A stretch of 64,000 nucleotides of DNA from an uncultured Chloroflexia bacterium (GTDB lineage: Bacteria > Chloroflexota > Limnocylindria > Limnocylindrales > CSP1-4), in contig CAVZML010000005.1 in NCBI GenBank assembly GCA_963776395.1, forward strand, positions 612,254 through 676,253, written 5' to 3'. Both the position numbers and the translations under genes were made by a program. The notes below the pieces were generated by a model. It was not told the DNA's origin and ran no database searches. It was given only the letters and a program-made list of their open reading frames with translations. Positions 1 through 64,000 of this stretch are shown piece by piece; positions within the stretch are counted from its first letter, which is position 1; every line of letters begins with the position of its first letter.

Positions 1-109
1 TCCTACTCCAGGAAGGTCTAGGAACCCCGCCACGCCCACGGTCGGGCGCCAGGGCCTGCGGGTGTCCGAAATGACGCCCGGGCGCTGGCCAGCGGTCGAG
101 CAGTGCGGA

Positions 110-547
110 TCAGCCAATTCGCTGGGCCAAGGCCACGATGATCCCTTCGGGTCCCCGCACATACGCCATGCGCCACATCTGCTCGTACTGACCGACGCCG
201 CCCACGAGGCGGTAGCCATCAGCGGCCAGCCGGTCGAGGATCGCATCGAGGTCCTCCACGTCGAACGCGACGTTGCGCAGCCCCAGCTCGGTGGACATGG
301 CGTTGGGCGAGCCAGGTTCATGGTCGGGCCGGATGAAGCTCGACAGCTCCAGCCTGGTTCCTCCGTCGGGCAGCAGCAGCGTGACGATCTCGGAACGGGA
401 GTTCGGGATGCCAATCACGGTGTCGACGAACTCGCCTTCCATGAACATCCTGCCCTCAACCTGGAGCCCCAACCCGACGAAGAATGCCGTCACGGCGTCG
501 AGGTCCGCGACCGTGATGCCGACGTGGTCGAAGCGAATGGGTGGCAC
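110..547 (-). CDS. VOC/glyoxalase-bleomycin resistance family protein
   Basis: 145-aa ORF; N-terminus MPPIRFDHVGITVADLDAVTAFF is typical of the glyoxalase/VOC fold; GTG start per ORF track. Confidence 0.75.
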   Translation of the reverse strand: MPPIRFDHVGITVADLDAVTAFFVGLGLQVEGRMFMEGEFVDTVIGIPNSRSEIVTLLLPDGGTRLELSSFIRPDHEPGSPNAMSTELGLRNVAFDVEDLDAILDRLAADGYRLVGGVGQYEQMWRMAYVRGPEGIIVALAQRIG

Positions 548-764
548 GGGCGCAACCTCCTGAGTCTGTCCGGCAGGTCAGCCTCACGTTGCCGCCGCCT
601 GCCCAGGTCCACGCGGGTGACCCTACAGGGTCGCCGGGGATGGCGGCGTCGGGTATCTCACCCTCTCGCCGGGAACCTCGGCCGCTCGACGCGTGTATAC
701 ACGTCGACGCGCGCAAGAGGCGAGGGGCCACCATGCAACATCAACGCGGCTCAGGACACTTCCG

Positions 765-2654
<1,890 letters not shown>

Positions 2655-2819
2655 CGCCATCATTGCGCGCGGCCCAGCGTGAAGGCCTGCAGAGTGCACA
2701 GGCGTATCGACACCCGAGCACCTCGGGGAGTGGTCGCGCGGGACAGGGCGAGTGCGACGGAGCCCGGCCGAAGCCGGGCTCCAATTCTCGTGGCGGGCCG
2801 AGGCGGGGACTACGCCCGA

Positions 2820-3557
2820 CTAGACGGCAGCCGCCGTCGTCACCGGGAGGGCTCCGTCGACGCCGACCGGTAGGGGGTGGATCGAAGTGTCGGCAACGGC
2901 CTTGAACCCCTTGAAGGTCAGGTACAGCCCGAGGAATGCCTCCCAGATGATCTCCGGGATAGTCATGATCCCTTGCACCGCGGAGCCCTTCGGGATGACA
3001 CCCAGGAGCACGGCGGCTCCGGAGGCGGCGAGAAGCGCACCTCCGACGACGCCGACCAGCGCCATGCGGCGCCCCACCAGGCCGGACTTGTACATCAGCC
3101 AGCCCAGGATCATCCCCGTCCCGATGCCGTCGGTGAAGCCGGGGCCGAGCAGGAACGTCCAGTCATGCATCGCGACGAGCGACTTGCCGATCGGGACGAG
3201 CGATGCCGCGTTCGCGCTCGCCGTCTCCACCCGCAGGGTCGTGATCGTCAGCAGGCTGAGCAGGCCGATCCCGATGAAGGCGCACTCGACGAGCCGCGCG
3301 GCGACGTAGCCGAGGGAGAGCGCCTCGTTCTGGCGCTTGAGGACCGGAAACAGGACGACGGCGCAGCCGATGTTGGTGAGGATGAGCATCAGCTCGAGGA
3401 ACGCCCCGACGAACACGCGGGTGTCGGGGCCGGGCCCGACGATGTAGGCGGGGTCACTCAGGATGGATCCGTAGGCGACGGCCCCGCCAATCGACGTGAT
3501 GAAGGTGAGGATGAACAGCACGCCGACAGCGAGCGCTGTCTTCCGCATCGAGTCCAT
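2820..3557 (-). CDS. DUF4386-like integral membrane protein
   Basis: Multi-TM hydrophobic ORF (MDSMRKTALAVGVLFILTFITSIGG...); family assignment recalled, not searched. Confidence 0.55.
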   Translation of the reverse strand: MDSMRKTALAVGVLFILTFITSIGGAVAYGSILSDPAYIVGPGPDTRVFVGAFLELMLILTNIGCAVVLFPVLKRQNEALSLGYVAARLVECAFIGIGLLSLLTITTLRVETASANAASLVPIGKSLVAMHDWTFLLGPGFTDGIGTGMILGWLMYKSGLVGRRMALVGVVGGALLAASGAAVLLGVIPKGSAVQGIMTIPEIIWEAFLGLYLTFKGFKAVADTSIHPLPVGVDGALPVTTAAAV

Positions 3558-3627
3558 CGGGACGCGTGTCGCCGGCGAGGGTCGAACGGTGTCAGGCATT
3601 GGGAAGTCCGGTTCGTTGGTGGGGCTG

Positions 3628-4200
3628 TCAGTTGCCGCTGATCGAGCCGACGATCACCGCGTCGGGGCCGAGGTTGATCAGCGTGACGAGCCCGTCAGCC
3701 GCGGCGGCCTCGATCGTGCCGGCCGACGTCAGCGACTGGCCGTTCACGGTCTTGGCGAAGGGAACGGTCCCGAAGCCCTCGATCGTGGTCATGGCCGGCA
3801 CGCAGCTGCCGGTGCCGATGCCAAGAGCACTGCAGAACACGAAGTAGCCCTGCAGGTGGACGCTGTAGGTGCCGTGGTTCTGGGTGGGGACGTCACGAAC
3901 GACATGGTCGTGCGGGAACGTGTTGGGCGGCGCGCCCTGCGGCGTGTCGCTCTGCGGCGCGACGACGTAGAACGCGTCGAGCACCTGCGGCGTCGCACCC
4001 CTGAAGCTCGTGTTCGAGAAGGTCATCCGGTGCTGGACCCCGCCCGCCCAGACGTTCTCGTAGCAGCCGACGCGACCGCTCTGAGCGACCGGCACGTCGG
4101 GGCAGTTCCGGAGCCCCGCGCCGAGGGCAGCGGGTGCGGCCGGCAGCAGGAGTGCCATCGCGGCGATGGCGATCGCTGCGATGCGGACGGGGGTCTTCAT
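3628..4200 (-). CDS. secreted hypothetical protein
   Basis: Internal Met followed by signal peptide MKTPVRIAAIAIAAMALLLPAAPAALGAG; Cys-containing mature region; no recognised domain. Confidence 0.5.
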   Translation of the reverse strand: MKTPVRIAAIAIAAMALLLPAAPAALGAGLRNCPDVPVAQSGRVGCYENVWAGGVQHRMTFSNTSFRGATPQVLDAFYVVAPQSDTPQGAPPNTFPHDHVVRDVPTQNHGTYSVHLQGYFVFCSALGIGTGSCVPAMTTIEGFGTVPFAKTVNGQSLTSAGTIEAAAADGLVTLINLGPDAVIVGSISGN

Positions 4201-4478
4201 CCGGGAACTGGTCAAACTCATCGTGTTGATCTCCGTGTTCGCGGAGCGGTCATGCTTGGAGCCTGGGCCGCATCCTCCGCTCCAGTGTTTGGGGCCGTTC
4301 GGCCCTCGCGCTGGTGGCACTCGTTCGCACAAGTGCCTGCGAGGTTGCGCCTCCGACGGGCGCGCGTCTGCCTGCTGGGCGACACTCGCGGTGGACGCAC
4401 GGGGCGCGACAATACGGTCTTCCACACGTTGGCCACGATCGCGACGGTGTTGCCGCAGCCAGAGGGGATTGCAGGCAG

Positions 4479-5236
4479 ATGTCGGTGTTGCTCCCAGCCC
4501 GGAACCGTCTCCTCGAAGCGCTGCGCGGAATAGATCCCGCCGCGGAGGCGCAGCTCCGCGCAGGCCTCGAGTCGGTGGAGCTGAAGGACCATGCCAGGGT
4601 GATGAGGCCGGACCGACCGATCCGGCACGTCTACTTCCCGGAGACTGGGGTCCTCTCGGTGCTCCAGCAGATGCGCAACGGCTCGGCCGTAGCGGTCAAC
4701 CTGGTCGGCAGCGACGGCATGGTGGGCCTGGGTGTCTACCTGGGTGCTCGCACCTTTCCAATGGAGGCGATCTGCCAGGCGCCCGGATGGTTCCTGCGCA
4801 TGGGCGCTGCGGACTTCCAGGCCGAGGTCGCCCGGAATCCGCCGCTCCTCACGGTCCTGCACGGGTATACGCAGGCCGTACTGGAGGTTCGCGGCCAGAT
4901 CATCGGCTGCGAGCGCTTCCACGACGTGGAGGCCCGAGCCGCTCGATGGCTCCTCGAGATGGACGACCGTGTTCCGGACCATGAGTTCGCGACGACCCAT
5001 GAGTTCCTGGCCTGATGCTCGGGGTGCGCCGCCAGACCGTGTCGGCGATGGCGTCCGACCTTGGCCAGCGGGGCTTGATCGTCAACCGCCGAGGCTACAT
5101 CGAGATCGTCGATCGGGCCGGACTCGAGGGCGCGGCCTGTGAGTGCTATGACTTCATCCGCGACGAGTACGCCCGCCTCGTCGGGCCGCCACTCCCACGG
5201 GCCCGCAAGGCACGGGCAGCCGCGAGGTCGCTCTAG
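4479..5236 (+). CDS. Crp/Fnr-family transcriptional regulator, apparent frameshift near 5010
   Basis: cNMP-binding-like N-terminal part ends ...THEFLA*; the C-terminal Crp HTH (MLGVRRQTVSAMASDLGQRGLIVNRRGYIEIVD) continues in another frame (ORF 5015..5236). Confidence 0.7.
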
Positions 5237-5358
5237 ACTGGCGCACCGGCGCGGACACGTGCCCTGAGATCCTGGCCGCGGATCGCGAGCTCCAGGTGCT
5301 ATTCCGGGGCGACGATCGGGTGCGACGCCTGATCGCCGGCCAGGTGAAGAAGCCCTTT

Positions 5359-6375
5359 TCAGACTTCCTGGTGGGACTGCCGCTTGGCAGCCTCGATGAA
5401 CGCCAGGATGTTCTCCAACGGAACATCGCCGGGCACCGCGTGCGCCGGGGCCAGGACGTAGCCGCCCGCGGCGCCGAGCTCCAGCAGGTGCTCAGTCGCA
5501 ACCCGGACCTCGTCTTCCGAGCCGAACGGCAGCGTTCGCTGCGTGGAAAGCCCACCGAGGAAGGCAAGCCGTCCACGGTACTGCGGCAGGAGGACGTCGA
5601 TGTCCATCACCTCGGGCTGAAACGGGTTGGTGCAGTTGAGCCCGAGTTCGATCAGGTCGTCGAACAGCTCGTCCACGTCGCCGCACGAGTGGTTCATCAC
5701 CAGCTTGCCAGCCGATCGGACGGCTCCGTACATCCGGGCGAGCGGTGGCCGGATGAACTCGTCCCAGATCGGCCGGCCCATCAGGAGGCCATGCTGTTGA
5801 CCCCAGTCGTCGCCGAAGTAGACGCAGTCGATGTCGTAACGGAGGGCTTCCGCCACCTGGGCGATGTTGAAATCGGCGAGCTCTGCGAGCAGGTCACGCA
5901 CGAATCCGGGGTGGTCGTAGAAGTCCATCATCAGGTTCTCGAGGCCACGCATCGACCAGGCCCGCTCGAACAGCGAGAAGCTCGCGGAGAAGACCCGGAA
6001 CCGATCGCCCACGCTTGCCATCTGCGAGTCCCAGCCGATGTAGAACCGCGGGTCGAGCGGATCGGGAAGGGTCAGGTCGCGGAGCGTGGGTTCTGGGAGC
6101 ACCAGGCCGACAGGGAACCCGATGTCCGCGTCCATCGTTCGATCCCAGGTGACCCCGAAGATGTCGCGCACTTGCCCGCCACCGAGGTCCGTGAAGGACC
6201 CGGTCGAACGACGGAGCATCAGCATGTGGTTGCCCACCGCGGCCTCGAGGTCGCACGGTCCGAGATGGTCGAGCAGCTTCGCCCGGGCGCCCGCGGTGAA
6301 GGCGAATTGCCACGGGACATAGGGCGGCCGTCCGCCCTCGAACACAGTGCGAACGACCTCGCGCCGGTTCATCAT
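5359..6375 (-). CDS. uroporphyrinogen-decarboxylase (URO-D) family methyltransferase-like protein (MtaA/CmuA-like), paralog 1
   Basis: URO-D fold-length ORF with no HemE N-terminal signature; immediately downstream of the corrinoid protein gene on the same strand. Confidence 0.7.
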   Translation of the reverse strand: MMNRREVVRTVFEGGRPPYVPWQFAFTAGARAKLLDHLGPCDLEAAVGNHMLMLRRSTGSFTDLGGGQVRDIFGVTWDRTMDADIGFPVGLVLPEPTLRDLTLPDPLDPRFYIGWDSQMASVGDRFRVFSASFSLFERAWSMRGLENLMMDFYDHPGFVRDLLAELADFNIAQVAEALRYDIDCVYFGDDWGQQHGLLMGRPIWDEFIRPPLARMYGAVRSAGKLVMNHSCGDVDELFDDLIELGLNCTNPFQPEVMDIDVLLPQYRGRLAFLGGLSTQRTLPFGSEDEVRVATEHLLELGAAGGYVLAPAHAVPGDVPLENILAFIEAAKRQSHQEV

Positions 6376-6412
6376 GCGGTCGCTCGCCAGCACGCCCGGC
6401 GACGTCCGGTGC

Positions 6413-7042
6413 TCACTCCGCGAGCAGCCGCTTGACGACATCCACCGCCGTCGCGGCGTCGGATGCGTAGCCGTGGGCACCGATCGAGGTTGCGTACTCG
6501 GCGGTCACCGGGGCGCCGCCGACGACGACCTTCACGTCCTCCAACCCCGCCTCACTCATGGCGGCCACCACGTCGGCCATGCCGACCATCGTCGTCGTGA
6601 GCAGCGCGCTCACGCCCACGACCGACGCGCCCTCGTCGCGTGCCACCTGTGCGAACCGTTCCGCCGGGACGTTCGTCCCCAGGTCGACGACGCGCAGATT
6701 GGCGCCCTTCCACAGCATCGCGACGAGGTTCTTGCCGATGTCGTGCAGGTCGCCCTTCACGGTACCGATCACCGCCGTGTGCTCCGGTGTCGCGCCCGCC
6801 GCAACGAGCAGCGGCTCGAGCAGGGCTGTCGCCTCCTTCATCGCCCGCGCGCTGATGAGCATCTCGGGCACGAAGATCTCGTTCTGCTGAAACCTCTTGC
6901 CGACCGTCGCCATCGCCGCACTCATCGCGTCGAGGATGTCGCCGGGTCCGACGCCGTCATCGATCGCCGCCTGCGCCGCCGCGACGGAGGCTACCCGGTT
7001 GCCTGCTTCGACCGCGTCGGTCAGCGTGGTGAGGTCCGCCAT
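6413..7042 (-). CDS. cobalamin (B12)-binding corrinoid protein (MtaC/MtbC-like)
   Basis: DxHxxG B12 motif (GDLHDIGKN); N-terminal helical cap plus Rossmann B12-binding domain; 209 aa. Confidence 0.8.
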   Translation of the reverse strand: MADLTTLTDAVEAGNRVASVAAAQAAIDDGVGPGDILDAMSAAMATVGKRFQQNEIFVPEMLISARAMKEATALLEPLLVAAGATPEHTAVIGTVKGDLHDIGKNLVAMLWKGANLRVVDLGTNVPAERFAQVARDEGASVVGVSALLTTTMVGMADVVAAMSEAGLEDVKVVVGGAPVTAEYATSIGAHGYASDAATAVDVVKRLLAE

Positions 7043-7084
7043 CGGTGCACTCCTGTCGTGGCGCCGCAGCCGCGGCGCTGCTGG

Positions 7085-8239
7085 TCAATCTCGAACGAGA
7101 CCGAGCTGGGCCCTGATGGCAAGGTTCGACGCCTGCCCAACCTGGACGGGATCGCGTGCCAGGGCCACCGTTCGTCCCCGGACCGTCGCCGTGGTCGCCG
7201 ACGGGAAGATCGTGATGATCGTGCCCTTGCGGCCCAGGCCGGCAATGAGCTCCGAGAAGTAGCCTTCGATGTCGACGGGGGCGAAGTCGTCGACCGTGAA
7301 CACGACCCGATCCGCGAATACCTGCTGCGCCCGGTAGACCTGTGCGAAGTCCCCCATGCACCAGTTGTTGACACCGTGCAGGCCGTCCGTGGCGAGGTAG
7401 TTCTCGAGCTGGTGGGTCGCGCTCCCGCAGTAGTGGAGGGTGCCCCCGCCGAATGCCCGGAAGACGCGGGAGTTGTAGGGGACCACGAACTCGCGGTACA
7501 GCGCGGGGGAGACGATCGTGCTGTCATCGTCGCTGATCCAGACGCCGCCATAGCCGCTGGGCAGCTTGACGAAGTGCGGAAACGCGCCCGAATCAGTGGG
7601 CTGTCCCGCGTGCTCCTTCTGCACGCGGACCCAGTCGATGAGCACGGTGGTGCAGAAGTCCATCAGCTCGTGCACGACGGTCGGGTAGTCGTACATCCAG
7701 AGCATGATCGCCTCGACGCCGACGAGGTTGAGCGCGAGGTTGAAGGGGCCCTGATTGTCCGTGAACGACACTGGCAGGTCGCTGTTGGCGTGCATGTAGT
7801 CGATGCACCGGAGCACCCGGGGCATCAGGCCGTCGCGGTAAGGGTCCGGCGGAATGAGCCGGCTCACCTGCGCCGGGTCGGTGAGGATGGGCCCCTCGAC
7901 CGCCGGCTCCTCCTTGGGCTGGAACAGCACCGAGCAGCCGAGCGCGGACGGCACGACGCCGGTCCCGTACCAGGGCAACAGGAACGGGATGTACTCGTCG
8001 TCGTACAGGGCGAGATGATCCTCGATCTTCCCGACCTGGCGCTCGAGCTGCGACTCGAACGCGCCTTCGAGGAAGTAGTCGTCGGGCATGGTGTCCGGGT
8101 GCTCGCCGGTCAGGGAGTAGTTCGCGTCCTGGATCACGATCGGTGGGCGATCGGTGGCCGCATGCCGATACGCGTCCTCGATGCGCGCGCTCGCCCGCTC
8201 GAATCGGAGCCTGTTCGCCTCTGTCATCAGGGTACGCAT
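7085..8239 (-). CDS. URO-D family methyltransferase-like protein, paralog 2
   Basis: 384-aa ORF with the URO-D family pattern; adjacent upstream of the corrinoid protein. Confidence 0.65.
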   Translation of the reverse strand: MRTLMTEANRLRFERASARIEDAYRHAATDRPPIVIQDANYSLTGEHPDTMPDDYFLEGAFESQLERQVGKIEDHLALYDDEYIPFLLPWYGTGVVPSALGCSVLFQPKEEPAVEGPILTDPAQVSRLIPPDPYRDGLMPRVLRCIDYMHANSDLPVSFTDNQGPFNLALNLVGVEAIMLWMYDYPTVVHELMDFCTTVLIDWVRVQKEHAGQPTDSGAFPHFVKLPSGYGGVWISDDDSTIVSPALYREFVVPYNSRVFRAFGGGTLHYCGSATHQLENYLATDGLHGVNNWCMGDFAQVYRAQQVFADRVVFTVDDFAPVDIEGYFSELIAGLGRKGTIITIFPSATTATVRGRTVALARDPVQVGQASNLAIRAQLGLVRD

Positions 8240-8282
8240 CGGTCACCTCGGGAGCTCGGCACGGGGTTCGTGGCCATGGGAG

Positions 8283-9659
8283 TCAGAAGCTCCCCGGCGT
8301 CATGCCGTTGAGGGTCTGCGGGGTCTCGAACAGGATTGCGCGGGCAATGCCGAGAGCCTCGTCGACCGTGTACTGGCCCTGTGCGACCTTGCCGGCCAGG
8401 ACCTCGGCGAGCTGGCGCCGGACGATCACCGCCTTCGCATACGACCACTCGACGCAATAGGCGTCGCTGAAGAACCCGACCTGGCGGTTGAGCGCGACCA
8501 TGTCCAGCCGGTCCCGTATCACCTTGCGCACGATGCCCGGGAACAGGTTGTGCCACCAGAAGCCGGCGAGCGACAGGTTCGGCAGCTCGCGCACGAGCGT
8601 GCAGAGCGCCTGGTTCGCGTGCTCCGAGGCGAGGAACGCCTGGAACGCGATGCCGGGGTGGCGGGCCGCGAGATCGGCGAGGTCGAAGATCGTCTCCTGG
8701 CGGAGCTTGCTGCCGGTCTCGAACGGCAGCGGCTCAGCCCCGATCGAGAACTGGAACAGGATCCGATGGTTGCCGCTCTCGAGCGTCCGGAGGAAGGCCT
8801 CGAGGACGAAGCTCGCGTAGACGTCGCGATCCGCGAGGCTCGGGTGGTCGCGGTGGGCGAGCGCTGCCGCCATGTCGGCCTCGGTGACCGGCCTCAGCGT
8901 CAGGTCGGTCGAGATGTGCTGCGCGGTGCTCAAGACCCGGTCGTATGGGATCGCCGCGACGTAGTGCTCCATGGCCTCGTACACATCCTCGACGGTCCTG
9001 ATGGGCCGTTCCACCGGCGGTCGCCGGCCGCCGAGGGTCACCGGCAGAGGCGCCACCGGGTAGTCCTGCGTTCTCGTCCGTTCCAGCTCATACAGGACGA
9101 TGTCGTTCATGCCCGTCTGGGCACGCGCGAAGAACGCCCATTCGAGCGCGTACTGGAGGACGTCATCGGCTGAGCCGTCCCGGCCGCGCCAGAGCTCCGT
9201 GCACGACCTCCGGATGCCGGTCCTGCGCAGGATCTCACGAGCCCAGGCTGCGTCTCCGCTTCGCTCGCGGATCGCGCCGTCGACATGCCACCAGCCGGCC
9301 TCGTCCGTTGGCGGCTCGATGCCGTACAGGTCGCGAAGGATGAGCCGGACCCCCCAATACCCGCTCGTGTTCCGGATCGCGGGTACGAACGGCAGGGCCT
9401 CGGCGATCCGGGCGTTCGCCTCCTCGCGGGTTGGATCCTCGGACAACCGCGCCCGCGAGGGGCATCCGGCGCTGCCCAGGTCGGAGACCACCATGTGGTA
9501 CAGAAGCACGTCGTCCAGGCCCCGGGCCACCAGGTGGGCGGCATCGACATGCGTGTGCGCGTCAAGCAGGGGGATCTCGGCCAGGCCGTCCGCCAGTGTC
9601 CGGGTGAGGCGCGCCGTATCCACGAGTTCGTCCTCCAGGCTCGAGCTGTGCCCGATCAT
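8283..9659 (-). CDS. glucuronate (uronate) isomerase-like amidohydrolase-superfamily protein (UxaC-like, distant)
   Basis: Start at MIGHSSS (ATGA overlap with the upstream kinase); N-terminal LLDAHTHV resembles the UxaC PIFDYHCHL region; C-terminal FWWHN...SYAKAV resembles UxaC GWWFND...SYTRHE; the long N-terminal extension in the ORF track is spurious. Confidence 0.55.
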   Translation of the reverse strand: MIGHSSSLEDELVDTARLTRTLADGLAEIPLLDAHTHVDAAHLVARGLDDVLLYHMVVSDLGSAGCPSRARLSEDPTREEANARIAEALPFVPAIRNTSGYWGVRLILRDLYGIEPPTDEAGWWHVDGAIRERSGDAAWAREILRRTGIRRSCTELWRGRDGSADDVLQYALEWAFFARAQTGMNDIVLYELERTRTQDYPVAPLPVTLGGRRPPVERPIRTVEDVYEAMEHYVAAIPYDRVLSTAQHISTDLTLRPVTEADMAAALAHRDHPSLADRDVYASFVLEAFLRTLESGNHRILFQFSIGAEPLPFETGSKLRQETIFDLADLAARHPGIAFQAFLASEHANQALCTLVRELPNLSLAGFWWHNLFPGIVRKVIRDRLDMVALNRQVGFFSDAYCVEWSYAKAVIVRRQLAEVLAGKVAQGQYTVDEALGIARAILFETPQTLNGMTPGSF

Positions 9660-10597
9660 CGGTCGGTGGCCACGCGGAGCGTCGCATCGCGGAGGTGCCG
9701 TTCGACCGTGGCCCGGTCGGGGATGCCGCGGCGTCCACCTGGCGTCGTCGCCTTGATCGAGGCCGCGATGGTGGCCACCTCGATCGCATCGGTCACGTCG
9801 CCGCCGCGCGCGATCGTCGCTGCGTAGGCGCCGTGGAAGACGTCGCCACAGCCGTTGGTGTCGACCGCCACCACGCTCGGCGCCGGATGGTGGATGACGC
9901 TGTCGGGCGCCGCACCGACGATGTACCAGGCGCCCTCGGCACCGGCCGTCACGACGCAGGATGCGTGACCCGGTCGCCACAGCGCCCGGACGATGTCCGC
10001 GGGATGGAGCCTTCGGGTGACCGCGGCACCGAAGGAAAGCCCGACGATGAGATGGTCGATCTCGGGGATCAGCTCCACGACGCCGGCAGACACGGCATCC
10101 TCGAGATCCGCGACCACCGGCACGCCGGCCTCGCGGGCGAGCTCCACTGCGTGGCGGGCCACGACCGGCATCGTGCTGTCGACGAGGAGGACCCGACATG
10201 CGCCGACGTCGGAGGAGGTGACGTCGGCGCAATCGGGCTCGACCACGCCGTCGAGGTCGTAGAGGAGCGTCCTCTGGCCCGTCCGGCGGTCCACGATGAT
10301 CAGGGAGTGGATTGGCCTTGCCCCGTCGCGCCGCGTGATGCGCGAGCAATCCACCCCGGCGCGCTCGAGCTCCGCGAGGGTGTACCGCGACAGCTCGTCG
10401 TCGCCCAGCACGCCCAGCCAGGCTGCACTGCCACCGAGCCGTGTGACCGTCACGAGCGCGGTCGCGACGAGCCCGCCGCCCTCACGCCGGCGCTCGAGGA
10501 TCCGTGACTTGGTGTCGGGCTCCGGGTAGTCGTCGACGTACACGAGGTCATCGACGGCGACGGCTCCGAGACCCAGGACGTCCCAGCGCGGAGTCAT
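9656..10597 (-). CDS. PfkB-family carbohydrate kinase (ribokinase/KDG-kinase-like)
   Basis: PfkB signature DTNGCGDVFHGAYA; 313 aa; 4-nt overlaps with both flanking genes. Confidence 0.8.
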   Translation of the reverse strand: MTPRWDVLGLGAVAVDDLVYVDDYPEPDTKSRILERRREGGGLVATALVTVTRLGGSAAWLGVLGDDELSRYTLAELERAGVDCSRITRRDGARPIHSLIIVDRRTGQRTLLYDLDGVVEPDCADVTSSDVGACRVLLVDSTMPVVARHAVELAREAGVPVVADLEDAVSAGVVELIPEIDHLIVGLSFGAAVTRRLHPADIVRALWRPGHASCVVTAGAEGAWYIVGAAPDSVIHHPAPSVVAVDTNGCGDVFHGAYAATIARGGDVTDAIEVATIAASIKATTPGGRRGIPDRATVERHLRDATLRVATDR

Positions 10598-11658
10598 CCC
10601 GTCGTCGACACGAGAGACCCGTCTGGCGCATACGCGCCGTACCGACGGGCGCTCTCGACGAGGGCATGCACGTTGTCATCCGGAGTGTCCAGGGACAGGG
10701 CGCAGCCGGGTCCGAGGATGAACTCGCCGCCCGGCCCGAGGATCTCGATCGCCTCGCGCGCGGCCAGCTCGACGTCCGCCGGTCGGCCGCCCCACAGGGT
10801 CACAGGGTTGACCGGCCCGAGGAAGGTCGCGCGCCCCCGCAACGCTTCCTTCGCCACGCGCATGTCGGTCTTGTAATCCAGCTCGAGCATCTGGGCGCCG
10901 GTCGCCACCATGTCCGCCAGGATCAGCGTCGAGTCGCCACAGATGTGCAGGGAGTAGGGGAAGGTCGGGCTGCCAACCGCCTGGATGACCTCACGGGCAT
11001 AGGGGTGGCAGAACGTCCGATGGAGCCTGGGGCCGATGAGGTCCACGCCCACGCCGCCCATGGACGTCCCGTGGGCACCCGCCTCCCGCAGCGCCTCCGC
11101 GTAGGACTTCTGCACCCGGGTGCAGAAGTCGAGGGTCAGGCGCACGAGCTCGGGCTGCTCGTCGAGCTGCAGGTCCAGGATGAACTGCTCATAACCGCGA
11201 AGGGCCCCGTAGAGGGCCGCCGGCCCCTGGTCGGCGCGGCCCATGATGAACACCTGGTCGCCGACCTCGCGGGCGAGGATCCGGACGGCCTTGATGACCT
11301 CGGACATCGGGAACGTCGTGACCGGGTCCGGAACCTCGAGGTCCAGGACCCCCTCCAGACCGTCGGCGAGGATGTGCGTGATGAGATCGGGCGGCTGGTC
11401 GGGCCTGTACTCCGCCTCGCAGCCACACGCCTGCGCCTCGGCGATCACGCCGTTCTCCACCAGCAGGACGTCGTGCCCGAAGTCGCGCCAGTACCGGAGC
11501 TGGGACTCGGCGATCAGCTCGCCGCTCTGGAGGGCCGCATCGAGCGGCAGGCCGGCATGGCGGACGGCGGGGAGGAAGTTGTGGAGATCCACCGGCACCC
11601 GGTCCGGGATCCTGTGATCGACCGTCGCCAGCACCCGCTCCAGCGATGTCATCGACAT
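10594..11658 (-). CDS. URO-D family methyltransferase-like protein, paralog 3
   Basis: 354-aa URO-D family ORF; first gene of the minus-strand operon. Confidence 0.65.
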   Translation of the reverse strand: MSMTSLERVLATVDHRIPDRVPVDLHNFLPAVRHAGLPLDAALQSGELIAESQLRYWRDFGHDVLLVENGVIAEAQACGCEAEYRPDQPPDLITHILADGLEGVLDLEVPDPVTTFPMSEVIKAVRILAREVGDQVFIMGRADQGPAALYGALRGYEQFILDLQLDEQPELVRLTLDFCTRVQKSYAEALREAGAHGTSMGGVGVDLIGPRLHRTFCHPYAREVIQAVGSPTFPYSLHICGDSTLILADMVATGAQMLELDYKTDMRVAKEALRGRATFLGPVNPVTLWGGRPADVELAAREAIEILGPGGEFILGPGCALSLDTPDDNVHALVESARRYGAYAPDGSLVSTTG

Positions 11659-11958
11659 CGCGGCTCTTCTGCTCGGGCGATCATGTCGGTCCCTCCCGGC
11701 CCGCGAGCGTGGCGGGCAGACGCGCCGCCCGTGCGCCGGACGACGAAGTCGATTGGCGTCGGAACAGCCGGTGCCAGGTCTTCGGACGAGGGGCGTGTCG
11801 TCGCCGCGAGCCTGCAGTCGGCCTGCCGTACGTCGTGCAATCGTATGCGCGATGTCGTATCGTTGTCAACGCCCGCCGATGCGTCCGGGCGGCGGCCGGA
11901 TCGGGCCGCGTGCGGATGGTCGCTGATCCCGCGGGTCAGTCACGAGGAGCCGGTCGCC

Positions 11959-12876
11959 ATGGCAGCTTCGTTCCCGGGAGGCGTGTTTCCCGCCCCGCCG
12001 ACCCCTTTCTCCGCCACGGGCGTTGACCGCGAACGCGCGGCGCGGCACGCCCGGTGGTTCCTCGACCGTGGCGCCCATGGGCTGATCATCGCGGGAAGCG
12101 GCGGCGAGTTCATCGCCTTGACCATGGACGAGCGCAAGGCGCTGGTCGAGGCCGTGCTCGAGAGCGTCAACGGCGACGCGCCGGTCATCGTGTCCATCGG
12201 GACGTACGCGACAGGTGCAACCATCGAGCTCGGACTGCACGCCGTGGCGAGTGGCGCGACTGCCGTTCTGGCCACGGCCCCGTACTACATGCAGCCAACG
12301 CCCGCATCGGTCCGGCGCTACTTCTCCGAGATTCGCGCCGCGGTCGACCTGCCGCTGATGTTCTACAACTCGCCCGGCGGGACGGGGATCGACCCGGCCC
12401 CCGCCGACATCGTCGCCATGGTGGACGAGGGCATCCTCCAGGCGGTGAAGCAGTCGTACGCGGACCACTATCACCTCCGCGAGCTCAAGCACGACCTGGG
12501 CGACAGGGCCGCGGTGTTCGCGGGACACGATGCGTCCGCCTTCGAGTGCATGGTCGACGGCGCCGATGGCTGGGTCTCGACCTTCCCCACGATCTTTCCG
12601 CAGCGTGCGCGGCGGCTGTGGGACGCCATCCAGGCGGGAGCTCCGGTGCCCGTCGTGCGGGCGCAATGGGAGGAGGCGCTGCCGTTCATCCGGTTCGTGT
12701 ACGACGCTTCCCTGAAGGTCAGGGGCGAGCCGCACTGGCTGGAGGCGTTCAAGTCGGCGGCGAATCTCGTGGGAATCGACGCGGGTGCGCCGCGACCGCC
12801 GTTCCACCTGCTCGAGGGAGCCGACCTCGAACGGTTGCGCGGGATCGTGGACAGCCTGCGGGAACCGGGAGACTGA
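11959..12876 (+). CDS. dihydrodipicolinate synthase/N-acetylneuraminate lyase (DapA) family aldolase
   Basis: DapA-family length and motifs (GSGGEF..., Schiff-base Lys region AVKQS); the upstream part of ORF 10504..12876 is antisense to the URO-D gene and spurious. Confidence 0.7.
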   Translation: MAASFPGGVFPAPPTPFSATGVDRERAARHARWFLDRGAHGLIIAGSGGEFIALTMDERKALVEAVLESVNGDAPVIVSIGTYATGATIELGLHAVASGATAVLATAPYYMQPTPASVRRYFSEIRAAVDLPLMFYNSPGGTGIDPAPADIVAMVDEGILQAVKQSYADHYHLRELKHDLGDRAAVFAGHDASAFECMVDGADGWVSTFPTIFPQRARRLWDAIQAGAPVPVVRAQWEEALPFIRFVYDASLKVRGEPHWLEAFKSAANLVGIDAGAPRPPFHLLEGADLERLRGIVDSLREPGD

Positions 12877-12877
12877 C

Positions 12878-14129
12878 GTGCGGATCACCTCGGTCACGAC
12901 CGCGGTCGTGCAGGCGAACTTCGACTACACCTTCGTCCGGATCGCCACCGACGAGGGCCTCACCGGCACCGGCGAGTGCTTCACTGCCCCAGCGCTCCCG
13001 CGACTGGTGCGCGAGCTGGGGGAGCTGCTGATCGGCAAGGACCCGGCCCACCCGGTCCCGCTCTGGCGCCGGCTCATGACCGCCGTGTCCGGCACCGGCT
13101 CGAGCTCGGGCGCCGGCATCGCCTACAACGCGATCTCGGGGATCGAGACGGCGCTCTGGGACCTGAATGGCAAGATCGTGGGCGTCCCCGCCGTGCGCCT
13201 GCTGGGCGGCGCATTCCGGGACCGGGTCGAGGTGTACGCCGATCTCCACGGGGGCACCGAGCTCCACAGCATCTCGTCGCTCATGCAGTACCGTCGGCCG
13301 TTCTGGACCACCGAGGACGGCCTCACCCACGTCGGCGGCTTCTACTGGGAGGAGGCCGAGGCAGAAGGGGTGTCGATCGATGCCACGGTGAGCCGCTGCC
13401 GCGAGGCCGTGGGGGCCGGGTTCCGGAACGTGAAGCTGGACCTCGACGTGTTCTCCACGGCGCGTGAGGGCACCAGCCGCAGCGTCACCAGCGCGGACCT
13501 CCGCCGGATGGCCGAGATGGCGATGGCGGTCCGGGCCGCGATCGGGGACGACGTGGGCCTGGCCTTCGACTGCCACTGGCGGTTCGACGTCATGACCGCC
13601 CTCGCTGTCGCCGACGCGGTCGCGCCCGCCCGCCCGCTGTGGCTCGAGGACCCCGTCCCGCCCGATCCCGAGGCGATGGCCGCGGTCACCGCGCGGAGCC
13701 CGGTGCCCACCGCGACCGGCGAGAACACGTACCTCCTCGAGGGCTTCGAGGCGCTCCTCCGGAATCGATCGGCGCCACATCGTCACGCCGGACGTCCAGA
13801 AGGCCGGTGGCATGGCCGAATGTGTGAGGATCGGCGACCTGGCCGCGCGTCACTTCGTCCCGTTCGCGCCGCACTGCATTGCCAGCCCGCTCGGGTTGAT
13901 CGCGGCCGCGCACGTCTGCGCGGCCCTGCCCAACCATCTCTGCCTCGAGTTCCACGGCTCCGATGTCCCGTTCTGGGACGAGCTCGTGGTGGGCTCCAAC
14001 CCGGTGATCCAGGACGGTGCGGTGGCGATCCCCGACGGGCCCGGTCTCGGCGTGGAGCTCGACATGGCGGTCGTTCGGCGATACTCGGCGCCAGGCGAGC
14101 CGGTATTCGAGGAGCCGCCCGCGCGCTGA
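12878..14129 (+). CDS. enolase-superfamily (mandelate racemase/muconate lactonising enzyme, MR/MLE) sugar-acid dehydratase-like protein, apparent frameshift near 13775
   Basis: GTG start right after the DapA stop; N-terminal MR/MLE capping domain, then ATGENTYLLEGF; the C-terminal barrel continues in a different frame as ORF 13812..14129 (MAECVRIGDLAARHFVPFAPH...). Confidence 0.65.
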
Positions 14130-14158
14130 AAGGGAATCCGTCGAATGGAGCGTCGACG

Positions 14159-14974
14159 ATGACGGGTCGCGCGTGGTTTGCAGGCAGGACGGCGATCGTG
14201 ACCGGCGCGTCGCGTGGCATCGGTCGCGCGATCGCGGAGCGCTTCGCCGACGAGGGGGCGTCGCTCGTCCTGACGGCGACCTCGAGCAGCCGGCTCGACG
14301 ACGTCGTGAACGCATGCCGCGAGCGAGGCGTCGCGGCGGAGGGTGTCGCCGGCGACCTGGCCGACCCTGACCTTCCGGCTCGACTCGTCGAGGTCGCCGT
14401 CCGGGCGTTCGGATCGGTCGACATCGTCGTATGCAATGCGTTCTGGGACGAGACTCGCCCGGTCACCGCGGCGACGCTCGACGGGTGGGACCGGACGCTC
14501 CGGGTCTCGCTGACGGCTCCGATGCTCCTGGCGCAGGCGGCGCTGCCGGGGATGGTGGCCCGCGGCTCGGGATCGATCGTGCTCATCGGCTCGATGCGCG
14601 GGGTGGCGTCCGGACACGGGTATGCGGCCTACGAATCCGCCAAGGCCGGCCTGCTCGGGCTGACCCGCTCGATCGCGGTCGACTACGGGCCCAGCGGGAT
14701 CCGCTGCAACTGCGTATGCCCGGGCCTGATCCTGTCGGAACGGGCCGTCGACTGGTATGCCGCGAAGCCCTGGCGCAGGGACGCGATGGACGCCGTGGTC
14801 CCGTTGGGCCGTCCGGGAATGCCCTCGGAGGTCGCCAGCGTTGTCGCGTTCGTCGCCTCGGACGAGGCGTCGTTTGTCAACGGGGCGACCCTCTGGGTCG
14901 ACGGCGGCAACGGGGCGTCGCTGCCCGAGAACGCGGCGCTGGAGCTCGCCCGACGGGCGGCGGAGTCACAGTGA
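14159..14974 (+). CDS. SDR-family oxidoreductase
   Basis: TGASRGIG cofactor motif and YAAYESAKA catalytic YxxxK. Confidence 0.85.
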   Translation: MTGRAWFAGRTAIVTGASRGIGRAIAERFADEGASLVLTATSSSRLDDVVNACRERGVAAEGVAGDLADPDLPARLVEVAVRAFGSVDIVVCNAFWDETRPVTAATLDGWDRTLRVSLTAPMLLAQAALPGMVARGSGSIVLIGSMRGVASGHGYAAYESAKAGLLGLTRSIAVDYGPSGIRCNCVCPGLILSERAVDWYAAKPWRRDAMDAVVPLGRPGMPSEVASVVAFVASDEASFVNGATLWVDGGNGASLPENAALELARRAAESQ

Positions 14975-14988
14975 TCGACACCGGTCGC

Positions 14989-16191
14989 CTAGGTCGTGCG
15001 TCGGACGTGGGTGGTCGGGCGATCCAGCAGGTCGGGCGCCAGGCGCACGCCGTGGCCGGGACCGGGATCCGGCGTCAGGGATCCATCCAGCAGCAGCGGC
15101 AGCCCGACCGCGACGTCGCGGTACCAGCCGCGGTAATAGGCGCGCACGATCTCCTGCAGGAACGCGTTCTCGACGCTCAGCGACACGTGGACGCCGACGG
15201 CGAGGTTGACCGGGCCCGTGCAGTCGTGAAGCCCGAACGGAATCGAGTGGACGGCGGCCAGCTCGGCGATCCGCCGCGCCTCGGTCACGCCGCCGCACCA
15301 GGTCGCGTCGGACAGCGCGATCCCTACGGCTCCCGAGGCGAGCAGCTCGCGCTGGCGAAACCGGCTGCCGATATTCTCGCCGGCCGCGATCGGAATCCTG
15401 GTCGACCTCGCCAGCTCCGCGAGCGCGTCGATGTTGTCATTCCGCACGGGATCTTCGATCCACAGGGGGTCGAACCGTTCGACGGCCGCGACGATGCGCT
15501 TCGCCGCGGGCAGCAGCCAGCGCGAGCGCATCTCGATCGCGATCTCCATCCGGTTGCCCACGGCCGCCCTGATCCGCTCGAGGATCGCCACGCCACCGTC
15601 GATCACCGCGCGGCTCGCGAGCTGGCCGCCGTCGGTGTCGAGGGTCGCGTCGAAGGGCCAGATCTTCATCGCGTCGATGTGCTCCGCGAGCAGGCTCTCG
15701 GCCAATGCCTCGGGCGCGTTGAGGAACGCCCACAGGTCCTCGTCCCGACCGCCCGGGGTCTCGATCCCGAACAGGCTGTCCCCGGGCCGCAGGCGGGTGG
15801 ACTGGTAGCGCGGCCCGGCGCACGTGTTGTAGGCGCGGACCGAGTCGCGGACCTTGCCGCCGAGGAGCTGCCAGAGCGGGAGCCCCGTCCTCTGCCCGAA
15901 CACGTCCCAGAGCGCGATGTCGATCGCCGACGCGCCGCGGGCCTCTGCGCCGACGCCCTTGCGCGACCACAGGCGGTACAGCGCGCCCCAGTGGGCAGTG
16001 ATCTGGAGGGCATCCCGCCCTACGAGGTACGGCGCGGCCGTCTCGTGGATGTATGCCGCGACCGCGTCGGCGCCAAAGAACGTCTCGCCCAGGCCGACCA
16101 CCCCGTCGTCGGTCTCCGCGAGCACCCACAGCACGTTCGGCTGGCTGTCGATCTGCACCGTTGCGATCGACCGGATCGTCGTGCCTTTCAT
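14989..16191 (-). CDS. enolase-superfamily (MR/MLE) dehydratase-like protein, second paralog
   Basis: Start at MKGTTIRSIATVQ; MR/MLE pattern with metal-ligand regions (IEDP, AAGEN). Confidence 0.7.
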   Translation of the reverse strand: MKGTTIRSIATVQIDSQPNVLWVLAETDDGVVGLGETFFGADAVAAYIHETAAPYLVGRDALQITAHWGALYRLWSRKGVGAEARGASAIDIALWDVFGQRTGLPLWQLLGGKVRDSVRAYNTCAGPRYQSTRLRPGDSLFGIETPGGRDEDLWAFLNAPEALAESLLAEHIDAMKIWPFDATLDTDGGQLASRAVIDGGVAILERIRAAVGNRMEIAIEMRSRWLLPAAKRIVAAVERFDPLWIEDPVRNDNIDALAELARSTRIPIAAGENIGSRFRQRELLASGAVGIALSDATWCGGVTEARRIAELAAVHSIPFGLHDCTGPVNLAVGVHVSLSVENAFLQEIVRAYYRGWYRDVAVGLPLLLDGSLTPDPGPGHGVRLAPDLLDRPTTHVRRTT

Positions 16192-16256
16192 GGGGCCCTC
16201 CAGGCTGCTCGTGGCGACGCCGATCATAGGGGGACGGCGCCGGTGGTCGGAGCTCC

Positions 16257-17099
16257 ATGAGCGACGCGGGGCGAGCAGCGGGCCGCACGCTGACGATCCG
16301 CTGGCTCGGCCAGGCGGGCTTCGTGCTCTCGGCGGGTGGACCGCGGGTGATGGTGGACCCGTGGCTGTCGGCTCACCCGCTCCGGGCACGCCGTGCTCCG
16401 GAGCTTGCGAGCGTGCCCGATGGCGTCCGGTGGCTGCTCGCGACGCATGAGCACCCCGACCATCTCGACCTCGGGGCGCTGCCGCGGCTCGTCGACCGGT
16501 TCCCCGACCTGCGGATCGTCGTCCCCGAGCCGCTCCGCGAACGGGTCGAGGCGGCCGCGCCGCGGGCGCTGGTTCACGGGGTCCAGCCCGGCGACAGGCT
16601 CGACCTCGGGGCCGCTGAGGTTTCGGTGGTCCACGCCTGGCACGGGGTGGTCGTCGCGGACGGGTACACCGACGGGCACGGCCTGCGCGTCGACGGGCAG
16701 ACGCCGTTCGTGGGCTACGTGCTGGACTTCGGAGAGGTGACCGTCTACCACGCGGGCGACACGGTTCTCGGGCCGGGGCTCGTCGACGAGCTGCGATCGC
16801 TCGGGGTCGGGGTGGCGCTTCTGCCGGTCAACGGGCGGGACCAGGCTCGCGAGGACGCCGGCATCCTCGGCAACCTCGACCCCGCCGAGGCGGTCACGCT
16901 GGCCACGGCGATCGGCGCCCGGGTCCTCGTCCCGATGCATCACGACATGGTCCGGGGGAACCGGGGCCGGGCCTCGCGCGTGGTCGACGCGGCAGCGCGG
17001 GCCGGCGCCCCTCTGGCCGTCCTTCTCCCTGCCCCGGCGATCGATGTCGAGATCGGCCCGGCCATGATGCGGCCGCCGAAGCGGAGCGAGGATCGATGA
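16257..17099 (+). CDS. MBL-fold metallo-hydrolase (possible sugar lactonase)
   Basis: HxHxDH motif THEHPDH; 280 aa; ATGA overlap with the next gene. Confidence 0.75.
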   Translation: MSDAGRAAGRTLTIRWLGQAGFVLSAGGPRVMVDPWLSAHPLRARRAPELASVPDGVRWLLATHEHPDHLDLGALPRLVDRFPDLRIVVPEPLRERVEAAAPRALVHGVQPGDRLDLGAAEVSVVHAWHGVVVADGYTDGHGLRVDGQTPFVGYVLDFGEVTVYHAGDTVLGPGLVDELRSLGVGVALLPVNGRDQAREDAGILGNLDPAEAVTLATAIGARVLVPMHHDMVRGNRGRASRVVDAAARAGAPLAVLLPAPAIDVEIGPAMMRPPKRSEDR

Positions 17100-18055
17100 A
17101 CCCCGTGGTCGGCGAATCGCCTCGCACCTGGACCTGGGACTCGGCCCTCACTGGCGTCGTACCGCCGGTTATCTCGCCGCTGTCCGTCTCCGGACGCCCG
17201 GACCGTGGTGCCCTGGGTCGGGTGATCGGGCATGTCCTCGACCACGGGTGCAGCGGCCTGTTCGTGCTCGGCGGGTGCGGCGAAGGAGCGTGGCTGACGA
17301 CGGCCCAGCGCGGCCAGGTGATCCGAAGGGCGGTCGAGGTGTCGGCCGGTCGCGCGCCCGTACTCGTCGGCGTGATGCTGCCGGCGACGGGTCCGGCGGC
17401 GGAGGCCGCCCGCCAGGCCGAGGCGGAGGGAGCCGACGCCGTGGTGGCAGGCTCGCCGTACTATGGCGCTTCTTCCGCCCTGGCCCAGGAGCGCCACATC
17501 GAGGAGATCCTGCGCGCCGTCTCCCTGCCGGTTCTGCTGTACAACATCCCGCAGGCGACCCATAACCCGGTCCTCCCGGCGACTGCCCGCCGGCTCGCCC
17601 GGGAGCCGCGCGTCCTGGGCATCAAGGACTCGGCCGGGGACCTGGGTGGTCTCATCGGGTTCCTGGGCATCAAGGAGATGCGCCCGTCGTTCCGGGTGCT
17701 GCAAGGCAGCGAGCACGGCGCGTCGTCGAGCCTCCTCCTCGGCGCCGACGGGCTGGTGCCGGGCATGGCGAACTTTGCGCCGGGGTTGTTCGTGGCGCTC
17801 CGCGCCGCAGCGGCGGCCGGCGACGCCGAGCGCTGTCGGAGCCTCCAGGCGGAGATCAGCGATCTCTGGACCCTCCACCTCCAGGGTCACTGGCTGACCG
17901 CGCTGAAGGCGGCATGCGCCCTCGTCGGGCTGGGCAACGGCATCCCCAGCCCGCCGCTGCGCCCCGTCACCCAGGAGGAGCGGCGCGCGATCGCCGCGAT
18001 CCTCGAGCGTCACTCGTTGCTCACCCGAGCGTCGCGGCCGCTCACCCGGGCGTAG
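17096..18055 (+). CDS. DapA-family aldolase, second paralog
   Basis: DapA family pattern including GIKDSAGD (Schiff-base Lys). Confidence 0.7.
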   Translation: MNPVVGESPRTWTWDSALTGVVPPVISPLSVSGRPDRGALGRVIGHVLDHGCSGLFVLGGCGEGAWLTTAQRGQVIRRAVEVSAGRAPVLVGVMLPATGPAAEAARQAEAEGADAVVAGSPYYGASSALAQERHIEEILRAVSLPVLLYNIPQATHNPVLPATARRLAREPRVLGIKDSAGDLGGLIGFLGIKEMRPSFRVLQGSEHGASSSLLLGADGLVPGMANFAPGLFVALRAAAAAGDAERCRSLQAEISDLWTLHLQGHWLTALKAACALVGLGNGIPSPPLRPVTQEERRAIAAILERHSLLTRASRPLTRA

Positions 18056-18120
18056 CGGCCGGGGCTTGCCACTGCCGGCGCCTGGTCGAGGTTACCCATC
18101 GACCGGGCCGGCCGGCCGTC

Positions 18121-18918
18121 CTACTCCGCGAGCATCACGGCTTCGGCGGGGGGCACAAGGTCGTGGATCACGGCCTTGAATGCCTCGACCGCGCCGGTGA
18201 CGTTCTCGAAGCCCCAAACGTTGCGGCCGATCGTGGCGCCGCGCGCGCCCGCCTCGATGATGTTGCGAGCCACCTCCAGTGCAGCGAGGAGCGTGCTCGT
18301 CTTGGGACCGCCGGCGGCTACCAGCGGCGTGGGGCAGTCGGCGACGATCTGGCGATAGGCCTCGAGGTCCCCGCAGTACGGCACCTTGACGATGTCGGGA
18401 CCACACTCGACGGCGCATCGGACGGCCCATGCGATGTCATCGGGGTCGAAGATGATGTGCGGCGAGCCGTCGAAGCTGCGCGGGTAGACGTGGCAGACGA
18501 CCGGCAGCTCGTACCGCGCCGCGTCGCGCACGACATCGGACACCAGGCGCAGGTAGCCTGCCTCCGATGGCCCTCGCAGGAATGCCACGACCGCGATCGC
18601 GTCCGCCCCCAGGCGGACGGCTTCCTCGGCCGTCGCCACGATCTCGAATGCCGTGTCGTCCGGGCGGACGATGCAGCTCTGAACGATCAGCGGGATCGTC
18701 CCCGCGTACGGCTCCCAGATGTGGGCCGCCGGGCCCTTGTGCATGGTGATGGCGTCGGGGCGGCCGGCGGCGAGCGCCGCGATGGTTGGCGCGAGGTGCC
18801 TGAGGCCCGCCGGCATCCCGTCCCCGTAGCCGATGTAGTGGTCGACGGCAACCGAACACAGGCGTCCGGACGGGTGCGAGAACAGGCGGTTCAGCCGCGT
18901 GCTCTTGCCTGTGGTCAC
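18121..18918 (-). CDS. class I aldolase of the DeoC/FbaB (DhnA/LsrF) family
   Basis: 265-aa TIM-barrel aldolase pattern with DIVKVPY (catalytic Lys). Confidence 0.65.
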   Translation of the reverse strand: MTTGKSTRLNRLFSHPSGRLCSVAVDHYIGYGDGMPAGLRHLAPTIAALAAGRPDAITMHKGPAAHIWEPYAGTIPLIVQSCIVRPDDTAFEIVATAEEAVRLGADAIAVVAFLRGPSEAGYLRLVSDVVRDAARYELPVVCHVYPRSFDGSPHIIFDPDDIAWAVRCAVECGPDIVKVPYCGDLEAYRQIVADCPTPLVAAGGPKTSTLLAALEVARNIIEAGARGATIGRNVWGFENVTGAVEAFKAVIHDLVPPAEAVMLAE

Positions 18919-19008
18919 GAGGTCGCCCCCGGGAGATGCGAGACTCCGGTGCTGGCTTGCTCCATGTTGTCCTCCGCGGTTCGATGGTTCTGACTGCCGG
19001 ATTCCCGG

Positions 19009-20085
19009 TCAGGCCGCGCCAATGGCGGTGTCTGTGGGCTCGGAAGCGCGACGGATGGCCGAGGGTCGATCGGGTCCCGGGGGCGGTGCACATGACTCGC
19101 GCACCACCAGCTCTGGCAGGAACACCTGGTTTGCCGGTTCGTCCGCACCCGGAGGCCGCCCAACGAGCGCGATGGCCGCCGCGACTGCAGCGCTCGCCAT
19201 CTCGACCGCCGGGATGCGCACCGTCGTCAGGGGCGGGATCATGTAGCCGGAGAGGGAGAGGTCATCGAAGCCCGTGAGCGACAGGTCGCCGGGAATGTCG
19301 AGTCCGATGCGGTAGGCGGCGTTCAACGCTCCAATCGCGATCAGGTCGGTCGCGGCCATCACAGCCGTCGGCGGCACGCGCAGGGCCGCGAGCGAACGCA
19401 GCCCCGCCCCTCCGCTCGCGGGGTTGTTCTCGGTGGCGACGTCGTAGCCGCGGTGAAACTCGAGGTGGTTGGCGAGCGTCAGCTCGAGGAACGCGGTATG
19501 GCGGGCCGGAAAGTCGCCGTACAGTCGTGGTCCGAGGTAGGCGATCCGCGTGTGACCGAGCCCGACCAGGTATTCCATGACTGCCGCGATGCCGTGGTGA
19601 TCATCGACATCGACGGCGGCGACGCCCACATCGCGCCGCGATCCCCGCGAGAGGCTCACCGTCGGCACCCGGGACTCGCCGAGCTCGCGCAGCACCCGCG
19701 GCTGGTCGCGCATGTCGCCGAGGAGGATGATCGCGTCGCAGTGGCGGGTCTCGAGGACGGCCTTCAGGGCGACGGCCTCGCGGGCTCTGCCGCGTGCATG
19801 CCCCAGGACCACGTTGTAGCCGCGATCGCGCGCAGCCGTGCTCACGGCCTCCACGAGGCCAGGAAAGAATGGGTCGGTAATGTCGCCGACGATGACGCCG
19901 AGGAGCATCGTCCTGGCGCCGCGGAGGGCCCGTGCCACAGGATTGGGCTCGAAGCCCAGGCCGCGGGCGACCTCCACGACGCGATCCCGCGTGTCGGCGC
20001 CGATCCGGACGGTAGGCGGGGCCCCACTGAGGACTCGCGACACGGTGCTCTGCGATACGCCCGCGACCCGGGCGATGTCCTTCAT
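19009..20085 (-). CDS. LacI-family transcriptional regulator
   Basis: N-terminal HTH MKDIARVAGVSQSTVSRVLSG plus periplasmic-binding-like core; the long upstream extension in the ORF track is spurious. Confidence 0.85.
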   Translation of the reverse strand: MKDIARVAGVSQSTVSRVLSGAPPTVRIGADTRDRVVEVARGLGFEPNPVARALRGARTMLLGVIVGDITDPFFPGLVEAVSTAARDRGYNVVLGHARGRAREAVALKAVLETRHCDAIILLGDMRDQPRVLRELGESRVPTVSLSRGSRRDVGVAAVDVDDHHGIAAVMEYLVGLGHTRIAYLGPRLYGDFPARHTAFLELTLANHLEFHRGYDVATENNPASGGAGLRSLAALRVPPTAVMAATDLIAIGALNAAYRIGLDIPGDLSLTGFDDLSLSGYMIPPLTTVRIPAVEMASAAVAAAIALVGRPPGADEPANQVFLPELVVRESCAPPPGPDRPSAIRRASEPTDTAIGAA

Positions 20086-20256
20086 CGTGACCTCGCGAGC
20101 CGTGTCGGGGCGGCGGAGGATGCCCGACACGCGAACAGGTTCGTCGGTCACGGCCGGTCCTCGGGGAGGGCCGCAGGGAGTGCCCGATGCGCGCCCGTCC
20201 CGACCCGAGCCTGACTGTACGGCCCAGGGTCGTTCTGCGACGAGGAGGCGGGAGGC

Positions 20257-20345
20257 TGGATGTCGCGACCGGGGCACGTCGCGGACCCGCGAATGTCGCG
20301 CAGAAGACGTGTTGACAGCCTCATTGGCGTGAGCATACGATTGCA
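20257..20345 (+). promoter_or_regulatory. candidate LacI operator(s) (GTCGCGAC palindrome and AATGTCGCGCAG half-site) and a sigma70-like promoter (TTGACA-17-ATACGAT) upstream of the ABC transporter
   Basis: Direct reading of the intergenic region; relatively AT-rich patch in a GC-rich genome. Confidence 0.4.
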
Positions 20346-20479
20346 CGGCTTCGCGGTCAAGACCGCCAAGACGGTCGGTTGACGACCGAGGGCCGCCTGA
20401 CGGTCCATGTGTGACCGGCGGCGATGCCCCGCACGTCCGAGGCAGGTGACTACCCCGGACCGAGAGGAGGGCCATTCGG

Positions 20480-21526
20480 ATGAGACGGCCTCGGATGCTG
20501 ATGGCGTCGCTCGCGACGGTGGTGCTGGTTGCGGCCTGTGGCTCGGCGTCGAGCCCGGCACCGGCCACGCCTGCGGCAACGGCCGCGCCGACGGCTGCGG
20601 CCACGGCTGCGGCCACGGCGGCCGCCACCGCGGAGGCAACGGTCGCACCGTCGGCCGCGGCGCTGGCGAACATCTGGTATGTCAACCCGCTTCCCAGCAC
20701 CCCCGACTGGGGCCGGTCCACGAAGCTCTTCAATGATGCTGCTGCGACCATCGGCTACAAGGCCACCGCCGTGGGGCCGGACAAGATCGACATCCCCACG
20801 ATGGTCAGCAACATCGAGCAGGCAATCGCCGACAAGGCCGATGGCATCATCACCTGCCCGCTCGACCCGGCAGCGTTCAAGGACGTCATCGACAAGGCAC
20901 AGGCCGCCGGTATCGTCGTTGCCTCCATCGGCTGCGTCGACGACAACGCCGACTTCTCGGTCGGCACCGACAACACCGCCTACGGCCAGGTCGCCGCGGA
21001 CTACATCGCGGCCGCCAACCCGAAGGCCCAGGTCGGCATCCTCGGGACCGACCAGACCACGCCGAACCAGGTCAAGCAGGTCGAGGCCTTCAAGGCGCAG
21101 ATCGCCGCGAAGTATCCCGACATGAAGGTCCTCACCTGGGAGGGCGACAACAGCGACGCCGGCGTCGCTGCCCAGAAGATCCCGGCCATGATCCAGGCCT
21201 ACCCGGCGATGGACTACCTGTGGATCATCGAGGGAGCCGCCCCGGGCGCCGTCGAGTCCTCGTTCAAGGAAGCCAATGTCCCCGCGGGCAAGATCGGCGT
21301 CCTCGCCATCGACGCCCAGGACTCCACCCTCCAGGGCATCACCGACGGCTACATCAGCGCCACGTTGAACCAGTGCTGGTTCAACGCCTCGCCGCAGGCC
21401 GCCAAGCGCATCATTGAGGCGAAGGCCGGCAAGGCATCGCCGCAGTTCGTTCCCATCCAGGTCGACCCGGTAAGCAAGGACCGGCTGCCCTATACCGGCT
21501 GCCCGGCATCCTTCACCGACTACTGA
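20480..21526 (+). CDS. sugar ABC transporter substrate-binding lipoprotein (periplasmic binding protein, RbsB/FrcB-like)
   Basis: Lipobox LVAACGS; Ala/Thr/Pro-rich linker; type-I PBP pattern. Confidence 0.8.
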   Translation: MRRPRMLMASLATVVLVAACGSASSPAPATPAATAAPTAAATAAATAAATAEATVAPSAAALANIWYVNPLPSTPDWGRSTKLFNDAAATIGYKATAVGPDKIDIPTMVSNIEQAIADKADGIITCPLDPAAFKDVIDKAQAAGIVVASIGCVDDNADFSVGTDNTAYGQVAADYIAAANPKAQVGILGTDQTTPNQVKQVEAFKAQIAAKYPDMKVLTWEGDNSDAGVAAQKIPAMIQAYPAMDYLWIIEGAAPGAVESSFKEANVPAGKIGVLAIDAQDSTLQGITDGYISATLNQCWFNASPQAAKRIIEAKAGKASPQFVPIQVDPVSKDRLPYTGCPASFTDY

Positions 21527-21573
21527 GCCGTCGGGCTCGTTCCACGCACGAACGCTGAGGTCGGAGGGTTCGG

Positions 21574-22389
21574 ATGACAGGTGAGGCCGACCGTGCGGCG
21601 GTTCCCGCAGGCGATCGGCCTCGCCTTGAGCTCCGCAACGCCTCGAAGGCGTTCGGGTACGTCGTCGCGCTCCAGGACGCCTCGCTCACGGCCCACGCGG
21701 GCGAGGTGGTCGCCCTCGTCGGCGACAACGGGGCCGGCAAGTCGACGCTCGTCAAGGTGCTCTCCGGGATCCACCCGATGGACTCCGGAGAGCTGTTCAT
21801 CGACGGCGGGGCCGTCTCGATCGGGAACCCGCGCGACGCCCAGTCGCTCGGGATCTCCACCGTGTTCCAGGACCTGGCCCTCGTCGAGGCGCTCGACGTC
21901 GCGGCCAACATCTACCTGGGCAAGCCACTCAAGCGCGGTCCGTTCGTGGCTCGGCGGGCGATGATCGATGGCGCGGCCGACCTCCTCAAGGAGCTGCGGA
22001 TCCGCGTGCCGTCCGTCCGGGTACCGGTCGGGACGCTCTCGGGCGGCCAGCGCCAGGGCGTCGCGATCGCGCGCTCGGTGCTGCGCCAGGGGCACGTCAT
22101 CATCATGGACGAGCCGACGGCAGCCCTCGGCGTCCGCGAGACCCGGCACGTCGAGGAGATCATCGCCGGGCTCCGGAGCAGCGGGCACGCGATCATCCTC
22201 GTCAGCCACGACCTCGAGCTCGTGTTCCGCACCGCGGACGTCATCGAGGTGCTGCGCCTCGGCAGGGTGCAGGGCGTGCGGCGGACGGCCGCCACGACCC
22301 GGGAGGAGATCGTGGGGCTGATCACGGGTCTGCAGACAGAGCCCACCCACGGGATCGACGACGCCGACCCTGTGCAGGTGCCCACGTGA
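21574..22389 (+). CDS. ABC transporter ATP-binding protein (single ABC domain, FrcA-like)
   Basis: Walker A GDNGAGKST, signature LSGGQRQ, Walker B IIMDEPTAALG. Confidence 0.9.
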   Translation: MTGEADRAAVPAGDRPRLELRNASKAFGYVVALQDASLTAHAGEVVALVGDNGAGKSTLVKVLSGIHPMDSGELFIDGGAVSIGNPRDAQSLGISTVFQDLALVEALDVAANIYLGKPLKRGPFVARRAMIDGAADLLKELRIRVPSVRVPVGTLSGGQRQGVAIARSVLRQGHVIIMDEPTAALGVRETRHVEEIIAGLRSSGHAIILVSHDLELVFRTADVIEVLRLGRVQGVRRTAATTREEIVGLITGLQTEPTHGIDDADPVQVPT

Positions 22390-23420
22390 TTGAGAGACCG
22401 GTTCGCGGTGCCGCGACCACCGCGGAGATGGCCGGCGTCGAGCGCGCCGGGACCGTCGACATCCCGCTCCGCGAGCGGATCCTGATGAGCCCCCAGTTCC
22501 TGCTGATCGCGACGATCGTCCTGTTCTCGGCGTTCGTCGCCTCCCAGTCGCCGGGGTTCATGACCGTCGTCAACCTCACCAACATCCTGCGCAACGCGGT
22601 GTTCATCTTCATCGTCGGCGCGTTCATGACCTACGTGCTGGTGAGCGGGGGGCTGGACCTATCGGTGGGCTCGATCTTCGTGGTCGGCGCGATCGCGGTC
22701 GCCGCCCTGGTCGTCACCGGGCTCCCGATCTGGCTGTCGATCCTGCTCGCGATCGTGCTTGGCGGGTTGGCGGGCCTGGTCAACGGGCTGCTCATCGCCT
22801 ATGTGCGGATCCCCGCCTTCATCGTCACCCTCGGGATGCTGTATGTCGCCCGAGGGCTGATGTCGTTCGCGACCGGCGGTCGGCCGCTGGCCAATCTTCC
22901 CCGCGAGTTCAGCGACCTCGGCCAGGGCGATGTCTTCGGGATCCCGCTGCTGATCCTCTACGCCCTCATCGTCGGGGTCGTCGCGCACGTCGTCCTGGAG
23001 TCGACGCCGTTCGGCTGGTCCATCCGGGCCATCGGCGGCAACGTTGAGGCGGCGCGCGCTGCGGGCATCGACGTCCGCCGGCTGGCCGTCGTCGTGTACG
23101 TCATCAGCGGGCTCTCGGCTGCGTTCGCCGGGATGCTGATGACGGCCCGGCTCGGGTCGGGCCAGCCCAGCGTCGGCAACGGTTTCGAGCTGCAGGTCAT
23201 CTCGGCAGTGATCATCGGCGGCACCAGCCTGTTCGGCGGCACGGGGTCCGTCATAGGCACGGCCCTGGGGGCCCTCGTCCTGTCCATCCTCGCCAACGGC
23301 CTGATCCTGCTCCGGATCGACCCGGTGCTTCAGAACGTGATGGTGGGTTGCATCATCGTCGCGGCCGTTGCGCTGGACCAGTTCCGGCGGACCCGGATGT
23401 TCCGGACGTTGCGCCGCTGA
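22386..23420 (+). CDS. ABC transporter permease (ribose/xylose-type)
   Basis: 344-aa multi-TM protein; ATGA overlap with the ATPase. Confidence 0.85.
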   Translation: MIERPVRGAATTAEMAGVERAGTVDIPLRERILMSPQFLLIATIVLFSAFVASQSPGFMTVVNLTNILRNAVFIFIVGAFMTYVLVSGGLDLSVGSIFVVGAIAVAALVVTGLPIWLSILLAIVLGGLAGLVNGLLIAYVRIPAFIVTLGMLYVARGLMSFATGGRPLANLPREFSDLGQGDVFGIPLLILYALIVGVVAHVVLESTPFGWSIRAIGGNVEAARAAGIDVRRLAVVVYVISGLSAAFAGMLMTARLGSGQPSVGNGFELQVISAVIIGGTSLFGGTGSVIGTALGALVLSILANGLILLRIDPVLQNVMVGCIIVAAVALDQFRRTRMFRTLRR

Positions 23421-23449
23421 TGCTGCCGAGGCCTGGTGAGGGATCTGCC

Positions 23450-24538
23450 ATGACGCCTGGGCTGTGGCCGCGCGAGCACGAGGTCGCCGTCAAGGTGGAC
23501 GCGGTCCGAGCACTCCTTCAGACCCGTGGTGACGGCGCGGCCGCCCTGGGCGCCCGCAGGAACTTCGCCTGGCTGACCGCCGGTGGCGACAATCACGTGC
23601 TCGAGAGCTCCGAGACGGGCGTGGCGACGATCCTCGTGACCCCGGACGAGGTGCTGGTCATCACGTCCAGGATCGAGCGCGCGCGGATGCTGGACGAGGA
23701 GCTGCGCGGCCTCCCGATAGAGGTCGTCGCGGTCCCCTGGGAAGTACCCGGTGCCATCGACGAGGAGATCCGGCGCCGGACCCGCGGACGGGTCGTCGAC
23801 GACGCGACGATCGAGGATGCCCTGCGGCCGCTGCGCATGGTGCTCAACCCGGCCGAACAGGCCCGGATCGCAAGCCTTGGCGAACGCGCGTCGCGCGCGA
23901 TGACCAGGACCCTCGCCCAGGTCCAGGTCGGCGACGTGGAGACGGTCCTCGCGAAGCGCCTCGACCTGGCGTTGGCCGAGGTCGGGATCGGGGCAGTCGT
24001 GATCCTCGTCGCAAGCGACGAGCGCATCGCGCGCTACCGCCACCCGATCCCGAAGGCCAAGCGCATCGAGCAATCGGTGATGCTCGTGGTGGGCGCCCAG
24101 AGCGGCGGCCTGGTGGTCGCGATGACCCGCATGGTCTGGCTCGGTGCGGCGCCAGACGCGGAGACACGTCGCCGGTTCGCCGCCGCCACCGGCATCCACC
24201 GTGCCGCCCGCAAGGCGACGCGGGATGGATCGACGCTGGCGGGCGTGTTCTCGGTCATCGTGGACGCGTATGCGTCGCACGGGTACGCCGACGAGTGGCG
24301 CCTGCACCACCAGGGCGGTCCGATCGCGTACCAGGGTCGCGAGGAGATCGGGACGCCGACCAGCAGCGTCGCCGTCCGTGGGGGGATGGCTTTCGCGTGG
24401 AACCCGTCGATCACGGGGACCAAGGTGGAGGACACCTTCGTCCTGCGTGAGGACGGCAGCCAGCTGATCGTCACGCGCGATCCCGACTGGCCTTCCGACG
24501 ACGATGGCGAGCCGCTGATCTGGGTGCGCGATGCGTGA
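23450..24538 (+). CDS. M24-family metallopeptidase/creatinase-like hydrolase
   Basis: Creatinase/prolidase-like N-terminal plus pita-bread C-terminal pattern; family call from memory. Confidence 0.5.
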   Translation: MTPGLWPREHEVAVKVDAVRALLQTRGDGAAALGARRNFAWLTAGGDNHVLESSETGVATILVTPDEVLVITSRIERARMLDEELRGLPIEVVAVPWEVPGAIDEEIRRRTRGRVVDDATIEDALRPLRMVLNPAEQARIASLGERASRAMTRTLAQVQVGDVETVLAKRLDLALAEVGIGAVVILVASDERIARYRHPIPKAKRIEQSVMLVVGAQSGGLVVAMTRMVWLGAAPDAETRRRFAAATGIHRAARKATRDGSTLAGVFSVIVDAYASHGYADEWRLHHQGGPIAYQGREEIGTPTSSVAVRGGMAFAWNPSITGTKVEDTFVLREDGSQLIVTRDPDWPSDDDGEPLIWVRDA

Positions 24539-24633
24539 CGGCCGCCGCGCGACACCCGACGCATGAGGCGGGGATTGCTCACGAGGCCGAGGTGGCAGCA
24601 GGCGGGTCGCGGCGACAGGCGAAGGAGACTGTG

Positions 24634-26456
24634 ATGGGCGCTGCGTTCGGGAGCAGCTCGACGACGGTCGTCGAGCCGGACCAGCTGGGCCGTCCGCGTC
24701 ACCGTCTGGTCATCGATTGGGCGGGGCTCGGCGACGGGTCCATGGCTGCGTCCTCGTTCGACGTGGACGATCTCGACCTCCTCGCCCGCCGACACGATCC
24801 CGCGGACTGGACACCCGTCCTCGAGACCTGGGCACCCGCCTCCGGGCGCCCTCTTCTTCCCTGGGCCGTGGTCCATCGGGCGGTCCGGGCGCCCTTCGCG
24901 CGCCACCGGCACGCTGACGCGTTCTGCGCGCTCGCCGGTGCGCCGGACAGTGCGTCGACGTGTGCCGAGCTGTTCGGATCCGAGGTCGGCTGGCTGCCGT
25001 ACGGCGAGCCGGCCCGGTGCTCGCGCGAATGCTGGCGGAAGCGAGCGACGGCGCGAGCGCGGGGGCAGTCCTCGTACCGCATCTCGGCCTGTTCGCGTGG
25101 GGCCAGACGGAGGCGGACGTCGACAATCGTTGCGCGACCCTGGAGGCGCTGGCGAGGGCGTGGATGGAGCACCTGCTGGTACGGACCGCGGCGACTGCGC
25201 CGCCCGCCGCCGACCTCGACGTCGAGCGTCAGCTTCACGTCGAGCGTCAGCTTCCTGCCCTGCGCGGCCGTGCGTCCGCATCCGGGCCCGTCGTGCTGTC
25301 GGTGGACCGGTCCCTCGTCGCTGTCGCGGATCGACCGGATCTCGCGCGGATCCTCGGCGAGGCCGCGGGCTCGGAGATGACGTCGCCCTGGGAGCCCGGC
25401 GCTGTGGGGATCGTGGGCTCCGCCGCCGGGCCGGACCACGAGGTCGGGCGCGTGCACCTCGTGCCCGGCCTGGGGCTCGTGAGCGCGGGGACGAGCGAGG
25501 CGGCGGCGATGGCACTGGGCATCGTCGCGGGCCATGTCCACCGCGTGGCGGCGTTCGTCGTCGACGCATTCGGCGGCCGCCAGCCCCTGTCCGACCTCGA
25601 CCGCCGGTCATTGGCCTCATCGCCCGTGCCCGCGGCCGACGCGTCCGCGACGGACGGCGGACCGTTCCGCGGGCGGGTGTACATCGTGACCGGGGCCGCC
25701 TCGGGCATCGGCCGCGACGTGGCGCGCCACCTCGCTGCGCTCGGCGCGTCGCTCGCCCTGGGGGACCTCAACGCGGAGGCACTCGAGTCGACCGCGGACG
25801 AGCTCGAGCCACTGGCCGGTCGGCCCGTCACAGTGGCCGGCGACCTGACTGACGAGGCGACCGTCGACCGGCTGGTCGGCGCTACGATCCGCCGGTTCGG
25901 CGGGGTCGACGGCGCGGTCCTGAACGCCGGGATCGCGCTACCGGGCAAGGTCCGTGACCTGTCGGCCGCCGACTGGCGCCGCAGCCTCGACGTGAATGCG
26001 ACATCGCACTTCCTGCTCGCCAAGCGCCTCCTGCCGGTGCTCGAGGCGCAGGGCCTCGGCGGATCGCTCGTGTTCATCGGCTCCAAGAACATGTTTGCCC
26101 CGGGCGCCGGGTTCGGTGCCTACAGCGCGTCGAAGGCCGCGCTCGCCCAGCTCGCCCGGGTCGTCGCCATAGAGGCCGGGCCATTCGGCGTCCGCTCCAA
26201 CATCGTCAACCCGGACAACGTGTTCGGCGGCTCGGCCCTCTGGTCGCCCGAGCTGCGCGCCCAGCGAGCAGCCGTCTACGGCATCAAGCCGGAGGACCTC
26301 GAGGCGTACTACACGCAGCGCAACCTCATGAAGGTACCGATCACCGGTGAGGACATCGCAAAGGGGGTCGCGTTCCTGCTCTCCGATGACGCGAAGCGCA
26401 CGACCGCGTGCGTGCTGACCGTCGACGGTGGCGTCCCGGGCGTGTTCCCGCGCTAG
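24634..26456 (+). CDS. bifunctional class II aldolase (RhaD-like)/short-chain dehydrogenase fusion, apparent frameshift near 25010
   Basis: ATG with AAGGAG RBS; divergent aldolase N-terminal region; the text continues in another frame (ORF 24960..26456: [19 protein letters not shown]...), then an SDR domain ([15 protein letters not shown]). Confidence 0.6.
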
Positions 26457-26482
26457 CAACCACCCATGGAGGTGAACATCAC

Positions 26483-27397
26483 ATGCCCGAGGCAGATGGC
26501 AGCGGCACCAAGCAGTTCCACGAGGACGTCCCGCAGCGCAGCGAACCGTTCTTCCTGAAGGGATCCGCGGCCTACGACTGGGGGATGCAGCATCGCCTGG
26601 CACGTATCTTCAGGCCGGGGAGCGGCCGGACGACGATGCTGGCCATCGACCACGGCTACTTCCAGGGCCCGACGACCGGTCTCGAGCGCGTGGACATCAG
26701 CATCCTGCCCCTCGTGCCATATGCGGACGCCCTGATGCTCACTCGGGGGATCCTCCGGTCCGTCGGTTCCGCCGACCATCCAGCAGGGTTTCGTGTGCGG
26801 GCGAGCGGTGGCCCGTCGATCCTCCGCGAGCTCTCGAACGAGCACATCGCGATGGACGTCGACGACGCGATCCGGCTCGGCGCGGCCGCCATGGCGGTGC
26901 AGGTCTTCATCGGCGGCGAATACGAGACGCAGACCGTCATCAACATGACCCGGCTCGTCGACGAAGGGCTGCGACGCGGCATCCCGGTTCTGGGGGTGAC
27001 CGCCGTCGGTCGCGAGCTCGTCCGCGACAGCCGGTACCTGGGGCTCGCGACGCGCATCTGTGCCGAGCTCGGTGCGCAGGTTGTCAAGACCTACTACTGC
27101 GACGAGGGCTTCGAGCAGGTGACGTCCGGCTGTCCGGTGCCCATCGTCATGGCGGGCGGCAAGAAGCTGCCGGAGCGCGACGCCCTGGAGATGGCGTACC
27201 GGGCGATCGACCAGGGCGCTGCCGGCGTCGACATGGGCCGGAACATCTTCCAGAGCGATGACCCCGTCGCGATGATCCAGGCGGTCCGCAGGGTCGTCCA
27301 CGACGGATACACCGCGGCGGAGGCATTCGACTTCCTGGAGACGCTGAGGCACGAGGCAGGAGTCGGCATCGAGTCCGGCGTGCTGGCGGGCGCCTGA
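26483..27397 (+). CDS. class I aldolase, LsrF/FbaB (DeoC) family
   Basis: GGAGGTGA RBS; LsrF-like pattern with VVKTYY (catalytic Lys). Confidence 0.65.
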
Positions 27398-27461
27398 CGC
27401 GCGGTCGGGCCGGCATCGCCGAAGCCAACGGTTGACATCGCCCACGAGCGAGGCAGAAGGC

Positions 27462-28978
27462 ATGAAGGGTCAGCAGCGACGCGAGCTGTGGTTCGCCACC
27501 GGAAGCATGAACCTGTATGGGGACGACGTCCTCCGACGGGTGGCCGAGGACGGACGCGCGATCGCGCTCGCTCTCGATGCGGCCACGACCATCCCCGTCG
27601 ACGTCGTCGCGACGCCAGTGCTCACGACGCCCGAGGAGATTCGGAGCCTGTGCCTCGACGCGAATGCCGCGCCAGGTTGTGTGGGTGTCGTCCTGTGGAT
27701 GCACACCTTCTCGCCGGCCAAGATGTGGATCGCGGGTCTCGGCGCGCTGCAGAAGCCGTTGGCTGCACCTCCACACCCAGTTCAACCGCGACATGCCGTG
27801 GTCGACGATCGACATGGACTTCATGAACCTCAACCAGTCGGCGCACGGCGACCGCGAGTTCGGCTACATCGGGACGCGCCTGCGCCTGCCCCGCAAGATG
27901 GTCGTCGGGCCACTGGCAGGACCCGACGGTCGCGGAACGGCATCGGCGCGTGGACCCGCGCCGCCTGCGGCTGGCACGACGGCCCGGTCGCTGCGGATCG
28001 CCCGCTTCGGCGACAACATGCGCGAGGTGGCGGTCACCGAAGGCGACAAGGTCGAGGCGCAGCGCCGCTTCGGGTACTCGGTCAACGGCTATGGCGTGGG
28101 CGACCTGGCGCGGGCCGTGCGCGACGTGGCCGACGCGGAGCGGCAGCGCATGGTCGCCGAGTACGACGACCTGTACGAGATGGCACCCACGCTGCGCGGG
28201 CGGCGGGTTCCGATCGCCACGCGCTGCGTCGAGGCGGCGCGGATCGAGGTCGGCCTGCGCGCCTTCCTGCAGTCGGGCGGCTTCAGGTGCGTTCACCAAT
28301 ACGTTCGAGGACCTCGACGGGCTCGGTCCAGCTGCCCGGGATCGCGGTGCAGCGCCTGATGGCCGAGGGCTACGGTTTCGGCGCCGAAGGCGACTGGAAG
28401 ATCGCCGCGCTCGTGCGGACCATGAAGGTCATGGGCGACGGGCTCGACGGCGGGACATCCTTCATGGAGGACTACACCTATCACTTCGGCCCGGGGTGGG
28501 TCCTCGTGCTCGGCGCGCACATGCTCGAGATCTGTCCAACGATCGCGCGCGATCGCCCGTCGTGGAGATCCATCCGCTCTCGATCGGCGGCAAGGCAGAC
28601 CCGGCCCGGCTGGTGTTCACGGCGAGCTCGGGACCGGCGATCAACGTCGGCCATGCATCGACCTGGGCGACCGCTTCCGTCTGTTCGTCAACGAGGTGGA
28701 CGTGGTGCCTCCGGACGAGCCGCTGCCGCGACTGCCGGTGGCCCGCGCGGTCTGGGTGCCCCGGCCGGACCTGAAGACCGCCGCGGAGGCGTGGATCCTG
28801 GCCGGCGGCGCGCATCACACCGAGCTTCAGCCAATCGTTGACCGCGGAGCATCTCGGCCACCTCGCCGATATCGCGGGGGTGGAGCTGGTGACGATCGAC
28901 CGCGAGACGCGCGTCGCGGGCCTGCGGAAGGAGCTCCTCTGGAACGACGCGGCGTGGCGCTTGGGGAGCGGCCGCTGA
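27462..28978 (+). pseudogene. araA: L-arabinose isomerase (araA) disrupted by about 9 single-base frameshifts
   Basis: Collinear AraA-like text ([61 protein letters not shown]) is spread over four ORF-track frames plus hand-translated segments. Confidence 0.8.
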
Positions 28979-29044
28979 CGCCGCCTGCCGCTCGCGCCGA
29001 CGGGTGATGACAAGAGCGATTTCGACGAGCGGAGGAGATCGGCG

Positions 29045-30043
29045 ATGATCAAGAAGATCATGAACGACCCGGCGCAGGTCGTTCCAGAGCTGCTGGAAGG
29101 CCTGCTGCGCGCGAGTGGCGGGAAGATCGTCCAGGTCGGACCTGTCGGCGCCATCGCCAAGGCGACCATCCCCGACGGCAAGGTTGCGCTGCTGATCGGC
29201 GGTGGAAGCGGCCATGAGCCCTTGTTCCACGGGTTCGTCGGGGATGGCCTGGCCGACGGCGCGGCCTGCGGCAACATCTTCGCGGCGCCGACCCCCGAGG
29301 TCATCCTGGCGGTGACCCGGGCGCTCGACCGGGGCAATGGCGTCCTGTACGTCTACGCCAACTACGCCGGCGACGTCATGAACTTCGACATCGCGGCCGA
29401 GCTGGCCGCCGAGGATGGCATCCGGGTCCGCACGGTGCTGATCCGTGACGATGTCGCATCGGCTCCGCCTGACCGCCAGGAGCTTCGCCGCGGTATCGCG
29501 GGCGACGTGTTCGTCGTGAAGATCGCGGGTGCGGCGGCCTCGATGCTGGAGGATCTCGACGACGTGGTCCGCGTCACCGAGAAGGCACGCGATGCGACGC
29601 GGTCCATCGGGGTCGCCGTCGCCGCAGGATCCATCCCGGAGACAGGCGAACCGACGTTCGTCCTGCCGGATGACGAGATCGAGATCGGCATGGGCGTACA
29701 CGGCGAGCCGGGCGTGAAGCGCCAGAAGATGGCCCGAGCGGATGAGCTCGTGGACCTGATGGCGGGCCAGATACTCGACGACCTGCCGTTCCAGCCCGGT
29801 GACGACGTGTGCCTCCTGGTCAACAGCCTCGGGAGCACCACGATGATGGAGCTCCTGATCACGACCAGGCGCCTGTTCCAGGTCCTCGACGAGCGCCAGA
29901 TCACGGTGCACCACACCGTCGTGGGTCCGTATGTCACCTGCCAGGAGATGGCGGGCTTCTCGTTCACGCTCATGCGCCTGGATGACGAGCTCCGGCAGTT
30001 CTACGACATGCCCGCCAATTCCGTCGGCTTCTCCCGAGTCTGA
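29045..30043 (+). CDS. dhaK: dihydroxyacetone kinase subunit DhaK (Dak1 domain)
   Basis: Dak1 pattern GGGSGHEP and similar; 332 aa. Confidence 0.8.
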   Translation: MIKKIMNDPAQVVPELLEGLLRASGGKIVQVGPVGAIAKATIPDGKVALLIGGGSGHEPLFHGFVGDGLADGAACGNIFAAPTPEVILAVTRALDRGNGVLYVYANYAGDVMNFDIAAELAAEDGIRVRTVLIRDDVASAPPDRQELRRGIAGDVFVVKIAGAAASMLEDLDDVVRVTEKARDATRSIGVAVAAGSIPETGEPTFVLPDDEIEIGMGVHGEPGVKRQKMARADELVDLMAGQILDDLPFQPGDDVCLLVNSLGSTTMMELLITTRRLFQVLDERQITVHHTVVGPYVTCQEMAGFSFTLMRLDDELRQFYDMPANSVGFSRV

Positions 30044-30045
30044 CC

Positions 30046-30686
30046 ATGGCACGTGACTCACTCGACGCCTCCACGCTGGTGGTCGTGCTGCAGGGCGTCT
30101 GTGATGCGATGGGCGACTCCATCGGGGACCTGACGCACGCTGACCAGGCCATCGGTGACGGCGACCACGGGCTCGCGATCCAGCGCGGGGTGCGCGCTGC
30201 CACGTCCGCGCTGCAGTCGATGCCCCCGGTGACGACGTCGGGGCGGTCCTGGCCACGTTCGGGCTGGCGATGCTGAACTCGATGGGTGGGGCGTCCGGTG
30301 CGATCTTCGGGACCCTGTTCCGGCGAGGCGGCGCAGCTGTGCGCGGTCGTGCCGCCTTCGACGCAGAGGCTCTCGCGGTGTTCCTCGAGGGCGGTCTTGC
30401 CGGGGTTCGAGAACGCGGTCAGGCGGCAGTCGGCGACAAGACCCTGGTTGATGCCCTGCAGCCCGCAGCCGAGGCAGCCCGGGCCGCGGCATCCGGGTCG
30501 CTGGAAGACGCCCTCACTGCGGCGGCCGCGGCGGCCGGGGATGGCCTGGAGCGGACGCGCGCGATGCGGGCGACCCTGGGCAGGGCGCGCACGCTCGGGG
30601 ACCGGGCGGTGGGCCACGTCGATCCCGGTGCGCTGTCCTTGACGCTGATGCTGCGCGCGTGGGTGCGGTTGGTCCGCGAAGCGTGA
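30046..30686 (+). CDS. dhaL: dihydroxyacetone kinase subunit DhaL (Dak2 domain), apparent frameshift near 30240
   Basis: DQAIGDGDHG motif in ORF 30046..30276; MLNSMGGASGAIFGTLF continues in ORF 30270..30686 in a different frame. Confidence 0.7.
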
Positions 30687-30738
30687 TCCGCCAAGTCGTC
30701 GACGACGACCGGTGAACGTCGCAGAAGGAGCAGGCCAC

Positions 30739-31897
30739 ATGCCCTCGATGACCGGACGCGAACGCCTCCTACGGACATTTCATCATCAGCAAGCGGATCG
30801 CATCCCGATCGGTCCGTTCCTATGGATCAACAACGTCTACGAGATGTTCAGGCATGTCCCCACTATCGATGACTTCTTCAGTCCCGTGGACTTCGATCCC
30901 TATGCCAAGTTCGTTGAGTACTGCGACAATTTCGGCTTCGATGTCCTGCACACGCTTGCGTACCCCTGGAACGCTTGGGATGTCGACAAGCCATGGGAGA
31001 ACTGGGATATCACCGTCACGTGGGAGGGATACGGCGACGATCGGAAGAAGATCGTCGACGTCCGGACTCCAGAAGGCAACCTGCGAACGACCCAGAAATG
31101 GAGCCGCAACACCACCTACCTGATCGTCTGGGCAACGGATGAGTACCTGATCAAGACGAGTAGGGACTTTGACCTGCTCGTCAAGTACGGGCCTCCCGCC
31201 GATCAGATCGACGTCTCCCCAATCGTCAAGGCACGCCAGGCCACGGGCGATAAGGGTCTCGTTGACTCGCCCAACCACGGCGTCTTCAATACTCTCGCGT
31301 TGTTCCGCGGACTCGAGGACGTGATGGCGGACCCTCTCGTAGACGAGGGCTTCTATCGGACGATGATGGAGCACTTCACGAGCTATGTGCAGCAGCAGAT
31401 CCGAACGGTGGTGGCTGCCGGAGCCGACATCTTCGAGATCGGCGGGAACATGGCGACCAGTGGCGTTGGGCCCAGGTACTTCAAGCAGTTTGTTCTCGAA
31501 TACGAAAAGCGATTGGTCGACACCGTACGTGAGGTCGGAGCGTTCAGCATCTACCACAACTGCGGCGATGCGGCGAAGATCATGCACCTCTACAACGAGC
31601 TCGATATCGACTGTTGGGGGTACTTGACGCCGCCGCCATTCGGGGATGTAGACCTCGATGAGGCATTGAAGATCATTCGCCCCGACATGATCCTGAGAGG
31701 CAATATCGATCAGGTCGACTTCCTCGTGACCGCCAGCACATCCGAGATCCGATCGAAGGGTGGCGGGCGTTCTGGAGAAGGTCATGCCGCGAGGGAACTT
31801 CATCCTGTCCACCACGGACTTCTTCTTCGATGGATGTCCGTACGAGAACATCCAGGCATTTGCCGACGCAGGTCGGGAATTCGGCCGCTACGTCTGA
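30739..31897 (+). CDS. URO-D family methyltransferase-like protein, paralog 4 (low-GC, atypical codon usage); apparent frameshift near 31760
   Basis: GAAGGAG RBS; URO-D pattern; the hand-translated C-terminus VAGVLEKVMPRGNFILSTTDFFFDGCPYENIQAFADAGREFGRYV* is in a different frame from the track ORF. Confidence 0.6.
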
Positions 31898-32020
31898 GGT
31901 CTGCCGGTCAGCGCTCCTCGACCTCCGCCCCCAGCCCGTTCCCGATGAGCCGGCCAGTGAAGGCGATGCGCACCGGCAGGGCGCGCCCGCGGGACCCGGG
32001 AACCCGGGCCCGTACCCGGA

Positions 32021-32773
32021 TCAACCCTGCTGGATTGCCGGTTGCCCGTAGTAGGAGTCGGGACCGTGCTTCCGCCGGAAGTGCTTCTCCAGCAGCGCGT
32101 CGTCGACGGGCTGCTGATCCGGTGCGAGGGCGAGCGTGTTCAGCGCCATCCCGGCGATCGCCTCGAGGGCGATCGCGTTGGTCACCGCCTGGATCCCGCT
32201 GGCCCCCCACGTGAACGGCCCGTGGGACGCGACGAGTACGCCCGGCATGTGGAGGGGGTTGATCCCCTCGGACTCGAAGTGCTCGACGATCACCCGGCCG
32301 GTGTTCGCCTCGTACGCGGCCTCGATCTCGGCGGCGGTCAGCGCCCGGGTGACCGGGACCGGGCCGTGAAAGTGGTCCGCGTGGGTGGTCCCGAGGCACG
32401 GTATCGGCCGGTGGGCCTGCGCCCACGCCACGGCAGCCGGCGAGTGCGTGTGGACGATGCCTCGCAGCTCCGGGTACCGCTGGAGGAGGAGCAGGTGCGT
32501 CGGTGTGTCCGATGAGGGTCGTCGGGAGCCCCATACCGTGCTGCCGTCCTGGATTGAGACGACGACGATGTCGTCGGCTGTCAGGTCGGCGTATGCGACG
32601 CCGCTCGGCTTGATCGCGAACACGCCGGCCTCCCTGTCGGCGACGCTCACGTTTCCGAACGAGAGGACCAGGAGCCCGGCGCGCTCGATGCGCCGATTGA
32701 GGTCCGCGGACTCCTCGCGGAGCTGGTCGTAGCTCACGTCAGGTCCCTCAGAGGCTTCCGTCGAGGTTGGCAA
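32021..32773 (-). CDS. araD: L-ribulose-5-phosphate 4-epimerase (class II aldolase family)
   Basis: Strong AraD-like text: GNVS, KPSGV, SSDTPTH, IVHTHS, TTHADHF, LVASHGPFTWG. Confidence 0.85.
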   Translation of the reverse strand: MPTSTEASEGPDVSYDQLREESADLNRRIERAGLLVLSFGNVSVADREAGVFAIKPSGVAYADLTADDIVVVSIQDGSTVWGSRRPSSDTPTHLLLLQRYPELRGIVHTHSPAAVAWAQAHRPIPCLGTTHADHFHGPVPVTRALTAAEIEAAYEANTGRVIVEHFESEGINPLHMPGVLVASHGPFTWGASGIQAVTNAIALEAIAGMALNTLALAPDQQPVDDALLEKHFRRKHGPDSYYGQPAIQQG

Positions 32774-33233
32774 AACGCCCGGTTCCAGCCTACTTCAACC
32801 TCGCTGGCGCGGATGGCCCAGACCATCGTCGCTCACGCGTGGCGGTCGCCGCGGACCGCTCGCACTCCGACCGAGGTTCCGGTCGGTAGCCGATCTCGGA
32901 CGGAGCGCATCAACCGGATCGACTTGACCCGGAGAAGGCCGGCTGGCCGCGCCCATTGACCCCCTCAGGCGCCCGCGCGGGTGAACGTCACGTGCGTCAC
33001 CCCGCTCGGCGAGGCAGTCATACCTGCCGGGCCGGAGCCAGCCTCGGTTCGCGTTCAGGAAGGGACGGCGCGGCTCGTGTGGATCCTGGCCCCACGGCTG
33101 CCGGAGCCGGCAGCACGCGTCGGCCGTCACGCGTCCGCGTTTCGCGGCACCGGTGTGTCCATTCCTGCCCGAAACACCCCGCCCCGTTCAGCCAGCTACG
33201 GGGATGTCGCGACCGACTCCACGATCGACGACC

Positions 33234-33749
33234 TCATGACCGACCATCGCTCGCGCCCAGGGTGACGAGAAGCTCGTCCAGTTGCTCGAACGTCTCTCCC
33301 ATCGCATCCGCCGCCCCGGTGCCGGCGGCGTCGAGAGCTTCCTTCGAGGGATAGAGCTCGTGCATGACCAGCAACGTCTTGCCGCCTTCTTCCGCGAAGG
33401 TCACGGTCGTGACGGAACCCTCGTCACTCTCCTCGTTGGTCCAGACGAGGCGCGAGTGCGGTGTCACTTCCTTGTACGTGCCGAAGAACGCCGCCTGTGA
33501 GTCCCCGTGTGCGAACTCCAAACGGTACCTGCCCCCGACACGAACATCCATTTCGCAGGAAAGCAGGGACATTCCCATCGACTTCGGCACCCACCACTGC
33601 CTGAACAGCTCGGGCTTGGTCCACGCCTCGAACACGAGGCGCGCCGGGCCGTTGAAAGTTCGCGTGACGACGAGCTCACGCTCGGACTTCCGCTCCACCG
33701 CTGCATTGTTCTCCATGAGGGTGGGCTCACTCTCTCTCGTTGCGTCCAT
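33234..33749 (-). CDS. SRPBCC-family protein (AHSA1/Aha1-like)
   Basis: SRPBCC pattern; strong RBS GGAAGGAGAAGG; overlaps the ArsR stop. Confidence 0.6.
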   Translation of the reverse strand: MDATRESEPTLMENNAAVERKSERELVVTRTFNGPARLVFEAWTKPELFRQWWVPKSMGMSLLSCEMDVRVGGRYRLEFAHGDSQAAFFGTYKEVTPHSRLVWTNEESDEGSVTTVTFAEEGGKTLLVMHELYPSKEALDAAGTGAADAMGETFEQLDELLVTLGASDGRS

Positions 33750-34092
33750 CGACCTTCTCCTTCCGTTTCAATTCCTCGACAACCTTGTCCAGCTCGTCGA
33801 AGCGTGCGTCCCAGAGCTGGCGGCACCGCTCGATCCATGCCGTCTCTTCATCGAGCCGGTGCGGGCCGAGCCGGCAGGTCCGCACGCGCCCGACCTTCTC
33901 CGTGGTGACGAGCTCGGCCTGCTCCAGGACGCCGACGTGCTTCCTCATGCCCGTGAGGGTCATGTGGAACGATTGAGCCAGGTCTGTGATCGAAGCGTCG
34001 GCACGTCCGAGCTGCTCCAGGACGCCGCGTCGGGTGGCGTCCGAGAGCGCGCCGAATGAGGCATCGAGTCGGCCGCTGGGATACTGAACCAT
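33727..34092 (-). CDS. ArsR/SmtB-family transcriptional regulator
   Basis: wHTH MVQYPSGRLDASFGALSDATRRGVLEQL; 122 aa; operonic with the SRPBCC gene. Confidence 0.75.
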   Translation of the reverse strand: MVQYPSGRLDASFGALSDATRRGVLEQLGRADASITDLAQSFHMTLTGMRKHVGVLEQAELVTTEKVGRVRTCRLGPHRLDEETAWIERCRQLWDARFDELDKVVEELKRKEKVDGRNERE

Positions 34093-34098
34093 ACGGTT
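34075..34098. promoter_or_regulatory. perfect 10-bp inverted repeat ATACTGAACC-N4-GGTTCAGTAT overlapping the ArsR start codon (candidate autoregulatory operator)
   Basis: Direct reading: gatactgaaccatacggttcagtatgc. Confidence 0.6.
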
Positions 34099-34408
34099 CA
34101 GTATGCGCCAACAAGTCGGCGATTGCAAGGGGCTCCACGGCGGACAACCAGATCCTCCGGCGTGATCGGCCGCAGGCCGGGCTATCGTGTCCGGCAAGAG
34201 CCACGAACATCAGCCGGTTCGTCCGCGCGCCAATCGACGAGGTCTACTCAACCATGACGTCGCCTGACAACGGAAGAACGCCAAAGGCCGGCGCCGGCCG
34301 GCCTGTCAAGGACTCAGTCGAGGCGTCAACCCACGCGACGCCGAAGACACCCAAACCACAAATCGAACGGCGGCGCAAGGCAGCGTCCTCACGACCCTGC
34401 CGGCCGCC

Positions 34409-34810
34409 ATGACTGGCAGGGCAAGCCCCGCGAAGGCCGCGGTCGGCGACAGGCCAGTCTTTGCCTACATCAGCAGCTTGCCGCAGCCGCAACGCTCCAT
34501 CGCCGAACGCGTCGATGCCCTTGCCGCCGAGACGCTGCCGGCCCTGGAGCGCAGCGTGAAGTGGGGCATGGCGTGGTATGGCGTCGGCGATGGCTGGTGC
34601 TTCTCGTGCGGCGGCTTCGCGGGCCACGTCAAGCTCACGTTCGGGCGCGGCACGTCACTCACGCCCGTACCCCCAGTGACGCCGATCGGGATGGGCAAGG
34701 ACTCGCGCGGCGTGGAGCTCGAATCCGTGGACGACATCGACGAGCGCCAGCTCGCGTCGTGGATGAAGCAGGCCACGGCCATCCCCGGTTTCGGGGGGAA
34801 GAAGCGATGA
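34409..34810 (+). CDS. DUF1801 (YdhG-like) domain protein
   Basis: 133-aa ORF; family recalled from text pattern. Confidence 0.45.
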   Translation: MTGRASPAKAAVGDRPVFAYISSLPQPQRSIAERVDALAAETLPALERSVKWGMAWYGVGDGWCFSCGGFAGHVKLTFGRGTSLTPVPPVTPIGMGKDSRGVELESVDDIDERQLASWMKQATAIPGFGGKKR

Positions 34811-34877
34811 TCGCCGCAACGGTCGGCAAGGTGCACTAATGCTGAGTGGGCAACCAGTCACTCTTGGAGGGACGTCG

Positions 34878-35519
34878 ATGGCCGTGCGTGTTGACCTGAA
34901 CATCTCCCTGGACGGCTTCGCGACGACCACCGACCAGACGCGCGAGGACCCGTTCGGGCCCGACTGGGCGCGCCTCGTCGAGGCCTACGTCGCGACCCGC
35001 ACGTTCCGGGCCCGGGTGTTGCACGAAACATCGGGCGAGGGAACGACCGGCGTCGACGACAAGTACGCGCAGGCGTACTTCGCCGAGGTCGGCGCGGAGA
35101 TCATGGGTGCCGGCATGTTCGGGCTCCACGCCGCCGGGGATGACCCGGACTGGCGCGGCTGGTGGGGCGACGAGCCCCCGTTCCGGGTCCCGGTGTTCGT
35201 GCTCACCCACAGCCCGCGCCCGGTGCTCGAGATGGCGGGTGGCACGACCTTCCACTTCCTCGCCGCGACGCCCCGCGAGGCGCTCGACCTCGCGCTGGTG
35301 GCCGCGGGCGGCAGGGACGTGCGGATCGGCGGCGGCCCGACCGTGGTACGCGAGTTCCTCAAGGCAGGACTCGTCGACCGGCTTCACGTCGCGATCGTCC
35401 CGATCCTGCTCGGCCGCGGCGTCCGGCTGTGGGACGACCTCCGCGGGTTCGAGGAGGGCTACAGCGTGACGTCGGAAGTCGCCACGAGCGGGATCACGCA
35501 CCTGACCTTCGCGCGCTGA
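34878..35519 (+). CDS. dihydrofolate-reductase-like (RibD C-terminal domain) family protein
   Basis: MAVRVDLNISLDGF... and GGG..V..FL motif typical of the RibD_C/DHFR-like family. Confidence 0.6.
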   Translation: MAVRVDLNISLDGFATTTDQTREDPFGPDWARLVEAYVATRTFRARVLHETSGEGTTGVDDKYAQAYFAEVGAEIMGAGMFGLHAAGDDPDWRGWWGDEPPFRVPVFVLTHSPRPVLEMAGGTTFHFLAATPREALDLALVAAGGRDVRIGGGPTVVREFLKAGLVDRLHVAIVPILLGRGVRLWDDLRGFEEGYSVTSEVATSGITHLTFAR

Positions 35520-35587
35520 ACGTCCGGGCCTTCCGGCTCAGAGCCCCGACCGAGCCCCCCGACGACGCCGGGCTGAGGGGTGGCTGG

Positions 35588-36361
35588 TCATACTGACCCT
35601 GGAGCCATCCTGACGGTGACCGGAGGGCGGGCCGATCGGTAGCGCGGCTGAATCGCGGCCGCGTTCTCCGCCCACGGTCCCCTCCGAATCAGAGGGCCTG
35701 CTGAAATCGCCTCAGCTCGTCTCTTGATGCCCTTCAGCATCCGGCGTTCCATGGCGAAATCGCCCATCTCCATCAGGATGAAGTTGAAGAACGCCAAACC
35801 CGGCGTCTCCCACCTGTAGTCCTGCTTCATGCGGGTCACGAGCCGAGTGCCGCCACCGGGCAACGGGATCAGGCGCCACGTCCAGGTACTGTCCGGGTTC
35901 TCGGTTGCGTTCGGCCGATGGACCCAGACCATCCACTTGTCCGTGTCGAAGGCGCTCACCGTATAGGCGATGGCAAGGCCGTGCAGCTCCTTGAACATCG
36001 GCATCGAGTCGCCAACGGCTGGGTGCTGATGCTCCTCGAGGATGCGCTCGGCGCTCTGCTGGCTCGCGTTGTCGATCAGGTCGTACGTGTAGAACCCGGC
36101 CCTGCCGTATCCCAGCTGCACGATCCAGGGCCAGACACGCTCAGGCGGCACGTCGATCGCGATTGCTCTCGTCGCATTGAACTGCGCCTTCCGCACGACT
36201 TCGTCACCCGGCATCGGGCCGTGCACTTCGTCCGCAGTGGCTCCCCACCGGAGGTGCCAGGGGCGGACCAGCGGTGCGAGCAAGAACCAGGGAATTGCGG
36301 TCAACGCGTCGAGGACGAGGGCGATCGTCCTGGTGGTCCGCGGCTTGATGGGGCGGTCCAT
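35588..36361 (-). CDS. SRPBCC/polyketide-cyclase-like protein
   Basis: N-terminal TM then IDVPPERVWPWIVQLGYGRAGFYTYD pattern. Confidence 0.5.
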   Translation of the reverse strand: MDRPIKPRTTRTIALVLDALTAIPWFLLAPLVRPWHLRWGATADEVHGPMPGDEVVRKAQFNATRAIAIDVPPERVWPWIVQLGYGRAGFYTYDLIDNASQQSAERILEEHQHPAVGDSMPMFKELHGLAIAYTVSAFDTDKWMVWVHRPNATENPDSTWTWRLIPLPGGGTRLVTRMKQDYRWETPGLAFFNFILMEMGDFAMERRMLKGIKRRAEAISAGPLIRRGPWAENAAAIQPRYRSARPPVTVRMAPGSV

Positions 36362-36374
36362 GGTCCGTGCTGTC

Positions 36375-37022
36375 TCAGACGACACCGGCGGTCGAGCTGA
36401 TCGGAGCCTGCTCTGCTCGCTGCTTGAGCCCACGCATGAGCCCCGTCTCCATGTAGGCGTGGAGCGGCTCGTAGATCAGGGCGACGAACGGCCACTCCCG
36501 GATCCGCCACGCCGCGCGATCGCGCACGATCAGACGGGTATGACTTTCGTCCATTGGCCGGAGCACGAACGCATATGCACCGGCCGGCATGCTCCTGCTC
36601 CGCACGACGAGCGATCCAGGCGGATCGACGATAACAACCGGCCAGCCCATCGGCTTGCCACCTATCTCGTGGTTCGTCCGCATCAGGTCGCCGACGGCCA
36701 AGGTCTGCCACTCCGGGTGGACCGCATGGACATCCGGGATACCCGACCGGAGGAGCCGCTCCACCCAGTTGTGGGTGTAGAAGCCGGCCCGGTCCTGGCC
36801 CATCTGGACGAGCCACGGCCAGACGCGGTGGGGCGGCGCATCGATCGTGACGGCGCGGGTCGTCACGTAGCTCGCGTTGGGCTCAAGATCGTCGCCCGGC
36901 AGCGGAGCGCTCCGCTCGGCCTCTGTGGCGCCCCAGGCGAGCATCCGGGGACGAAGGATCGCGGCATACCCGCCGAGCGCGGCGGCCAGGACGAGGGCGA
37001 CGACGATCGTCGGCTCGTTCAT
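36375..37022 (-). CDS. SRPBCC/polyketide-cyclase-like protein (paralog of the previous gene)
   Basis: IDAPPHRVWPWLVQMGQDRAGFYTHNW is clearly paralogous to the upstream gene. Confidence 0.5.
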   Translation of the reverse strand: MNEPTIVVALVLAAALGGYAAILRPRMLAWGATEAERSAPLPGDDLEPNASYVTTRAVTIDAPPHRVWPWLVQMGQDRAGFYTHNWVERLLRSGIPDVHAVHPEWQTLAVGDLMRTNHEIGGKPMGWPVVIVDPPGSLVVRSRSMPAGAYAFVLRPMDESHTRLIVRDRAAWRIREWPFVALIYEPLHAYMETGLMRGLKQRAEQAPISSTAGVV

Positions 37023-37531
37023 CCGGCCACCATCTCGTACTCCTCGACCAGGCTCCACGCTTCGCCGTCGAGGGTGTACTCATTGCGCCAGGTCGCGTGA
37101 TCGGGATCGGTCAGGATCCAGGTCAACCTGATGCGGGGCAGCGATCGATGGAGCGACTCGTAGACGAGGGTGTTGCCATCGATCCGGCCCCGATAGAGCG
37201 CGAGGGTCGGGCCGTTGTTGTCGGCGCTGCTGGCCCGGTATTCGCCGGCCATTTGATCCCAGCCGGCAACCCAGTGGAGCTGCCAGCGGAGGACGAAGGT
37301 GCCGTCAGCCAGCAGCTGGACCTGCTCGAAGTCGCAGTCGTACCACAAGCCGTCCTGGATGAGCCGGCACTCCGCGTGACCGGCGCCGCCCATCTCCGGC
37401 GACCCCGGGCCCATGCCGCCGGCCTCGATCGTGCCCGTCCACGCCCAGTTCCGGTAGAACGGAGCCAGGGCCGCCATCTCGGAACCCGCGACAGCGCTGT
37501 GCGGCAACTGCGTCGGTGTCTCGCTCGTCAT
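37019..37531 (-). CDS. DUF1579-like hypothetical protein
   Basis: 170-aa ORF overlapping the previous start; family guess. Confidence 0.4.
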   Translation of the reverse strand: MTSETPTQLPHSAVAGSEMAALAPFYRNWAWTGTIEAGGMGPGSPEMGGAGHAECRLIQDGLWYDCDFEQVQLLADGTFVLRWQLHWVAGWDQMAGEYRASSADNNGPTLALYRGRIDGNTLVYESLHRSLPRIRLTWILTDPDHATWRNEYTLDGEAWSLVEEYEMVAG

Positions 37532-37568
37532 CGCCTTCCCTTTCGCTGGCTCGCGCGGAGCCGTCCTG

Positions 37569-38033
37569 TCAGCGCGCGACTGCGGCCATGGCGGTGGCGA
37601 TGAGCCACTTCACGGCGATGAGCGCGCCCAGCACAACTATCGCTACACGGGCCGGTACGAGCGTTCCCGCGTGACCCGGCACGAGCTGGGCAACGGGCTG
37701 CAGGACGCCGGTCCAGCCGAACACGCCCGCGGCCACGACGACGAGGGCCACGACCCCGAGCACGATGCCGAGGATGATCGTCGGACTCGTCCAACCCGCC
37801 ACCGGCGCTTGTGCGATGCCGCCGACCGCGCAGCCTGCCATGCCGATGACAGCCACAGCGATGAGTGCCCCGACACCTGTGCCGACGAGCGGAAGGTCGT
37901 CGCGAGTGACCGCCGCAACGGCGACCCCGATCGCCACGACGACGAGAATGGTCCCGAGCATGAATGTCGCGTCGAACAGCCTGACCACAGCCGCATCCCC
38001 AAGGCCCGTGAGCATCATCCGGCCCGTGACCAT
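37569..38033 (-). CDS. hypothetical membrane protein
   Basis: Four predicted TM helices; start at MVTGRMMLTG; no known domain. Confidence 0.4.
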   Translation of the reverse strand: MVTGRMMLTGLGDAAVVRLFDATFMLGTILVVVAIGVAVAAVTRDDLPLVGTGVGALIAVAVIGMAGCAVGGIAQAPVAGWTSPTIILGIVLGVVALVVVAAGVFGWTGVLQPVAQLVPGHAGTLVPARVAIVVLGALIAVKWLIATAMAAVAR

Positions 38034-38337
38034 GCGGGCCTGGGAGGAGCCCTCCGCGGACAGAATCCCGGCCCCCTCAGGGTCGAAAGAAGTGCTCTTG
38101 GTCCCGAGGTGGCCGACCGTTCGGACCGTCCCCAGCGACGCCTGGAATGGATTCCTGGTGCGCGCCCGTTTCTTCGTGCTGACAATCCGCACGGTTCGCA
38201 CAGCCAATCGTTTCTCGCTGACAGATCGTGTGGTCCGAATACCACCTCAAGGAGACCGCGACGAAGATTGTCAGGGGATGATCGCCGACGCACGTCGCAC
38301 CTCGTCGCTTCGTGCACCGGCGCGCTGACTCGGCCGG

Positions 38338-38928
38338 TCAGGCGGCTGGCTTCAGTGAGGCGATGACAGATCGGACCTCGGCTTCGTGGGCCGCGAGGTC
38401 TGGACCTCGCAGGCAGGCAGTGAGGACCGTCCCGTCGACGACGGACCACATCTCGGCTTCGCCACCGATCGCGTGGCACGCCTTGGTCTTGTTGTCGAAC
38501 GTGACCTGCGGCGGGTTCATCGCGATGATGCCGAGGTTCGGATTGACGGTGACGAGCACCCCGCCCGACGGAAGCGCGGCCAGTGGCTCCGGGCAGCCCT
38601 GGAACTCGCCGCTTGTCGGATCGGGCGTCGGGCACGGACCGACGGTGAGCGGCGCGTCGCTCAGGTAGAACAGCGGAACGGGCCGACCGGGGATGTCCTT
38701 GGGGCCTGCGACCAACCGCCAGGCGACCGGGTGGGTCACGGTCAGGCGACCGACCTGTTCCGTGATCACGGACGCGGTCGGAGACGGTGACGGAGAGGCG
38801 ATTGACGATGCGCTCGGGGTTGGCGACGGAATCGGCGACGCTGCGCTTGATGGGGACGGCTTGGGACTGGCGGTCGGGACTGGAGTGCTGTTGCAGGCCG
38901 CAACAGCGATCACGGCGGTGAGGATCAT
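38338..38928 (-). CDS. hypothetical lipoprotein with Pro/Ser-rich linker
   Basis: MILTAVIAVAAC lipobox; PS-rich spacer; Cys-containing C-terminal domain. Confidence 0.5.
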   Translation of the reverse strand: MILTAVIAVAACNSTPVPTASPKPSPSSAASPIPSPTPSASSIASPSPSPTASVITEQVGRLTVTHPVAWRLVAGPKDIPGRPVPLFYLSDAPLTVGPCPTPDPTSGEFQGCPEPLAALPSGGVLVTVNPNLGIIAMNPPQVTFDNKTKACHAIGGEAEMWSVVDGTVLTACLRGPDLAAHEAEVRSVIASLKPAA

Positions 38929-39207
38929 CAAGCTGCGGTGCACGACGGCCTCAATCGAGACGAACGGACACCACCACGACGGTCGGCTCTTGGGTTCTGT
39001 TCCCCGGCGTTGGTTGGGTCTCGCAGCGCATTCTCCTGGCCACGATCCAGGCAACCCGATCCGGTTCACGCTGGGAGACTCGCGGGCTTTGGCCTGTCTT
39101 GGGCTGTTCATCGGCGCCCGACGCTGGCTCGGGCGTTTCGGCGGCATGGCGGCGGTCGGCCGTACTGCTCATCCGGAGCGGCGCTGGCGTTCGCCTGGCG
39201 CGATTTC

Positions 39208-39528
39208 ATGCCGACGTTCACCGACGCCTCGCTGATCGCGGCTGGTTCCGGGATCCTGCTCTGGGCCGTGCTGGCAACCGAGGTTAGTTCGCGGCATCGC
39301 ACCTGGGTCGGCCTCGCCGGGTTCGTGGCGATTGAGACGGCCACCTTCGTCCGCTACACCAACATCGTCGTCCTCGGCTGCGCCGTGGTGGCCGTGATCG
39401 TGGCGTGGCGGTTGCGGGCGGCGAGACTGTCCCTCCGGACTCTCGGTTGGTGGCTGGCCTCCGTGATCGTCTTCGGTGCTGCCGTGGCCAAATTCGGACG
39501 CGTTCGGGTGCACAACGTGCCGCGCTGA
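39208..39528 (+). CDS. hypothetical small membrane protein
   Basis: Hydrophobic 106-aa ORF; weak support. Confidence 0.25.
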   Translation: MPTFTDASLIAAGSGILLWAVLATEVSSRHRTWVGLAGFVAIETATFVRYTNIVVLGCAVVAVIVAWRLRAARLSLRTLGWWLASVIVFGAAVAKFGRVRVHNVPR

Positions 39529-39728
39529 GCGGGATCAGGCGGCGCCGCTCGAGTGGCTGATGGCGCATCCGAAGCGCGCGCCCGAGCACGCAGGGCCGGC
39601 CCGCCGCACCCATAAGGTTGCCAAATAGTTGACACCGCAACTAGGTCGGAAGTATGGTCCACAGGTTCTTTGACATCGGACCAGGTCCGGTCGGAGGAGC
39701 ACCCCACCGTGACCGGAAAGGGACTTCG

Positions 39729-40297
39729 ATGGCCACGTACAAGGTCGGATACTTCGTCGGGAGCCTCTCGTCGACGTCGATCAACCGCGAACTCCGAAGG
39801 CGCTGATCCGGCTGGCCCCCGAGGACCTGGAGTTCACCGAGATCCCGATCCGGGACCTGCCCCTGTACAGCCAGGACTACGACGCGGACTTCCCGCCCGA
39901 GGCTAGGGCGCTCAAGGAGGCGATCGCCGCGTCCGACGCCATCCTGTTCGTCACCCCGGAGTACAACCGCTCGATCCCCGGCGCGCTGAAGAACGCCATC
40001 GACTGGGCCTCGCGGCCGTGGGGTCAGAACTCCTTCGACCACATCCCGGCCGCCGTGATCGGCGCATCCGTCGGCCAGATCGGCACCGCCATGGCCCAGC
40101 AGAGCCTGCGCGGCGTGCTCAGCTTCTGCAACGCCCGGCAGATGACCGCGCCCGAGGCCTACATCCGCTACTCCCCGGAGATCTTCCCCGGCGAAGGGGA
40201 GGTCACGGACGAGTCCACGAGGGACTTCCTCACGAACTACATGGAGGAGTTCCTGACGTACATCGGCCGGGTCTTGACGGTCATTCCTCGACCGTGA
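39729..40297 (+). CDS. NADPH-dependent FMN reductase family protein, apparent frameshift near 39790
   Basis: MATYKVGYFVGSLSSTSINREL then a frame change; LFVTPEYNRSIPGALKNAIDW continues in another frame (track ORF 40055..40297 gives the C-terminus). Confidence 0.65.
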
Positions 40298-40468
40298 AGG
40301 TTCCGCCCTTGATGGGTCGCCGGGCATACGAGTACGCGCTCGAGCTGCGGGAGCGCGTTCAGCCGGCGAAGGAGTGGGTACTGGCGCGCCCGACGGAGTT
40401 GGGCGCGAGATAGCAACCTGCTGCCGACGGGAACTGCATCGATCCGTCCTCGAACTCCTCGCGCTCGT

Positions 40469-40969
40469 TCAGCCGGCCGCCGTCTTCACTTCTCGAAATC
40501 GAAGTCGATCGACGACGAGTACGGCCGCGGATAGGACCGCGAAGATCGGGCCGGAGATCATCGGCGGCGCCGGTGGGACCGCGGGCGCGAGACCGAACGC
40601 GAGGTACACGATCGGCACGGACGCCGCCCAGATCGGGAGGATGAACGCTGCCTTCCAGGCCCAGCGCTGACCGCCTCGATACCGCCACACCAGGACGATC
40701 GCGAGCAGGAGCCCGAATGCGGCGAGCGTCACACCTTGGGTACGGACCATGAAGTCGGCCACTCGATAGCCCTCCGGACTGGCAGTCCGGAGATCGTCGG
40801 TCGTGAGCCCGGTGATCGCGACGGTGATGCCTGGGTCCGCGCTGATGCACATAAGGACATCCAAGACGCCGAACAGCGCGAGGAGGATGGCGAGGATCGG
40901 GAGCAGCAGCCACGATCGGTGCGGGCAGGGGTCCGTCCGTCGAGGCCAAGCTACTTCTATCGTTCTCAC
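40469..40969 (-). CDS. hypothetical membrane protein
   Basis: Four TM helices; no known domain. Confidence 0.4.
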   Translation of the reverse strand: MRTIEVAWPRRTDPCPHRSWLLLPILAILLALFGVLDVLMCISADPGITVAITGLTTDDLRTASPEGYRVADFMVRTQGVTLAAFGLLLAIVLVWRYRGGQRWAWKAAFILPIWAASVPIVYLAFGLAPAVPPAPPMISGPIFAVLSAAVLVVDRLRFREVKTAAG

Positions 40970-41472
40970 TAGCGTGAACGGTGGACGAGCTCCGGTCCGG
41001 TGGGGTGGCCACCCTTCAGGGCATCGCCGGCCGCCTGGTTTGCCGGCTCCTCCAGGATGTCCTTCAGCCGCGCGAGATTGGCCTCGACGTCGCGGCTCAG
41101 GCTGCGAGCCACCAGCGGTGCGGCAACCGTCATGATCCCGGAGACGTCGAGCTCGATCGTGGCTGTCAGGCGGGCGCCGGTCGATCCCGGCGCGACGTCG
41201 TATGACGCGAGCAGCCCGGGGCCGGACGTCGTTCGGAAGGCGACCCGCCGGCCTGGGACGAACTCGACGTACTCGTTCTCGCCGGTCATGCGGCGGCCCA
41301 TCAGGGTCCGGGTGAACACGTGCCTGGTCCCGACGCCCGGCGGGCCGTCGGTCAGCCTCCGGACCTCGAGGATCCCGGACTGCCAGCGTGCCGCGTTCGT
41401 CTGGTCCGCCACGAAGGCAAAGACGTCGTCACTCGATCGGGCGATCGCGACGCTTCGCTCCACCTTGATCAT
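40969..41472 (-). CDS. SRPBCC-family protein (polyketide cyclase/dehydrase-like)
   Basis: 167-aa ORF; SRPBCC-like pattern; divergent from the TetR gene. Confidence 0.5.
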   Translation of the reverse strand: MIKVERSVAIARSSDDVFAFVADQTNAARWQSGILEVRRLTDGPPGVGTRHVFTRTLMGRRMTGENEYVEFVPGRRVAFRTTSGPGLLASYDVAPGSTGARLTATIELDVSGIMTVAAPLVARSLSRDVEANLARLKDILEEPANQAAGDALKGGHPTGPELVHRSR

Positions 41473-41496
41473 GTCCCGACCTCCAGCAAGGGTAGT

Positions 41497-41511
41497 GCAT
41501 GACTTTAGAGT
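41497..41511. promoter_or_regulatory. inverted repeat TAGAGT-tcc-ACTCTA in the TetR/SRPBCC divergent intergenic region (candidate TetR operator)
   Basis: Direct reading. Confidence 0.45.
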
Positions 41512-41550
41512 TCCACTCTAGATGGTGGTTCGGGTACTCTGAGCGTTGCC

Positions 41551-42249
41551 ATGGAGCCTGTCAAGCCCACCACTGATGAGCGCCGGTCCCCGCGTGCCCG
41601 CTCGCGGGCGACGCGGCTGCGCATCACGAAGGCGGCAACGTCGCTGTTCCGTGACCGCGGCTACACGCGGACGACGATGGCCGACATCGCGCAGGCGGCC
41701 GGCGTCGCGGTCCAGACCGTGTACTTCGTGTTCCATACGAAGACCGAGGTCCTCAACAGCGCCTACGGATTGGCCGTGATGGGTGAGGTCGATGCCGCGG
41801 TGCCGCAGGAGCAGGCGTGGTATCGCCAGGCGGTCGCCGAGCCGGACGTCACGACGGCGGTCCGGCTGGTGGTAGCCGGGTTGGGCGAGATCCTTCGTCG
41901 CGTCGCGCCACTCGACCGCGCGATCCGGACGGCGGCTGCGGGCGACCCTGATGCCGCCTCGTTCCTTGCCCAGAACGAGGCGTGGCGGGCCGATGGCTAC
42001 CGGGAGATGGTCTCGTTCCTGCGAACCAAGCGCACGTTGCGCACCGGCCTTACCGAGGATCGGGCCACGGACGTGATGCTGTTTCTGGCCAGTCCCGGGG
42101 CGTACCGGGCCCTGGTGACCGAGCGCGACTGGACGCACGCCGAGTGGACTGCGTGGACGAGTGCTGCGCTGGCCGAGCAGCTGTTCGGGACCGGGCACGA
42201 CGACGGTACGAAGCTCGCGTCCGGCGACTCGCCCGGATTGCAACCGTGA
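41551..42249 (+). CDS. TetR/AcrR-family transcriptional regulator
   Basis: N-terminal TetR HTH (TRLRITKAATSLFRDRGYTRTTMADIAQAAGVAVQTVY). Confidence 0.8.
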   Translation: MEPVKPTTDERRSPRARSRATRLRITKAATSLFRDRGYTRTTMADIAQAAGVAVQTVYFVFHTKTEVLNSAYGLAVMGEVDAAVPQEQAWYRQAVAEPDVTTAVRLVVAGLGEILRRVAPLDRAIRTAAAGDPDAASFLAQNEAWRADGYREMVSFLRTKRTLRTGLTEDRATDVMLFLASPGAYRALVTERDWTHAEWTAWTSAALAEQLFGTGHDDGTKLASGDSPGLQP

Positions 42250-42441
42250 CGACCCGGCGACGTACGGGCGTGGAGCGCGTTGTCCGGCTGACCGCGGCGG
42301 CCTACGCGCACGGATTGGCGCTGGCGCTGCCCGAAAGGTTGCAGTGGCGCGCCCGACAGGTGTCGGGTCCGCGCTAACAGCCTACGACATGCCCATCGAG
42401 GGCCGCGACGAGTGGTTGTCCGCGGTCGCGAGGCTGCTCGC

Positions 42442-42690
42442 ATGAGGGATGCGTACCTGCGCGGCGCTCTCTCGCCGCAGGCGACACAGCGCCAGATGGA
42501 CGTGCTTGCCGCCTACGTCGCCGCCGGCGCGTCGGTCCTGGATGCGGCCGAGCTCGTGGGCATCCGGCCCGGCACCGTGAAGCGCCACCTCGCCGACCTG
42601 CGTGCGCGATCAGGCCTGACTACCGAGCAACCGATCTACGCCGGGCGCGCTGGCGGTTGGCTTGTGGTACCGAGTCTGGAGCCTCGCTAG
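42442..42690 (+). CDS. LuxR/GerE-type HTH domain protein
   Basis: RQMDVLAAYVAAGASVLDAAELVGIRPGTVKRHLADLRAR. Confidence 0.5.
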   Translation: MRDAYLRGALSPQATQRQMDVLAAYVAAGASVLDAAELVGIRPGTVKRHLADLRARSGLTTEQPIYAGRAGGWLVVPSLEPR

Positions 42691-42757
42691 AGAAGCGCGC
42701 CCGGCCCTTGGCCGCATCTGGGTACCCGCCCACGACTCTCGGTCCAGTGCCTCGGTC

Positions 42758-43480
42758 TCAGTCCTCCGTCCGATCGCTGGCCGGTCGGAAGACGACACAG
42801 CAATAACCGGGCTTGGGATCAAGCTGCGGCCGCAGGCTCGATCCCGCAAGCGCGTCAACGACCCCGCCTGCCCACGCGAGATTCATCCCGCACGTCAACG
42901 TGCGATGGCTCACGGCGAGCGCGTGGTAGGGACAGTTTCCCAGGCACACGGCGCCACTGCTCTCGTCGACCTCGGGTGCATAGCCGCGGTCGCGCAGGAG
43001 GTCGACCAGCGCCGACCGAAGGCGACGCCTCCCCGGGCGAGGGCCGGCGTTCCGCCGAGCAGCAAGGCCCAACGCCGTGCCGCGCTCTCGTGCCACCGCA
43101 TCAACCGCTTCTGATCCTCGTGAGCCCTCGAGGCGGTCAAGACCTTCGGCAAGGATCTCTGCCGCGACGTCGTAGTGGCGGGGTGGGATGGAGAGCACGA
43201 CCTCACGCTCCGCTCGCCGATAGAGCTTCGCGGGGCGGCCTGCTCCTGGCCCGCTGCGGCCGCCCAGGCGCCGGTATTCGGTGTCGAGCAGCCCTGCCCG
43301 GACGAGGCGATCGAGATGGAATGCGGCAAGCTCGCGGCTGATCCCGATCGCGGCTGCCGCCTCGTCGCGCCCGATCGCCTCCCGGCTGGCGGCCACCAAG
43401 TCATACAGTCGCTGCCGGTTCGGCTCCCCGAGCGCGGCCAGCGCCTCGATGGCGTCACTGGCCGGCAATGGCTTCGTCAT
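42758..43480 (-). CDS. ArsR-like HTH transcriptional regulator with Cys-rich C-terminal domain
   Basis: N-terminal wHTH (EPNRQRLYDLV...); C-terminal CLGNCPYH...LTCGMNLAW. Confidence 0.55.
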   Translation of the reverse strand: MTKPLPASDAIEALAALGEPNRQRLYDLVAASREAIGRDEAAAAIGISRELAAFHLDRLVRAGLLDTEYRRLGGRSGPGAGRPAKLYRRAEREVVLSIPPRHYDVAAEILAEGLDRLEGSRGSEAVDAVARERGTALGLAARRNAGPRPGRRRLRSALVDLLRDRGYAPEVDESSGAVCLGNCPYHALAVSHRTLTCGMNLAWAGGVVDALAGSSLRPQLDPKPGYCCVVFRPASDRTED

Positions 43481-43662
43481 GCTCCTCAGTCTATCAGCAA
43501 TCGTCGCTATCACAAGACTTGACAGGCCGACCGCCGAGTGTAACGATAACGGCCGCTCTCGTTAGAACTGGATCGGTCTGGCGGACGTAGGGCCGAGTTG
43601 GAACCCAGCTCGACCAGATCCCGCCGTCGGCGGGCCAGCGAGGGCATAGGAGGACAGGTGCG

Positions 43663-44221
43663 ATGGCGACCTCGAAGGAACCGGTTCGGCTGGCGCTTCG
43701 GAAGCTCTGGTCGGACCACGTGATCTGGACGCGCGAGTACATCGTCGCCGCGGTGGCTGGGACGCCCGATGCCGAGCGCCGCCGCCGGGCGGCTGCTGAA
43801 GAACCAGGAGGACATCGGCGCCGCGGTCGCGGGCTTCTACGGGCAGGCTGCCGGAGACGGGCTGACGGCGCTGCTCAAGGACCACATCATGATCGCGGTC
43901 GACCTCGTGGCCGCGGCCAAGTCGGGTGACCAGGCGGCGTTCGCCACCCACGACGCGCGCTGGACCGCCAACATCCGCGAGATCGCTCGCTTCCTGGCCG
44001 GCGCCAACCCCAACTGGCCCGAGCAGGACGTCTTCGACCTCCTCGCGCTCCACCTCAAGCTGACCAAGGACGAGGCCGTCGCCCGGATCACCGGCGACTG
44101 GGCGGCCGACGTGAAGGCGTTCGACGACATCTTCACCGAGATCATGGTCGTCGCCGACGCCCTGCACGACGGCATCGTGGCGCAGTTCCCCGACCGCTTC
44201 GCCGGGACGGCAGCGGCATGA
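43663..44221 (+). CDS. hypothetical protein, apparent frameshift near 43780
   Basis: ORF 43663..43929 and ORF 43769..44221 join as one protein (…TPDAE | AAAGRLLKNQEDIGAAVAG…). Confidence 0.4.
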
Positions 44222-44297
44222 TGCCGGTCGAGGTCCCGGAGGGTTCGCCCGCGCCGGCGACCCTCCCGATCGGCGCCCGGGCCCCGCCCTCGAGGGA

Positions 44298-44786
44298 ATG
44301 CTCGGGACCGATGGGCGTCGCTACGGTCGGTCGAGCTTCGCCGACCGCGAGGCGCTCGTCGTGATCTTCTCGTCGAACCGGTGCCCGACCGCCAAGGCGT
44401 ACGGCGAGCGGATGAACGCCCTCCAGCGCGACTACGGGCCGCGCGGCGTCCAGCTGGTGGCCATCAACTCGAATGACCCGCACCTCTACCCCGACGAGAG
44501 CTACCCCCGGATGGTCGAGCGCGCCCGGGAGGACGCCTACAGCTTCCCGTACCTCGCCGACGACGGCCAGCGCGTCGCCAGGGCATTCGGGGCGGCATGC
44601 ACCTTCCACGCCTTCGTCCTCGACCGCGCGGGCCGCCTGCGCTACCAGGGCCGCTTCGACGACTCGCGGTTCGCGGATCGCGTGACGAGCCACGATCTTC
44701 GCAATGCCCTCGATGACGTGCTCGCTCACCGGGACGTTCGGATCAGCCAGACGCGCCCGTTCGGGTGCAGCCTCGACTTCGTCTGA
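44298..44786 (+). CDS. thioredoxin-fold (TlpA/AhpC-TSA-like) protein
   Basis: ALVVIFSSNRCPTAKAY...VAINSNDP pattern typical of the thioredoxin-like family with a single CP motif. Confidence 0.5.
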   Translation: MLGTDGRRYGRSSFADREALVVIFSSNRCPTAKAYGERMNALQRDYGPRGVQLVAINSNDPHLYPDESYPRMVERAREDAYSFPYLADDGQRVARAFGAACTFHAFVLDRAGRLRYQGRFDDSRFADRVTSHDLRNALDDVLAHRDVRISQTRPFGCSLDFV

Positions 44787-44801
44787 GAGGGCGCACCTGC
44801 C

Positions 44802-45605
44802 ATGCGCACCGCAGCGGCGGTCCTCTCCCGCCGACGCGACCGGACCCTCGAAGGGTCGATCGTGGCGTCCGCCAGACAACTGCCGATGGCATCGGTCGCG
44901 ATCGGCTCGGCTTGGCTGATCGTCGTGCTCGCTCAGCTGACGGGCAATGCCGCAGCGCTGCACCATCACGCGCTGATCGAGGACGGCCCGCCGCTGTGGA
45001 TCGCGATGCCGCTGTTCCTCGTCGCCTGGCTGGTGATGATCGCGGCCATGATGCTCCCCGCCAGCCTGCCGGCGATCCGGGTCGCAGCGCTGGCGACGCC
45101 GATCCTGGCCAGGCCGCGACGGGATCTGGCCGCGTTCGTGGGTCCAATGATCCTGATCTGGACGCTCTTCGGATTGCTCGCATTCCTCGGTGACGACCTC
45201 CTTCATCACGTCGTCGATGCGACACCGTGGCTGGCGGCCCGTCCGTGGCTGATCGAGATGGCCGTCGTGGCTACTGCTGGCGCCTACCAGCTCGCACCCC
45301 TGAAGCACCGCAGTCTCGACGCCTGCCGTCACGCGGGGGCGGCGGGAACGACCGTCATGACGCCCGGCGCCGCCCTCGTCCGGGCGGGTGTGGACCACGC
45401 ATTGGCCTGCCTCGGGAGCTCCTGGGCGCTGATGCTCCTGATGTTCGCGGAGGGCTTCGCCAACCTGTGGTGGATGGGTGCCTTGGCAGCCCTGATGGTC
45501 TACGAGGCGACCGGACAGCACGGCCAGCGGGCAGCCCGGGCCGCGGGCCTCTTCCTGCTCGGCTACGCAGCGATCATCGCCCTCGTCGGCTGGAGGACCT
45601 CGTGA
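44802..45605 (+). CDS. DUF2182-like integral membrane protein (predicted metal-binding)
   Basis: Multi-TM with His-rich segments; family recalled. Confidence 0.45.
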   Translation: MRTAAAVLSRRRDRTLEGSIVASARQLPMASVAIGSAWLIVVLAQLTGNAAALHHHALIEDGPPLWIAMPLFLVAWLVMIAAMMLPASLPAIRVAALATPILARPRRDLAAFVGPMILIWTLFGLLAFLGDDLLHHVVDATPWLAARPWLIEMAVVATAGAYQLAPLKHRSLDACRHAGAAGTTVMTPGAALVRAGVDHALACLGSSWALMLLMFAEGFANLWWMGALAALMVYEATGQHGQRAARAAGLFLLGYAAIIALVGWRTS

Positions 45606-45762
45606 GCGGGCCGCCCCCTTTCGCCATGGTCGGCGGAGCAGAGGGGAGGTGTCAGCCCTGCTAGTTGTGGATCTCGATCTGCCGTCCGGTATGTGGTCAA
45701 CGGCTCGAGATGGCAGGTTTCGGCAGCGCCCCCACGTGGACTACAAGACGAGGTGACCAACA

Positions 45763-46194
45763 GTGTCCGAGGCAAGTCTCTACGAACGACTCGGTGGCGC
45801 ATTTGCCATCGCGGCAGTCGTCGATCAGTTCAGCGATGCGGTCGTGCAGAATCCCATCGTTGGCCAGAGATCGTCGAATCCCGCGCTGCGGGAATGGCAC
45901 ACCAACAATCTGGGCAGGCTGCCAGGCCTCAAGTTCATGCGCACCCTGTGGGTCTGCAACGTCGCTGGCGGACCCTTCCAATTCACGGCCACCGTGCCAA
46001 GCAGCACCATCCTCGGCCTCGAGGAGGCCCACCGTAGGCTCAAGATCTCGCCCGCGGAATTCGACGAGGTCGCGGCGGAGCTCGGGCGCACGCTCAATTC
46101 GTTCAAGGTGCCCGAGCGAGAGAAGGGCGAGGTCCTGGCTGCCTTCGCCGCGCACAAGAGCGAGGTGACCGAGGGATACACAGCGGCGACCTGA
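45763..46194 (+). CDS. truncated haemoglobin (2/2 globin)
   Basis: MSEASLYERLGGAFAIAAVVDQF... typical trHb N-terminus; gene has lower GC than its surroundings. Confidence 0.7.
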   Translation: MSEASLYERLGGAFAIAAVVDQFSDAVVQNPIVGQRSSNPALREWHTNNLGRLPGLKFMRTLWVCNVAGGPFQFTATVPSSTILGLEEAHRRLKISPAEFDEVAAELGRTLNSFKVPEREKGEVLAAFAAHKSEVTEGYTAAT

Positions 46195-46222
46195 TCGGTG
46201 GCTACTGGCGCAACCAAACGCC

Positions 46223-46249
46223 GAGACCCCGGCCTATGGCCGGGGTCTC
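46223..46249. terminator. perfect hairpin GAGACCCCGGCC-TAT-GGCCGGGGTCTC (bidirectional terminator candidate between the globin gene and tRNA-Arg)
   Basis: 12-bp perfect stem; the minus-strand transcript is followed by GGCGUUUGGUUG. Confidence 0.55.
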
Positions 46250-46300
46250 GGGAAAGACCGGCTGATCACAGGTGTCACCGATGACGCGACTCAATACACT

Positions 46301-46378
46301 GGCGCGCCCGACAGGATTCGAACCTGCGACCTTCGGCTCCGGAGGCCGACGCTCTATCCGCTGAGCTACAGGCGCGCG
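46301..46378 (-). tRNA. tRNA-Arg (anticodon CCG)
   Basis: Reverse complement reads GCGCGCCTGTAGCTCAGCGGATAGAGCGTCGGCCTCCGGAGCCGAAGGTCGCAGGTTCGAATCCTGTCGGGCGCGCCA; cloverleaf elements TAGCTCAG and GGTTCGAATCC are present. Confidence 0.85.
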
Positions 46379-46604
46379 AACCGCGATGATAGCCGCTCCA
46401 GCGTGGATCGATCTTCGGCTTCTGGTTTGAGGGTCTGTCCGGCAGGCCATTCCCGAGCACGGATCGCGGCAACGACGCCTTTGAACGACAACGCGGGGGG
46501 ACTCGTCTCAACTGCGGCGCCCAGGTCCCGCCAGCCGGAGCCTCTGCGTCCGACCGGCTCACAACCTCACCGGTGGTCATGATCGGGCTATATCCTGTCG
46601 TCCC

Positions 46605-46988
46605 ATGCCGCGCGACCCGAACATCCCTGACGCGTTCGACGTCTATACGCTCGTCCTGCTGCGCCGCCCAGCCAACGCGCCGGACATGCCGGATCGGGAG
46701 CTCGATGCCCTCCAGGCCCGGCATCTCGCGTACCGCGCCGAGCTGCGTCGGCAGCGCCTGCTGGTCGCCAACGGACCGCTCGCTGAGCAGTCCGATACCG
46801 CCATGCGCGGGCTCTCGATCTTCGCCTGCAGCCTAGCCGTGGCCGCGCAGCTCAACAACGCCGATCCATCGGTCCTGGCGGGACGGCTGACGTACGACCT
46901 CATGGAGTGGTGGGTCGCGGCCGGGACACTGGCCTTCCCCAACGCGAGGGTTCCGGTCGGGGACCGGCGGGTCATGCCCGACGACTGA
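46605..46988 (+). CDS. YciI-like family protein
   Basis: 127-aa ORF; pattern recalled; weakly supported. Confidence 0.4.
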   Translation: MPRDPNIPDAFDVYTLVLLRRPANAPDMPDRELDALQARHLAYRAELRRQRLLVANGPLAEQSDTAMRGLSIFACSLAVAAQLNNADPSVLAGRLTYDLMEWWVAAGTLAFPNARVPVGDRRVMPDD

Positions 46989-47046
46989 TCGCGGTCAGGG
47001 CCGACGCGCCCGCGCAGCGCGAGCGAATGCATGCACGGCGCGCTCC

Positions 47047-47310
47047 TTGCACGCTTCCGTCCCCGTCGCGAGGATCGAGGCCAAGGCGGGCGAAGGCTTC
47101 ACCGTCCGCTTCACCAACCGGGATCCCATCGGCCACGACTTCGCGGTCTACACGAGCGAAGGCGGTGACCTGATCGTTCGCGGCGAGCTCATCACGGGGC
47201 CCGACGCGAGGACCGAGATCCTCGTGCCGGCCCTCGACCGCGGCACGTACTTCTTTCGCTGCGACCCGCACGCCGACCACATGAAGGGCACGCTCGTCGT
47301 GGGCGACTGA
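47047..47310 (+). CDS. cupredoxin-like copper-binding domain protein
   Basis: YFFRCDPHADHMKGTLVV type-1 copper ligand arrangement; TTG start in the ORF track; no signal peptide seen, so the start may be wrong. Confidence 0.5.
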   Translation: MHASVPVARIEAKAGEGFTVRFTNRDPIGHDFAVYTSEGGDLIVRGELITGPDARTEILVPALDRGTYFFRCDPHADHMKGTLVVGD

Positions 47311-47334
47311 CGGGCCCCGACCAGCGTCCGCGGG

Positions 47335-47988
47335 TCAGTCCCGGGGAGCGTCCCGGCGCATCCAGCGACGCCCCAGCTCGTCATCCATCGGCGGCGAACC
47401 CGTGAGCGGCTCGGCACCGTTCCTGAGTCCGTCGAGACAGAGCGAGAGGTAGCGCTGCCGAAGCTCCGCCGTCCGCCCGTCGTCACCGAACACGCCGGGG
47501 CGGATCGCCGCGACCATCTCGAGAATGATCGTCAGGTCCTCCGGCGTGACGTCGTCGCGGAGGTCGCCGTCGGCTTTCGCGCGAGCGACGATCTCGTGGT
47601 TCAGCTCACCGGAACGCCGGGCGTCACGGAACATGTCCTCGGTCGGGTCGAAGGTTCCCGCGAGCCGGACGGTCAGGGAGTGGACATCTGCCGCCACGAT
47701 TCGGCGCAGGAACCCCGCGAATGCCGCCCACGAATCGGCGTCGTCCGCGAGCGCCGCCTCCGCCTCCGCGACGTATCGCTGGAGACCCTCGCGGCAGAGC
47801 TCCCGCAACAGGTCCTCCTTGCTCGGATAGCGCCGGTACAGCGCGCTGATGCCGACCCCGGCTCGGCTGGCCACGGCCGAGATGGGGGCGTCGGCATCGG
47901 CGATGAAGACCTCGCGCGCGGCCGCCAGGATCCGCTCGTCGTTCCGCGCCGCCTGCCCGCGACGGCCGCTCAGTCCTTGCTGCTCCAT
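47335..47988 (-). CDS. TetR/AcrR-family transcriptional regulator
   Basis: TetR HTH ILAAAREVFIADADAPISAVASRAGVGISALYRRY. Confidence 0.8.
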   Translation of the reverse strand: MEQQGLSGRRGQAARNDERILAAAREVFIADADAPISAVASRAGVGISALYRRYPSKEDLLRELCREGLQRYVAEAEAALADDADSWAAFAGFLRRIVAADVHSLTVRLAGTFDPTEDMFRDARRSGELNHEIVARAKADGDLRDDVTPEDLTIILEMVAAIRPGVFGDDGRTAELRQRYLSLCLDGLRNGAEPLTGSPPMDDELGRRWMRRDAPRD

Positions 47989-47999
47989 AGCCGAAGACT

Positions 48000-48060
48000 A
48001 CCACTGGAACAAATCATTCCGTTCCGCTATAATGGAACGGAACAGTTCGTTCCACTCGAA
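48000..48060. promoter_or_regulatory. AT-rich divergent promoter region with nested inverted repeats (TTCCGTTCC-GCTATAAT-GGAACGGAA; outer TGGAACAAA/TTCGTTCCA) between the TetR and epoxide hydrolase genes
   Basis: Direct reading; contains a TATAAT-like -10 box; AAGGAAGGA RBS before the hydrolase ATG. Confidence 0.55.
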
Positions 48061-48086
48061 CTCAGGCCAAGGAAGGAGCGATCACC

Positions 48087-49220
48087 ATGACCGGAGCGAC
48101 CCCCGACGCGACCATGACACCGTTCCGTATCGAGATCCCGCAGGCCGACCTCGACGACCTCAAGGCCAGGCTCGACCAGGCCCGCTGGCCGGATGAGCTG
48201 CCCGGTGGCGGCGACTATGGCGTCAGCCAGTCATACATCCGCTCGCTCGCCGATCACTGGCGCGACGGCTACGACTGGCGGGCGATCGAGTCTCGGATCA
48301 ACCGGTACCCGCAGTTCACGACCGAGATCGACGGGCAGCTCGTCCACCTCCTTCACGTTCGATCGCCCGAGCCCGACGCGCTGCCGCTCATCGTGACCCA
48401 CGGCTGGCCCGGCTCGATCGTGGAGTTCCTGGACATCATCGATCCGCTGGTCGACCCCCGGGGTCACGGCGGCGATCCGGCGACCGCGTTCCACCTGGTC
48501 ATCCCGTCGCTGCCCGGGTACGGCTTCTCGGGTCCGACCCGCGAGCCGGGCTGGACCAACTACCGGATCGCTGCCGCGTGGGTGGAGCTGATGCGCAGGC
48601 TCGGCTACGAGCGCTACGGCGCCGTCGGCAACGATGCCGGGTCGATGATCTCGCCCGAGGTCGGCCGGCTCGACCCCGACCACGTCGTCGGCGTCCATGT
48701 CACGCAGATCTTCTCGTTCCCCTCGGGAGACCCGACGGAGTTCGCCGACCTGACCCAGGAGGAGGCCAGTGAGCTCGCGACGCTCCAGTGGTTCGTCGAG
48801 AACAAGTTCTCGTTCAACACCCTCATGTCACAGCAGCCCCAGACGCTGGCCTATGCGATCACCGATTCGCCGCTCGGCCTCCTCGCCTGGAACGCCCAGC
48901 TCCTCGGGGAGGACCTCGACCCGGACTTCGCGCTTTCGAACGTCATGCTGTACTGGCTGACCGGCACCGCAGCCTCGGCGGCGCGGCTCTACTACGAGAA
49001 CGCCCACGCGACGGATCGCCCGACCGGGCCGACGACGGTGCCGCTGGGCCTGGCCGCGTTCGGCGGTGACTTCAGCGGCATCCGGCGCTTCGCCGAGCGC
49101 GACCATCACAACATCGTCCGTTGGACCACGTTCGACCACGGCGGCCACTTCGCGGCGCACAAGGCACCCGACCTGCTGGTCGGCGACATCCGGGCGTTCT
49201 ATGCGGGGCTCGGCGCGTAG
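48087..49220 (+). CDS. epoxide hydrolase (microsomal EH N-terminal domain + alpha/beta hydrolase)
   Basis: N-terminal FRIEIPQADLDDLKARLDQARWPDE is characteristic of the EHN domain; HGWPGS oxyanion region. Confidence 0.8.
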   Translation: MTGATPDATMTPFRIEIPQADLDDLKARLDQARWPDELPGGGDYGVSQSYIRSLADHWRDGYDWRAIESRINRYPQFTTEIDGQLVHLLHVRSPEPDALPLIVTHGWPGSIVEFLDIIDPLVDPRGHGGDPATAFHLVIPSLPGYGFSGPTREPGWTNYRIAAAWVELMRRLGYERYGAVGNDAGSMISPEVGRLDPDHVVGVHVTQIFSFPSGDPTEFADLTQEEASELATLQWFVENKFSFNTLMSQQPQTLAYAITDSPLGLLAWNAQLLGEDLDPDFALSNVMLYWLTGTAASAARLYYENAHATDRPTGPTTVPLGLAAFGGDFSGIRRFAERDHHNIVRWTTFDHGGHFAAHKAPDLLVGDIRAFYAGLGA

Positions 49221-49315
49221 CGTCGCGGGTCGTCGAGGCGGCCATGCTGATCGCCGTCGGCCACGCTGATCGCCTCCGCTCGCTGTGATCGCCTCGGCCG
49301 CGGCGACCGGAGCCG

Positions 49316-49564
49316 TCAGGCGCCCTGGACGACCTCGTGCATCCGGTGCGCGGTGAGGCCGTGTGCCTCCTTGTGGACCTGGGTCGCGGTCGCTTCGTCG
49401 GGCGCATTCACGAGGCAGTACACGTGGCCGCCCACCTCGTCGACCCAGTAATGCTGGAAGTCGACGCCGTATGCGCCCTGGACCCGAAGGTCGGCTTCGT
49501 GCGCCTGGGCGACGTCGGCCGCCTTGACGCCCGGGATGTCGTGCTCATCCATGTAGAGCGGCAT
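49316..49564 (-). CDS. DUF4242-like small protein
   Basis: 82-aa ORF; family guess. Confidence 0.35.
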   Translation of the reverse strand: MPLYMDEHDIPGVKAADVAQAHEADLRVQGAYGVDFQHYWVDEVGGHVYCLVNAPDEATATQVHKEAHGLTAHRMHEVVQGA

Positions 49565-49758
49565 CGCGCTTCTCCTTCATCCGCTGCGTCGCCGGTCGGC
49601 GTGCGTCGCGACCAGGCGGGGTGGACCGGCGCTAGGGTCGCGCGGCGGCCGTCCCCGGTCAAGCCTCCGGCACGTACGGCGCTCCACCCGATCGTCGTGC
49701 GGGCCGCGGCGAGGGCGGGCCGCGGCGAGGGCATGCCGGACTCACCGGCGTTGCCATC

Positions 49759-50700
49759 TCAGGTGGTGGCGACAATCCCGCGCGGGTCTGCGGCCTCGAC
49801 GCCGCGGAGCTGGGGCAGCACCTTGCTGCCCAGGAGCTCGATGAGGGTCGGGTCGTTCGCGTCGGCGAAGTTGACGATGACGTGCTGGACGCCGGCCTCC
49901 GCGAGACGGCCGAAACGCTCGACGATCTCGTCCGGCGATTCCGGCGCACGGCTCCACGAACCGGCACTGCCGAGCCCGACACCCTGCATGTTCGTCCGCT
50001 CGATCTCGGCGAAGTCACGTCCGACGGCTTCGCAGTGCGCGGCCAGGACCTGGTACTTCGGCACCAGCATCTCGGATCCGCCGAACATGTTCGAGGCGTC
50101 GGCGTACTGCGCCACGAGGCGGAGGGTCTTCCTCTCGCCGCCCCCGCCGATGAGGATCGGCACCCGCGGCCGCGAGATCGACTGCGGGACGTTGAGGAGC
50201 CGGGTCGCCCGGATAGTGGTCGCCCTCGAAGTCCTCCTCGGTGCCGCGCTCGCCCTGCCACATCGCGTGGGCGATCCGCAGCGTGTCCTCGAGCCGCTCG
50301 AAGCGCTCGCGCTGGGACGGCCACGGGAAGCCGAGGCCCTCGGACTCGGCCTGGTTCCAGGCCGCCCCGATGCCGAGCCAGGCCCTGCCGCCCGACAGGA
50401 CGTCGAGCGTCGTCGCAGCCTTGACCCACAGCCCGGGGTGGCGGTAGTGGACCCCGCCGACCATGAGGCCGAGGCGGGCCCGCTGGCTGTGGGCGGCCAT
50501 GAACCCGAGGGTCGTCCAGCCCTCGAGCATCGGCTGCAGCTCCGAGCCGGGCCCGCCGATCTGCCAGAAGTGGTCCATCACCCAGATGGAGTCGAAGCCG
50601 GCCTCGTCGGCCGTCCGGACGGAGCGGGCGAGGGTCGGTCCGATCGCCTGCGGTCCGCCGGGCCAGGTGAACGAGTAGATCTGGAGGCCGATCTTCACGA
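49759..50700 (-). CDS. LLM-class (luciferase-like) flavin/F420-dependent oxidoreductase, apparent frameshift near 50180
   Basis: VKIGLQIYSFTWPGGP...DSIWVMDHF N-terminus in ORF 50015..51583; VPILIGGGGERKTLRLVAQYADASNMFG C-terminus in ORF 49759..50163 in a different frame. Confidence 0.65.
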
Positions 50701-51678
50701 CGTGGCTCCTTTCGTGTCGCCGCGCCAGGCTGCGGTGGCCCGATCGAGGGCCTCCATCTCGGCGGGGCTGAGCGAGAAGGCAAGGGCGCCGGCGTTGTCG
50801 GCCGCCTGGCGGCCGTTCTTGGCGCCCGGGATGGGCAGGACGAGCTCGTTCTCGATGAGCCAGCGGAGCGCGACCTGGGCCGGGCTCCGGCCGTGGGCGT
50901 CGCCGATCTCGCGCAGCAGCGCCACGACCGGGGCCGTCGCCTCCCGCTGCTGGCCGCGGAAGCGGGGCATGAAGCGGCGGAAGCCGCTCGGCCTCGCCCC
51001 GGCCACGAACTTGCCGGTCAGGGCGCCGTTGGCCAGGGGCTGGTTGGCGATGAGGGTGACCCCCAGCTCGCGGCAGGCGTCGAGGACGCCGTCCGTCTCG
51101 GGCCCGCGGTGGAGCAGCGAATACTCGATCTGGTTCGAGGCGAGCGGGACCCCGCGCTCGGCGAGCACCGCGTGGGCAAGTCGCATCTGGTCGGCCGAGT
51201 AGTTGCTGACACCGACCGCCCGGACCTTGCCCTGCTCGACGGCGTCGGCAAGGAGGTTCATGAGCCCCGGGATCGAGACCCAGCGGGAGGGGTAGTGATG
51301 CATGTACAGGTCGACGGTCGTCCGCTGGAGGAGCTCGAGGCTCCGGGCGAGCGCCTTGGGCATCGCGTCGGTCCTCGACAGCATGTTCGGCGGGAACTTC
51401 GTCGCGATGAGGACATCCCGACCGCTGGCCAGCTCGCCGAGCCGGCGCTCGGAGGCGCCGGCGCCGTACATCGCGGCAGTGTCGAAGAGGGTGGCACCGG
51501 CGGCGGTGCTCGCGTCGAAGGCACGCTGCTCCTCGTCGCGGTTCGCGGGGCCGCCCCCGTAGGCGAGCTTGGCCGGAGTCCATCGGGCGCGGCCCGATGG
51601 GTCGCCCCAGGTCATCGCGCCGACGCCCAGGCGAGGCACCTGGACCTCAGTCTTGCCGAGCGTCATCGGGCTGGTCAT
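50695..51678 (-). CDS. aldo/keto reductase
   Basis: AKR pattern (GVGAMTWG, LFDTAAMYG, IPGAKN). Confidence 0.8.
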   Translation of the reverse strand: MTSPMTLGKTEVQVPRLGVGAMTWGDPSGRARWTPAKLAYGGGPANRDEEQRAFDASTAAGATLFDTAAMYGAGASERRLGELASGRDVLIATKFPPNMLSRTDAMPKALARSLELLQRTTVDLYMHHYPSRWVSIPGLMNLLADAVEQGKVRAVGVSNYSADQMRLAHAVLAERGVPLASNQIEYSLLHRGPETDGVLDACRELGVTLIANQPLANGALTGKFVAGARPSGFRRFMPRFRGQQREATAPVVALLREIGDAHGRSPAQVALRWLIENELVLPIPGAKNGRQAADNAGALAFSLSPAEMEALDRATAAWRGDTKGATS

Positions 51679-51790
51679 GGCCCGGAGCATACGCCGGACT
51701 AGTCAATGATTGCAAGTGCCAACTATTGTCCCGTCCGATCAATGAGCAGGCCTTGCATCGTGGTATGATGCGCCACATGAGCGACACCGC

Positions 51791-52225
51791 ATGAGCGACA
51801 CGCCGACCGCGCGCGAGACCGCCGGTCTCGTCGACCTGATGTGGCTGGTCATGCGCCAAATCTGGGACCACGCCGAGGAGCGCCTGGCCCCGTACTCGTT
51901 GAGCCTCAAGCACAACTGGGCCCTGCATGCCCTCGACGAGCCGATGTCGATGAGCGCCCTCGCCGACCGGCTCGGGATCGACGCGTCCTATGTCACCACG
52001 ATCGCCGACCAGCTCGAGGAGCGCGGCCTCATCGAGCGCCAGCCGCACCCGACCGATCGGCGCGTCAAGAGCCTGGCCCTCACGGCGGAGGGGCGGCGGC
52101 TGCGCGAGAAGCTCGCGGACGAGCTGTGGGTGGAGGTGCCGGTCCTCGATGCGCTCACGACCGGCGAACGACGTGAGCTCTGGCGGCTGCTGTCGCGGAC
52201 GATCGACGCGCGACCGGGCGGCTGA
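51791..52225 (+). CDS. MarR-family transcriptional regulator
   Basis: wHTH MSMSALADRLGIDASYVTTIADQLEERGLIERQPHPTDRR. Confidence 0.8.
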   Translation: MSDTPTARETAGLVDLMWLVMRQIWDHAEERLAPYSLSLKHNWALHALDEPMSMSALADRLGIDASYVTTIADQLEERGLIERQPHPTDRRVKSLALTAEGRRLREKLADELWVEVPVLDALTTGERRELWRLLSRTIDARPGG

Positions 52226-52297
52226 GCGGACTCAGCCGGATACGACTGCGGCGACTCCGCCGCCCCCTGGAGACGCCGGATGCCCTGTGGGCCGGCC

Positions 52298-52783
52298 TCA
52301 GCCCTTCTTGAGGGCCTCGCGCAGCGACGCCTCGAACTCCTCGTCGACCGAGGTCTGGATCACCGTGCCGGAATACGGGCGGAGGGCTGCGACCAGGAGA
52401 CCGGCGTTGACCTGCTGGGTCACCATGAACAGCGCGGACTTGCCGGGCTCCAGGTCCGCCTTGACCTCCTCGACGAACTTGCCGTCGACGCCCTTGTGGG
52501 TGATCGCACCGATGCCCGCCCCGACGGCCGCCCCGACCGCCAGGCCGACGACCGGGAACAGGACGCCCGCGACGATCAGCCCGACCATGCCACCGATCCC
52601 GGCCCCGACCTCGGTGGCCGCGCTGGCCTCGTTCTTCACGTGCGCGGTGCCGTCGGCGTCGCGGGTCACGACCGCGGTGTCCTCGAAGTGGACCTTGCCC
52701 TCACCCTCGAGGCCGCGCAGCGCGTGCAGTGCCTGCGTCGCGGCCTCCTCGGTGTCGAACGAGAGGACGAACAGCTGGTTCAT
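52298..52783 (-). CDS. DUF1269-like membrane protein
   Basis: Gly-rich TM segment between two soluble halves. Confidence 0.45.
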   Translation of the reverse strand: MNQLFVLSFDTEEAATQALHALRGLEGEGKVHFEDTAVVTRDADGTAHVKNEASAATEVGAGIGGMVGLIVAGVLFPVVGLAVGAAVGAGIGAITHKGVDGKFVEEVKADLEPGKSALFMVTQQVNAGLLVAALRPYSGTVIQTSVDEEFEASLREALKKG

Positions 52784-53184
52784 GACGGCCTCCGGGCTGG
52801 CTGCAGGGCACGTATCTCGACGCCAATCCTAGCGCGGTCGGTGCTGGTCGCCGCAGGCCGAGCCGGCGACCGGGCGACAGGCATCCCCGCGGAAACGTAC
52901 GAGGCGGCTCCCGGAGGAGCCGCCTCGTTGCTGTCCCGGTGAAGGTGTCCACCTTGCAGTGGACCTTCTGCCATCGCGCCAGGATCATCTATCGCGTCGG
53001 CTGAACCGACTACCCTAACCCAACCTACCCATGAACCTGGTGCTGGGGCAGCTCTGGCTGACTTGCAGCGTCCATATCCTAGCGGGCTGGTGTGGATTTG
53101 GGAAGGGTTTTGTTTGCGAGTTTGATGTAAATCCCTTAATGGTTCTGAAACGTTCCGGCCGCGAGAGCCGGGCCGTCGCGCACC

Positions 53185-53673
53185 CTATGCCTCGTCGAGG
53201 ACGGTGACGGAGGTCATCGCCACGGGCGCGTCGGGGAGGTCCCGGCTGTTGCGCGGCGCGGTTGCGATCGCATCCACGACCTCGATGCCCCGGGTGACGG
53301 TCCCGAAGATCGTGTAGCTCTTCGGCAGCGCGTAATCGGCATGCATGATGAAGAACTGCGAGCCGTTGGTGTTCGGGCCGGAGTTCGCCATCGCGAGCGT
53401 GCCCCGGGTGTAGCTCCCGGTGAACTTCTCGTCGTCGAACCGGTAACCGGGACCGCCAGTCCCGACGCGGCCCCTGTCGAGCGTGGACTTCTTGCCGTAC
53501 TGGCCGTCGCCGCCCTGGATCATGAAGCCCGGGATGACGCGGTGGAAGATGACGTCGTCGTAGAAGCCCTGCTTGGCGAGCTTCACGAAGTTGGCGGCGG
53601 CCTTGGGCGCCCCCTGGGTGAACAGGTCGGCCTCGATCTGGCCGGCCTCGGTGGCGATGACGACTCGGGTCAT
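53185..53673 (-). CDS. peptidyl-prolyl cis-trans isomerase, cyclophilin type
   Basis: Cyclophilin text FHRVIPGFMIQGGD...GTLAMANSGPNTNGSQFFI. Confidence 0.9.
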   Translation of the reverse strand: MTRVVIATEAGQIEADLFTQGAPKAAANFVKLAKQGFYDDVIFHRVIPGFMIQGGDGQYGKKSTLDRGRVGTGGPGYRFDDEKFTGSYTRGTLAMANSGPNTNGSQFFIMHADYALPKSYTIFGTVTRGIEVVDAIATAPRNSRDLPDAPVAMTSVTVLDEA

Positions 53674-53704
53674 GGGCGGTCTCCTCGTGGGCTGGGACGA
53701 CGGG

Positions 53705-54425
53705 TTACGGGTTGGCGACGGTGACCTTGGTCATCACGACCGGGTCGATGGCGGCGTTGCTGGGCGGGCCGGAGTTCGGCATCGCCGCGATCTTGTCCAC
53801 GACGTCCATGCCGGACGTCACGTGGCCGAAGACCTGGTAGGTGGGATCGAGCTTGCCGCCCAGGTCGTCGAGCACGACGAAGAACTGCGAGTTGGCGCTG
53901 TCCGGCTTCGCCGTCTTCGCCATGGCGAGGGTGCCTCGGGTGTAGGGCACGGTGACGGGCTCGTCCTTGATGGTGTACGGAGGTCCGCCACCGCCGAGGA
54001 GGTCGGGGACGACGTCGGGCGACCGGCCGAACTGGCCGTCGCCGCCCTGGATGACGAAGCCCGGCACCAGGCGGTGGAACACGACGCCGTCGTAGTAGCC
54101 GCACTCGGCGAGGGCGACGAAGTTGCCGGCGGCGATCGGCGACAGGTCGGCCTCGACCTTGACGACGATGTCGCCCTGGTCGGTGCTGATGGTGACGTTG
54201 CGGGTCTCGCCGGCCGGGAGGGCCGCGGGCTGCGCCGTGGGGCAGCCGGGCGGATAGGTCGGCCCCGGGTGCGCCGGCGGAGTCGTCGGCGTCGTCGGCC
54301 GCGGCCCCGGCGCTGGGGATCGGCGGGAGCGTCGCTGCACCACCCGACGATGCGGAGCACGCGGCGAGCAGCACCGGCACGGCCAGCGCGGCGACGGAGA
54401 GGGCGAGGTGGCGGCGGAGCGTCAT
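53705..54425 (-). CDS. lipoprotein cyclophilin-type PPIase, apparent frameshift near 54250-54340
   Basis: Signal/lipobox MTLRRHLALSVAALAVPVLLAAC in ORF 53670..54704; cyclophilin domain (FHRLVPGFVIQGGD...) in ORF 53705..54343. Confidence 0.7.
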
Positions 54426-55135
54426 GCGGCGGCCTCCAGGGCGCGGGGGAAATCGATGGCCCCGGAGAGCAGTGGCTCCCCGAGGATGAGGCCGGTCAAG
54501 CCGGCGTCGCGCAGCCGGCTCACGCCGGCCAGGTCCGTGGCGCCGCCGGCGACGAGGATGTCGGCATCGTGGCGGCGGACGAGCGATTGCAGCAGGGCCG
54601 GGTCCGGCGTGGCTCCGCCGTGGCTGAGCACCAGCCGGTGGACACCCCGGGCGACCAGCTCCTCGACCAGGGTATCGAGGGTCGGCGGAACGGGTCGCCG
54701 CCACGGGTACGCGGCCATCCGCTCGGGACGCGGGTCGAGGCCGACGGCGAGCCAGTCACCGGCGACGGCGAGGCAGGCGGCGAGGGACTCCGGGCGATCC
54801 GCGATGGCCGCGGAGAGCACCACCCGGGTGGCCCCGGCGGCGAATGCCAGGCGGATGTGATCGGCCTCCTCCAGGCCCCCGGCCAGCTGGAGCGGGACTG
54901 CGATCCGCGCCGCCACCGCGCCCACGGCCTCCAGGTTGGCCGGGGCGGAGCGCTGCGCACCGTCGACATCCACGAGGTGGACGATACGCGCGCCCTGTGC
55001 CACGAACTGCTCGGCGATCCGGTCCGGGCGGTCGGTGGGCGTGCCGATGCCGGCCGAGGCGCCGGGCCAGTAGACGACCCGGGAGCGGCCCCTGACGATG
55101 TCGATCGCGGGGATCACGTCCACTGCGTCAGCCAT
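54422..55135 (-). CDS. HisA/HisF-family (beta/alpha)8-barrel protein (ProFAR-isomerase-like)
   Basis: IPAIDIVRGRSRVV... and Gly-rich phosphate-binding C-terminus; outside any his operon. Confidence 0.6.
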   Translation of the reverse strand: MADAVDVIPAIDIVRGRSRVVYWPGASAGIGTPTDRPDRIAEQFVAQGARIVHLVDVDGAQRSAPANLEAVGAVAARIAVPLQLAGGLEEADHIRLAFAAGATRVVLSAAIADRPESLAACLAVAGDWLAVGLDPRPERMAAYPWRRPVPPTLDTLVEELVARGVHRLVLSHGGATPDPALLQSLVRRHDADILVAGGATDLAGVSRLRDAGLTGLILGEPLLSGAIDFPRALEAAA

Positions 55136-56807
55136 CGCCCCGCAGGAGGCGGCGGTGGAACGCGATGGGCAGCGAGCCGTTGCGGAGCAGCGTGTCGTGG
55201 AACGCCCCCAGGGAGAACGCGCTGCCGCGCCGCCGCTGCTCCTCCTCGCGCAGGCCCAGGATCAGCACCTTGCCCAGCAGGTAGCTGAGCTGGTAGCCCG
55301 GGGTGTAGGTGTAGCGACGGACCTCCGCGCGGGCGTTCGCGGTCTCGAACGCGGTGTGCTCCACGAGGAAGTCCGTCGCCGCCTCGGGCGTCAGCTCGCC
55401 CCGGTGCATCCGGACGTCGAGGATGATCCGGCAGGCGCGCCAGACCGCGTCGGTGTACATGGCGGTGCGGAACGCCGGGCCCGCATCGAAGCCCTGCTCG
55501 CGCATCATCTGCTCGGAGTACATGCCCCAGCCCTCGACGAACTCGGGGGCGTCGGTGAGCATCCGGGTCAGGCTGGGGTGCTTCGCGGCAACCGCGAGCT
55601 GGAGGTGGTGGCCCGGGTAGGCCTCGTGGATGCTCGTGTTGGAGATCGAGGCGAAGTAGTGCTCGAGCATCGCGTTTCGGTCGTCGTCCACGGCGGGCGT
55701 CACGACGTACAGGCCGCGCTGGTCGGCATCGAAGCGGGCGGGCGCGAAGTAGGCCGCGAACGGCATCACGCTCCGCAGGTACTCGGGCGTGGCGATCACC
55801 GCGATGCTCTCGTCGTCGGGGATCGTTGCCAGCCCGTGCTCGATGAGATGGGCGCGGGACCGCGCCATGGCGTCCCGGTAGCCGTCGAGCGCCTCCTCGA
55901 ACGTCGCCGGGTGGTCGTGCTTGAGCCGCTCGATGACCGTCGCCACGTCCGCGCCCGGGTCCAGCTCCCGGGCGGCCGCACGGCGCGCGTCCAGGTTGGC
56001 GTGCAGCTGCGCGTGCCCGATCTCTAGGATGGCGTCCGCGTCCAGGTCCCCGAACGCCCGCAGGCGGACCATCTCGTCGTAGCGCTCGGTGCCCAGGGGC
56101 CAGTCGTCCGCGCCGTGCTCGAGGGTCTCCCGGATCCAGGCTCCGTGCTCCTCCAGCGCAACGTCTGCGGACTCGATCGCGCGGTCCAGCCGGGCGAGCG
56201 CGCGATCCTCGAGCACCGGCGCCGCGGCCGCCCGGACCTCCGCGAACAGCGACGGGAGGTCGGCGGCGAAGCGCGCCTCGGTCTGCTGCCAGGTCGCGAC
56301 CTGGGCGCCCTGGGCCCGCGTCCGCGACGCCAGGAGGTAGGCAGGCGCGGCCTCGAGGCGGTCGGTGATCCGGGCCAGGCGCTCGGCCAGGGGCGCCGCT
56401 CCGCGGGCGAACAGCAGGAACACCGCGTCGCCCAGGTCGCCGGCGGCGGTGGCCCGGCGCTCCCAGCGCCGCACGACGTCGCTCTCGAAGAGCCCGAGGC
56501 GCACGTTGTGCAGCTCGAGGTCACGCTCGAACCGGGCCTCACCGGACAGGCCGGCCGGGTCCAGCGCCTCCAGGGCACCGAGGTGAGAGCGCTCGGCGGC
56601 AATCTCTCCCAGGGCGGCCTCCCTGCTCGCGTCGCCGAGCAGATGGTCGTGCTCGTGGATCCCAAGGCCGGTCGCGAGGATCGGGTTGTCCGCCATCAGG
56701 CGGCGGACGCGAGCCTCGACGAGGTCGTACAGGGGCTCGTCGAGCGGCCCGGCGTCTGCGGCCGGCGCCGGTCGCGGGAGGTCCTGGCGGGTGACGGTGT
56801 GGCTCAT
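55128..56807 (-). CDS. DUF885-family protein (putative metallopeptidase-like)
   Basis: 559-aa ORF with HEAYPGHHLQ motif typical of DUF885. Confidence 0.55.
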   Translation of the reverse strand: MSHTVTRQDLPRPAPAADAGPLDEPLYDLVEARVRRLMADNPILATGLGIHEHDHLLGDASREAALGEIAAERSHLGALEALDPAGLSGEARFERDLELHNVRLGLFESDVVRRWERRATAAGDLGDAVFLLFARGAAPLAERLARITDRLEAAPAYLLASRTRAQGAQVATWQQTEARFAADLPSLFAEVRAAAAPVLEDRALARLDRAIESADVALEEHGAWIRETLEHGADDWPLGTERYDEMVRLRAFGDLDADAILEIGHAQLHANLDARRAAARELDPGADVATVIERLKHDHPATFEEALDGYRDAMARSRAHLIEHGLATIPDDESIAVIATPEYLRSVMPFAAYFAPARFDADQRGLYVVTPAVDDDRNAMLEHYFASISNTSIHEAYPGHHLQLAVAAKHPSLTRMLTDAPEFVEGWGMYSEQMMREQGFDAGPAFRTAMYTDAVWRACRIILDVRMHRGELTPEAATDFLVEHTAFETANARAEVRRYTYTPGYQLSYLLGKVLILGLREEEQRRRGSAFSLGAFHDTLLRNGSLPIAFHRRLLRGDG

Positions 56808-56872
56808 CGTTCCTCCGGCGCCCGCGGGGTGGGGCGGGGCGCCCGTGACGGGTCCGGGGGCGCCGATCGCGG

Positions 56873-57995
56873 TCAGACCGCGCTCGCGGCGACGCCGCCG
56901 GCAGGGATCGGGGCCAGGTCTCGCAGCACGTCCGCGACGGTCGCGACCAACCGGTCCACGTCGGCGGCGGAGACCCCGAAGTGGGTCACGGCACGGATCT
57001 GGCCGTGCGCGTACGGGACGAGCAGCACCCCGCGCGCCTCCAGGGCGGCGAGGAAGGCGGCGCGATGACGGTCCACTCGGAACAGCACGAAGTTGGTCAG
57101 GAACCTGCCCGGGTCCAGCGGCCCGTCGTCAGGCTGCGCCATGCCCCCGGGGCTGCGCACGCCGGTCAGCTCCGCGAGGCCCTCCGCCAGGCGTCGGGCG
57201 TTCGCGTGGTCCTCGGCGAGGCGGTCGATCATCCCGGCCTCGCCTTCCTGCAGGGCCACGAGGCCGGCGGCGGCGAGCACGCCCACCTGGCGCATGCCGC
57301 CCCCGACGAGCTTCCGGGCGCGGCGGGCGCGGTCGATGAACGCGGCGGGGCCGACCACGACCGATCCGATCGGCGCCGAGAGGCCCTTGGAGAGGCAGAA
57401 CGTGACGCTATCCGCCGGCGCGGCGAGATCGGTGGGGGCGATGCCCAGCGCCACGCACGCGTTGAAGAACCGGGCGCCGTCGACGTGGAGGGGAACGCCT
57501 CGCTCGTGCGCGATGGCCGCGACCGTCGCGCGTGTACTCGAGCGTCAGCGGCCGTCCGCCCGAGTGGGCGTGGGTGTTCTCCAGGACGACCAGGGCCGTC
57601 GGCGGCTCGTGGTAGTCGGTGGGGTCCCGGAACGCCTCCGCGATCTCCGCCGGGTCCATGGTCCCGTCGGCACGCTCCGCCAGGGGGCGGATCGTGGCTC
57701 CGGCGATGACCGCGTGCCCGCCGGCCTCGTCCATGACGGTGTGGGTGGAGGCGCCGGCGATGGCCTCGTGGCCGCGCGGCACGTGGGCGAGGAGGGCGAC
57801 CAGGTTGCCCATCGTGCCACTGGCGACGAAGAGACCCGCCTCCTTGCCGAGGAGCGCGGCCGCTCGCGCCTCGAGGGCGTTGACTGTCGGGTCGTCACCG
57901 AAGACGTCGTCGCCGACCTCGGCGGCCGCCATCGCGCGGCGCATGGCGTCGGTGGGCCGGGTGACGGTGTCGGAGCGCAGGTCGAGGCGGGCCAT
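56873..57995 (-). CDS. low-specificity L-threonine aldolase (PLP-dependent), apparent frameshift near 57520
   Basis: N-terminal part [15 protein letters not shown]...[11 protein letters not shown] in ORF 57408..58292; C-terminal part ...[17 protein letters not shown] (PLP Lys) in ORF 56873..57454. Confidence 0.7.
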
Positions 57996-58128
57996 GGCCG
58001 CCGAGCATAGCGCGGGTCTCGCGCACGGGTGGAAATCACGCACGGGCGGGAAATCGCGTCGCGCGGGTCGGTATGATCGGAGAGTGCGGCGCCCGGCCCA
58101 GTCGATGGCGCGCTCAAGGAGGAGAGGG

Positions 58129-58767
58129 ATGCAGTTCATCGTCGCAGCCATAGCCGTCGTGATCGGCCTGGCGTTCACCTTCGGCGGATGGCGCTTCTTC
58201 CTGCTGCTGCTTCCGTTCTGGGGGCTGCTGGTGGGTTTCAACGTCGGGACCGACGCGGTCACGGCGCTGTTCGGGGACGGCACGTTTGCCACGCTGACGA
58301 GCTGGGTGGTCGGCCTCGTCTTCGCCGTGGCCTTCGCCCTGTTGTCCTACCTCTACTACTACGCTGCGATCGCGCTGCTCGGCGGAGCCGTCGGCTACGC
58401 GATCGGCACAAGCCTGTGGGGGATCATCGGCAACGAGTACGGCCTGATCGCGTTCGTGATCGGGATCGCGTGCGCCGTCATCCTGGCCATCGCGATCCTC
58501 GCCCTCAACGTGCCGCGGCTCCTGGTCATCGTCCTGACCGGCCTCGGCGGGGCGGCGGTCATCCTCGCCGGCTGGTTCATCCTGATCGGCCAGATCCCGG
58601 TGGACACCATCCACTGGACCCAGGTCGGGGCGCTGATCCGGGACAGCTGGTTCTACCTCATCGTCTGGGGCGTCATCGCTGCCGCGGGCATGCTCGCCCA
58701 GCTGGCGCTCCCGCCGATCGGTCCGGACTCGTACGAGCTGGATCGCACGTCCTACCGCTACGGCTGA
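58129..58767 (+). CDS. DUF4203-like integral membrane protein
   Basis: 212 aa, about six TM helices; starts at [13 protein letters not shown]. Confidence 0.45.
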
Positions 58768-58845
58768 ACCAGGGGGGAGCCCAGCCCCCTGTTCTTGAAG
58801 GCGCCTGTTCGTGAGGGCGCCCTGCGCGTCAAGGAGCCCCGGAGG

Positions 58846-60066
58846 TCAGGCCTTCGGGGCTCCGTCGTTCCCGGCCGGAGCGGCGGGATCCGCCGGTGCG
58901 GCGGGATCAGCCGGTGCGGCGGGATCAGCCGGTGCGGAGCCTCCAGCCGGGGTGCCGGCGCCCGCGTCCAGGTCGCGCGCGCTCAGGAGCCTCGGGAACA
59001 CGTCGCCCGCACCGAGCGACACGACCGCCCGGGTGTTGCCGGCGAGCTGCTCCGCGACCCGAAGCTGCGCCGACTCGAAGTCGTAACGAGCCGCGCTCGG
59101 GTTGGCCAGGATCCGCTCCTCCATCTTCGTCAGGCGGAGGGCCTCGGCCGCGGCCTCGTTTTCCACCGCGGCGATCCGGGACTCGGCCTCCTGGGCGATC
59201 AGGGCGGCCTGGTCGGCGATCTTGCGCCGGTCGAGCGCGTAGGTCTCGGCCTGCTCGGCCAGCTGGAGCGACGCCAGGCGGCGTGCCTCCAGGGAGTCGG
59301 TGAGCGCGACCGGCAGGGTGACGCGGGTGAAGGCGACGTTGCTGACCGTGATCCCGTAGGCAATGAGCTTGGGGTCGATGACCTGCCGCAGGCCGTCCGA
59401 CTGCGTCGCGCCGAGATCGAGCGCCGACATTGCCTCGATGCCGCGGACGAGCGTGCGCACGGCGTCCTGGCAGGCGGCCTGGATGAACTGGTCCGCGTCG
59501 CCGGGCGTGATGGCGTAGGAGAACCTCACGGGGTCGGAGATCTTCAGCGTGAGGAGCACGTCCACGGCCACCCCGACGCCGTCCGCGGAGCGACTCTCGT
59601 TCACCGGCACGTCGAAGGCGAACTCGCGCTCTGTGACCAGGTGCGACAGGGCGAGCAGTGGGCTGACCCGGTGGTTCCCAGCAGGGAAGACGCGGTCATG
59701 GCGGCCTGCCTTCGTGATGAGGCCCACGGAACCCGGCGGGACGCGGATGAAGAGCCGCGAGATGATGCCGGCGAGCAGCGCGACGACCGCCGCCACGATG
59801 ACGATGGCCCGCAGGGCGGCGGCGAGGGGCAGGAACAGGCCGGATGCAGCCAGCCCGATCGCGACGAGCAGCCAGACGGGGTTGATCGGCGGCTGGCGGT
59901 GGATCCTGACGAGGACCGGGACGCGGCCGTAAGAGTCGCGGCGTTCGATGGCGTCGGCGGCGTCGAGCGGGGTGGCCTCCGCCTCCGTGATCTGGATGTA
60001 GGCCTGGGCCAGCGCCGAGGCCTCCTGGGCCACCGTCTCGGACTGGCGGCCAAGATCGTCGCTCAC
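58846..60066 (-). CDS. SPFH/band-7 (stomatin/prohibitin-like) domain protein with C-terminal (PADPAA)3 repeat
   Basis: N-terminal TM, SPFH core, coiled-coil region; 18-nt tandem repeats at the 3' end. Confidence 0.65.
   Translation of the reverse strand: MSDDLGRQSETVAQEASALAQAYIQITEAEATPLDAADAIERRDSYGRVPVLVRIHRQPPINPVWLLVAIGLAASGLFLPLAAALRAIVIVAAVVALLAGIISRLFIRVPPGSVGLITKAGRHDRVFPAGNHRVSPLLALSHLVTEREFAFDVPVNESRSADGVGVAVDVLLTLKISDPVRFSYAITPGDADQFIQAACQDAVRTLVRGIEAMSALDLGATQSDGLRQVIDPKLIAYGITVSNVAFTRVTLPVALTDSLEARRLASLQLAEQAETYALDRRKIADQAALIAQEAESRIAAVENEAAAEALRLTKMEERILANPSAARYDFESAQLRVAEQLAGNTRAVVSLGAGDVFPRLLSARDLDAGAGTPAGGSAPADPAAPADPAAPADPAAPAGNDGAPKA
58878..58935 (-). repeat. three tandem 18-bp repeats (ccggtgcggcgggatcag) encoding the PADPAA units
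   Basis: Direct reading. Confidence 0.8.
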
Positions 60067-61514
60067 GGCTGGGTGCTCCTCTGGGTGACGGTGGTCGGGC
60101 GGCCCCCGGGCCTGGGCTGGAGGTTGGCGTAGACCGCGGGGACGGGTCTCGATGCGACGGCCGCGCGGGCAACCCGGACGGGCGTGGTGGGGGCCGTCCT
60201 GGCGGGAGCGGCGGGGGACGTCCTGGCGGGAGGGGCGGCTTGGATGGCGGCTCCGGCGGCGGCTACCCGGGCAGGCGCGGGAGCCCGGTAGACGGTGGGA
60301 ACGGCTGCCGCGCCGGCGCCGGGACCGGCCCTGCTGTTCACGGTCTCACCGGGCAGGACGCCGGCTGGTCCGGGCGGGTCCGAGAGGCGCGCGTTCGCGT
60401 ACCGGACGAGGTCGCGCACGATGGCGACCATCGGCGCCGCCGCGAAGAGCCAGATCATGCCGAACTGGCTGAGAACCACGATCGCCGGGAAAAGGATGCC
60501 CGGATGGACGTCGAGGACGCCGCGGCTGAGGCGGTCCTCGAGGAGCATCGACGCCCCCTTCACGGACCCGATGTAGATCGCGGCCAATACGAGCGCGCTC
60601 ACAGGCCCACCGATCGCGAGCGGGATCAGGAGCACCACGAAGCCGAGCAGGTAGCCGATCTCCGGGATCAGCTGCAGCGCGCCCAGCAGCACCCCCGCGG
60701 CGACCGCGTAGGTGCCGTCGCCAACGCCCAGCTGGTTTGCCACGGACACGCCGGCATACACGAAGATCCCGGTCACCAGTGCGAGGAGCGTCCTCACCCG
60801 GAGGAAGGTCGATGCGACCCGATCCGCGATCCGGAACAGGGCCGCGACATCCGCCCTGACGGCCTCCGGGAACATGCGTGCGCCGCGCCTCTTGATGGTC
60901 CGCTCGTCCGCGACGAGCGTGAGGATCCAGGCCGGGATCACGAGCAGGCCGAGGAGGTTGCTGAGCGTCCCGAAGACGCCAAGCAGCTGGCCGGTGACCG
61001 CACCAGCGGCCTCGTTCACGAGGTTGTGGAGGACCCCCTGGAGGTTCGCGGCGGTCTGGGTGAGGACCGCGAGCGCGATGGATCGCATCGGCTCCGGGAT
61101 CGCGCCGATCTGGTCCTGGAGCGTGGACACCCAGGCCCGCACCTGCACCGGATCGGGCAGCTTCCCGGCCACGATGCCCAGCCCGGAGAGCAGCGGCGGG
61201 ACCACGACCGCCACAACGCCGCCCAGGATCGCCAGCGCCAACAGCTCCGCGAGGAGTGCCGCCAGCCACCGCGGCATGTACCGGTCCAGCCGGTTCGCGA
61301 TCGGCAGGACGGCATAGGCGAGGACGGCCCCCACGACGAACGGCAGCAGGGCCGGCCACGACGCGATGGCGAGCCGGGTCGACACCGCGATCAGCGCGAT
61401 GCCGATGGCGGCCTTGCCGAGCGCCTCCGGGCGGACCGTCCGCAGGCGGTCCGCGAGGACGTGCCAGCGCTCGCGCGCGCGTGTCCGTGCCGCGGGACTT
61501 GCGCTGAGCGTCAT
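60063..61514 (-). CDS. AI-2E family transporter (PerM/YdiK-like)
   Basis: Start at MTLSASPAARTR; multi-TM with AI-2E pattern; Ala/Pro-rich C-terminal tail; ATGA-type overlap with the SPFH gene. Confidence 0.65.
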   Translation of the reverse strand: MTLSASPAARTRARERWHVLADRLRTVRPEALGKAAIGIALIAVSTRLAIASWPALLPFVVGAVLAYAVLPIANRLDRYMPRWLAALLAELLALAILGGVVAVVVPPLLSGLGIVAGKLPDPVQVRAWVSTLQDQIGAIPEPMRSIALAVLTQTAANLQGVLHNLVNEAAGAVTGQLLGVFGTLSNLLGLLVIPAWILTLVADERTIKRRGARMFPEAVRADVAALFRIADRVASTFLRVRTLLALVTGIFVYAGVSVANQLGVGDGTYAVAAGVLLGALQLIPEIGYLLGFVVLLIPLAIGGPVSALVLAAIYIGSVKGASMLLEDRLSRGVLDVHPGILFPAIVVLSQFGMIWLFAAAPMVAIVRDLVRYANARLSDPPGPAGVLPGETVNSRAGPGAGAAAVPTVYRAPAPARVAAAGAAIQAAPPARTSPAAPARTAPTTPVRVARAAVASRPVPAVYANLQPRPGGRPTTVTQRSTQP

Positions 61515-61757
61515 CGATTGGCCTCCCCGTGCGTTGGTCAGGCGGCCGCGGCAACGTCCGCGTCCGACGGGAGATCCGGGCCGCGCGGCCGAGGAACATC
61601 CGGGTGGATGCCGGAGATGATAGGTCCCATCCGACGGGCGGTCACGAGCCCTCCGCACGCCGAGGCCGCGGTGGCCGGCAGGTGCCGGGCCAGGACGGGC
61701 CGGTTGCCGGCGCCAGGACACGCGCTGGCGACCGCCCGAGGTTCCCTGATATCATCC

Positions 61758-61836
61758 GCCACCGGCCGCGGACCCGTGGTGTAGCGGCCCAACATGCCAG
61801 CCTGTCACGCTGGAGATCGCCGGTTCGAATCCGGTC
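61758..61836 (+). tRNA. tRNA-Asp (anticodon GUC)
   Basis: GCGGACCCGTGGTGTAGCGGCCCAACATGCCAGCCTGTCACGCTGGAGATCGCCGGTTCGAATCCGGTCGGGTCCGCCA; anticodon loop CUGUCAC. Confidence 0.85.
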
Positions 61837-61867
61837 GGGTCCGCCATCCTCCTTCAATTCTTCCCAC

Positions 61868-61897
61868 GCCCCGTCCGCCCGCCCGGACGGGGCGTTC
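61868..61897 (+). terminator. GC-rich hairpin GCCCCGTCCG-cccgcc-CGGACGGGGC downstream of tRNA-Asp
   Basis: Direct reading; weak U-tract (ttcctc). Confidence 0.45.
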
Positions 61898-61921
61898 CTC
61901 GTGCGCGGGTATAGTGCCGCC

Positions 61922-63724
61922 GTGAGCGCCCGAGACCCCGGCTTCGATCCCCGCCGCCAGCATCCGCGGAGCGGTGCGCATCGGGCGTCGGCCGTTCGCG
62001 CACCCGGGCGGCCCGCCTGGCTCGTGCCTGCGCTCGTCGGCGCCGTCGTCGTGTTCGCCGTCTTCATCGGTCTCATCGGCGGCGTGCTCGGGCGCGGCTC
62101 GGGCACCGCGAGCCCCACCGCGCCCGGGGCCATGGGACTCGCCGCCGGCACGGCGGATCCCGGCGCGTCGGATCCCGGCGCGTCGTCCGTCGCAGAGACG
62201 CCGGCGACCGGCGCGGCGTCCGAAAGTCCGGCGGTCACCGGCCAGCCCTCGGGCGATCCGGGCGCCGAGCCGTCCGCCACCCCGGCCGCCGTCGCCGCCG
62301 ACCCGGTGCTCGCGGACGTGGCCATCGTGCCGGTGACGCAGTTCCGGACCGGACGCGCGGCCGCCCGTCCCGCCGATGTCAAGGGCATCGGGGCCGGCTC
62401 ATCCCCCTACAGCGCCCTTGTCCTCGTCGAACGCGACGCGGACGCCATCCTCGGGGCCCTGGGCGTGACCCGGGCATCGCTCGGCAGGAACCTCGTGACC
62501 TTCACCTCGGCCAAGGAGCTGGCCGCGGACCTCGCGAAGCACCGCACCCGGCTCGGCTTCCTCCGCGCGGACGAGGTGACGGCGTCCGTCCGCGCGCTCG
62601 CCTGGGGCTCCAGGGCGATGTTCGGCGTCGGGCGAGTCGGCTCTCTCGGCGGCTGGAAGCTGACCGCGCGTCTCGAGGTCCCCGAGGGCGTCGCCGCGGC
62701 CTACGACCCGGGTGCCGCATGGACGCTCGTCGCCGGGGGCGACATCATGCTCGATCGTGGCGTCTCGCTCGCCATCCAGGGCGCCAGGGCAGGCGCGAGC
62801 TACCCGTTCGACGGTGGCACGGTGGCCATCACGGGTCGCTGCAAGGACTGCTCGCCGTTCGGGTGGGACCTGCCGTACACGAAGCGGACCGGCAACGCGG
62901 GTGACGTCCGTGCGCTGACCAGGGGCGCGGACATCGCCATCGCCAACTTCGAGAACCCGGCACCGGACGGCTGGCGTTGGCACGGCAAGGGAATGGTCTT
63001 CTCGGCCAACCCCAAGCACATCGCGGGGCTCGTGAAGGCCGGCATCGACTGGGTCTCGCTCGCCAACAACCATATCGGCGACGCGGGCAGGGCCGGGATC
63101 GTGTCGACGCAGGGCAACCTCGACGACTACGGCATCAAGCACTCGGGCGCCGGCAAGAACACGGCCGACGCCCACAAGGCCTCGCTGCTCAAGGCGGGGG
63201 GCGTGACCGTCGGGATCCTGGGCTACGACACGATCGCCGCGTACTACGCGTCAGGGACCTCCACGCCCGGCAGCGCCCGGATGACGAAGTCGTTCCTCAA
63301 GAAGGACATCGCCGCGGCGCGCAGGGCGGGCGCCGACATCGTGATCGTGTTCCCGCACTGGGGGATCGAGTACCGCGCCAAGCCCACCGCCGGCCAGCGC
63401 AACCTCGCCCACCTGGCGATCGACGCCGGTGCGGATCTCGTCATCGGCAACCACCCTCACTGGGCCGAGGGCATGGAGATCTACAAGGGCAAGCCGATCT
63501 GGTACGCGCTCGGCAACCTCGTGTTCGATCAGACCTGGTCCGAGCCCACGATGGAGGGGATCACGCTCGAGATGACGTTCCGCGGGACGTCGCTCGTCCA
63601 GGTCCGGATCCGGCCACACCTGATCCTGGGCAAGGCACAGCCGAACTTCATGGACCCGATGGGCAGCGGCAAGGTTGTCATGGACCAGGTCTGGGGCGCG
63701 TCCAAGGGGCTGCTCGGCTGGTAG
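61922..63724 (+). CDS. CapA-family (PGA_cap metallophosphatase-like) membrane-anchored protein
   Basis: GTG start candidates at 61901/61922; N-terminal TM; Pro/Ala/Ser linker; CapA pattern (LANNHIGDAG, VIVFPHWG, GNHPHW). Confidence 0.7.
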   Translation: MSARDPGFDPRRQHPRSGAHRASAVRAPGRPAWLVPALVGAVVVFAVFIGLIGGVLGRGSGTASPTAPGAMGLAAGTADPGASDPGASSVAETPATGAASESPAVTGQPSGDPGAEPSATPAAVAADPVLADVAIVPVTQFRTGRAAARPADVKGIGAGSSPYSALVLVERDADAILGALGVTRASLGRNLVTFTSAKELAADLAKHRTRLGFLRADEVTASVRALAWGSRAMFGVGRVGSLGGWKLTARLEVPEGVAAAYDPGAAWTLVAGGDIMLDRGVSLAIQGARAGASYPFDGGTVAITGRCKDCSPFGWDLPYTKRTGNAGDVRALTRGADIAIANFENPAPDGWRWHGKGMVFSANPKHIAGLVKAGIDWVSLANNHIGDAGRAGIVSTQGNLDDYGIKHSGAGKNTADAHKASLLKAGGVTVGILGYDTIAAYYASGTSTPGSARMTKSFLKKDIAAARRAGADIVIVFPHWGIEYRAKPTAGQRNLAHLAIDAGADLVIGNHPHWAEGMEIYKGKPIWYALGNLVFDQTWSEPTMEGITLEMTFRGTSLVQVRIRPHLILGKAQPNFMDPMGSGKVVMDQVWGASKGLLGW

Positions 63725-64000
63725 GGCCAGGTCCGCCCCGCCCATGGCGGTGAGGCGGCCGGGCGCGCGGCCGAGGCGGCGCGGGGCGCGCGGCGGACAT
63801 CGATTGGAGGCTGCGGCTCCGATGTGCGTGGCGCTCACGAAAGTCAGGTCCCCGAGGCCGGGTCGTGCGCGCGGCGCATGACCATAACCACTGATTGCTC
63901 CCAATTGGCCCGTTTCGCGTCGAAGCGATGCACCCGGCGCACGAGTTCTCGATCTGCCGGTCGATTTCGTGACTCTCGCGCACGGCCCGATCGACGGCGC

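Follow-up and report, generated by a model that had tools for sequence, protein, structure and literature searches.

Organization of the locus

The window analysed here is a 64-kb stretch (64,000 nt) of the genome of a soil bacterium with ~70% GC. Gene calls made by third-position GC frame analysis together with profile searches placed a six-gene operon on the minus strand (5359-11658), in the order that a first-pass annotation of this DNA had given:

10594-11658, minus: URO-D3, full-length MtaA/CmuA-like protein (PF01208, 1.7e-51)
9656-10597, minus: PfkB-family kinase, ribokinase-like (PF00294, 9e-36), with an ATGA overlap at each end
8283-9659, minus: UxaC-fold protein of the amidohydrolase superfamily, 458 aa (structure match)
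7085-8239, minus: URO-D2, divergent URO-D-family protein (PF01208, 2e-24)
6413-7042, minus: corrinoid protein, B12-binding_2 cap and B12-binding Rossmann domain
5359-6375, minus: URO-D1, divergent URO-D-family protein (PF01208, 4.7e-22)

The true start of URO-D1 is the ATG at 6375, not the GTG at 6480. The annotation had also described short junctions, and these are indeed present: ATGA overlaps lie at 10594-10597 and 9656-9659, from which co-translation may be inferred, and the remaining gaps are 43, 42 and 37 nt. Within 5000-12100 there is one sigma-70-like site, ahead of the operon, and no terminator-like site was found. Given the two overlaps, gaps of at most 43 nt, the single promoter-like site and the lack of a terminator-like site in this interval, the six genes appear to constitute one transcription unit.

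Transcribed divergently from the operon is a block of sugar-acid genes (11959-18055), all assigned by profile search:

11959-12876, plus: DHDPS
12878-14129, plus: enolase-superfamily dehydratase, frameshifted
14159-14974, plus: SDR
14989-16194, minus: enolase-superfamily protein
16257-17099, plus: MBL lactonase-like protein
17096-18055, plus: DHDPS

A frameshift near 13776-13882 interrupts the first of the two enolase-superfamily genes, which is intact, at 416 aa, in a relative. As a whole, the block resembles a non-phosphorylative route from aldose through aldonate to 2-keto-3-deoxy-acid, and an equivalent block adjoins the methyltransferase operon in locus L083 and on contig P0013.

A promoter and operator common to the operon and a sugar importer

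Beyond the sugar-acid block lie an aldolase, a regulator and an importer, and two copies of a combined promoter and operator were located:

11869-11840 (within 11834-11869), minus: promoter-like site TTGACA-18-TACGAT, ahead of the six-gene operon
11834-11848: candidate LacI-type operator GCATACGATTGCACG, overlapping that site
18121-18918, minus: DhnA/DeoC-type class I aldolase (PF01791, 1.6e-29)
19009-20088, minus: LacI-family regulator (LacI HTH and Peripla_BP_3)
20312-20341 (within 20312-20347), plus: second promoter copy TTGACA-18-TACGAT, upstream of the ABC importer
20333-20347: second operator copy GCATACGATTGCACG, upstream of the ABC importer
20495-21526, plus: SBP of a monosaccharide-type ABC importer (Peripla_BP_4)
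21574-22389, plus: importer ATPase, read by eye from the translation only
22386-23420, plus: importer permease, read by eye from the translation only
23450-24538, plus: gene after the permease, no family assigned; NCBIfam PepQ match weak (39 bits, cut-off 630; 4e-10)

Profile searches thus bear out the flanking genes listed by the first-pass annotation (two DapA, two enolase-superfamily proteins, SDR, MBL, class I aldolase, LacI and ABC importer), the ATPase and permease being by-eye assignments. The site at 11869-11840 is a candidate promoter for the six-gene operon. The exact 15-mer GCATACGATTGCACG has only two copies in the window, one ahead of the operon and one ahead of the importer, and a divergent promoter-like site for lacI (20360-20332) overlaps the promoter/operator at 20312-20347. 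The operator core CATACGATTGCAC recurs upstream of URO-D3 orthologues in the relatives L083, L095 and L097, and in L083 two SBP genes are preceded by it as well. From these motifs, we infer that the operon and the importer belong to one LacI-type regulon. The solved SBPs nearest to the 20495-21526 product bind monosaccharides such as arabinose and ribose.

URO-D paralogues and the corrinoid protein

A fourth URO-D paralogue lies outside the operon, in a lower-GC stretch (GC 0.637 across 30-32 kb):

30739-31770, plus: fourth URO-D paralogue (HNCG at residue 273), with DhaK/DhaL-like genes on one side and an AraD-like gene on the other; C-terminus probably frameshifted

The HxCG motif is kept in all paralogues, and all score higher with MtaA/CmuA models than with hemE, far under whose cut-off they fall. 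This supports placing them on the methyltransferase side of the family rather than with HemE, as had been proposed. URO-D3 scores 9e-40 with TIGR01463 against 2.6e-13 with hemE, and its nearest PDB sequence is MtaA 4ay7 (1.1e-21). It carries HICG at residue 238, followed further on by the cysteine of a GPGC, an H-x-C...C motif of the type that we take to supply the zinc ligands of MtaA. URO-D3 is a candidate methylcorrinoid:acceptor (MT II-type) enzyme. URO-D2, whose motifs are HYCG (residue 269) and an invariant DDD (237-239), is a candidate substrate-specific methyltransferase (MT I); motif inspection found no obvious third zinc ligand. Its AF2 model (pLDDT 93.8) is closest to M. mazei MtaA (4ay8/4ay7), followed by HemE and MetE, and its family counts 531 members, a URO-D1-like paralogue adjoining in most loci. 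URO-D1 has HSCG at residue 229, followed downstream by the histidine of an APAH, and is possibly a second methyltransferase.

The corrinoid gene sits between URO-D2 and URO-D1. Its product matches PF02607 (2.5e-16) and PF02310 (2.1e-24) and has its DxHxxG motif as DLHDIG at residue 98. The best models are MtgC, MtbC and pyl_corrinoid (1e-41 to 5e-51, every score below the model cut-off), with mutase models much lower, in agreement with the earlier assignment to methyltransferase-type corrinoid proteins. The family is very large and, because ~70% identical proteins are common in Chloroflexota, the gene is not a specific marker.

The 64-kb window contains no RACo/RamA-like, pterin-binding or MetF-like gene detectable by tblastn with a relative's proteins; the absence of an activase and a pterin-binding methyltransferase had been noted in the first-pass annotation, and the system as seen is therefore incomplete. 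In the close relative represented by L084/L085, the gene order is RACo, Pterin_bind, MetVF-like and a URO-D1 orthologue (71% identical to URO-D1 in L084), then sugar-acid genes. A DUF1638 gene, of a family genetically linked to B12 reactivation (bioRxiv 10.1101/192971; PMC12478193), is present in L098, L103 and L105.

The UxaC-fold protein, kinase and aldolase

The 8283-9659 product gave no Pfam match in profile searches, PF02614 included, and scored 33 bits with the glucuronate isomerase model (cut-off 387). The only strong matches to its AF2 model (pLDDT 89.5) are 4i6v, an uncharacterised amidohydrolase that ranks first, and uronate isomerases (TM 0.64-0.76). Its family counts over 2,177 members. 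The motifs HTH (residue 35) and SDAY (residue 398) are conserved; the catalytic Tyr50 and Arg357 of Bh0493 are replaced by Met and Tyr. The description as UxaC-like thus stands for the fold but not for family membership or active site, and we regard the protein as a putative aldose-ketose isomerase other than a canonical uronate isomerase. The kinase is best matched by ribokinase (NCBIfam, 5e-27), with KDG kinases at 2e-13 or weaker, and the aldolase's nearest PDB entry is MJ0400 (3e-40). Across phyla, both are among the most frequent neighbours of the UxaC-fold protein: a kinase homologue is within the fetched locus in 40 of 82 UxaC-like loci, and aldolase orthologues (55-68% identity) in 18, a nineteenth match (L065) reaching merely 31%. 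Such neighbourhoods (40/82 and 19/82) fit an isomerase-kinase-aldolase route.

These data bear on the first-pass proposal that 4-O-methylglucuronate, or another methylated uronate, is demethylated to feed a glucuronate/KDG-type hexuronate pathway. The 458-aa protein does have the uronate-isomerase fold, with UxaC enzymes as its strong structural matches besides 4i6v. However, the missing PF02614 match, the low glucuronate isomerase score, the two catalytic replacements, a kinase that is ribokinase-like and not KdgK-like, and an aldolase of DhnA type rather than a KDPG aldolase all speak against hexuronate-type catabolism, and no UxuA-, UxuB-, UxaA-, UxaB- or KdgA-type product was found among the profiled cluster genes.

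Related loci in other genomes

URO-D2-family genes recur in varied sugar contexts: with GH88 and DHDPS genes (L088), and with sugar ABC and AraC genes in clostridial loci. In L141, three URO-D genes and a corrinoid gene are interleaved with GH2, GH42 and GH59 beta-galactosidases, and in L117 an SBP-ATPase-permease-corrinoid protein-three URO-D array adjoins GalT. An Aeromicrobium MAG (L173) carries LacI, URO-D2', a Fucose_iso_C protein, a corrinoid protein, DeoC, PfkB, Dak1 and Dak2, adjoined by an SBP/ABC pair, and the same gene set occurs in L083 and L096. By gene content, this is a parallel cluster with a non-homologous isomerase. The GH88 unsaturated-uronate hydrolases and the beta-galactosidases beside URO-D2-family genes would suit a methylated uronate, as beta-galactosidases could act on those side chains of arabinogalactan that carry a 4-O-methylglucuronate cap; the fucose-isomerase-like protein and DhaKL of the parallel clusters point instead to neutral hexoses. 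Overall, we consider the hexuronate route quite improbable and 4-O-methylglucuronate only one of many possible substrates.

Corrinoid genes stand beside URO-D2 homologues in several different gene orders; only 10 of the 80 URO-D2 loci of the metagenome scan, and 12 of all loci fetched, contain one. No corrinoid gene was found around the UxaC-like and URO-D1/URO-D3-like genes of L017 (Thermoguttaceae MAG), L018 (unclassified metagenome chromosome) or L072 (Dormibacterota) within at most 10 kb per side, L072 being a 7.4-kb contig. The URO-D1-like proteins flanking the UxaC-like genes of L017 and L018 show 46-47% identity to URO-D1. Given the corrinoid-free loci, some family members may work without a carrier of their own. 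Some or all paralogues might then act on a sugar intermediate without corrinoid, as decarboxylases or in another zinc-dependent step, the corrinoid protein serving one of them or an unrelated methyl transfer. The URO-D fold supports cofactor-free decarboxylation in HemE, 70 of the 80 URO-D2 loci are without a corrinoid gene, and the three loci above combine URO-D1/URO-D3-like genes with UxaC-like, kinase and aldolase genes. We nevertheless find this rather unlikely: here URO-D2 and URO-D1 flank the corrinoid gene, elsewhere it accompanies URO-D2 homologues in differing arrangements, RACo, Pterin_bind and DUF1638 co-occur with orthologues, and all paralogues prefer MtaA/CmuA models to hemE. Moreover, because many loci are short contigs, a missing corrinoid gene is weak evidence.

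The tie to sugar use drawn in the first-pass annotation is stronger than could be seen at that stage, given the promoter/operator common to the operon and importer, an operator kept in relatives, and recurrence in unrelated sugar contexts. The related gene sets in sugar loci of several phyla suggest, as far as gene content can indicate, B12-dependent sugar demethylation.

A proposed pathway

From the gene identities, operon layout, common promoter/operator and recurrence described above, we infer the catalytic steps, their order, the substrate and the acceptor. We consider it somewhat more probable than the contrary that the products of the operon demethylate an imported methylated sugar by way of the corrinoid protein and are coupled to a short phosphorylative sugar pathway within one LacI-type regulon. 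The co-regulated ABC transporter would import a methylated monosaccharide (an O-methyl ether, methyl glycoside or methyl ester), and a URO-D-family enzyme, most likely URO-D2 with URO-D1 as a second specificity or partner, would move the methyl group to the Co(I) corrinoid protein. From there it could be passed on by MtaA-like URO-D3 through its H-x-C...C motif or, alternatively, by a pterin-binding methyltransferase encoded elsewhere to yield methyl-THF, while the cobalt would be maintained in its reduced state by an ATP-dependent activase, likewise encoded elsewhere. The UxaC-fold protein would isomerise the demethylated aldose, the PfkB kinase would phosphorylate it and the DhnA-type aldolase would cleave the product to triose phosphate and an aldehyde; the SDR/lactonase/dehydratase/DHDPS block would offer an oxidative path for this sugar or a related one. 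Co(I) cleavage of alkyl methyl ethers is harder than that of aryl ethers, and the sole precedent that we know of is methanol activation by MtaB. We found no published description of corrinoid-dependent demethylation in a sugar operon.

The methyl donor might instead be a small non-carbohydrate or thio-methyl compound linked only indirectly to the sugar genes, such as methanol set free from methyl esters, or the 2-(methylthio)ethanol/acetaldehyde that a DHAP shunt of the 5-methylthioribose type (isomerase, kinase, aldolase) would yield. An isomerase, a kinase and an aldolase in series are also the scheme of known DHAP shunts, thiols are the typical substrates of MtaA-like enzymes with H-x-C...C sites, and a PNP_UDP_1 nucleosidase-family gene lies just downstream on contig P0013. 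For type 1 mlp clusters, with three MtaA-like genes, the proposed substrates are methyl-sulfur or methyl-selenium compounds (PMC10418091). Against this, the operon and a monosaccharide-type ABC importer carry the same operator, associations with glycoside hydrolases, GalT and DhaKL recur, and no sulfur, selenium or methionine-salvage gene was identified in the cluster. We therefore judge such a donor unlikely and retain demethylation of an imported sugar as the preferred reading.

Comparison with known systems

The aryl O-demethylases of acetogens and Desulfitobacterium (Odm/Vdm/Mtv; MT I, corrinoid protein, MT II and activating enzyme) likewise combine a URO-D-superfamily methyltransferase (OdmB and VdmB belong to the UroD superfamily, PMC10418091) with a small DxHxxG corrinoid protein. 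The likeness extends to the pterin-binding methyltransferase and RACo-type activase adjoining the orthologue in L084. Those systems, however, act on phenyl methyl ethers with a good leaving group, whereas here the context is carbohydrate import and catabolism, with three or four URO-D paralogues and with MT II and activase outside the cluster.

As to the methanogen methanol, methylamine and methylthiol:CoM systems (MtaABC/MtbA/MtsAB), URO-D3 is MtaA-like over its full length with H-x-C...C, and the corrinoid protein resembles MtbC/MtaC; activation of an alkyl-O-methyl group is chemically analogous to that of methanol. In contrast, the operon encodes no MtaB- or MttB-type MT I, all scores are far below family cut-offs and, to our knowledge, CoM is not expected in the host.

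Type 1 mlp clusters (Kountz and Balskus, PMC10418091) likewise comprise several MtaA-like paralogues and a single corrinoid protein but no THF methyltransferase. They differ in having a Ram/RACE activase and sulfur/selenium/methionine genes and in being confined to obligate anaerobes; a sugar or carbohydrate context is not mentioned for them, and URO-D1 and URO-D2 are much further from MtaA than the roughly 30% identity of the Mlps (PMC10418091).

Compared with UxaC (PF02614; TM0064, Bh0493), the 8283-9659 protein has the same fold over its whole length (TM 0.64-0.74) and keeps HxH and the Ser-Asp catalytic aspartate, but identity is 14-18%, PF02614 does not match and Bh0493 Tyr50 and Arg357 are replaced. 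It is accompanied by a ribokinase-like kinase and a class I aldolase, UxaC by Ashwell-pathway enzymes.

Finally, the role proposed here, removal of a methyl ether that blocks sugar catabolism, encoded within a sugar-utilisation locus, is also that of the 6-O-methyl-D-galactose demethylase of marine Bacteroidota, a cytochrome P450 (PMC6292453, PMC10033563). That enzyme, of an unrelated protein family, is oxidative and O2-dependent and releases formaldehyde, whereas in the corrinoid system the methyl group would be retained on the corrinoid. If correct, B12-dependent sugar demethylation would be a so far undescribed route.

Layout of the operon and its surroundings

Because raw ORF lists are unreliable at the ~70% GC of the window (spurious ORFs), the gene map was built from third-position GC frame analysis. 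Together with profile searches, this bore out the six-gene operon described in the first-pass annotation, in its gene order, its identities and its two ATGA overlaps (10594-10597 and 9656-9659); the remaining three gaps measure 43, 42 and 37 nt.

Genes of the operon, in order of transcription
10594-11658, minus strand: URO-D3 (PF01208), transcribed first
9656-10597, minus strand: PfkB kinase
8283-9659, minus strand: UxaC-like protein of 458 aa, without a Pfam match
7085-8239, minus strand: URO-D2 (PF01208)
6413-7042, minus strand: corrinoid protein with B12-binding_2 and B12-binding domains
5359-6375, minus strand: URO-D1 (PF01208), last in the operon

The sugar genes around the operon likewise stood as first read. 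Those lying divergently and downstream encode two DHDPS-family proteins, two enolase-superfamily proteins, an SDR, an MBL-fold lactonase-like hydrolase, a DeoC/DhnA-type class I aldolase, a LacI regulator and an ABC importer, whose ATPase and permease were assigned solely by reading translations. Two features were added to this list: a frameshift near 13776-13882 in the first enolase-superfamily gene (12878-14129), the orthologue of which is intact in a relative (416 aa), and a fourth URO-D paralogue, URO-D4 (30739-31770), with an apparently frameshifted C-terminus (~31770). Also frameshifted are a RhaD-aldolase/SDR fusion gene (24646-26456, near 25011) and two genes identified by eye only, one resembling L-arabinose isomerase (AraA; 27432-28841, several frameshifts) and one resembling DhaL (30046-30686, near 30270). 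These lesions could be indel errors of the long-read assembly or real gene decay.

URO-D4 is flanked by DhaK (Dak1 by Pfam), the DhaL-like ORF and an AraD-like class II aldolase/epimerase (29045-32737), and its stretch, with a GC of 0.637 compared to about 0.69, may have been horizontally acquired. The association of URO-D4 with Dha genes echoes the order of URO-D plus Dak1/Dak2 in locus L173 from Aeromicrobium. Directly after the RhaD-aldolase/SDR fusion lies a gene for an LsrF-type protein (26483-27397; 460.9 bits with the 3-hydroxy-5-phosphonooxypentane-2,4-dione thiolase model, cut-off 297), and the same pair follows the URO-D cluster of locus L097. The ABC importer operon ends with a gene (23450-24538) whose only match, to PepQ (Xaa-Pro dipeptidase), was weak, at 39 bits compared to a cut-off of 630. 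At Rfam gathering thresholds the whole window contained no riboswitch, for cobalamin or otherwise, nor did the 5' leader at E up to 1, and the sole Rfam matches were two tRNA genes, at 46303-46375 (minus strand) and 61770-61843 (plus strand). The UxaC-like gene has its closest GTDB loci in Chloroflexia MAGs (72% identity), and the named relatives of the corrinoid protein belong to Chloroflexota or Ca. Limnocylindrales.

Family assignment of the URO-D and corrinoid proteins

The URO-D proteins had been read as methyltransferases standing outside the HemE clade, and profile searches agree with this. URO-D1, URO-D2 and URO-D3 scored best with MtaA/CmuA and methylcobalamin:CoM methyltransferase models, all below the curated cut-offs, and a role in haem biosynthesis was rejected, since against the hemE equivalog TIGR01464 (cut-off 302.95) URO-D3 scored 49.7 bits, URO-D2 21.7 bits and URO-D1 found no match. 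As none of them reaches any curated cut-off, they appear to form new subfamilies outside the named ones. Methanosarcina mazei MtaA (4ay7) was matched by URO-D3 at 1.1e-21 and weakly by URO-D2 (8e-5) and URO-D1 (4.5e-3), and the AlphaFold model of URO-D2 (pLDDT 93.8) was closest to MtaA, then to HemE and then to MetE. All four paralogues keep the HxCG motif (HNCG in URO-D4), which we take to be the counterpart of the MtaA zinc site; at the third-ligand position URO-D3 has a Cys, URO-D1 a His and URO-D2 neither. Judging from its sequence, the MtaA-like URO-D3 could act as the methyl-acceptor methyltransferase.

The corrinoid protein scored above the cut-offs of both PF02607 and PF02310 and carries the DxHxxG motif as DLHDIG at residue 98. 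Matches to the MtgC, MtbC and pyl_corrinoid models (1e-41 to 5e-51) are far ahead of those to mutase models, which, in keeping with the first-pass annotation, argues against its being a mutase fragment. Its 63-70% identity to counterparts in URO-D2 loci was considered as a sign of co-evolution with URO-D2, an idea dropped because thousands of corrinoid proteins are similarly identical; the family is very large, so the protein is not a specific marker.

That the window lacks an activase and a pterin-binding methyltransferase, another point of the original reading, was confirmed by tblastn of the 64 kb, which found no RACo/RamA-type activase and no Pterin_bind, MetVF-like or DUF1638 genes. The first three of these types are encoded in the related loci L084 and L085, in the order RACo, Pterin_bind, MetVF-like reductase. 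They are followed by an orthologue of URO-D1 (71% identical) and, directly after it, by genes for an epimerase, an FAH-family hydrolase, an SDR, an MBL protein and an enolase; the UxaC-like protein of these loci is 85% identical to that of the window. The RACo, Pterin_bind, MTHFR-like and URO-D1 genes share one strand there (11628-17276 in L084, and also in L085), the MTHFR-like protein of L084 being a MetV-MetF-like fusion of 562 aa with DUF5981. No corrinoid protein gene was found in the 21 kb of L084 examined. DUF1638, which has been genetically tied to B12 reactivation in Phaeobacter (bioRxiv 10.1101/192971; PMC12478193), is encoded among the URO-D2-family genes of locus L098 (7138-7881) and is present also in L103 and L105. 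A DUF1638 gene was also seen near the UxaC-like gene of L062.

A uronate-isomerase fold without the uronate isomerase signature

Of the assignment of the 8283-9659 product as UxaC-like, the fold stood and the family membership did not. The protein had no PF02614 match in a Pfam search and scored only 33.2 bits with the glucuronate isomerase model PRK02925 (cut-off 387), in a match confined to its C-terminal 107 residues. A sequence search of solved structures placed nearest to it 4i6v, an uncharacterised Planctomyces "amidohydrolase 2" (1.4e-18), followed by the uronate isomerases Bh0493 and TM0064 at 5e-5 to 9e-4. Its AlphaFold model (pLDDT 89.5) gave full-length Foldseek matches to 4i6v and then solely to uronate isomerases (TM 0.64-0.76), namely TM0064 at 1.9e-15, Bh0493 at about 1e-14 and the Caulobacter and Salmonella UxaC at 1e-13 to 1e-11. 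On this predicted structure, assignment to the uronate-isomerase fold of the amidohydrolase superfamily is sound. In HMMER alignments the HxH motif and the Ser-Asp aspartate (Asp355 in Bh0493) are kept, whereas Tyr50 and Arg357 of Bh0493, both of which we take to be catalytic, are replaced by Met56 and Tyr401, residues invariant across 35 family members. The hexuronate specifics of the first-pass annotation are thus not supported, the protein missing the UxaC family thresholds and part of the catalytic set.

The family of this protein, for which there is no Pfam model, comprises more than 2,177 matches at 52-88% identity, from Planctomycetota, Verrucomicrobiota, Armatimonadota, Chloroflexota, Hydrogenedentota and other phyla. 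We surveyed 82 of its loci, each taken with at most 10 kb to either side of the gene. A PfkB kinase is encoded in 40 of them and a DhnA aldolase in 19, of which 18 are 55-68% identical to the window's 18121-18918 product and one, in L065, 31%. Since a kinase and a class I aldolase are such frequent neighbours, the conserved core consists of the isomerase-like protein, the kinase and the class I aldolase. URO-D-like matches occur in only ~8 of the 82 loci and a corrinoid protein in none; the matches in L017 (Thermoguttaceae), L018 (an unclassified metagenome chromosome) and L072 (Dormibacterota), at 46-47% identity, are to URO-D1-/URO-D3-like genes with no corrinoid gene nearby, and the others are at 26-32%. 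The methyltransferase genes are a lineage-specific addition to this core.

Within 6 kb of the UxaC-like gene, ORF clustering found ribulose-phosphate-epimerase-like genes in 22 loci, RuBisCO-like genes in 18 and Gfo/Idh/MocA dehydrogenases in 17. The all-against-all clustering was polluted by antisense ORFs and was used only after Pfam checks or reading of representative sequences: RuBisCO_large and GFO_IDH_MocA were Pfam-confirmed on the L017 examples and the epimerase was assigned by reading its sequence. An alpha/beta hydrolase (16 loci) and a xylose-isomerase-like TIM-barrel protein (12 loci), both assigned by eye, also occur among loci L003-L082. The family's surroundings look like a sugar pathway of the PVC phyla, Armatimonadota and Chloroflexota that has yet to be characterised. 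In Planctomycetota, Verrucomicrobiota, Armatimonadota and Chloroflexota, the UxaC-fold protein probably serves as the isomerase in an uncharacterised pathway for sugars that runs through an isomerase, a kinase and an aldolase.

Linkage of the methyltransferase genes to sugar catabolism

The connection between the methyltransferase genes and sugar metabolism was strengthened by a promoter and operator shared with the importer, by synteny, by a parallel cluster and by wider sugar contexts. The sole sigma-70-like site in 5000-12100, where no terminator-like site was found, is TTGACA-18-TACGAT at 11869-11840 (minus strand), upstream of URO-D3, and identical hexamers with identical spacing recur at 20312-20341 (plus strand), upstream of the ABC importer. 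Both sites are overlapped by the 15-mer GCATACGATTGCACG, a LacI-type operator candidate with only these two exact copies in the window. Its core, CATACGATTGCAC, precedes the URO-D3 orthologues of L083, L095 and L097 and also two substrate-binding protein genes of L083. The reverse role for the operon, biosynthetic methylation of sugars, is held unlikely because its operator is common to the importer and the catabolic genes.

Two close relatives, L083 at 84% identity and the P0013 contig at 76%, retain the URO-D/UxaC-like/URO-D/corrinoid protein/URO-D operon next to the same DHDPS-enolase-SDR-enolase-MBL-DHDPS block as in the window. A parallel cluster, found in L083, L096 and the Aeromicrobium MAG locus L173, comprises LacI, a URO-D2 homologue (URO-D2'), a Fucose_iso_C protein, a corrinoid protein, DeoC and PfkB beside a substrate-binding protein/ABC pair, with Dak1 and Dak2 in addition in L173. 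Here a non-homologous isomerase-type protein (Fucose_iso_C) takes the place of the UxaC-fold protein, a swap that supports an isomerase role for the latter and a front-end role for URO-D2 with the corrinoid protein.

The URO-D2 family has 531 members, and 80 metagenome loci were surveyed. A URO-D1-like paralogue adjoins the URO-D2-family gene in most loci, and genes nearby encode, among others, sugar ABC transporters of the ribose type, regulators of the AraC and two-component types, GalT (L117) and GH88 (L088). A corrinoid gene is present in 10 of the 80 loci, many of which lie on short contigs, or in 12 counting all loci fetched. In L141 (524-20890), three URO-D genes and those for a GntR regulator and a corrinoid protein are interspersed with genes of the beta-galactosidase families GH2, GH42 (twice) and GH59, which is the clearest pointer, though only a hint, to some members of the family acting on methylated galactosides. 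DUF5107 proteins adjoin URO-D2-family clusters in two unrelated genomes, L117 (1-1695; a high-GC metagenome contig) and L086 (20925-21146; Clostridium sediminicola).

A candidate route for methyl-sugar demethylation

Polysaccharides of plants, algae and microbes contain methylated sugars, whose normal catabolism is blocked by the methyl group. In the scheme we propose, a methylated monosaccharide would be imported and its methyl group passed by a URO-D enzyme to the Co(I) of the corrinoid protein. The best candidate for this substrate-specific methyltransferase is URO-D2, since of the paralogues it is the one that accompanies the corrinoid protein and diversifies with the isomerase type. The methyl group would then reach its acceptor via URO-D3 or a pterin-binding enzyme encoded elsewhere. 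The free aldose would go to the UxaC-fold protein for isomerisation, then to PfkB for phosphorylation and finally to the DhnA-type aldolase for cleavage. The SDR, lactonase, dehydratase and DHDPS genes would provide an oxidative branch. Such chemistry would need Lewis-acid activation of an alkyl methyl ether, for which the precedent, to our knowledge, is the zinc-dependent activation of methanol by MtaB. Demethylation would be easier with methyl esters or methyl glycosides, and either may be the actual substrate. We infer all catalytic steps, and the genomic context on which the scheme rests tips the balance slightly in its favour. The interpretation in the first-pass annotation holds in part: genomic context strengthens the idea of methyl-sugar demethylation and lends no support to the hexuronate details.

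More tentatively, and with marginally less conviction than doubt, we suggest that URO-D2/URO-D1-type proteins and their corrinoid protein may be widespread, previously undescribed corrinoid-dependent carbohydrate demethylases, front-end modules that would take the methyl group off a variety of methylated sugars and retain it as a C1 unit. The demethylated sugars would then enter sugar-specific routes that differ by genome (galactosides, or substrates of UxaC-fold or fucose-isomerase-like isomerases). Hosts would be Actinomycetota of soils and sediments, Clostridia and others, with Chloroflexota as a probable further group and aerobes apparently among them.

If true, this would be new chemistry for the enzyme class, directed at alkyl rather than aryl methyl ethers, by a route that runs without oxygen and keeps the methyl group available to C1 metabolism. 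Polysaccharide degradation in soils and sediments would also acquire a requirement for vitamin B12, and hundreds of "uroporphyrinogen decarboxylase family" genes in sugar loci, now annotated with no function, would gain a role. The analysis further delimits a large and highly conserved UxaC-fold family of more than 2,000 members without a Pfam model.

Comparison with known systems

Our searches of open-access papers turned up none that connects corrinoid methyltransferases or URO-D-family proteins with the demethylation of sugars, or that treats the UxaC-like family. The sole enzymatic sugar demethylation in the papers found is the O2-dependent action of a cytochrome P450 on 6-O-methylgalactose (PMC6292453, PMC10033563). 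Among the closest known systems are the aryl O-demethylases, composed of a URO-D-type substrate-specific methyltransferase, a corrinoid protein, a pterin-dependent methylcorrinoid:acceptor enzyme and an activase, and the MtaABC and MtsAB systems of methanogens. Type 1 mlp clusters combine several MtaA-like genes with a corrinoid protein (PMC10418091), much as the operon here combines three URO-D genes with one, but they include a Ram activase, are restricted to anaerobes and stand in a sulfur/selenium context (PMC10418091). The present operon, compared with them by cluster description, has a sugar context and no Ram gene in the 64-kb window (tblastn). The type of system is thus known, and what we propose as new is the substrate class and the pathway context in which this corrinoid methyltransferase system would act.

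Follow-up and report, generated by a model that had tools for sequence, protein, structure and literature searches.

The window analyzed here, a stretch of DNA of 64,000 nucleotides, contains a gene of the uroporphyrinogen decarboxylase (URO-D) family (positions 30739 to 31897 of the window, forward strand) that differs in base composition from the genes around it, is interrupted by a frame break near its 3' end, and is located among genes for sugar catabolism. This raises the questions of what the gene encodes, what its product does at this location, and whether it was acquired from another lineage and, if so, when. With modest confidence, we favor a combined explanation in which the gene is an old lateral import, its frameshift is an artefact, and its product has a methyl-transfer role in a sugar operon.

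A sequence-only reading of the window had placed this open reading frame between dhaL and araD and had described its protein as URO-D-like, as in an operon at 5.3-11.7 kb, and both descriptions hold. A Shine-Dalgarno-like AAGGAG (30725-30730, forward strand) was read from the sequence with the ATG 8 nt downstream, and the ortholog at locus L001 has GAGGAG at the equivalent position; a scan of 30.5-32.2 kb for promoters and terminators returned zero sites. The first reading frame (30739-31758, forward strand) translates to residues 1-340, matches Pfam URO-D, and has full-length homologs of 385 amino acids with which it shares at most 88% identity. The second frame (31760-31897, forward strand), delineated by translation and by alignment of the family, supplies residues 341-385 and the stop codon and includes a conserved ILSTTDFFFD motif. 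The Pfam URO-D match (PF01208; E = 2e-22; 80 bits versus a gathering cutoff of 23.9) aligns residues 194-380 only, and scores for TIGR01463 (MtaA/CmuA; 61 bits versus a curated cutoff of 235) and TIGR01464 (HemE; 36 bits versus a cutoff of 303) are below threshold. An AlphaFold model (pLDDT 91.8) has as its top PDB match in Foldseek the MtaA of M. mazei (4ay8; E = 2e-15; TM 0.71-0.79), with UROD structures next and MetE structures also among the significant fold matches. Alignment and model together reveal a beta-sheet insertion across residues 89-135 that is specific to this protein and its orthologs. Once the frame is repaired by deletion of one extra base at approximately 31755-31759, the gene has a real product of 385 amino acids that belongs to the URO-D/MtaA TIM-barrel superfamily.

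The gene had also been described as a fourth URO-D paralog of the window. Three other URO-D genes, denoted here as types B, C, and D, are indeed encoded at 5.3-11.7 kb; however, the gene shares only 21-30% identity with them, as compared to 69-88% with its own orthologs, and it is therefore not a recent duplicate of any of them. An alignment of 34 members from several phyla contains 70 invariant columns. As judged from these comparisons, the gene represents a distinct and tightly conserved orthologous group without a characterized member, for which we have coined the name type A. Metagenomes were scanned for sequences close to type A, and none exceeded 60% identity.

Type A is the final gene of a sugar-catabolic operon that comprises, in order, genes for a binding protein, an ATPase, a permease, an M24-family protein, a RhaD-like aldolase/SDR, an LsrF-like aldolase, an AraA-like isomerase, DhaK, DhaL, and type A. 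The upstream dhaK (29045-30043, forward strand; Pfam Dak1, E = 1e-111) has orthologs with 83-92% identity in L053-L055 and relatives named Aeromicrobium with 76-77% identity. The intervening dhaL (30055-30686, forward strand) matches Pfam Dak2 from profile position 41 only and has one frame break. Downstream, an araD-like gene for a class II aldolase/epimerase (32021-32773, reverse strand; NCBIfam AraD subfamily, 311 bits versus a cutoff of 257) is convergent with type A. Between the two lies a remnant of 16 codons from the 3' end of a cydB-like gene (31908-31955, reverse strand), identical to L001 at 46 of 49 nt. Homology between the window and L001 ends at approximately 31955, and in L001 a complete Cyt_bd_oxida_II gene follows type A. 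The remnant marks a rearrangement breakpoint, with araD being a neighbor that was brought alongside type A later.

The cluster at 5.3-11.7 kb is encoded on the reverse strand. It comprises type B (10594-11658; Pfam URO-D, E = 3e-51 over the full length; TIGR01463, 136 bits; HxC and GPGC motifs), a PfkB-family sugar kinase (9656-10597; Pfam PfkB, E = 1e-35; 64% identical to its L055 ortholog), a conserved protein denoted X446 (8283-9623; 75% identical to the gene at the same position in L055) that has no match in Pfam or NCBIfam, type C (7085-8239; Pfam URO-D, E = 2e-24; 69% identical to its L055 ortholog), a corrinoid (B12-binding) protein (6413-7042; Pfam B12-binding and B12-binding_2), and type D (5359-6372; Pfam URO-D, E = 7e-22; HxC and AP[A/S]H motifs; 45% identical to its L055 ortholog). 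Among the four URO-D proteins of the window, type B is the nearest to MtaA/CmuA, and it is 66% identical to the type B of L002. The corrinoid protein, encoded approximately 24 kb from type A, matches NCBIfam models of methyltransferase-cognate corrinoid proteins, all under their cutoffs. Screening against Pfam and NCBIfam identified no RamA-type activase or RACo-type domain in any protein of this operon, and no pterin-binding methyltransferase.

An HxC motif is invariant in all four URO-D types (His273 and Cys275 in type A), whereas the position of the third zinc-ligand Cys, found within GPGC in type B, is occupied in type A by Asp360 (within STTD). Within this superfamily, substitution of a carboxylate for a Cys ligand typifies O-methyltransferases, as opposed to S-methyltransferases (PMC10418091). 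With lower certainty than its fold and family, we infer that type A functions in zinc-dependent methyl transfer on a methylated sugar. It would be a putative zinc enzyme in which Asp360, alongside His273 and Cys275, replaces the third Cys ligand of MtaA, and it would remove or transfer the methyl group of the sugar by acting with the corrinoid protein and the type B, C, and D proteins, whose genes lie 19-25 kb upstream. Once demethylated, the sugar would be processed by the isomerase, kinase, and aldolase of type A's own operon.

A broader and tentative proposal is that the four URO-D types make up, with the corrinoid protein and X446, a cobalamin-dependent O-demethylation system for imported methylated sugars, with methylated deoxyhexoses among the candidate substrates. 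The sugar would pass through a route of AraA-like isomerase, DhaKL kinase, and RhaD-like aldolase, and the methyl group would pass to the folate pool. Such a system would be a non-oxidative counterpart to P450 sugar demethylases, in aerobic-type Actinomycetota and several other phyla. At L055, the genes for type B, PfkB, X446, type C, the corrinoid protein, and type D are contiguous with those for RhaD, DeoC, AraA, and DhaKL, and at L054 MTHFR and FTHFS are encoded immediately downstream.

It is also conceivable, though less likely, that type A is not a corrinoid-dependent methyltransferase but a cobalamin-independent zinc enzyme (e.g., a direct methyl transferase akin to MetE), or a decarboxylase, isomerase, or other enzyme acting on sugar derivatives. 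The distribution of type A bears on both readings. In other organisms, type A either belongs regularly to clusters that also encode a corrinoid protein, multiple URO-D types, and a sugar ABC transporter, or stands alone among carbohydrate genes. A corrinoid protein and/or type C was identified within 10 kb of type A in approximately 18 of 44 GTDB loci and neither was identified in the rest, which, being more than half, favors a corrinoid-independent enzyme. Many of the loci from Acidobacteriota and Planctomycetota lack a corrinoid protein within 10 kb, the Spirochaetota loci have type C beside type A without a corrinoid protein match, and L069 combines type A with other URO-D genes and an ABC transporter with no corrinoid protein called. 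Stand-alone type A genes are found beside genes for RhaT, SSF symporters, enolase-family dehydratases, GH-like proteins, and aldolases; at one Planctomycete locus type A is located inside an operon for RhaT, enolase, aldolase, and kinase that encodes no B12 protein, which again favors independence from corrinoids. The significant fold matches to MetE, the TIGR01463 score far under its cutoff, and the insertion across residues 89-135 point in the same direction. Against this, a corrinoid protein recurs beside type A in Chloroflexota and Zixibacteria and adjoins it in its closest relatives (L002-L006), and where none is nearby it may be encoded far off, as it is in the window. Moreover, MtaA is the best match of type A by both sequence and structure, and the HxC zinc motif is invariant.

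The origin of type A was evaluated from its composition, using as a reference 40 Pfam-confirmed gene segments of the window (41 with type A). The GC content of type A is 57.4% as compared to 69.7% for the window (reference-segment mean of 0.695; z = -4.7), and a GC profile is at 55-60% along the gene and approximately 70% in its flanks. Its GC3 of 0.774 is the lowest of the 41 segments (reference mean 0.907, sd 0.042, minimum 0.803; z = -3.2; binomial p = 3e-17), only just under that of the adjacent dhaL, which is second lowest at 0.803. The three other URO-D genes and that of the corrinoid protein are unremarkable in this respect (GC3 of 0.87-0.94). The anomalously low GC reported in the sequence-only reading is thus evident, and GC3 falls outside the distribution of the neighboring genes. 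The accompanying description of A/T-ending codons was overstated, however: while GC3 is the lowest of the 41 segments, G or C still occupies the last position in 279 of 366 synonymous codons (about 76-77%). Lys is encoded by AAG in 93% of cases and Ile by ATC in 96%, and the aaa and att codons that had been cited are therefore rare. The strongest shifts in codon usage involve Asp (GAC 57% versus 86%), Glu, Ala, Pro, Val, and Gly.

These data might be taken to indicate vertical inheritance of a native gene whose low GC reflects a high content of D, E, K, F, Y, N, and I residues combined with weak codon bias (e.g., from low expression). Consistent with this, 6.9 of the 12.1 points of GC deficit are at codon positions fixed by the amino acid (the other 5.2 being due to synonymous choice), and the neighboring dhaL has the second-lowest GC3. 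Comparison with the rest of the family argues otherwise. Across 58 type A loci the GC of the gene tracks that of its flanks (r = 0.95), and the window copy is 9 points under prediction (z = -3.5). Type A genes in Chloroflexi of 68-69% GC reach a GC of up to 66.8% and a GC3 of 0.90-0.92, and GC1/GC2/GC3 reach 0.66/0.44/0.90-0.95 among other hosts of 63-69% GC, indicating that the protein itself does not force a low GC. The values of the window copy (0.57/0.38/0.77) instead match the profile of its nearest outgroup relatives, which are encoded on contigs of 50-61% GC. The composition of type A is foreign to a genome of approximately 70% GC.

Gene order and phylogeny were also informative. The 3' end of dhaL is followed by type A in L001 as well, which represents a different organism of 70% GC (84.5% nucleotide identity), and this shared synteny could be expected of a native gene. 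Type A is nonetheless absent after dhaL in the orthologous operons of L054 and L055 (SBP through AraA, DhaK, and DhaL), and L053 has IS21 debris after dhaL. The window copy grouped with P0001 and P0241 in the arrangement (window,(P0001,P0241)) with 100% support, and the sister lineage comprised P0002 and P0003 (100% support), the latter being encoded on a contig of 50% GC. The nearest clade to this group was P0002-P0008, carried on contigs L002, L004, L068, and L069, and the named neighbors were from Acidobacteriota and other phyla, none being Actinomycetota. Likewise, none of 44 GTDB species-representative type A loci were from Actinomycetota, which would count against a native gene but is weak evidence since the scan was motif-based and also missed the source genome; the placement of the host in Actinomycetota in our analysis itself rests only on the DhaK relatives named Aeromicrobium. 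No convincing mobility signature (IS, integrase, tRNA, or direct repeats) was identified around type A, as a native gene would predict, and the cydB remnant was the sole trace of rearrangement nearby. A 16-nt repeat at 30579 and 31975 was considered as an insertion flank and rejected, as one copy is inside dhaL and the match is probably due to chance. Collectively, a native origin appears unlikely, and the sequence-based evidence supports lateral origin, as had been proposed in the sequence-only reading, as the best interpretation for a gene that is a compositional outlier both in the window and in its own family and that is missing from the L054 and L055 operons.

The sequence as given does contain the C-terminal frameshift that had been noted earlier, in the form of one extra base within AAGGG (TCGAAGGGTGG; 31755-31759, forward strand) when compared to the L001 ortholog and all homologs of 385 amino acids, although the exact base is not assignable. 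This is the sole indel in the coding alignment of the window and L001 genes, and removal of one base yields a protein that aligns with the family from end to end. Frame breaks are also present in dhaL (at approximately 30227 in a C5 run, where tblastn matches switch from frame 1 to frame 3), araA (three), the RhaD-like gene, an enolase-family gene, and a luciferase-like gene at approximately 50 kb, for a total of at least eight in the window including that of type A. The breaks outside type A are located at approximately 13790, 25011, 27761, 28200-28320, 28560, 30227, and 50.2 kb. Because at least seven similar breaks are present in other conserved genes, the frameshift in type A most likely reflects an error of sequencing or assembly and not biology. 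A programmed +1 frameshift was ruled out, as the extra base is missing in L001 and all homologs and the site lacks a stop codon, a rare codon, and a conserved stimulator.

Were the frameshift genuine, type A, and perhaps the whole sugar island, would be a decaying pseudogene with GC falling under AT-biased mutation. We consider this improbable, even though the break is in the deposited assembly, where a read-through product of 491 amino acids is called, and even though breaks are concentrated at 13.8-31.8 kb (the enolase-family gene, the RhaD-like gene, araA, dhaL, and type A). Relative to L001, type A has an overall dN/dS of 0.10; the value for the part after the break, 0.09, equals that for the part before it, and type A retains all residues with full or at least 90% conservation in the family alignment. 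The window lineage also has fewer derived amino acid changes than L001 (11 versus 19), and a break is also present in the unrelated luciferase-like gene at approximately 50 kb. Decay as the main cause of low GC3 was ruled out, given that araA has a normal GC3 (0.84-0.91) despite its three breaks and that dN/dS in type A is 0.1. GC content is lower in the window copy than in its L001 ortholog, and parsimony assigns 23 S-to-W versus 3 W-to-S synonymous changes, as well as AT-ward amino acid replacements, to the window lineage; such apparent loss of GC would fit decay and is a poor fit to simple amelioration. However, a dhaK control yielded an S-to-W excess of 12:1 in both lineages, as parsimony does in GC-rich genes, and this strong artefact limits what can be read from the polarized substitutions.

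The sequence-only reading had further considered the transfer to be recent. This is contradicted by the junction of dhaL and type A that is common to L001 and by a dS of approximately 0.62 (dN/dS of approximately 0.10) between the two type A copies, where dhaK dS between related genomes is 0.45-1.05. A very recent insertion of an extra methyltransferase with new substrate specificity between dhaL and araD is therefore highly improbable, despite the marked compositional contrast with both neighbors and a GC3 that has barely ameliorated, as araD arrived later (the 3' remnant of cydB still follows type A, as in L001) and type A is an old, separate orthologous group rather than an added copy of type B, C, or D. 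The preferred interpretation of lateral origin is instead an ancient acquisition, with type A probably having come from a different lineage and having ameliorated poorly since. A common ancestor of this genome and the L001 organism would have taken up the gene downstream of dhaL from a donor similar to the organisms of 50-61% GC that host its closest relatives, and type A would have been under purifying selection ever since.

Taken alone, type A is a fairly ordinary case of old lateral acquisition with a frameshift that is probably an artefact. The wider pattern is of more interest, namely divergent URO-D-fold proteins and a corrinoid protein built into operons for sugar uptake and catabolism. 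This pattern recurs in Chloroflexota, Spirochaetota, probable Actinomycetota, and further lineages; we found no description of it in the literature that was searched, which covered corrinoid/URO-D sugar demethylation and DUF4432. If methylated sugars are demethylated by such a system, it would constitute a cobalamin-dependent route for carbohydrates that otherwise block catabolism and would provide a function for a widespread family that is now annotated as 'uroporphyrinogen decarboxylase.'

Several characterized systems resemble type A in part. Uroporphyrinogen decarboxylase (HemE) shares its Pfam family and fold; in contrast, type A scores far below the TIGR01464 cutoff, has a zinc HxC motif, and lacks a haem-biosynthesis context. 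The methylcobamide methyltransferases MtaA, MtbA, and CmuA (PDB 4ay7/4ay8) share with type A the TIM-barrel fold, the H-x-C zinc motif, and a frequent small corrinoid protein neighbor. They differ in that identity is only approximately 14%, the third Cys ligand is Asp in type A, and type A has an extra beta-sheet insertion of approximately 40 residues within the strands at 89-135 and is encoded in non-methanogens, within operons for sugar catabolism and in many cases with no corrinoid protein gene close by.

The type 1 mlp clusters (Kountz & Balskus, PMC10418091) encode several divergent UroD-superfamily 'MtaA-like proteins' and one corrinoid protein, lack an H4folate methyltransferase, and are patchily distributed and likely horizontally transferred. 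They also encode a RamA/RACE activase, are restricted to obligate anaerobes (mostly Firmicutes), have His-Cys-Cys sites, and are associated with the metabolism of methyl-sulfur or methyl-selenium compounds (PMC10418091). Compared by description, the window cluster is similar in combining several URO-D proteins with one corrinoid protein and no H4folate methyltransferase, but it has no activase domain, its neighbors are sugar transporter, kinase, and aldolase genes, its third-ligand residues are mixed (Cys, Asp, and His), and its host has 70% GC. The aryl O-demethylase methyltransferases of the UroD superfamily (MT I of the OdmB, VdmB, and MtoB type), again compared by description, carry out with a UroD fold the kind of corrinoid-dependent O-demethylation proposed for type A and have a carboxylate in place of a Cys zinc ligand (PMC10418091); they differ in acting on phenyl methyl ethers and in being accompanied by a pterin-dependent MT II and an activase. 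Finally, cytochrome P450 sugar O-demethylases, which act on 6-O-methyl-D-galactose, represent the sole route of sugar demethylation found in the literature that was searched (PMC6292453). They share with the role proposed for type A the removal of a methyl group that blocks sugar catabolism, but they are unrelated proteins that achieve this through oxidative, O2-dependent chemistry.

The gene at 30739-31897 on the plus strand begins with an ATG at 30739, just downstream of an AAGGAG, and is read in one frame to residue 340 at 31758; its last 45 codons use a different frame, which begins at 31760 and reaches the stop at 31897. Removal of one base yields a product of 385 aa, identical in length to its best homologs, P0001, P0002, and P0003 (88, 78, and 76% identity, respectively; 100% coverage each), and an alignment of this repaired protein with 33 family members has no internal gap near the break. 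Pfam places the protein in URO-D, and the sequence-only reading that it is URO-D-like and accompanied by three further URO-D genes is borne out by Pfam matches, the window also holding a corrinoid (B12-binding) protein (CP) and a PfkB kinase at 5.3-11.9 kb. In a search of curated families, none claims the target (MtaA/CmuA, 61 bits against a cutoff of 235; HemE, 36 against 303), and its sole sequence match in the PDB is MtaA (E = 3e-5). Its orthologous group, here denoted type A, retains 55-60% identity and 70 invariant columns across Acidobacteriota, Chloroflexota, Planctomycetota, Spirochaetota, Atribacterota, and others, and only 107 clusters match it at E <= 1e-30 in a library clustered at 50% identity. 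The target belongs to a subfamily of URO-D that is uncharacterised and linked to sugar catabolism.

The other three URO-D genes, denoted types B (10594-11658), C (7085-8239), and D (5359-6372), are all encoded on the minus strand. Type A is 69-88% identical to single genes in the related contigs L001, L002, and L004, while type B is 66% identical to its L002 counterpart and types C and D are 69 and 45% identical to theirs in L055. Pairwise identity between the four types is only 21-30%, which shows four old lineages. Hence the target cannot be regarded as a further copy of the neighboring URO-D genes, and its earlier description as a fourth paralog holds for the number of URO-D lineages in the window but not in the sense of a duplicate.

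The AlphaFold model of the target (pLDDT 91.8) best matches MtaA of M. mazei (TM 0.71-0.79, 14% identity), followed by UROD and, more distantly, MetE. Residues ~89-135 of the model (window ~31003-31143) form four long beta strands, an insertion that is specific to type A and absent in types B, C, and D and in MtaA-like proteins. Alignment of the four types reveals that the H-x-C-G motif is kept in all of them, whereas the third zinc-ligand position is Cys in type B (GPGC), Asp in type A (STTD), and His in type D; this region is missing in type C. A carboxylate replacing the Cys ligand is a sign of O- rather than S-methyltransferases in this superfamily (PMC10418091).

Type A closes a plus-strand operon that codes for, in order, a sugar-binding protein, an ATPase, a permease, an M24-family protein, a RhaD-like aldolase/SDR, an LsrF-like aldolase, an AraA-like isomerase, DhaK, DhaL, and type A. 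The LsrF-like aldolase (26408-27394, plus strand) scores 460 bits, above the NCBIfam equivalog cutoff of 297 for LsrF (3-hydroxy-5-phosphonooxypentane-2,4-dione thiolase); the ABC transporter apart, no other lsr genes were identified in its operon. A minus-strand operon at 5359-11658 has the order URO-D(B)-PfkB-X446-URO-D(C)-CP-URO-D(D) and is conserved in contig L055 (1-5481). X446, a 446-aa protein (8283-9623, minus strand), has no Pfam or NCBIfam match; its counterpart at the equivalent place in L055 is 75% identical. In L055, B-PfkB-X446-C-CP-D lies immediately upstream of RhaD-DeoC-AraA-DhaK-DhaL, followed by FGGY-AraD, and this contiguity indicates that the window segments at 5.3-11.7 kb and 24.6-31.9 kb form one functional unit. 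Neither a RamA-type activase nor a pterin-binding methyltransferase was seen in the URO-D/corrinoid operon of the window or of L055. The stretch between the two operons (11866-20100) comprises further sugar-acid catabolism genes: two DHDPS-family and two enolase-superfamily genes, an SDR, an MBL-fold protein, a second DeoC-type aldolase, and a LacI regulator. In L054, another related contig, genes for MTHFR, DUF5981, formate-tetrahydrofolate ligase, and a formate/nitrite transporter (13769-18096) are located 2-7 kb downstream of the sugar operon, an arrangement pointing to a possible connection with folate C1 metabolism.

On the contigs with the closest type A relatives (L002-L006 and L069), the cluster around type A comprises further URO-D types, a CUT2-type sugar ABC transporter, and a protein resembling DUF4432 or DUF4380, as well as a LacI regulator, which is replaced by a ROK kinase in L002 and L003; CP is present in the clusters of L002-L006. 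We infer that the most likely role of type A is zinc-dependent methyl transfer on a methylated carbohydrate imported by the transporter of its operon. CP would then carry the methyl group, with types B, C, and D serving as partner transferases, and the demethylated sugar would proceed through the isomerase, the DhaKL kinase, and the aldolase steps. The methyl product would be methyl-tetrahydrofolate, with which the folate C1 enzymes near the L054 operon fit. The main alternative is an enzyme of the same fold that works without cobalamin and is either MetE-like or not a methyltransferase. The many type A loci without a corrinoid protein suggest this alternative; CP and/or type C occurs within 10 kb of type A in ~18 of 44 GTDB loci. 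In the loci where neither is nearby, type A is still found amid carbohydrate genes, including RhaT, an enolase-family dehydratase, a class II aldolase, PfkB, and KDPG aldolase at a Planctomycete locus, and SSF symporters, GH-like proteins, an HpcH aldolase, and a xylose-isomerase-like protein at others.

The GC content of the window is 69.7%, and in 300-nt windows it drops to 55-60% at ~30.75-31.9 kb, with ~70% on either side. Compared with 40 reference gene segments whose frame was fixed by a Pfam match, the target has a GC of 0.574 (mean 0.695; z = -4.7), a GC1 of 0.571 (0.701), a GC2 of 0.377 (0.477), and a GC3 of 0.774 (0.907, sd 0.042), the last being below the reference minimum of 0.803 and the lowest among the 41 segments. 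The anomalously low GC noted from the sequence alone is thereby substantiated. When the target is recoded with the pooled codon usage of the window and the same amino acids, its GC is 62.6%; the 12.1-point deficit therefore comprises 6.9 points due to protein sequence and 5.2 points due to synonymous choice. The synonymous shift is highly significant (binomial p = 3e-17), but 77% of codons still end in G or C (Lys, 93% AAG; Ile, 96% ATC), so that the description of its codons as A/T-ending was overstated. The protein family does not impose the amino-acid share of the deficit: in Chloroflexi of 63-69% GC, GC1/GC2/GC3 of type A are ~0.66/0.43/0.90-0.95, while the target (0.57/0.38/0.77) has the profile of relatives on contigs of 50-61% GC. 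Across 58 loci, type A GC tracks flank GC (r = 0.95), and the window copy falls 9 points under prediction (z = -3.5). Types B, C, and D and CP are of normal composition (GC3 0.87-0.94).

Lateral acquisition by an ancestor best explains this foreign composition of type A next to the normal composition of types B, C, and D and CP, the lack of type A in the operons of L054 and L055, and the taxonomic distribution of type A. L054 and L055 (DhaK 83% identical) encode the same operon without type A, with dhaL followed by an AraC-type regulator or by an FGGY kinase and AraD. No Actinomycetota were among the type A GTDB hits in a motif-based scan; the host is presumed to be actinobacterial from its Aeromicrobium-named DhaK relatives. 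In L053, which has the closest DhaK (92% identity), homology to the window starts just upstream of dhaK and stops exactly at the dhaL stop, beyond which (2138-3619) are short ORFs and an IstB_IS21 fragment and no type A. In a neighbor-joining tree, the window copy groups with P0001 and P0241 as (window,(P0001,P0241)) with 100% support, the sister group being (P0002,P0003), followed by P0004-P0008. Support for the entire 385-aa clade is 100%, with Acidobacteriota as the nearest named groups; GC is 50-61% in the hosts of P0003, P0004, P0006, and P0007.

The lateral acquisition proposed earlier is thus likely, but as an ancient event and not the recent transfer that was suggested. The 3.3-kb contig L001 (~70% GC) encodes the last 27 dhaL codons, a homologous spacer, type A (140-1294; 88% amino-acid and 85.8% nucleotide identity to the target), and a convergent cytochrome bd subunit II gene. 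In the window, a 16-codon remnant of a cydB-like 3' end (31908-31955, minus strand) matches L001 at 46 of 49 nt. Homology then stops at ~31955, a rearrangement breakpoint beside an araD-like gene. The remnant indicates that the ancestral order was dhaL, type A, cydB, and that araD was juxtaposed later. The target and its L001 ortholog differ by a dS of ~0.62 (dN/dS ~0.10), comparable with the dS of 0.45-1.05 for dhaK among related contigs. The shared junction and this divergence together indicate that acquisition predates the split of the two lineages. Target GC is below that of the L001 copy, and parsimony with four outgroups, a method that is biased according to a dhaK control, assigns 23 S-to-W and 3 W-to-S synonymous changes to the window lineage (8 and 7 to the L001 lineage), along with AT-ward amino-acid replacements in the window lineage. 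On this reckoning the target seems to have lost GC, and amelioration towards the GC of the host does not appear to be under way. No mobility signatures were found around the target. Genes for tRNA-Arg(CCG) (46300-46375, minus strand) and tRNA-Asp(GTC) (61770-61846, plus strand) are both far from it.

The C-terminal frameshift reported earlier is real in the sequence as given and corresponds to the only coding-region indel relative to L001, an extra base in TCGAAGGGTGG; in the public assembly (761-kb contig), a 491-aa read-through product is called. Downstream of the break, the target is as constrained as elsewhere (dN/dS 0.09), and this segment includes the invariant ILSTTDFFFD motif. Other conserved genes in the window also have frame breaks: an enolase-family gene (~13790), the RhaD-like aldolase/SDR (~25011), araA (~27761, ~28200-28320, and ~28560, its GC3 nevertheless being normal), dhaL (~30227, within a C5 run), and, at ~50.2 kb, a luciferase-like monooxygenase. 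Collectively, these breaks point to an error-prone assembly or widespread gene decay. Given similar breaks elsewhere and the constrained downstream segment, we are fairly confident that the frameshift in the target is an assembly error, with a very recent real lesion being the less probable alternative.

The target alone is of moderate interest; the multi-URO-D/corrinoid sugar system behind it is of greater interest. In the literature searched for sugar demethylation, only a P450-based route was found (PMC6292453). The closest described analogue of the window system is the type 1 mlp clusters of anaerobes (PMC10418091), from which it differs in its partners, predicted metal site, and ecology.
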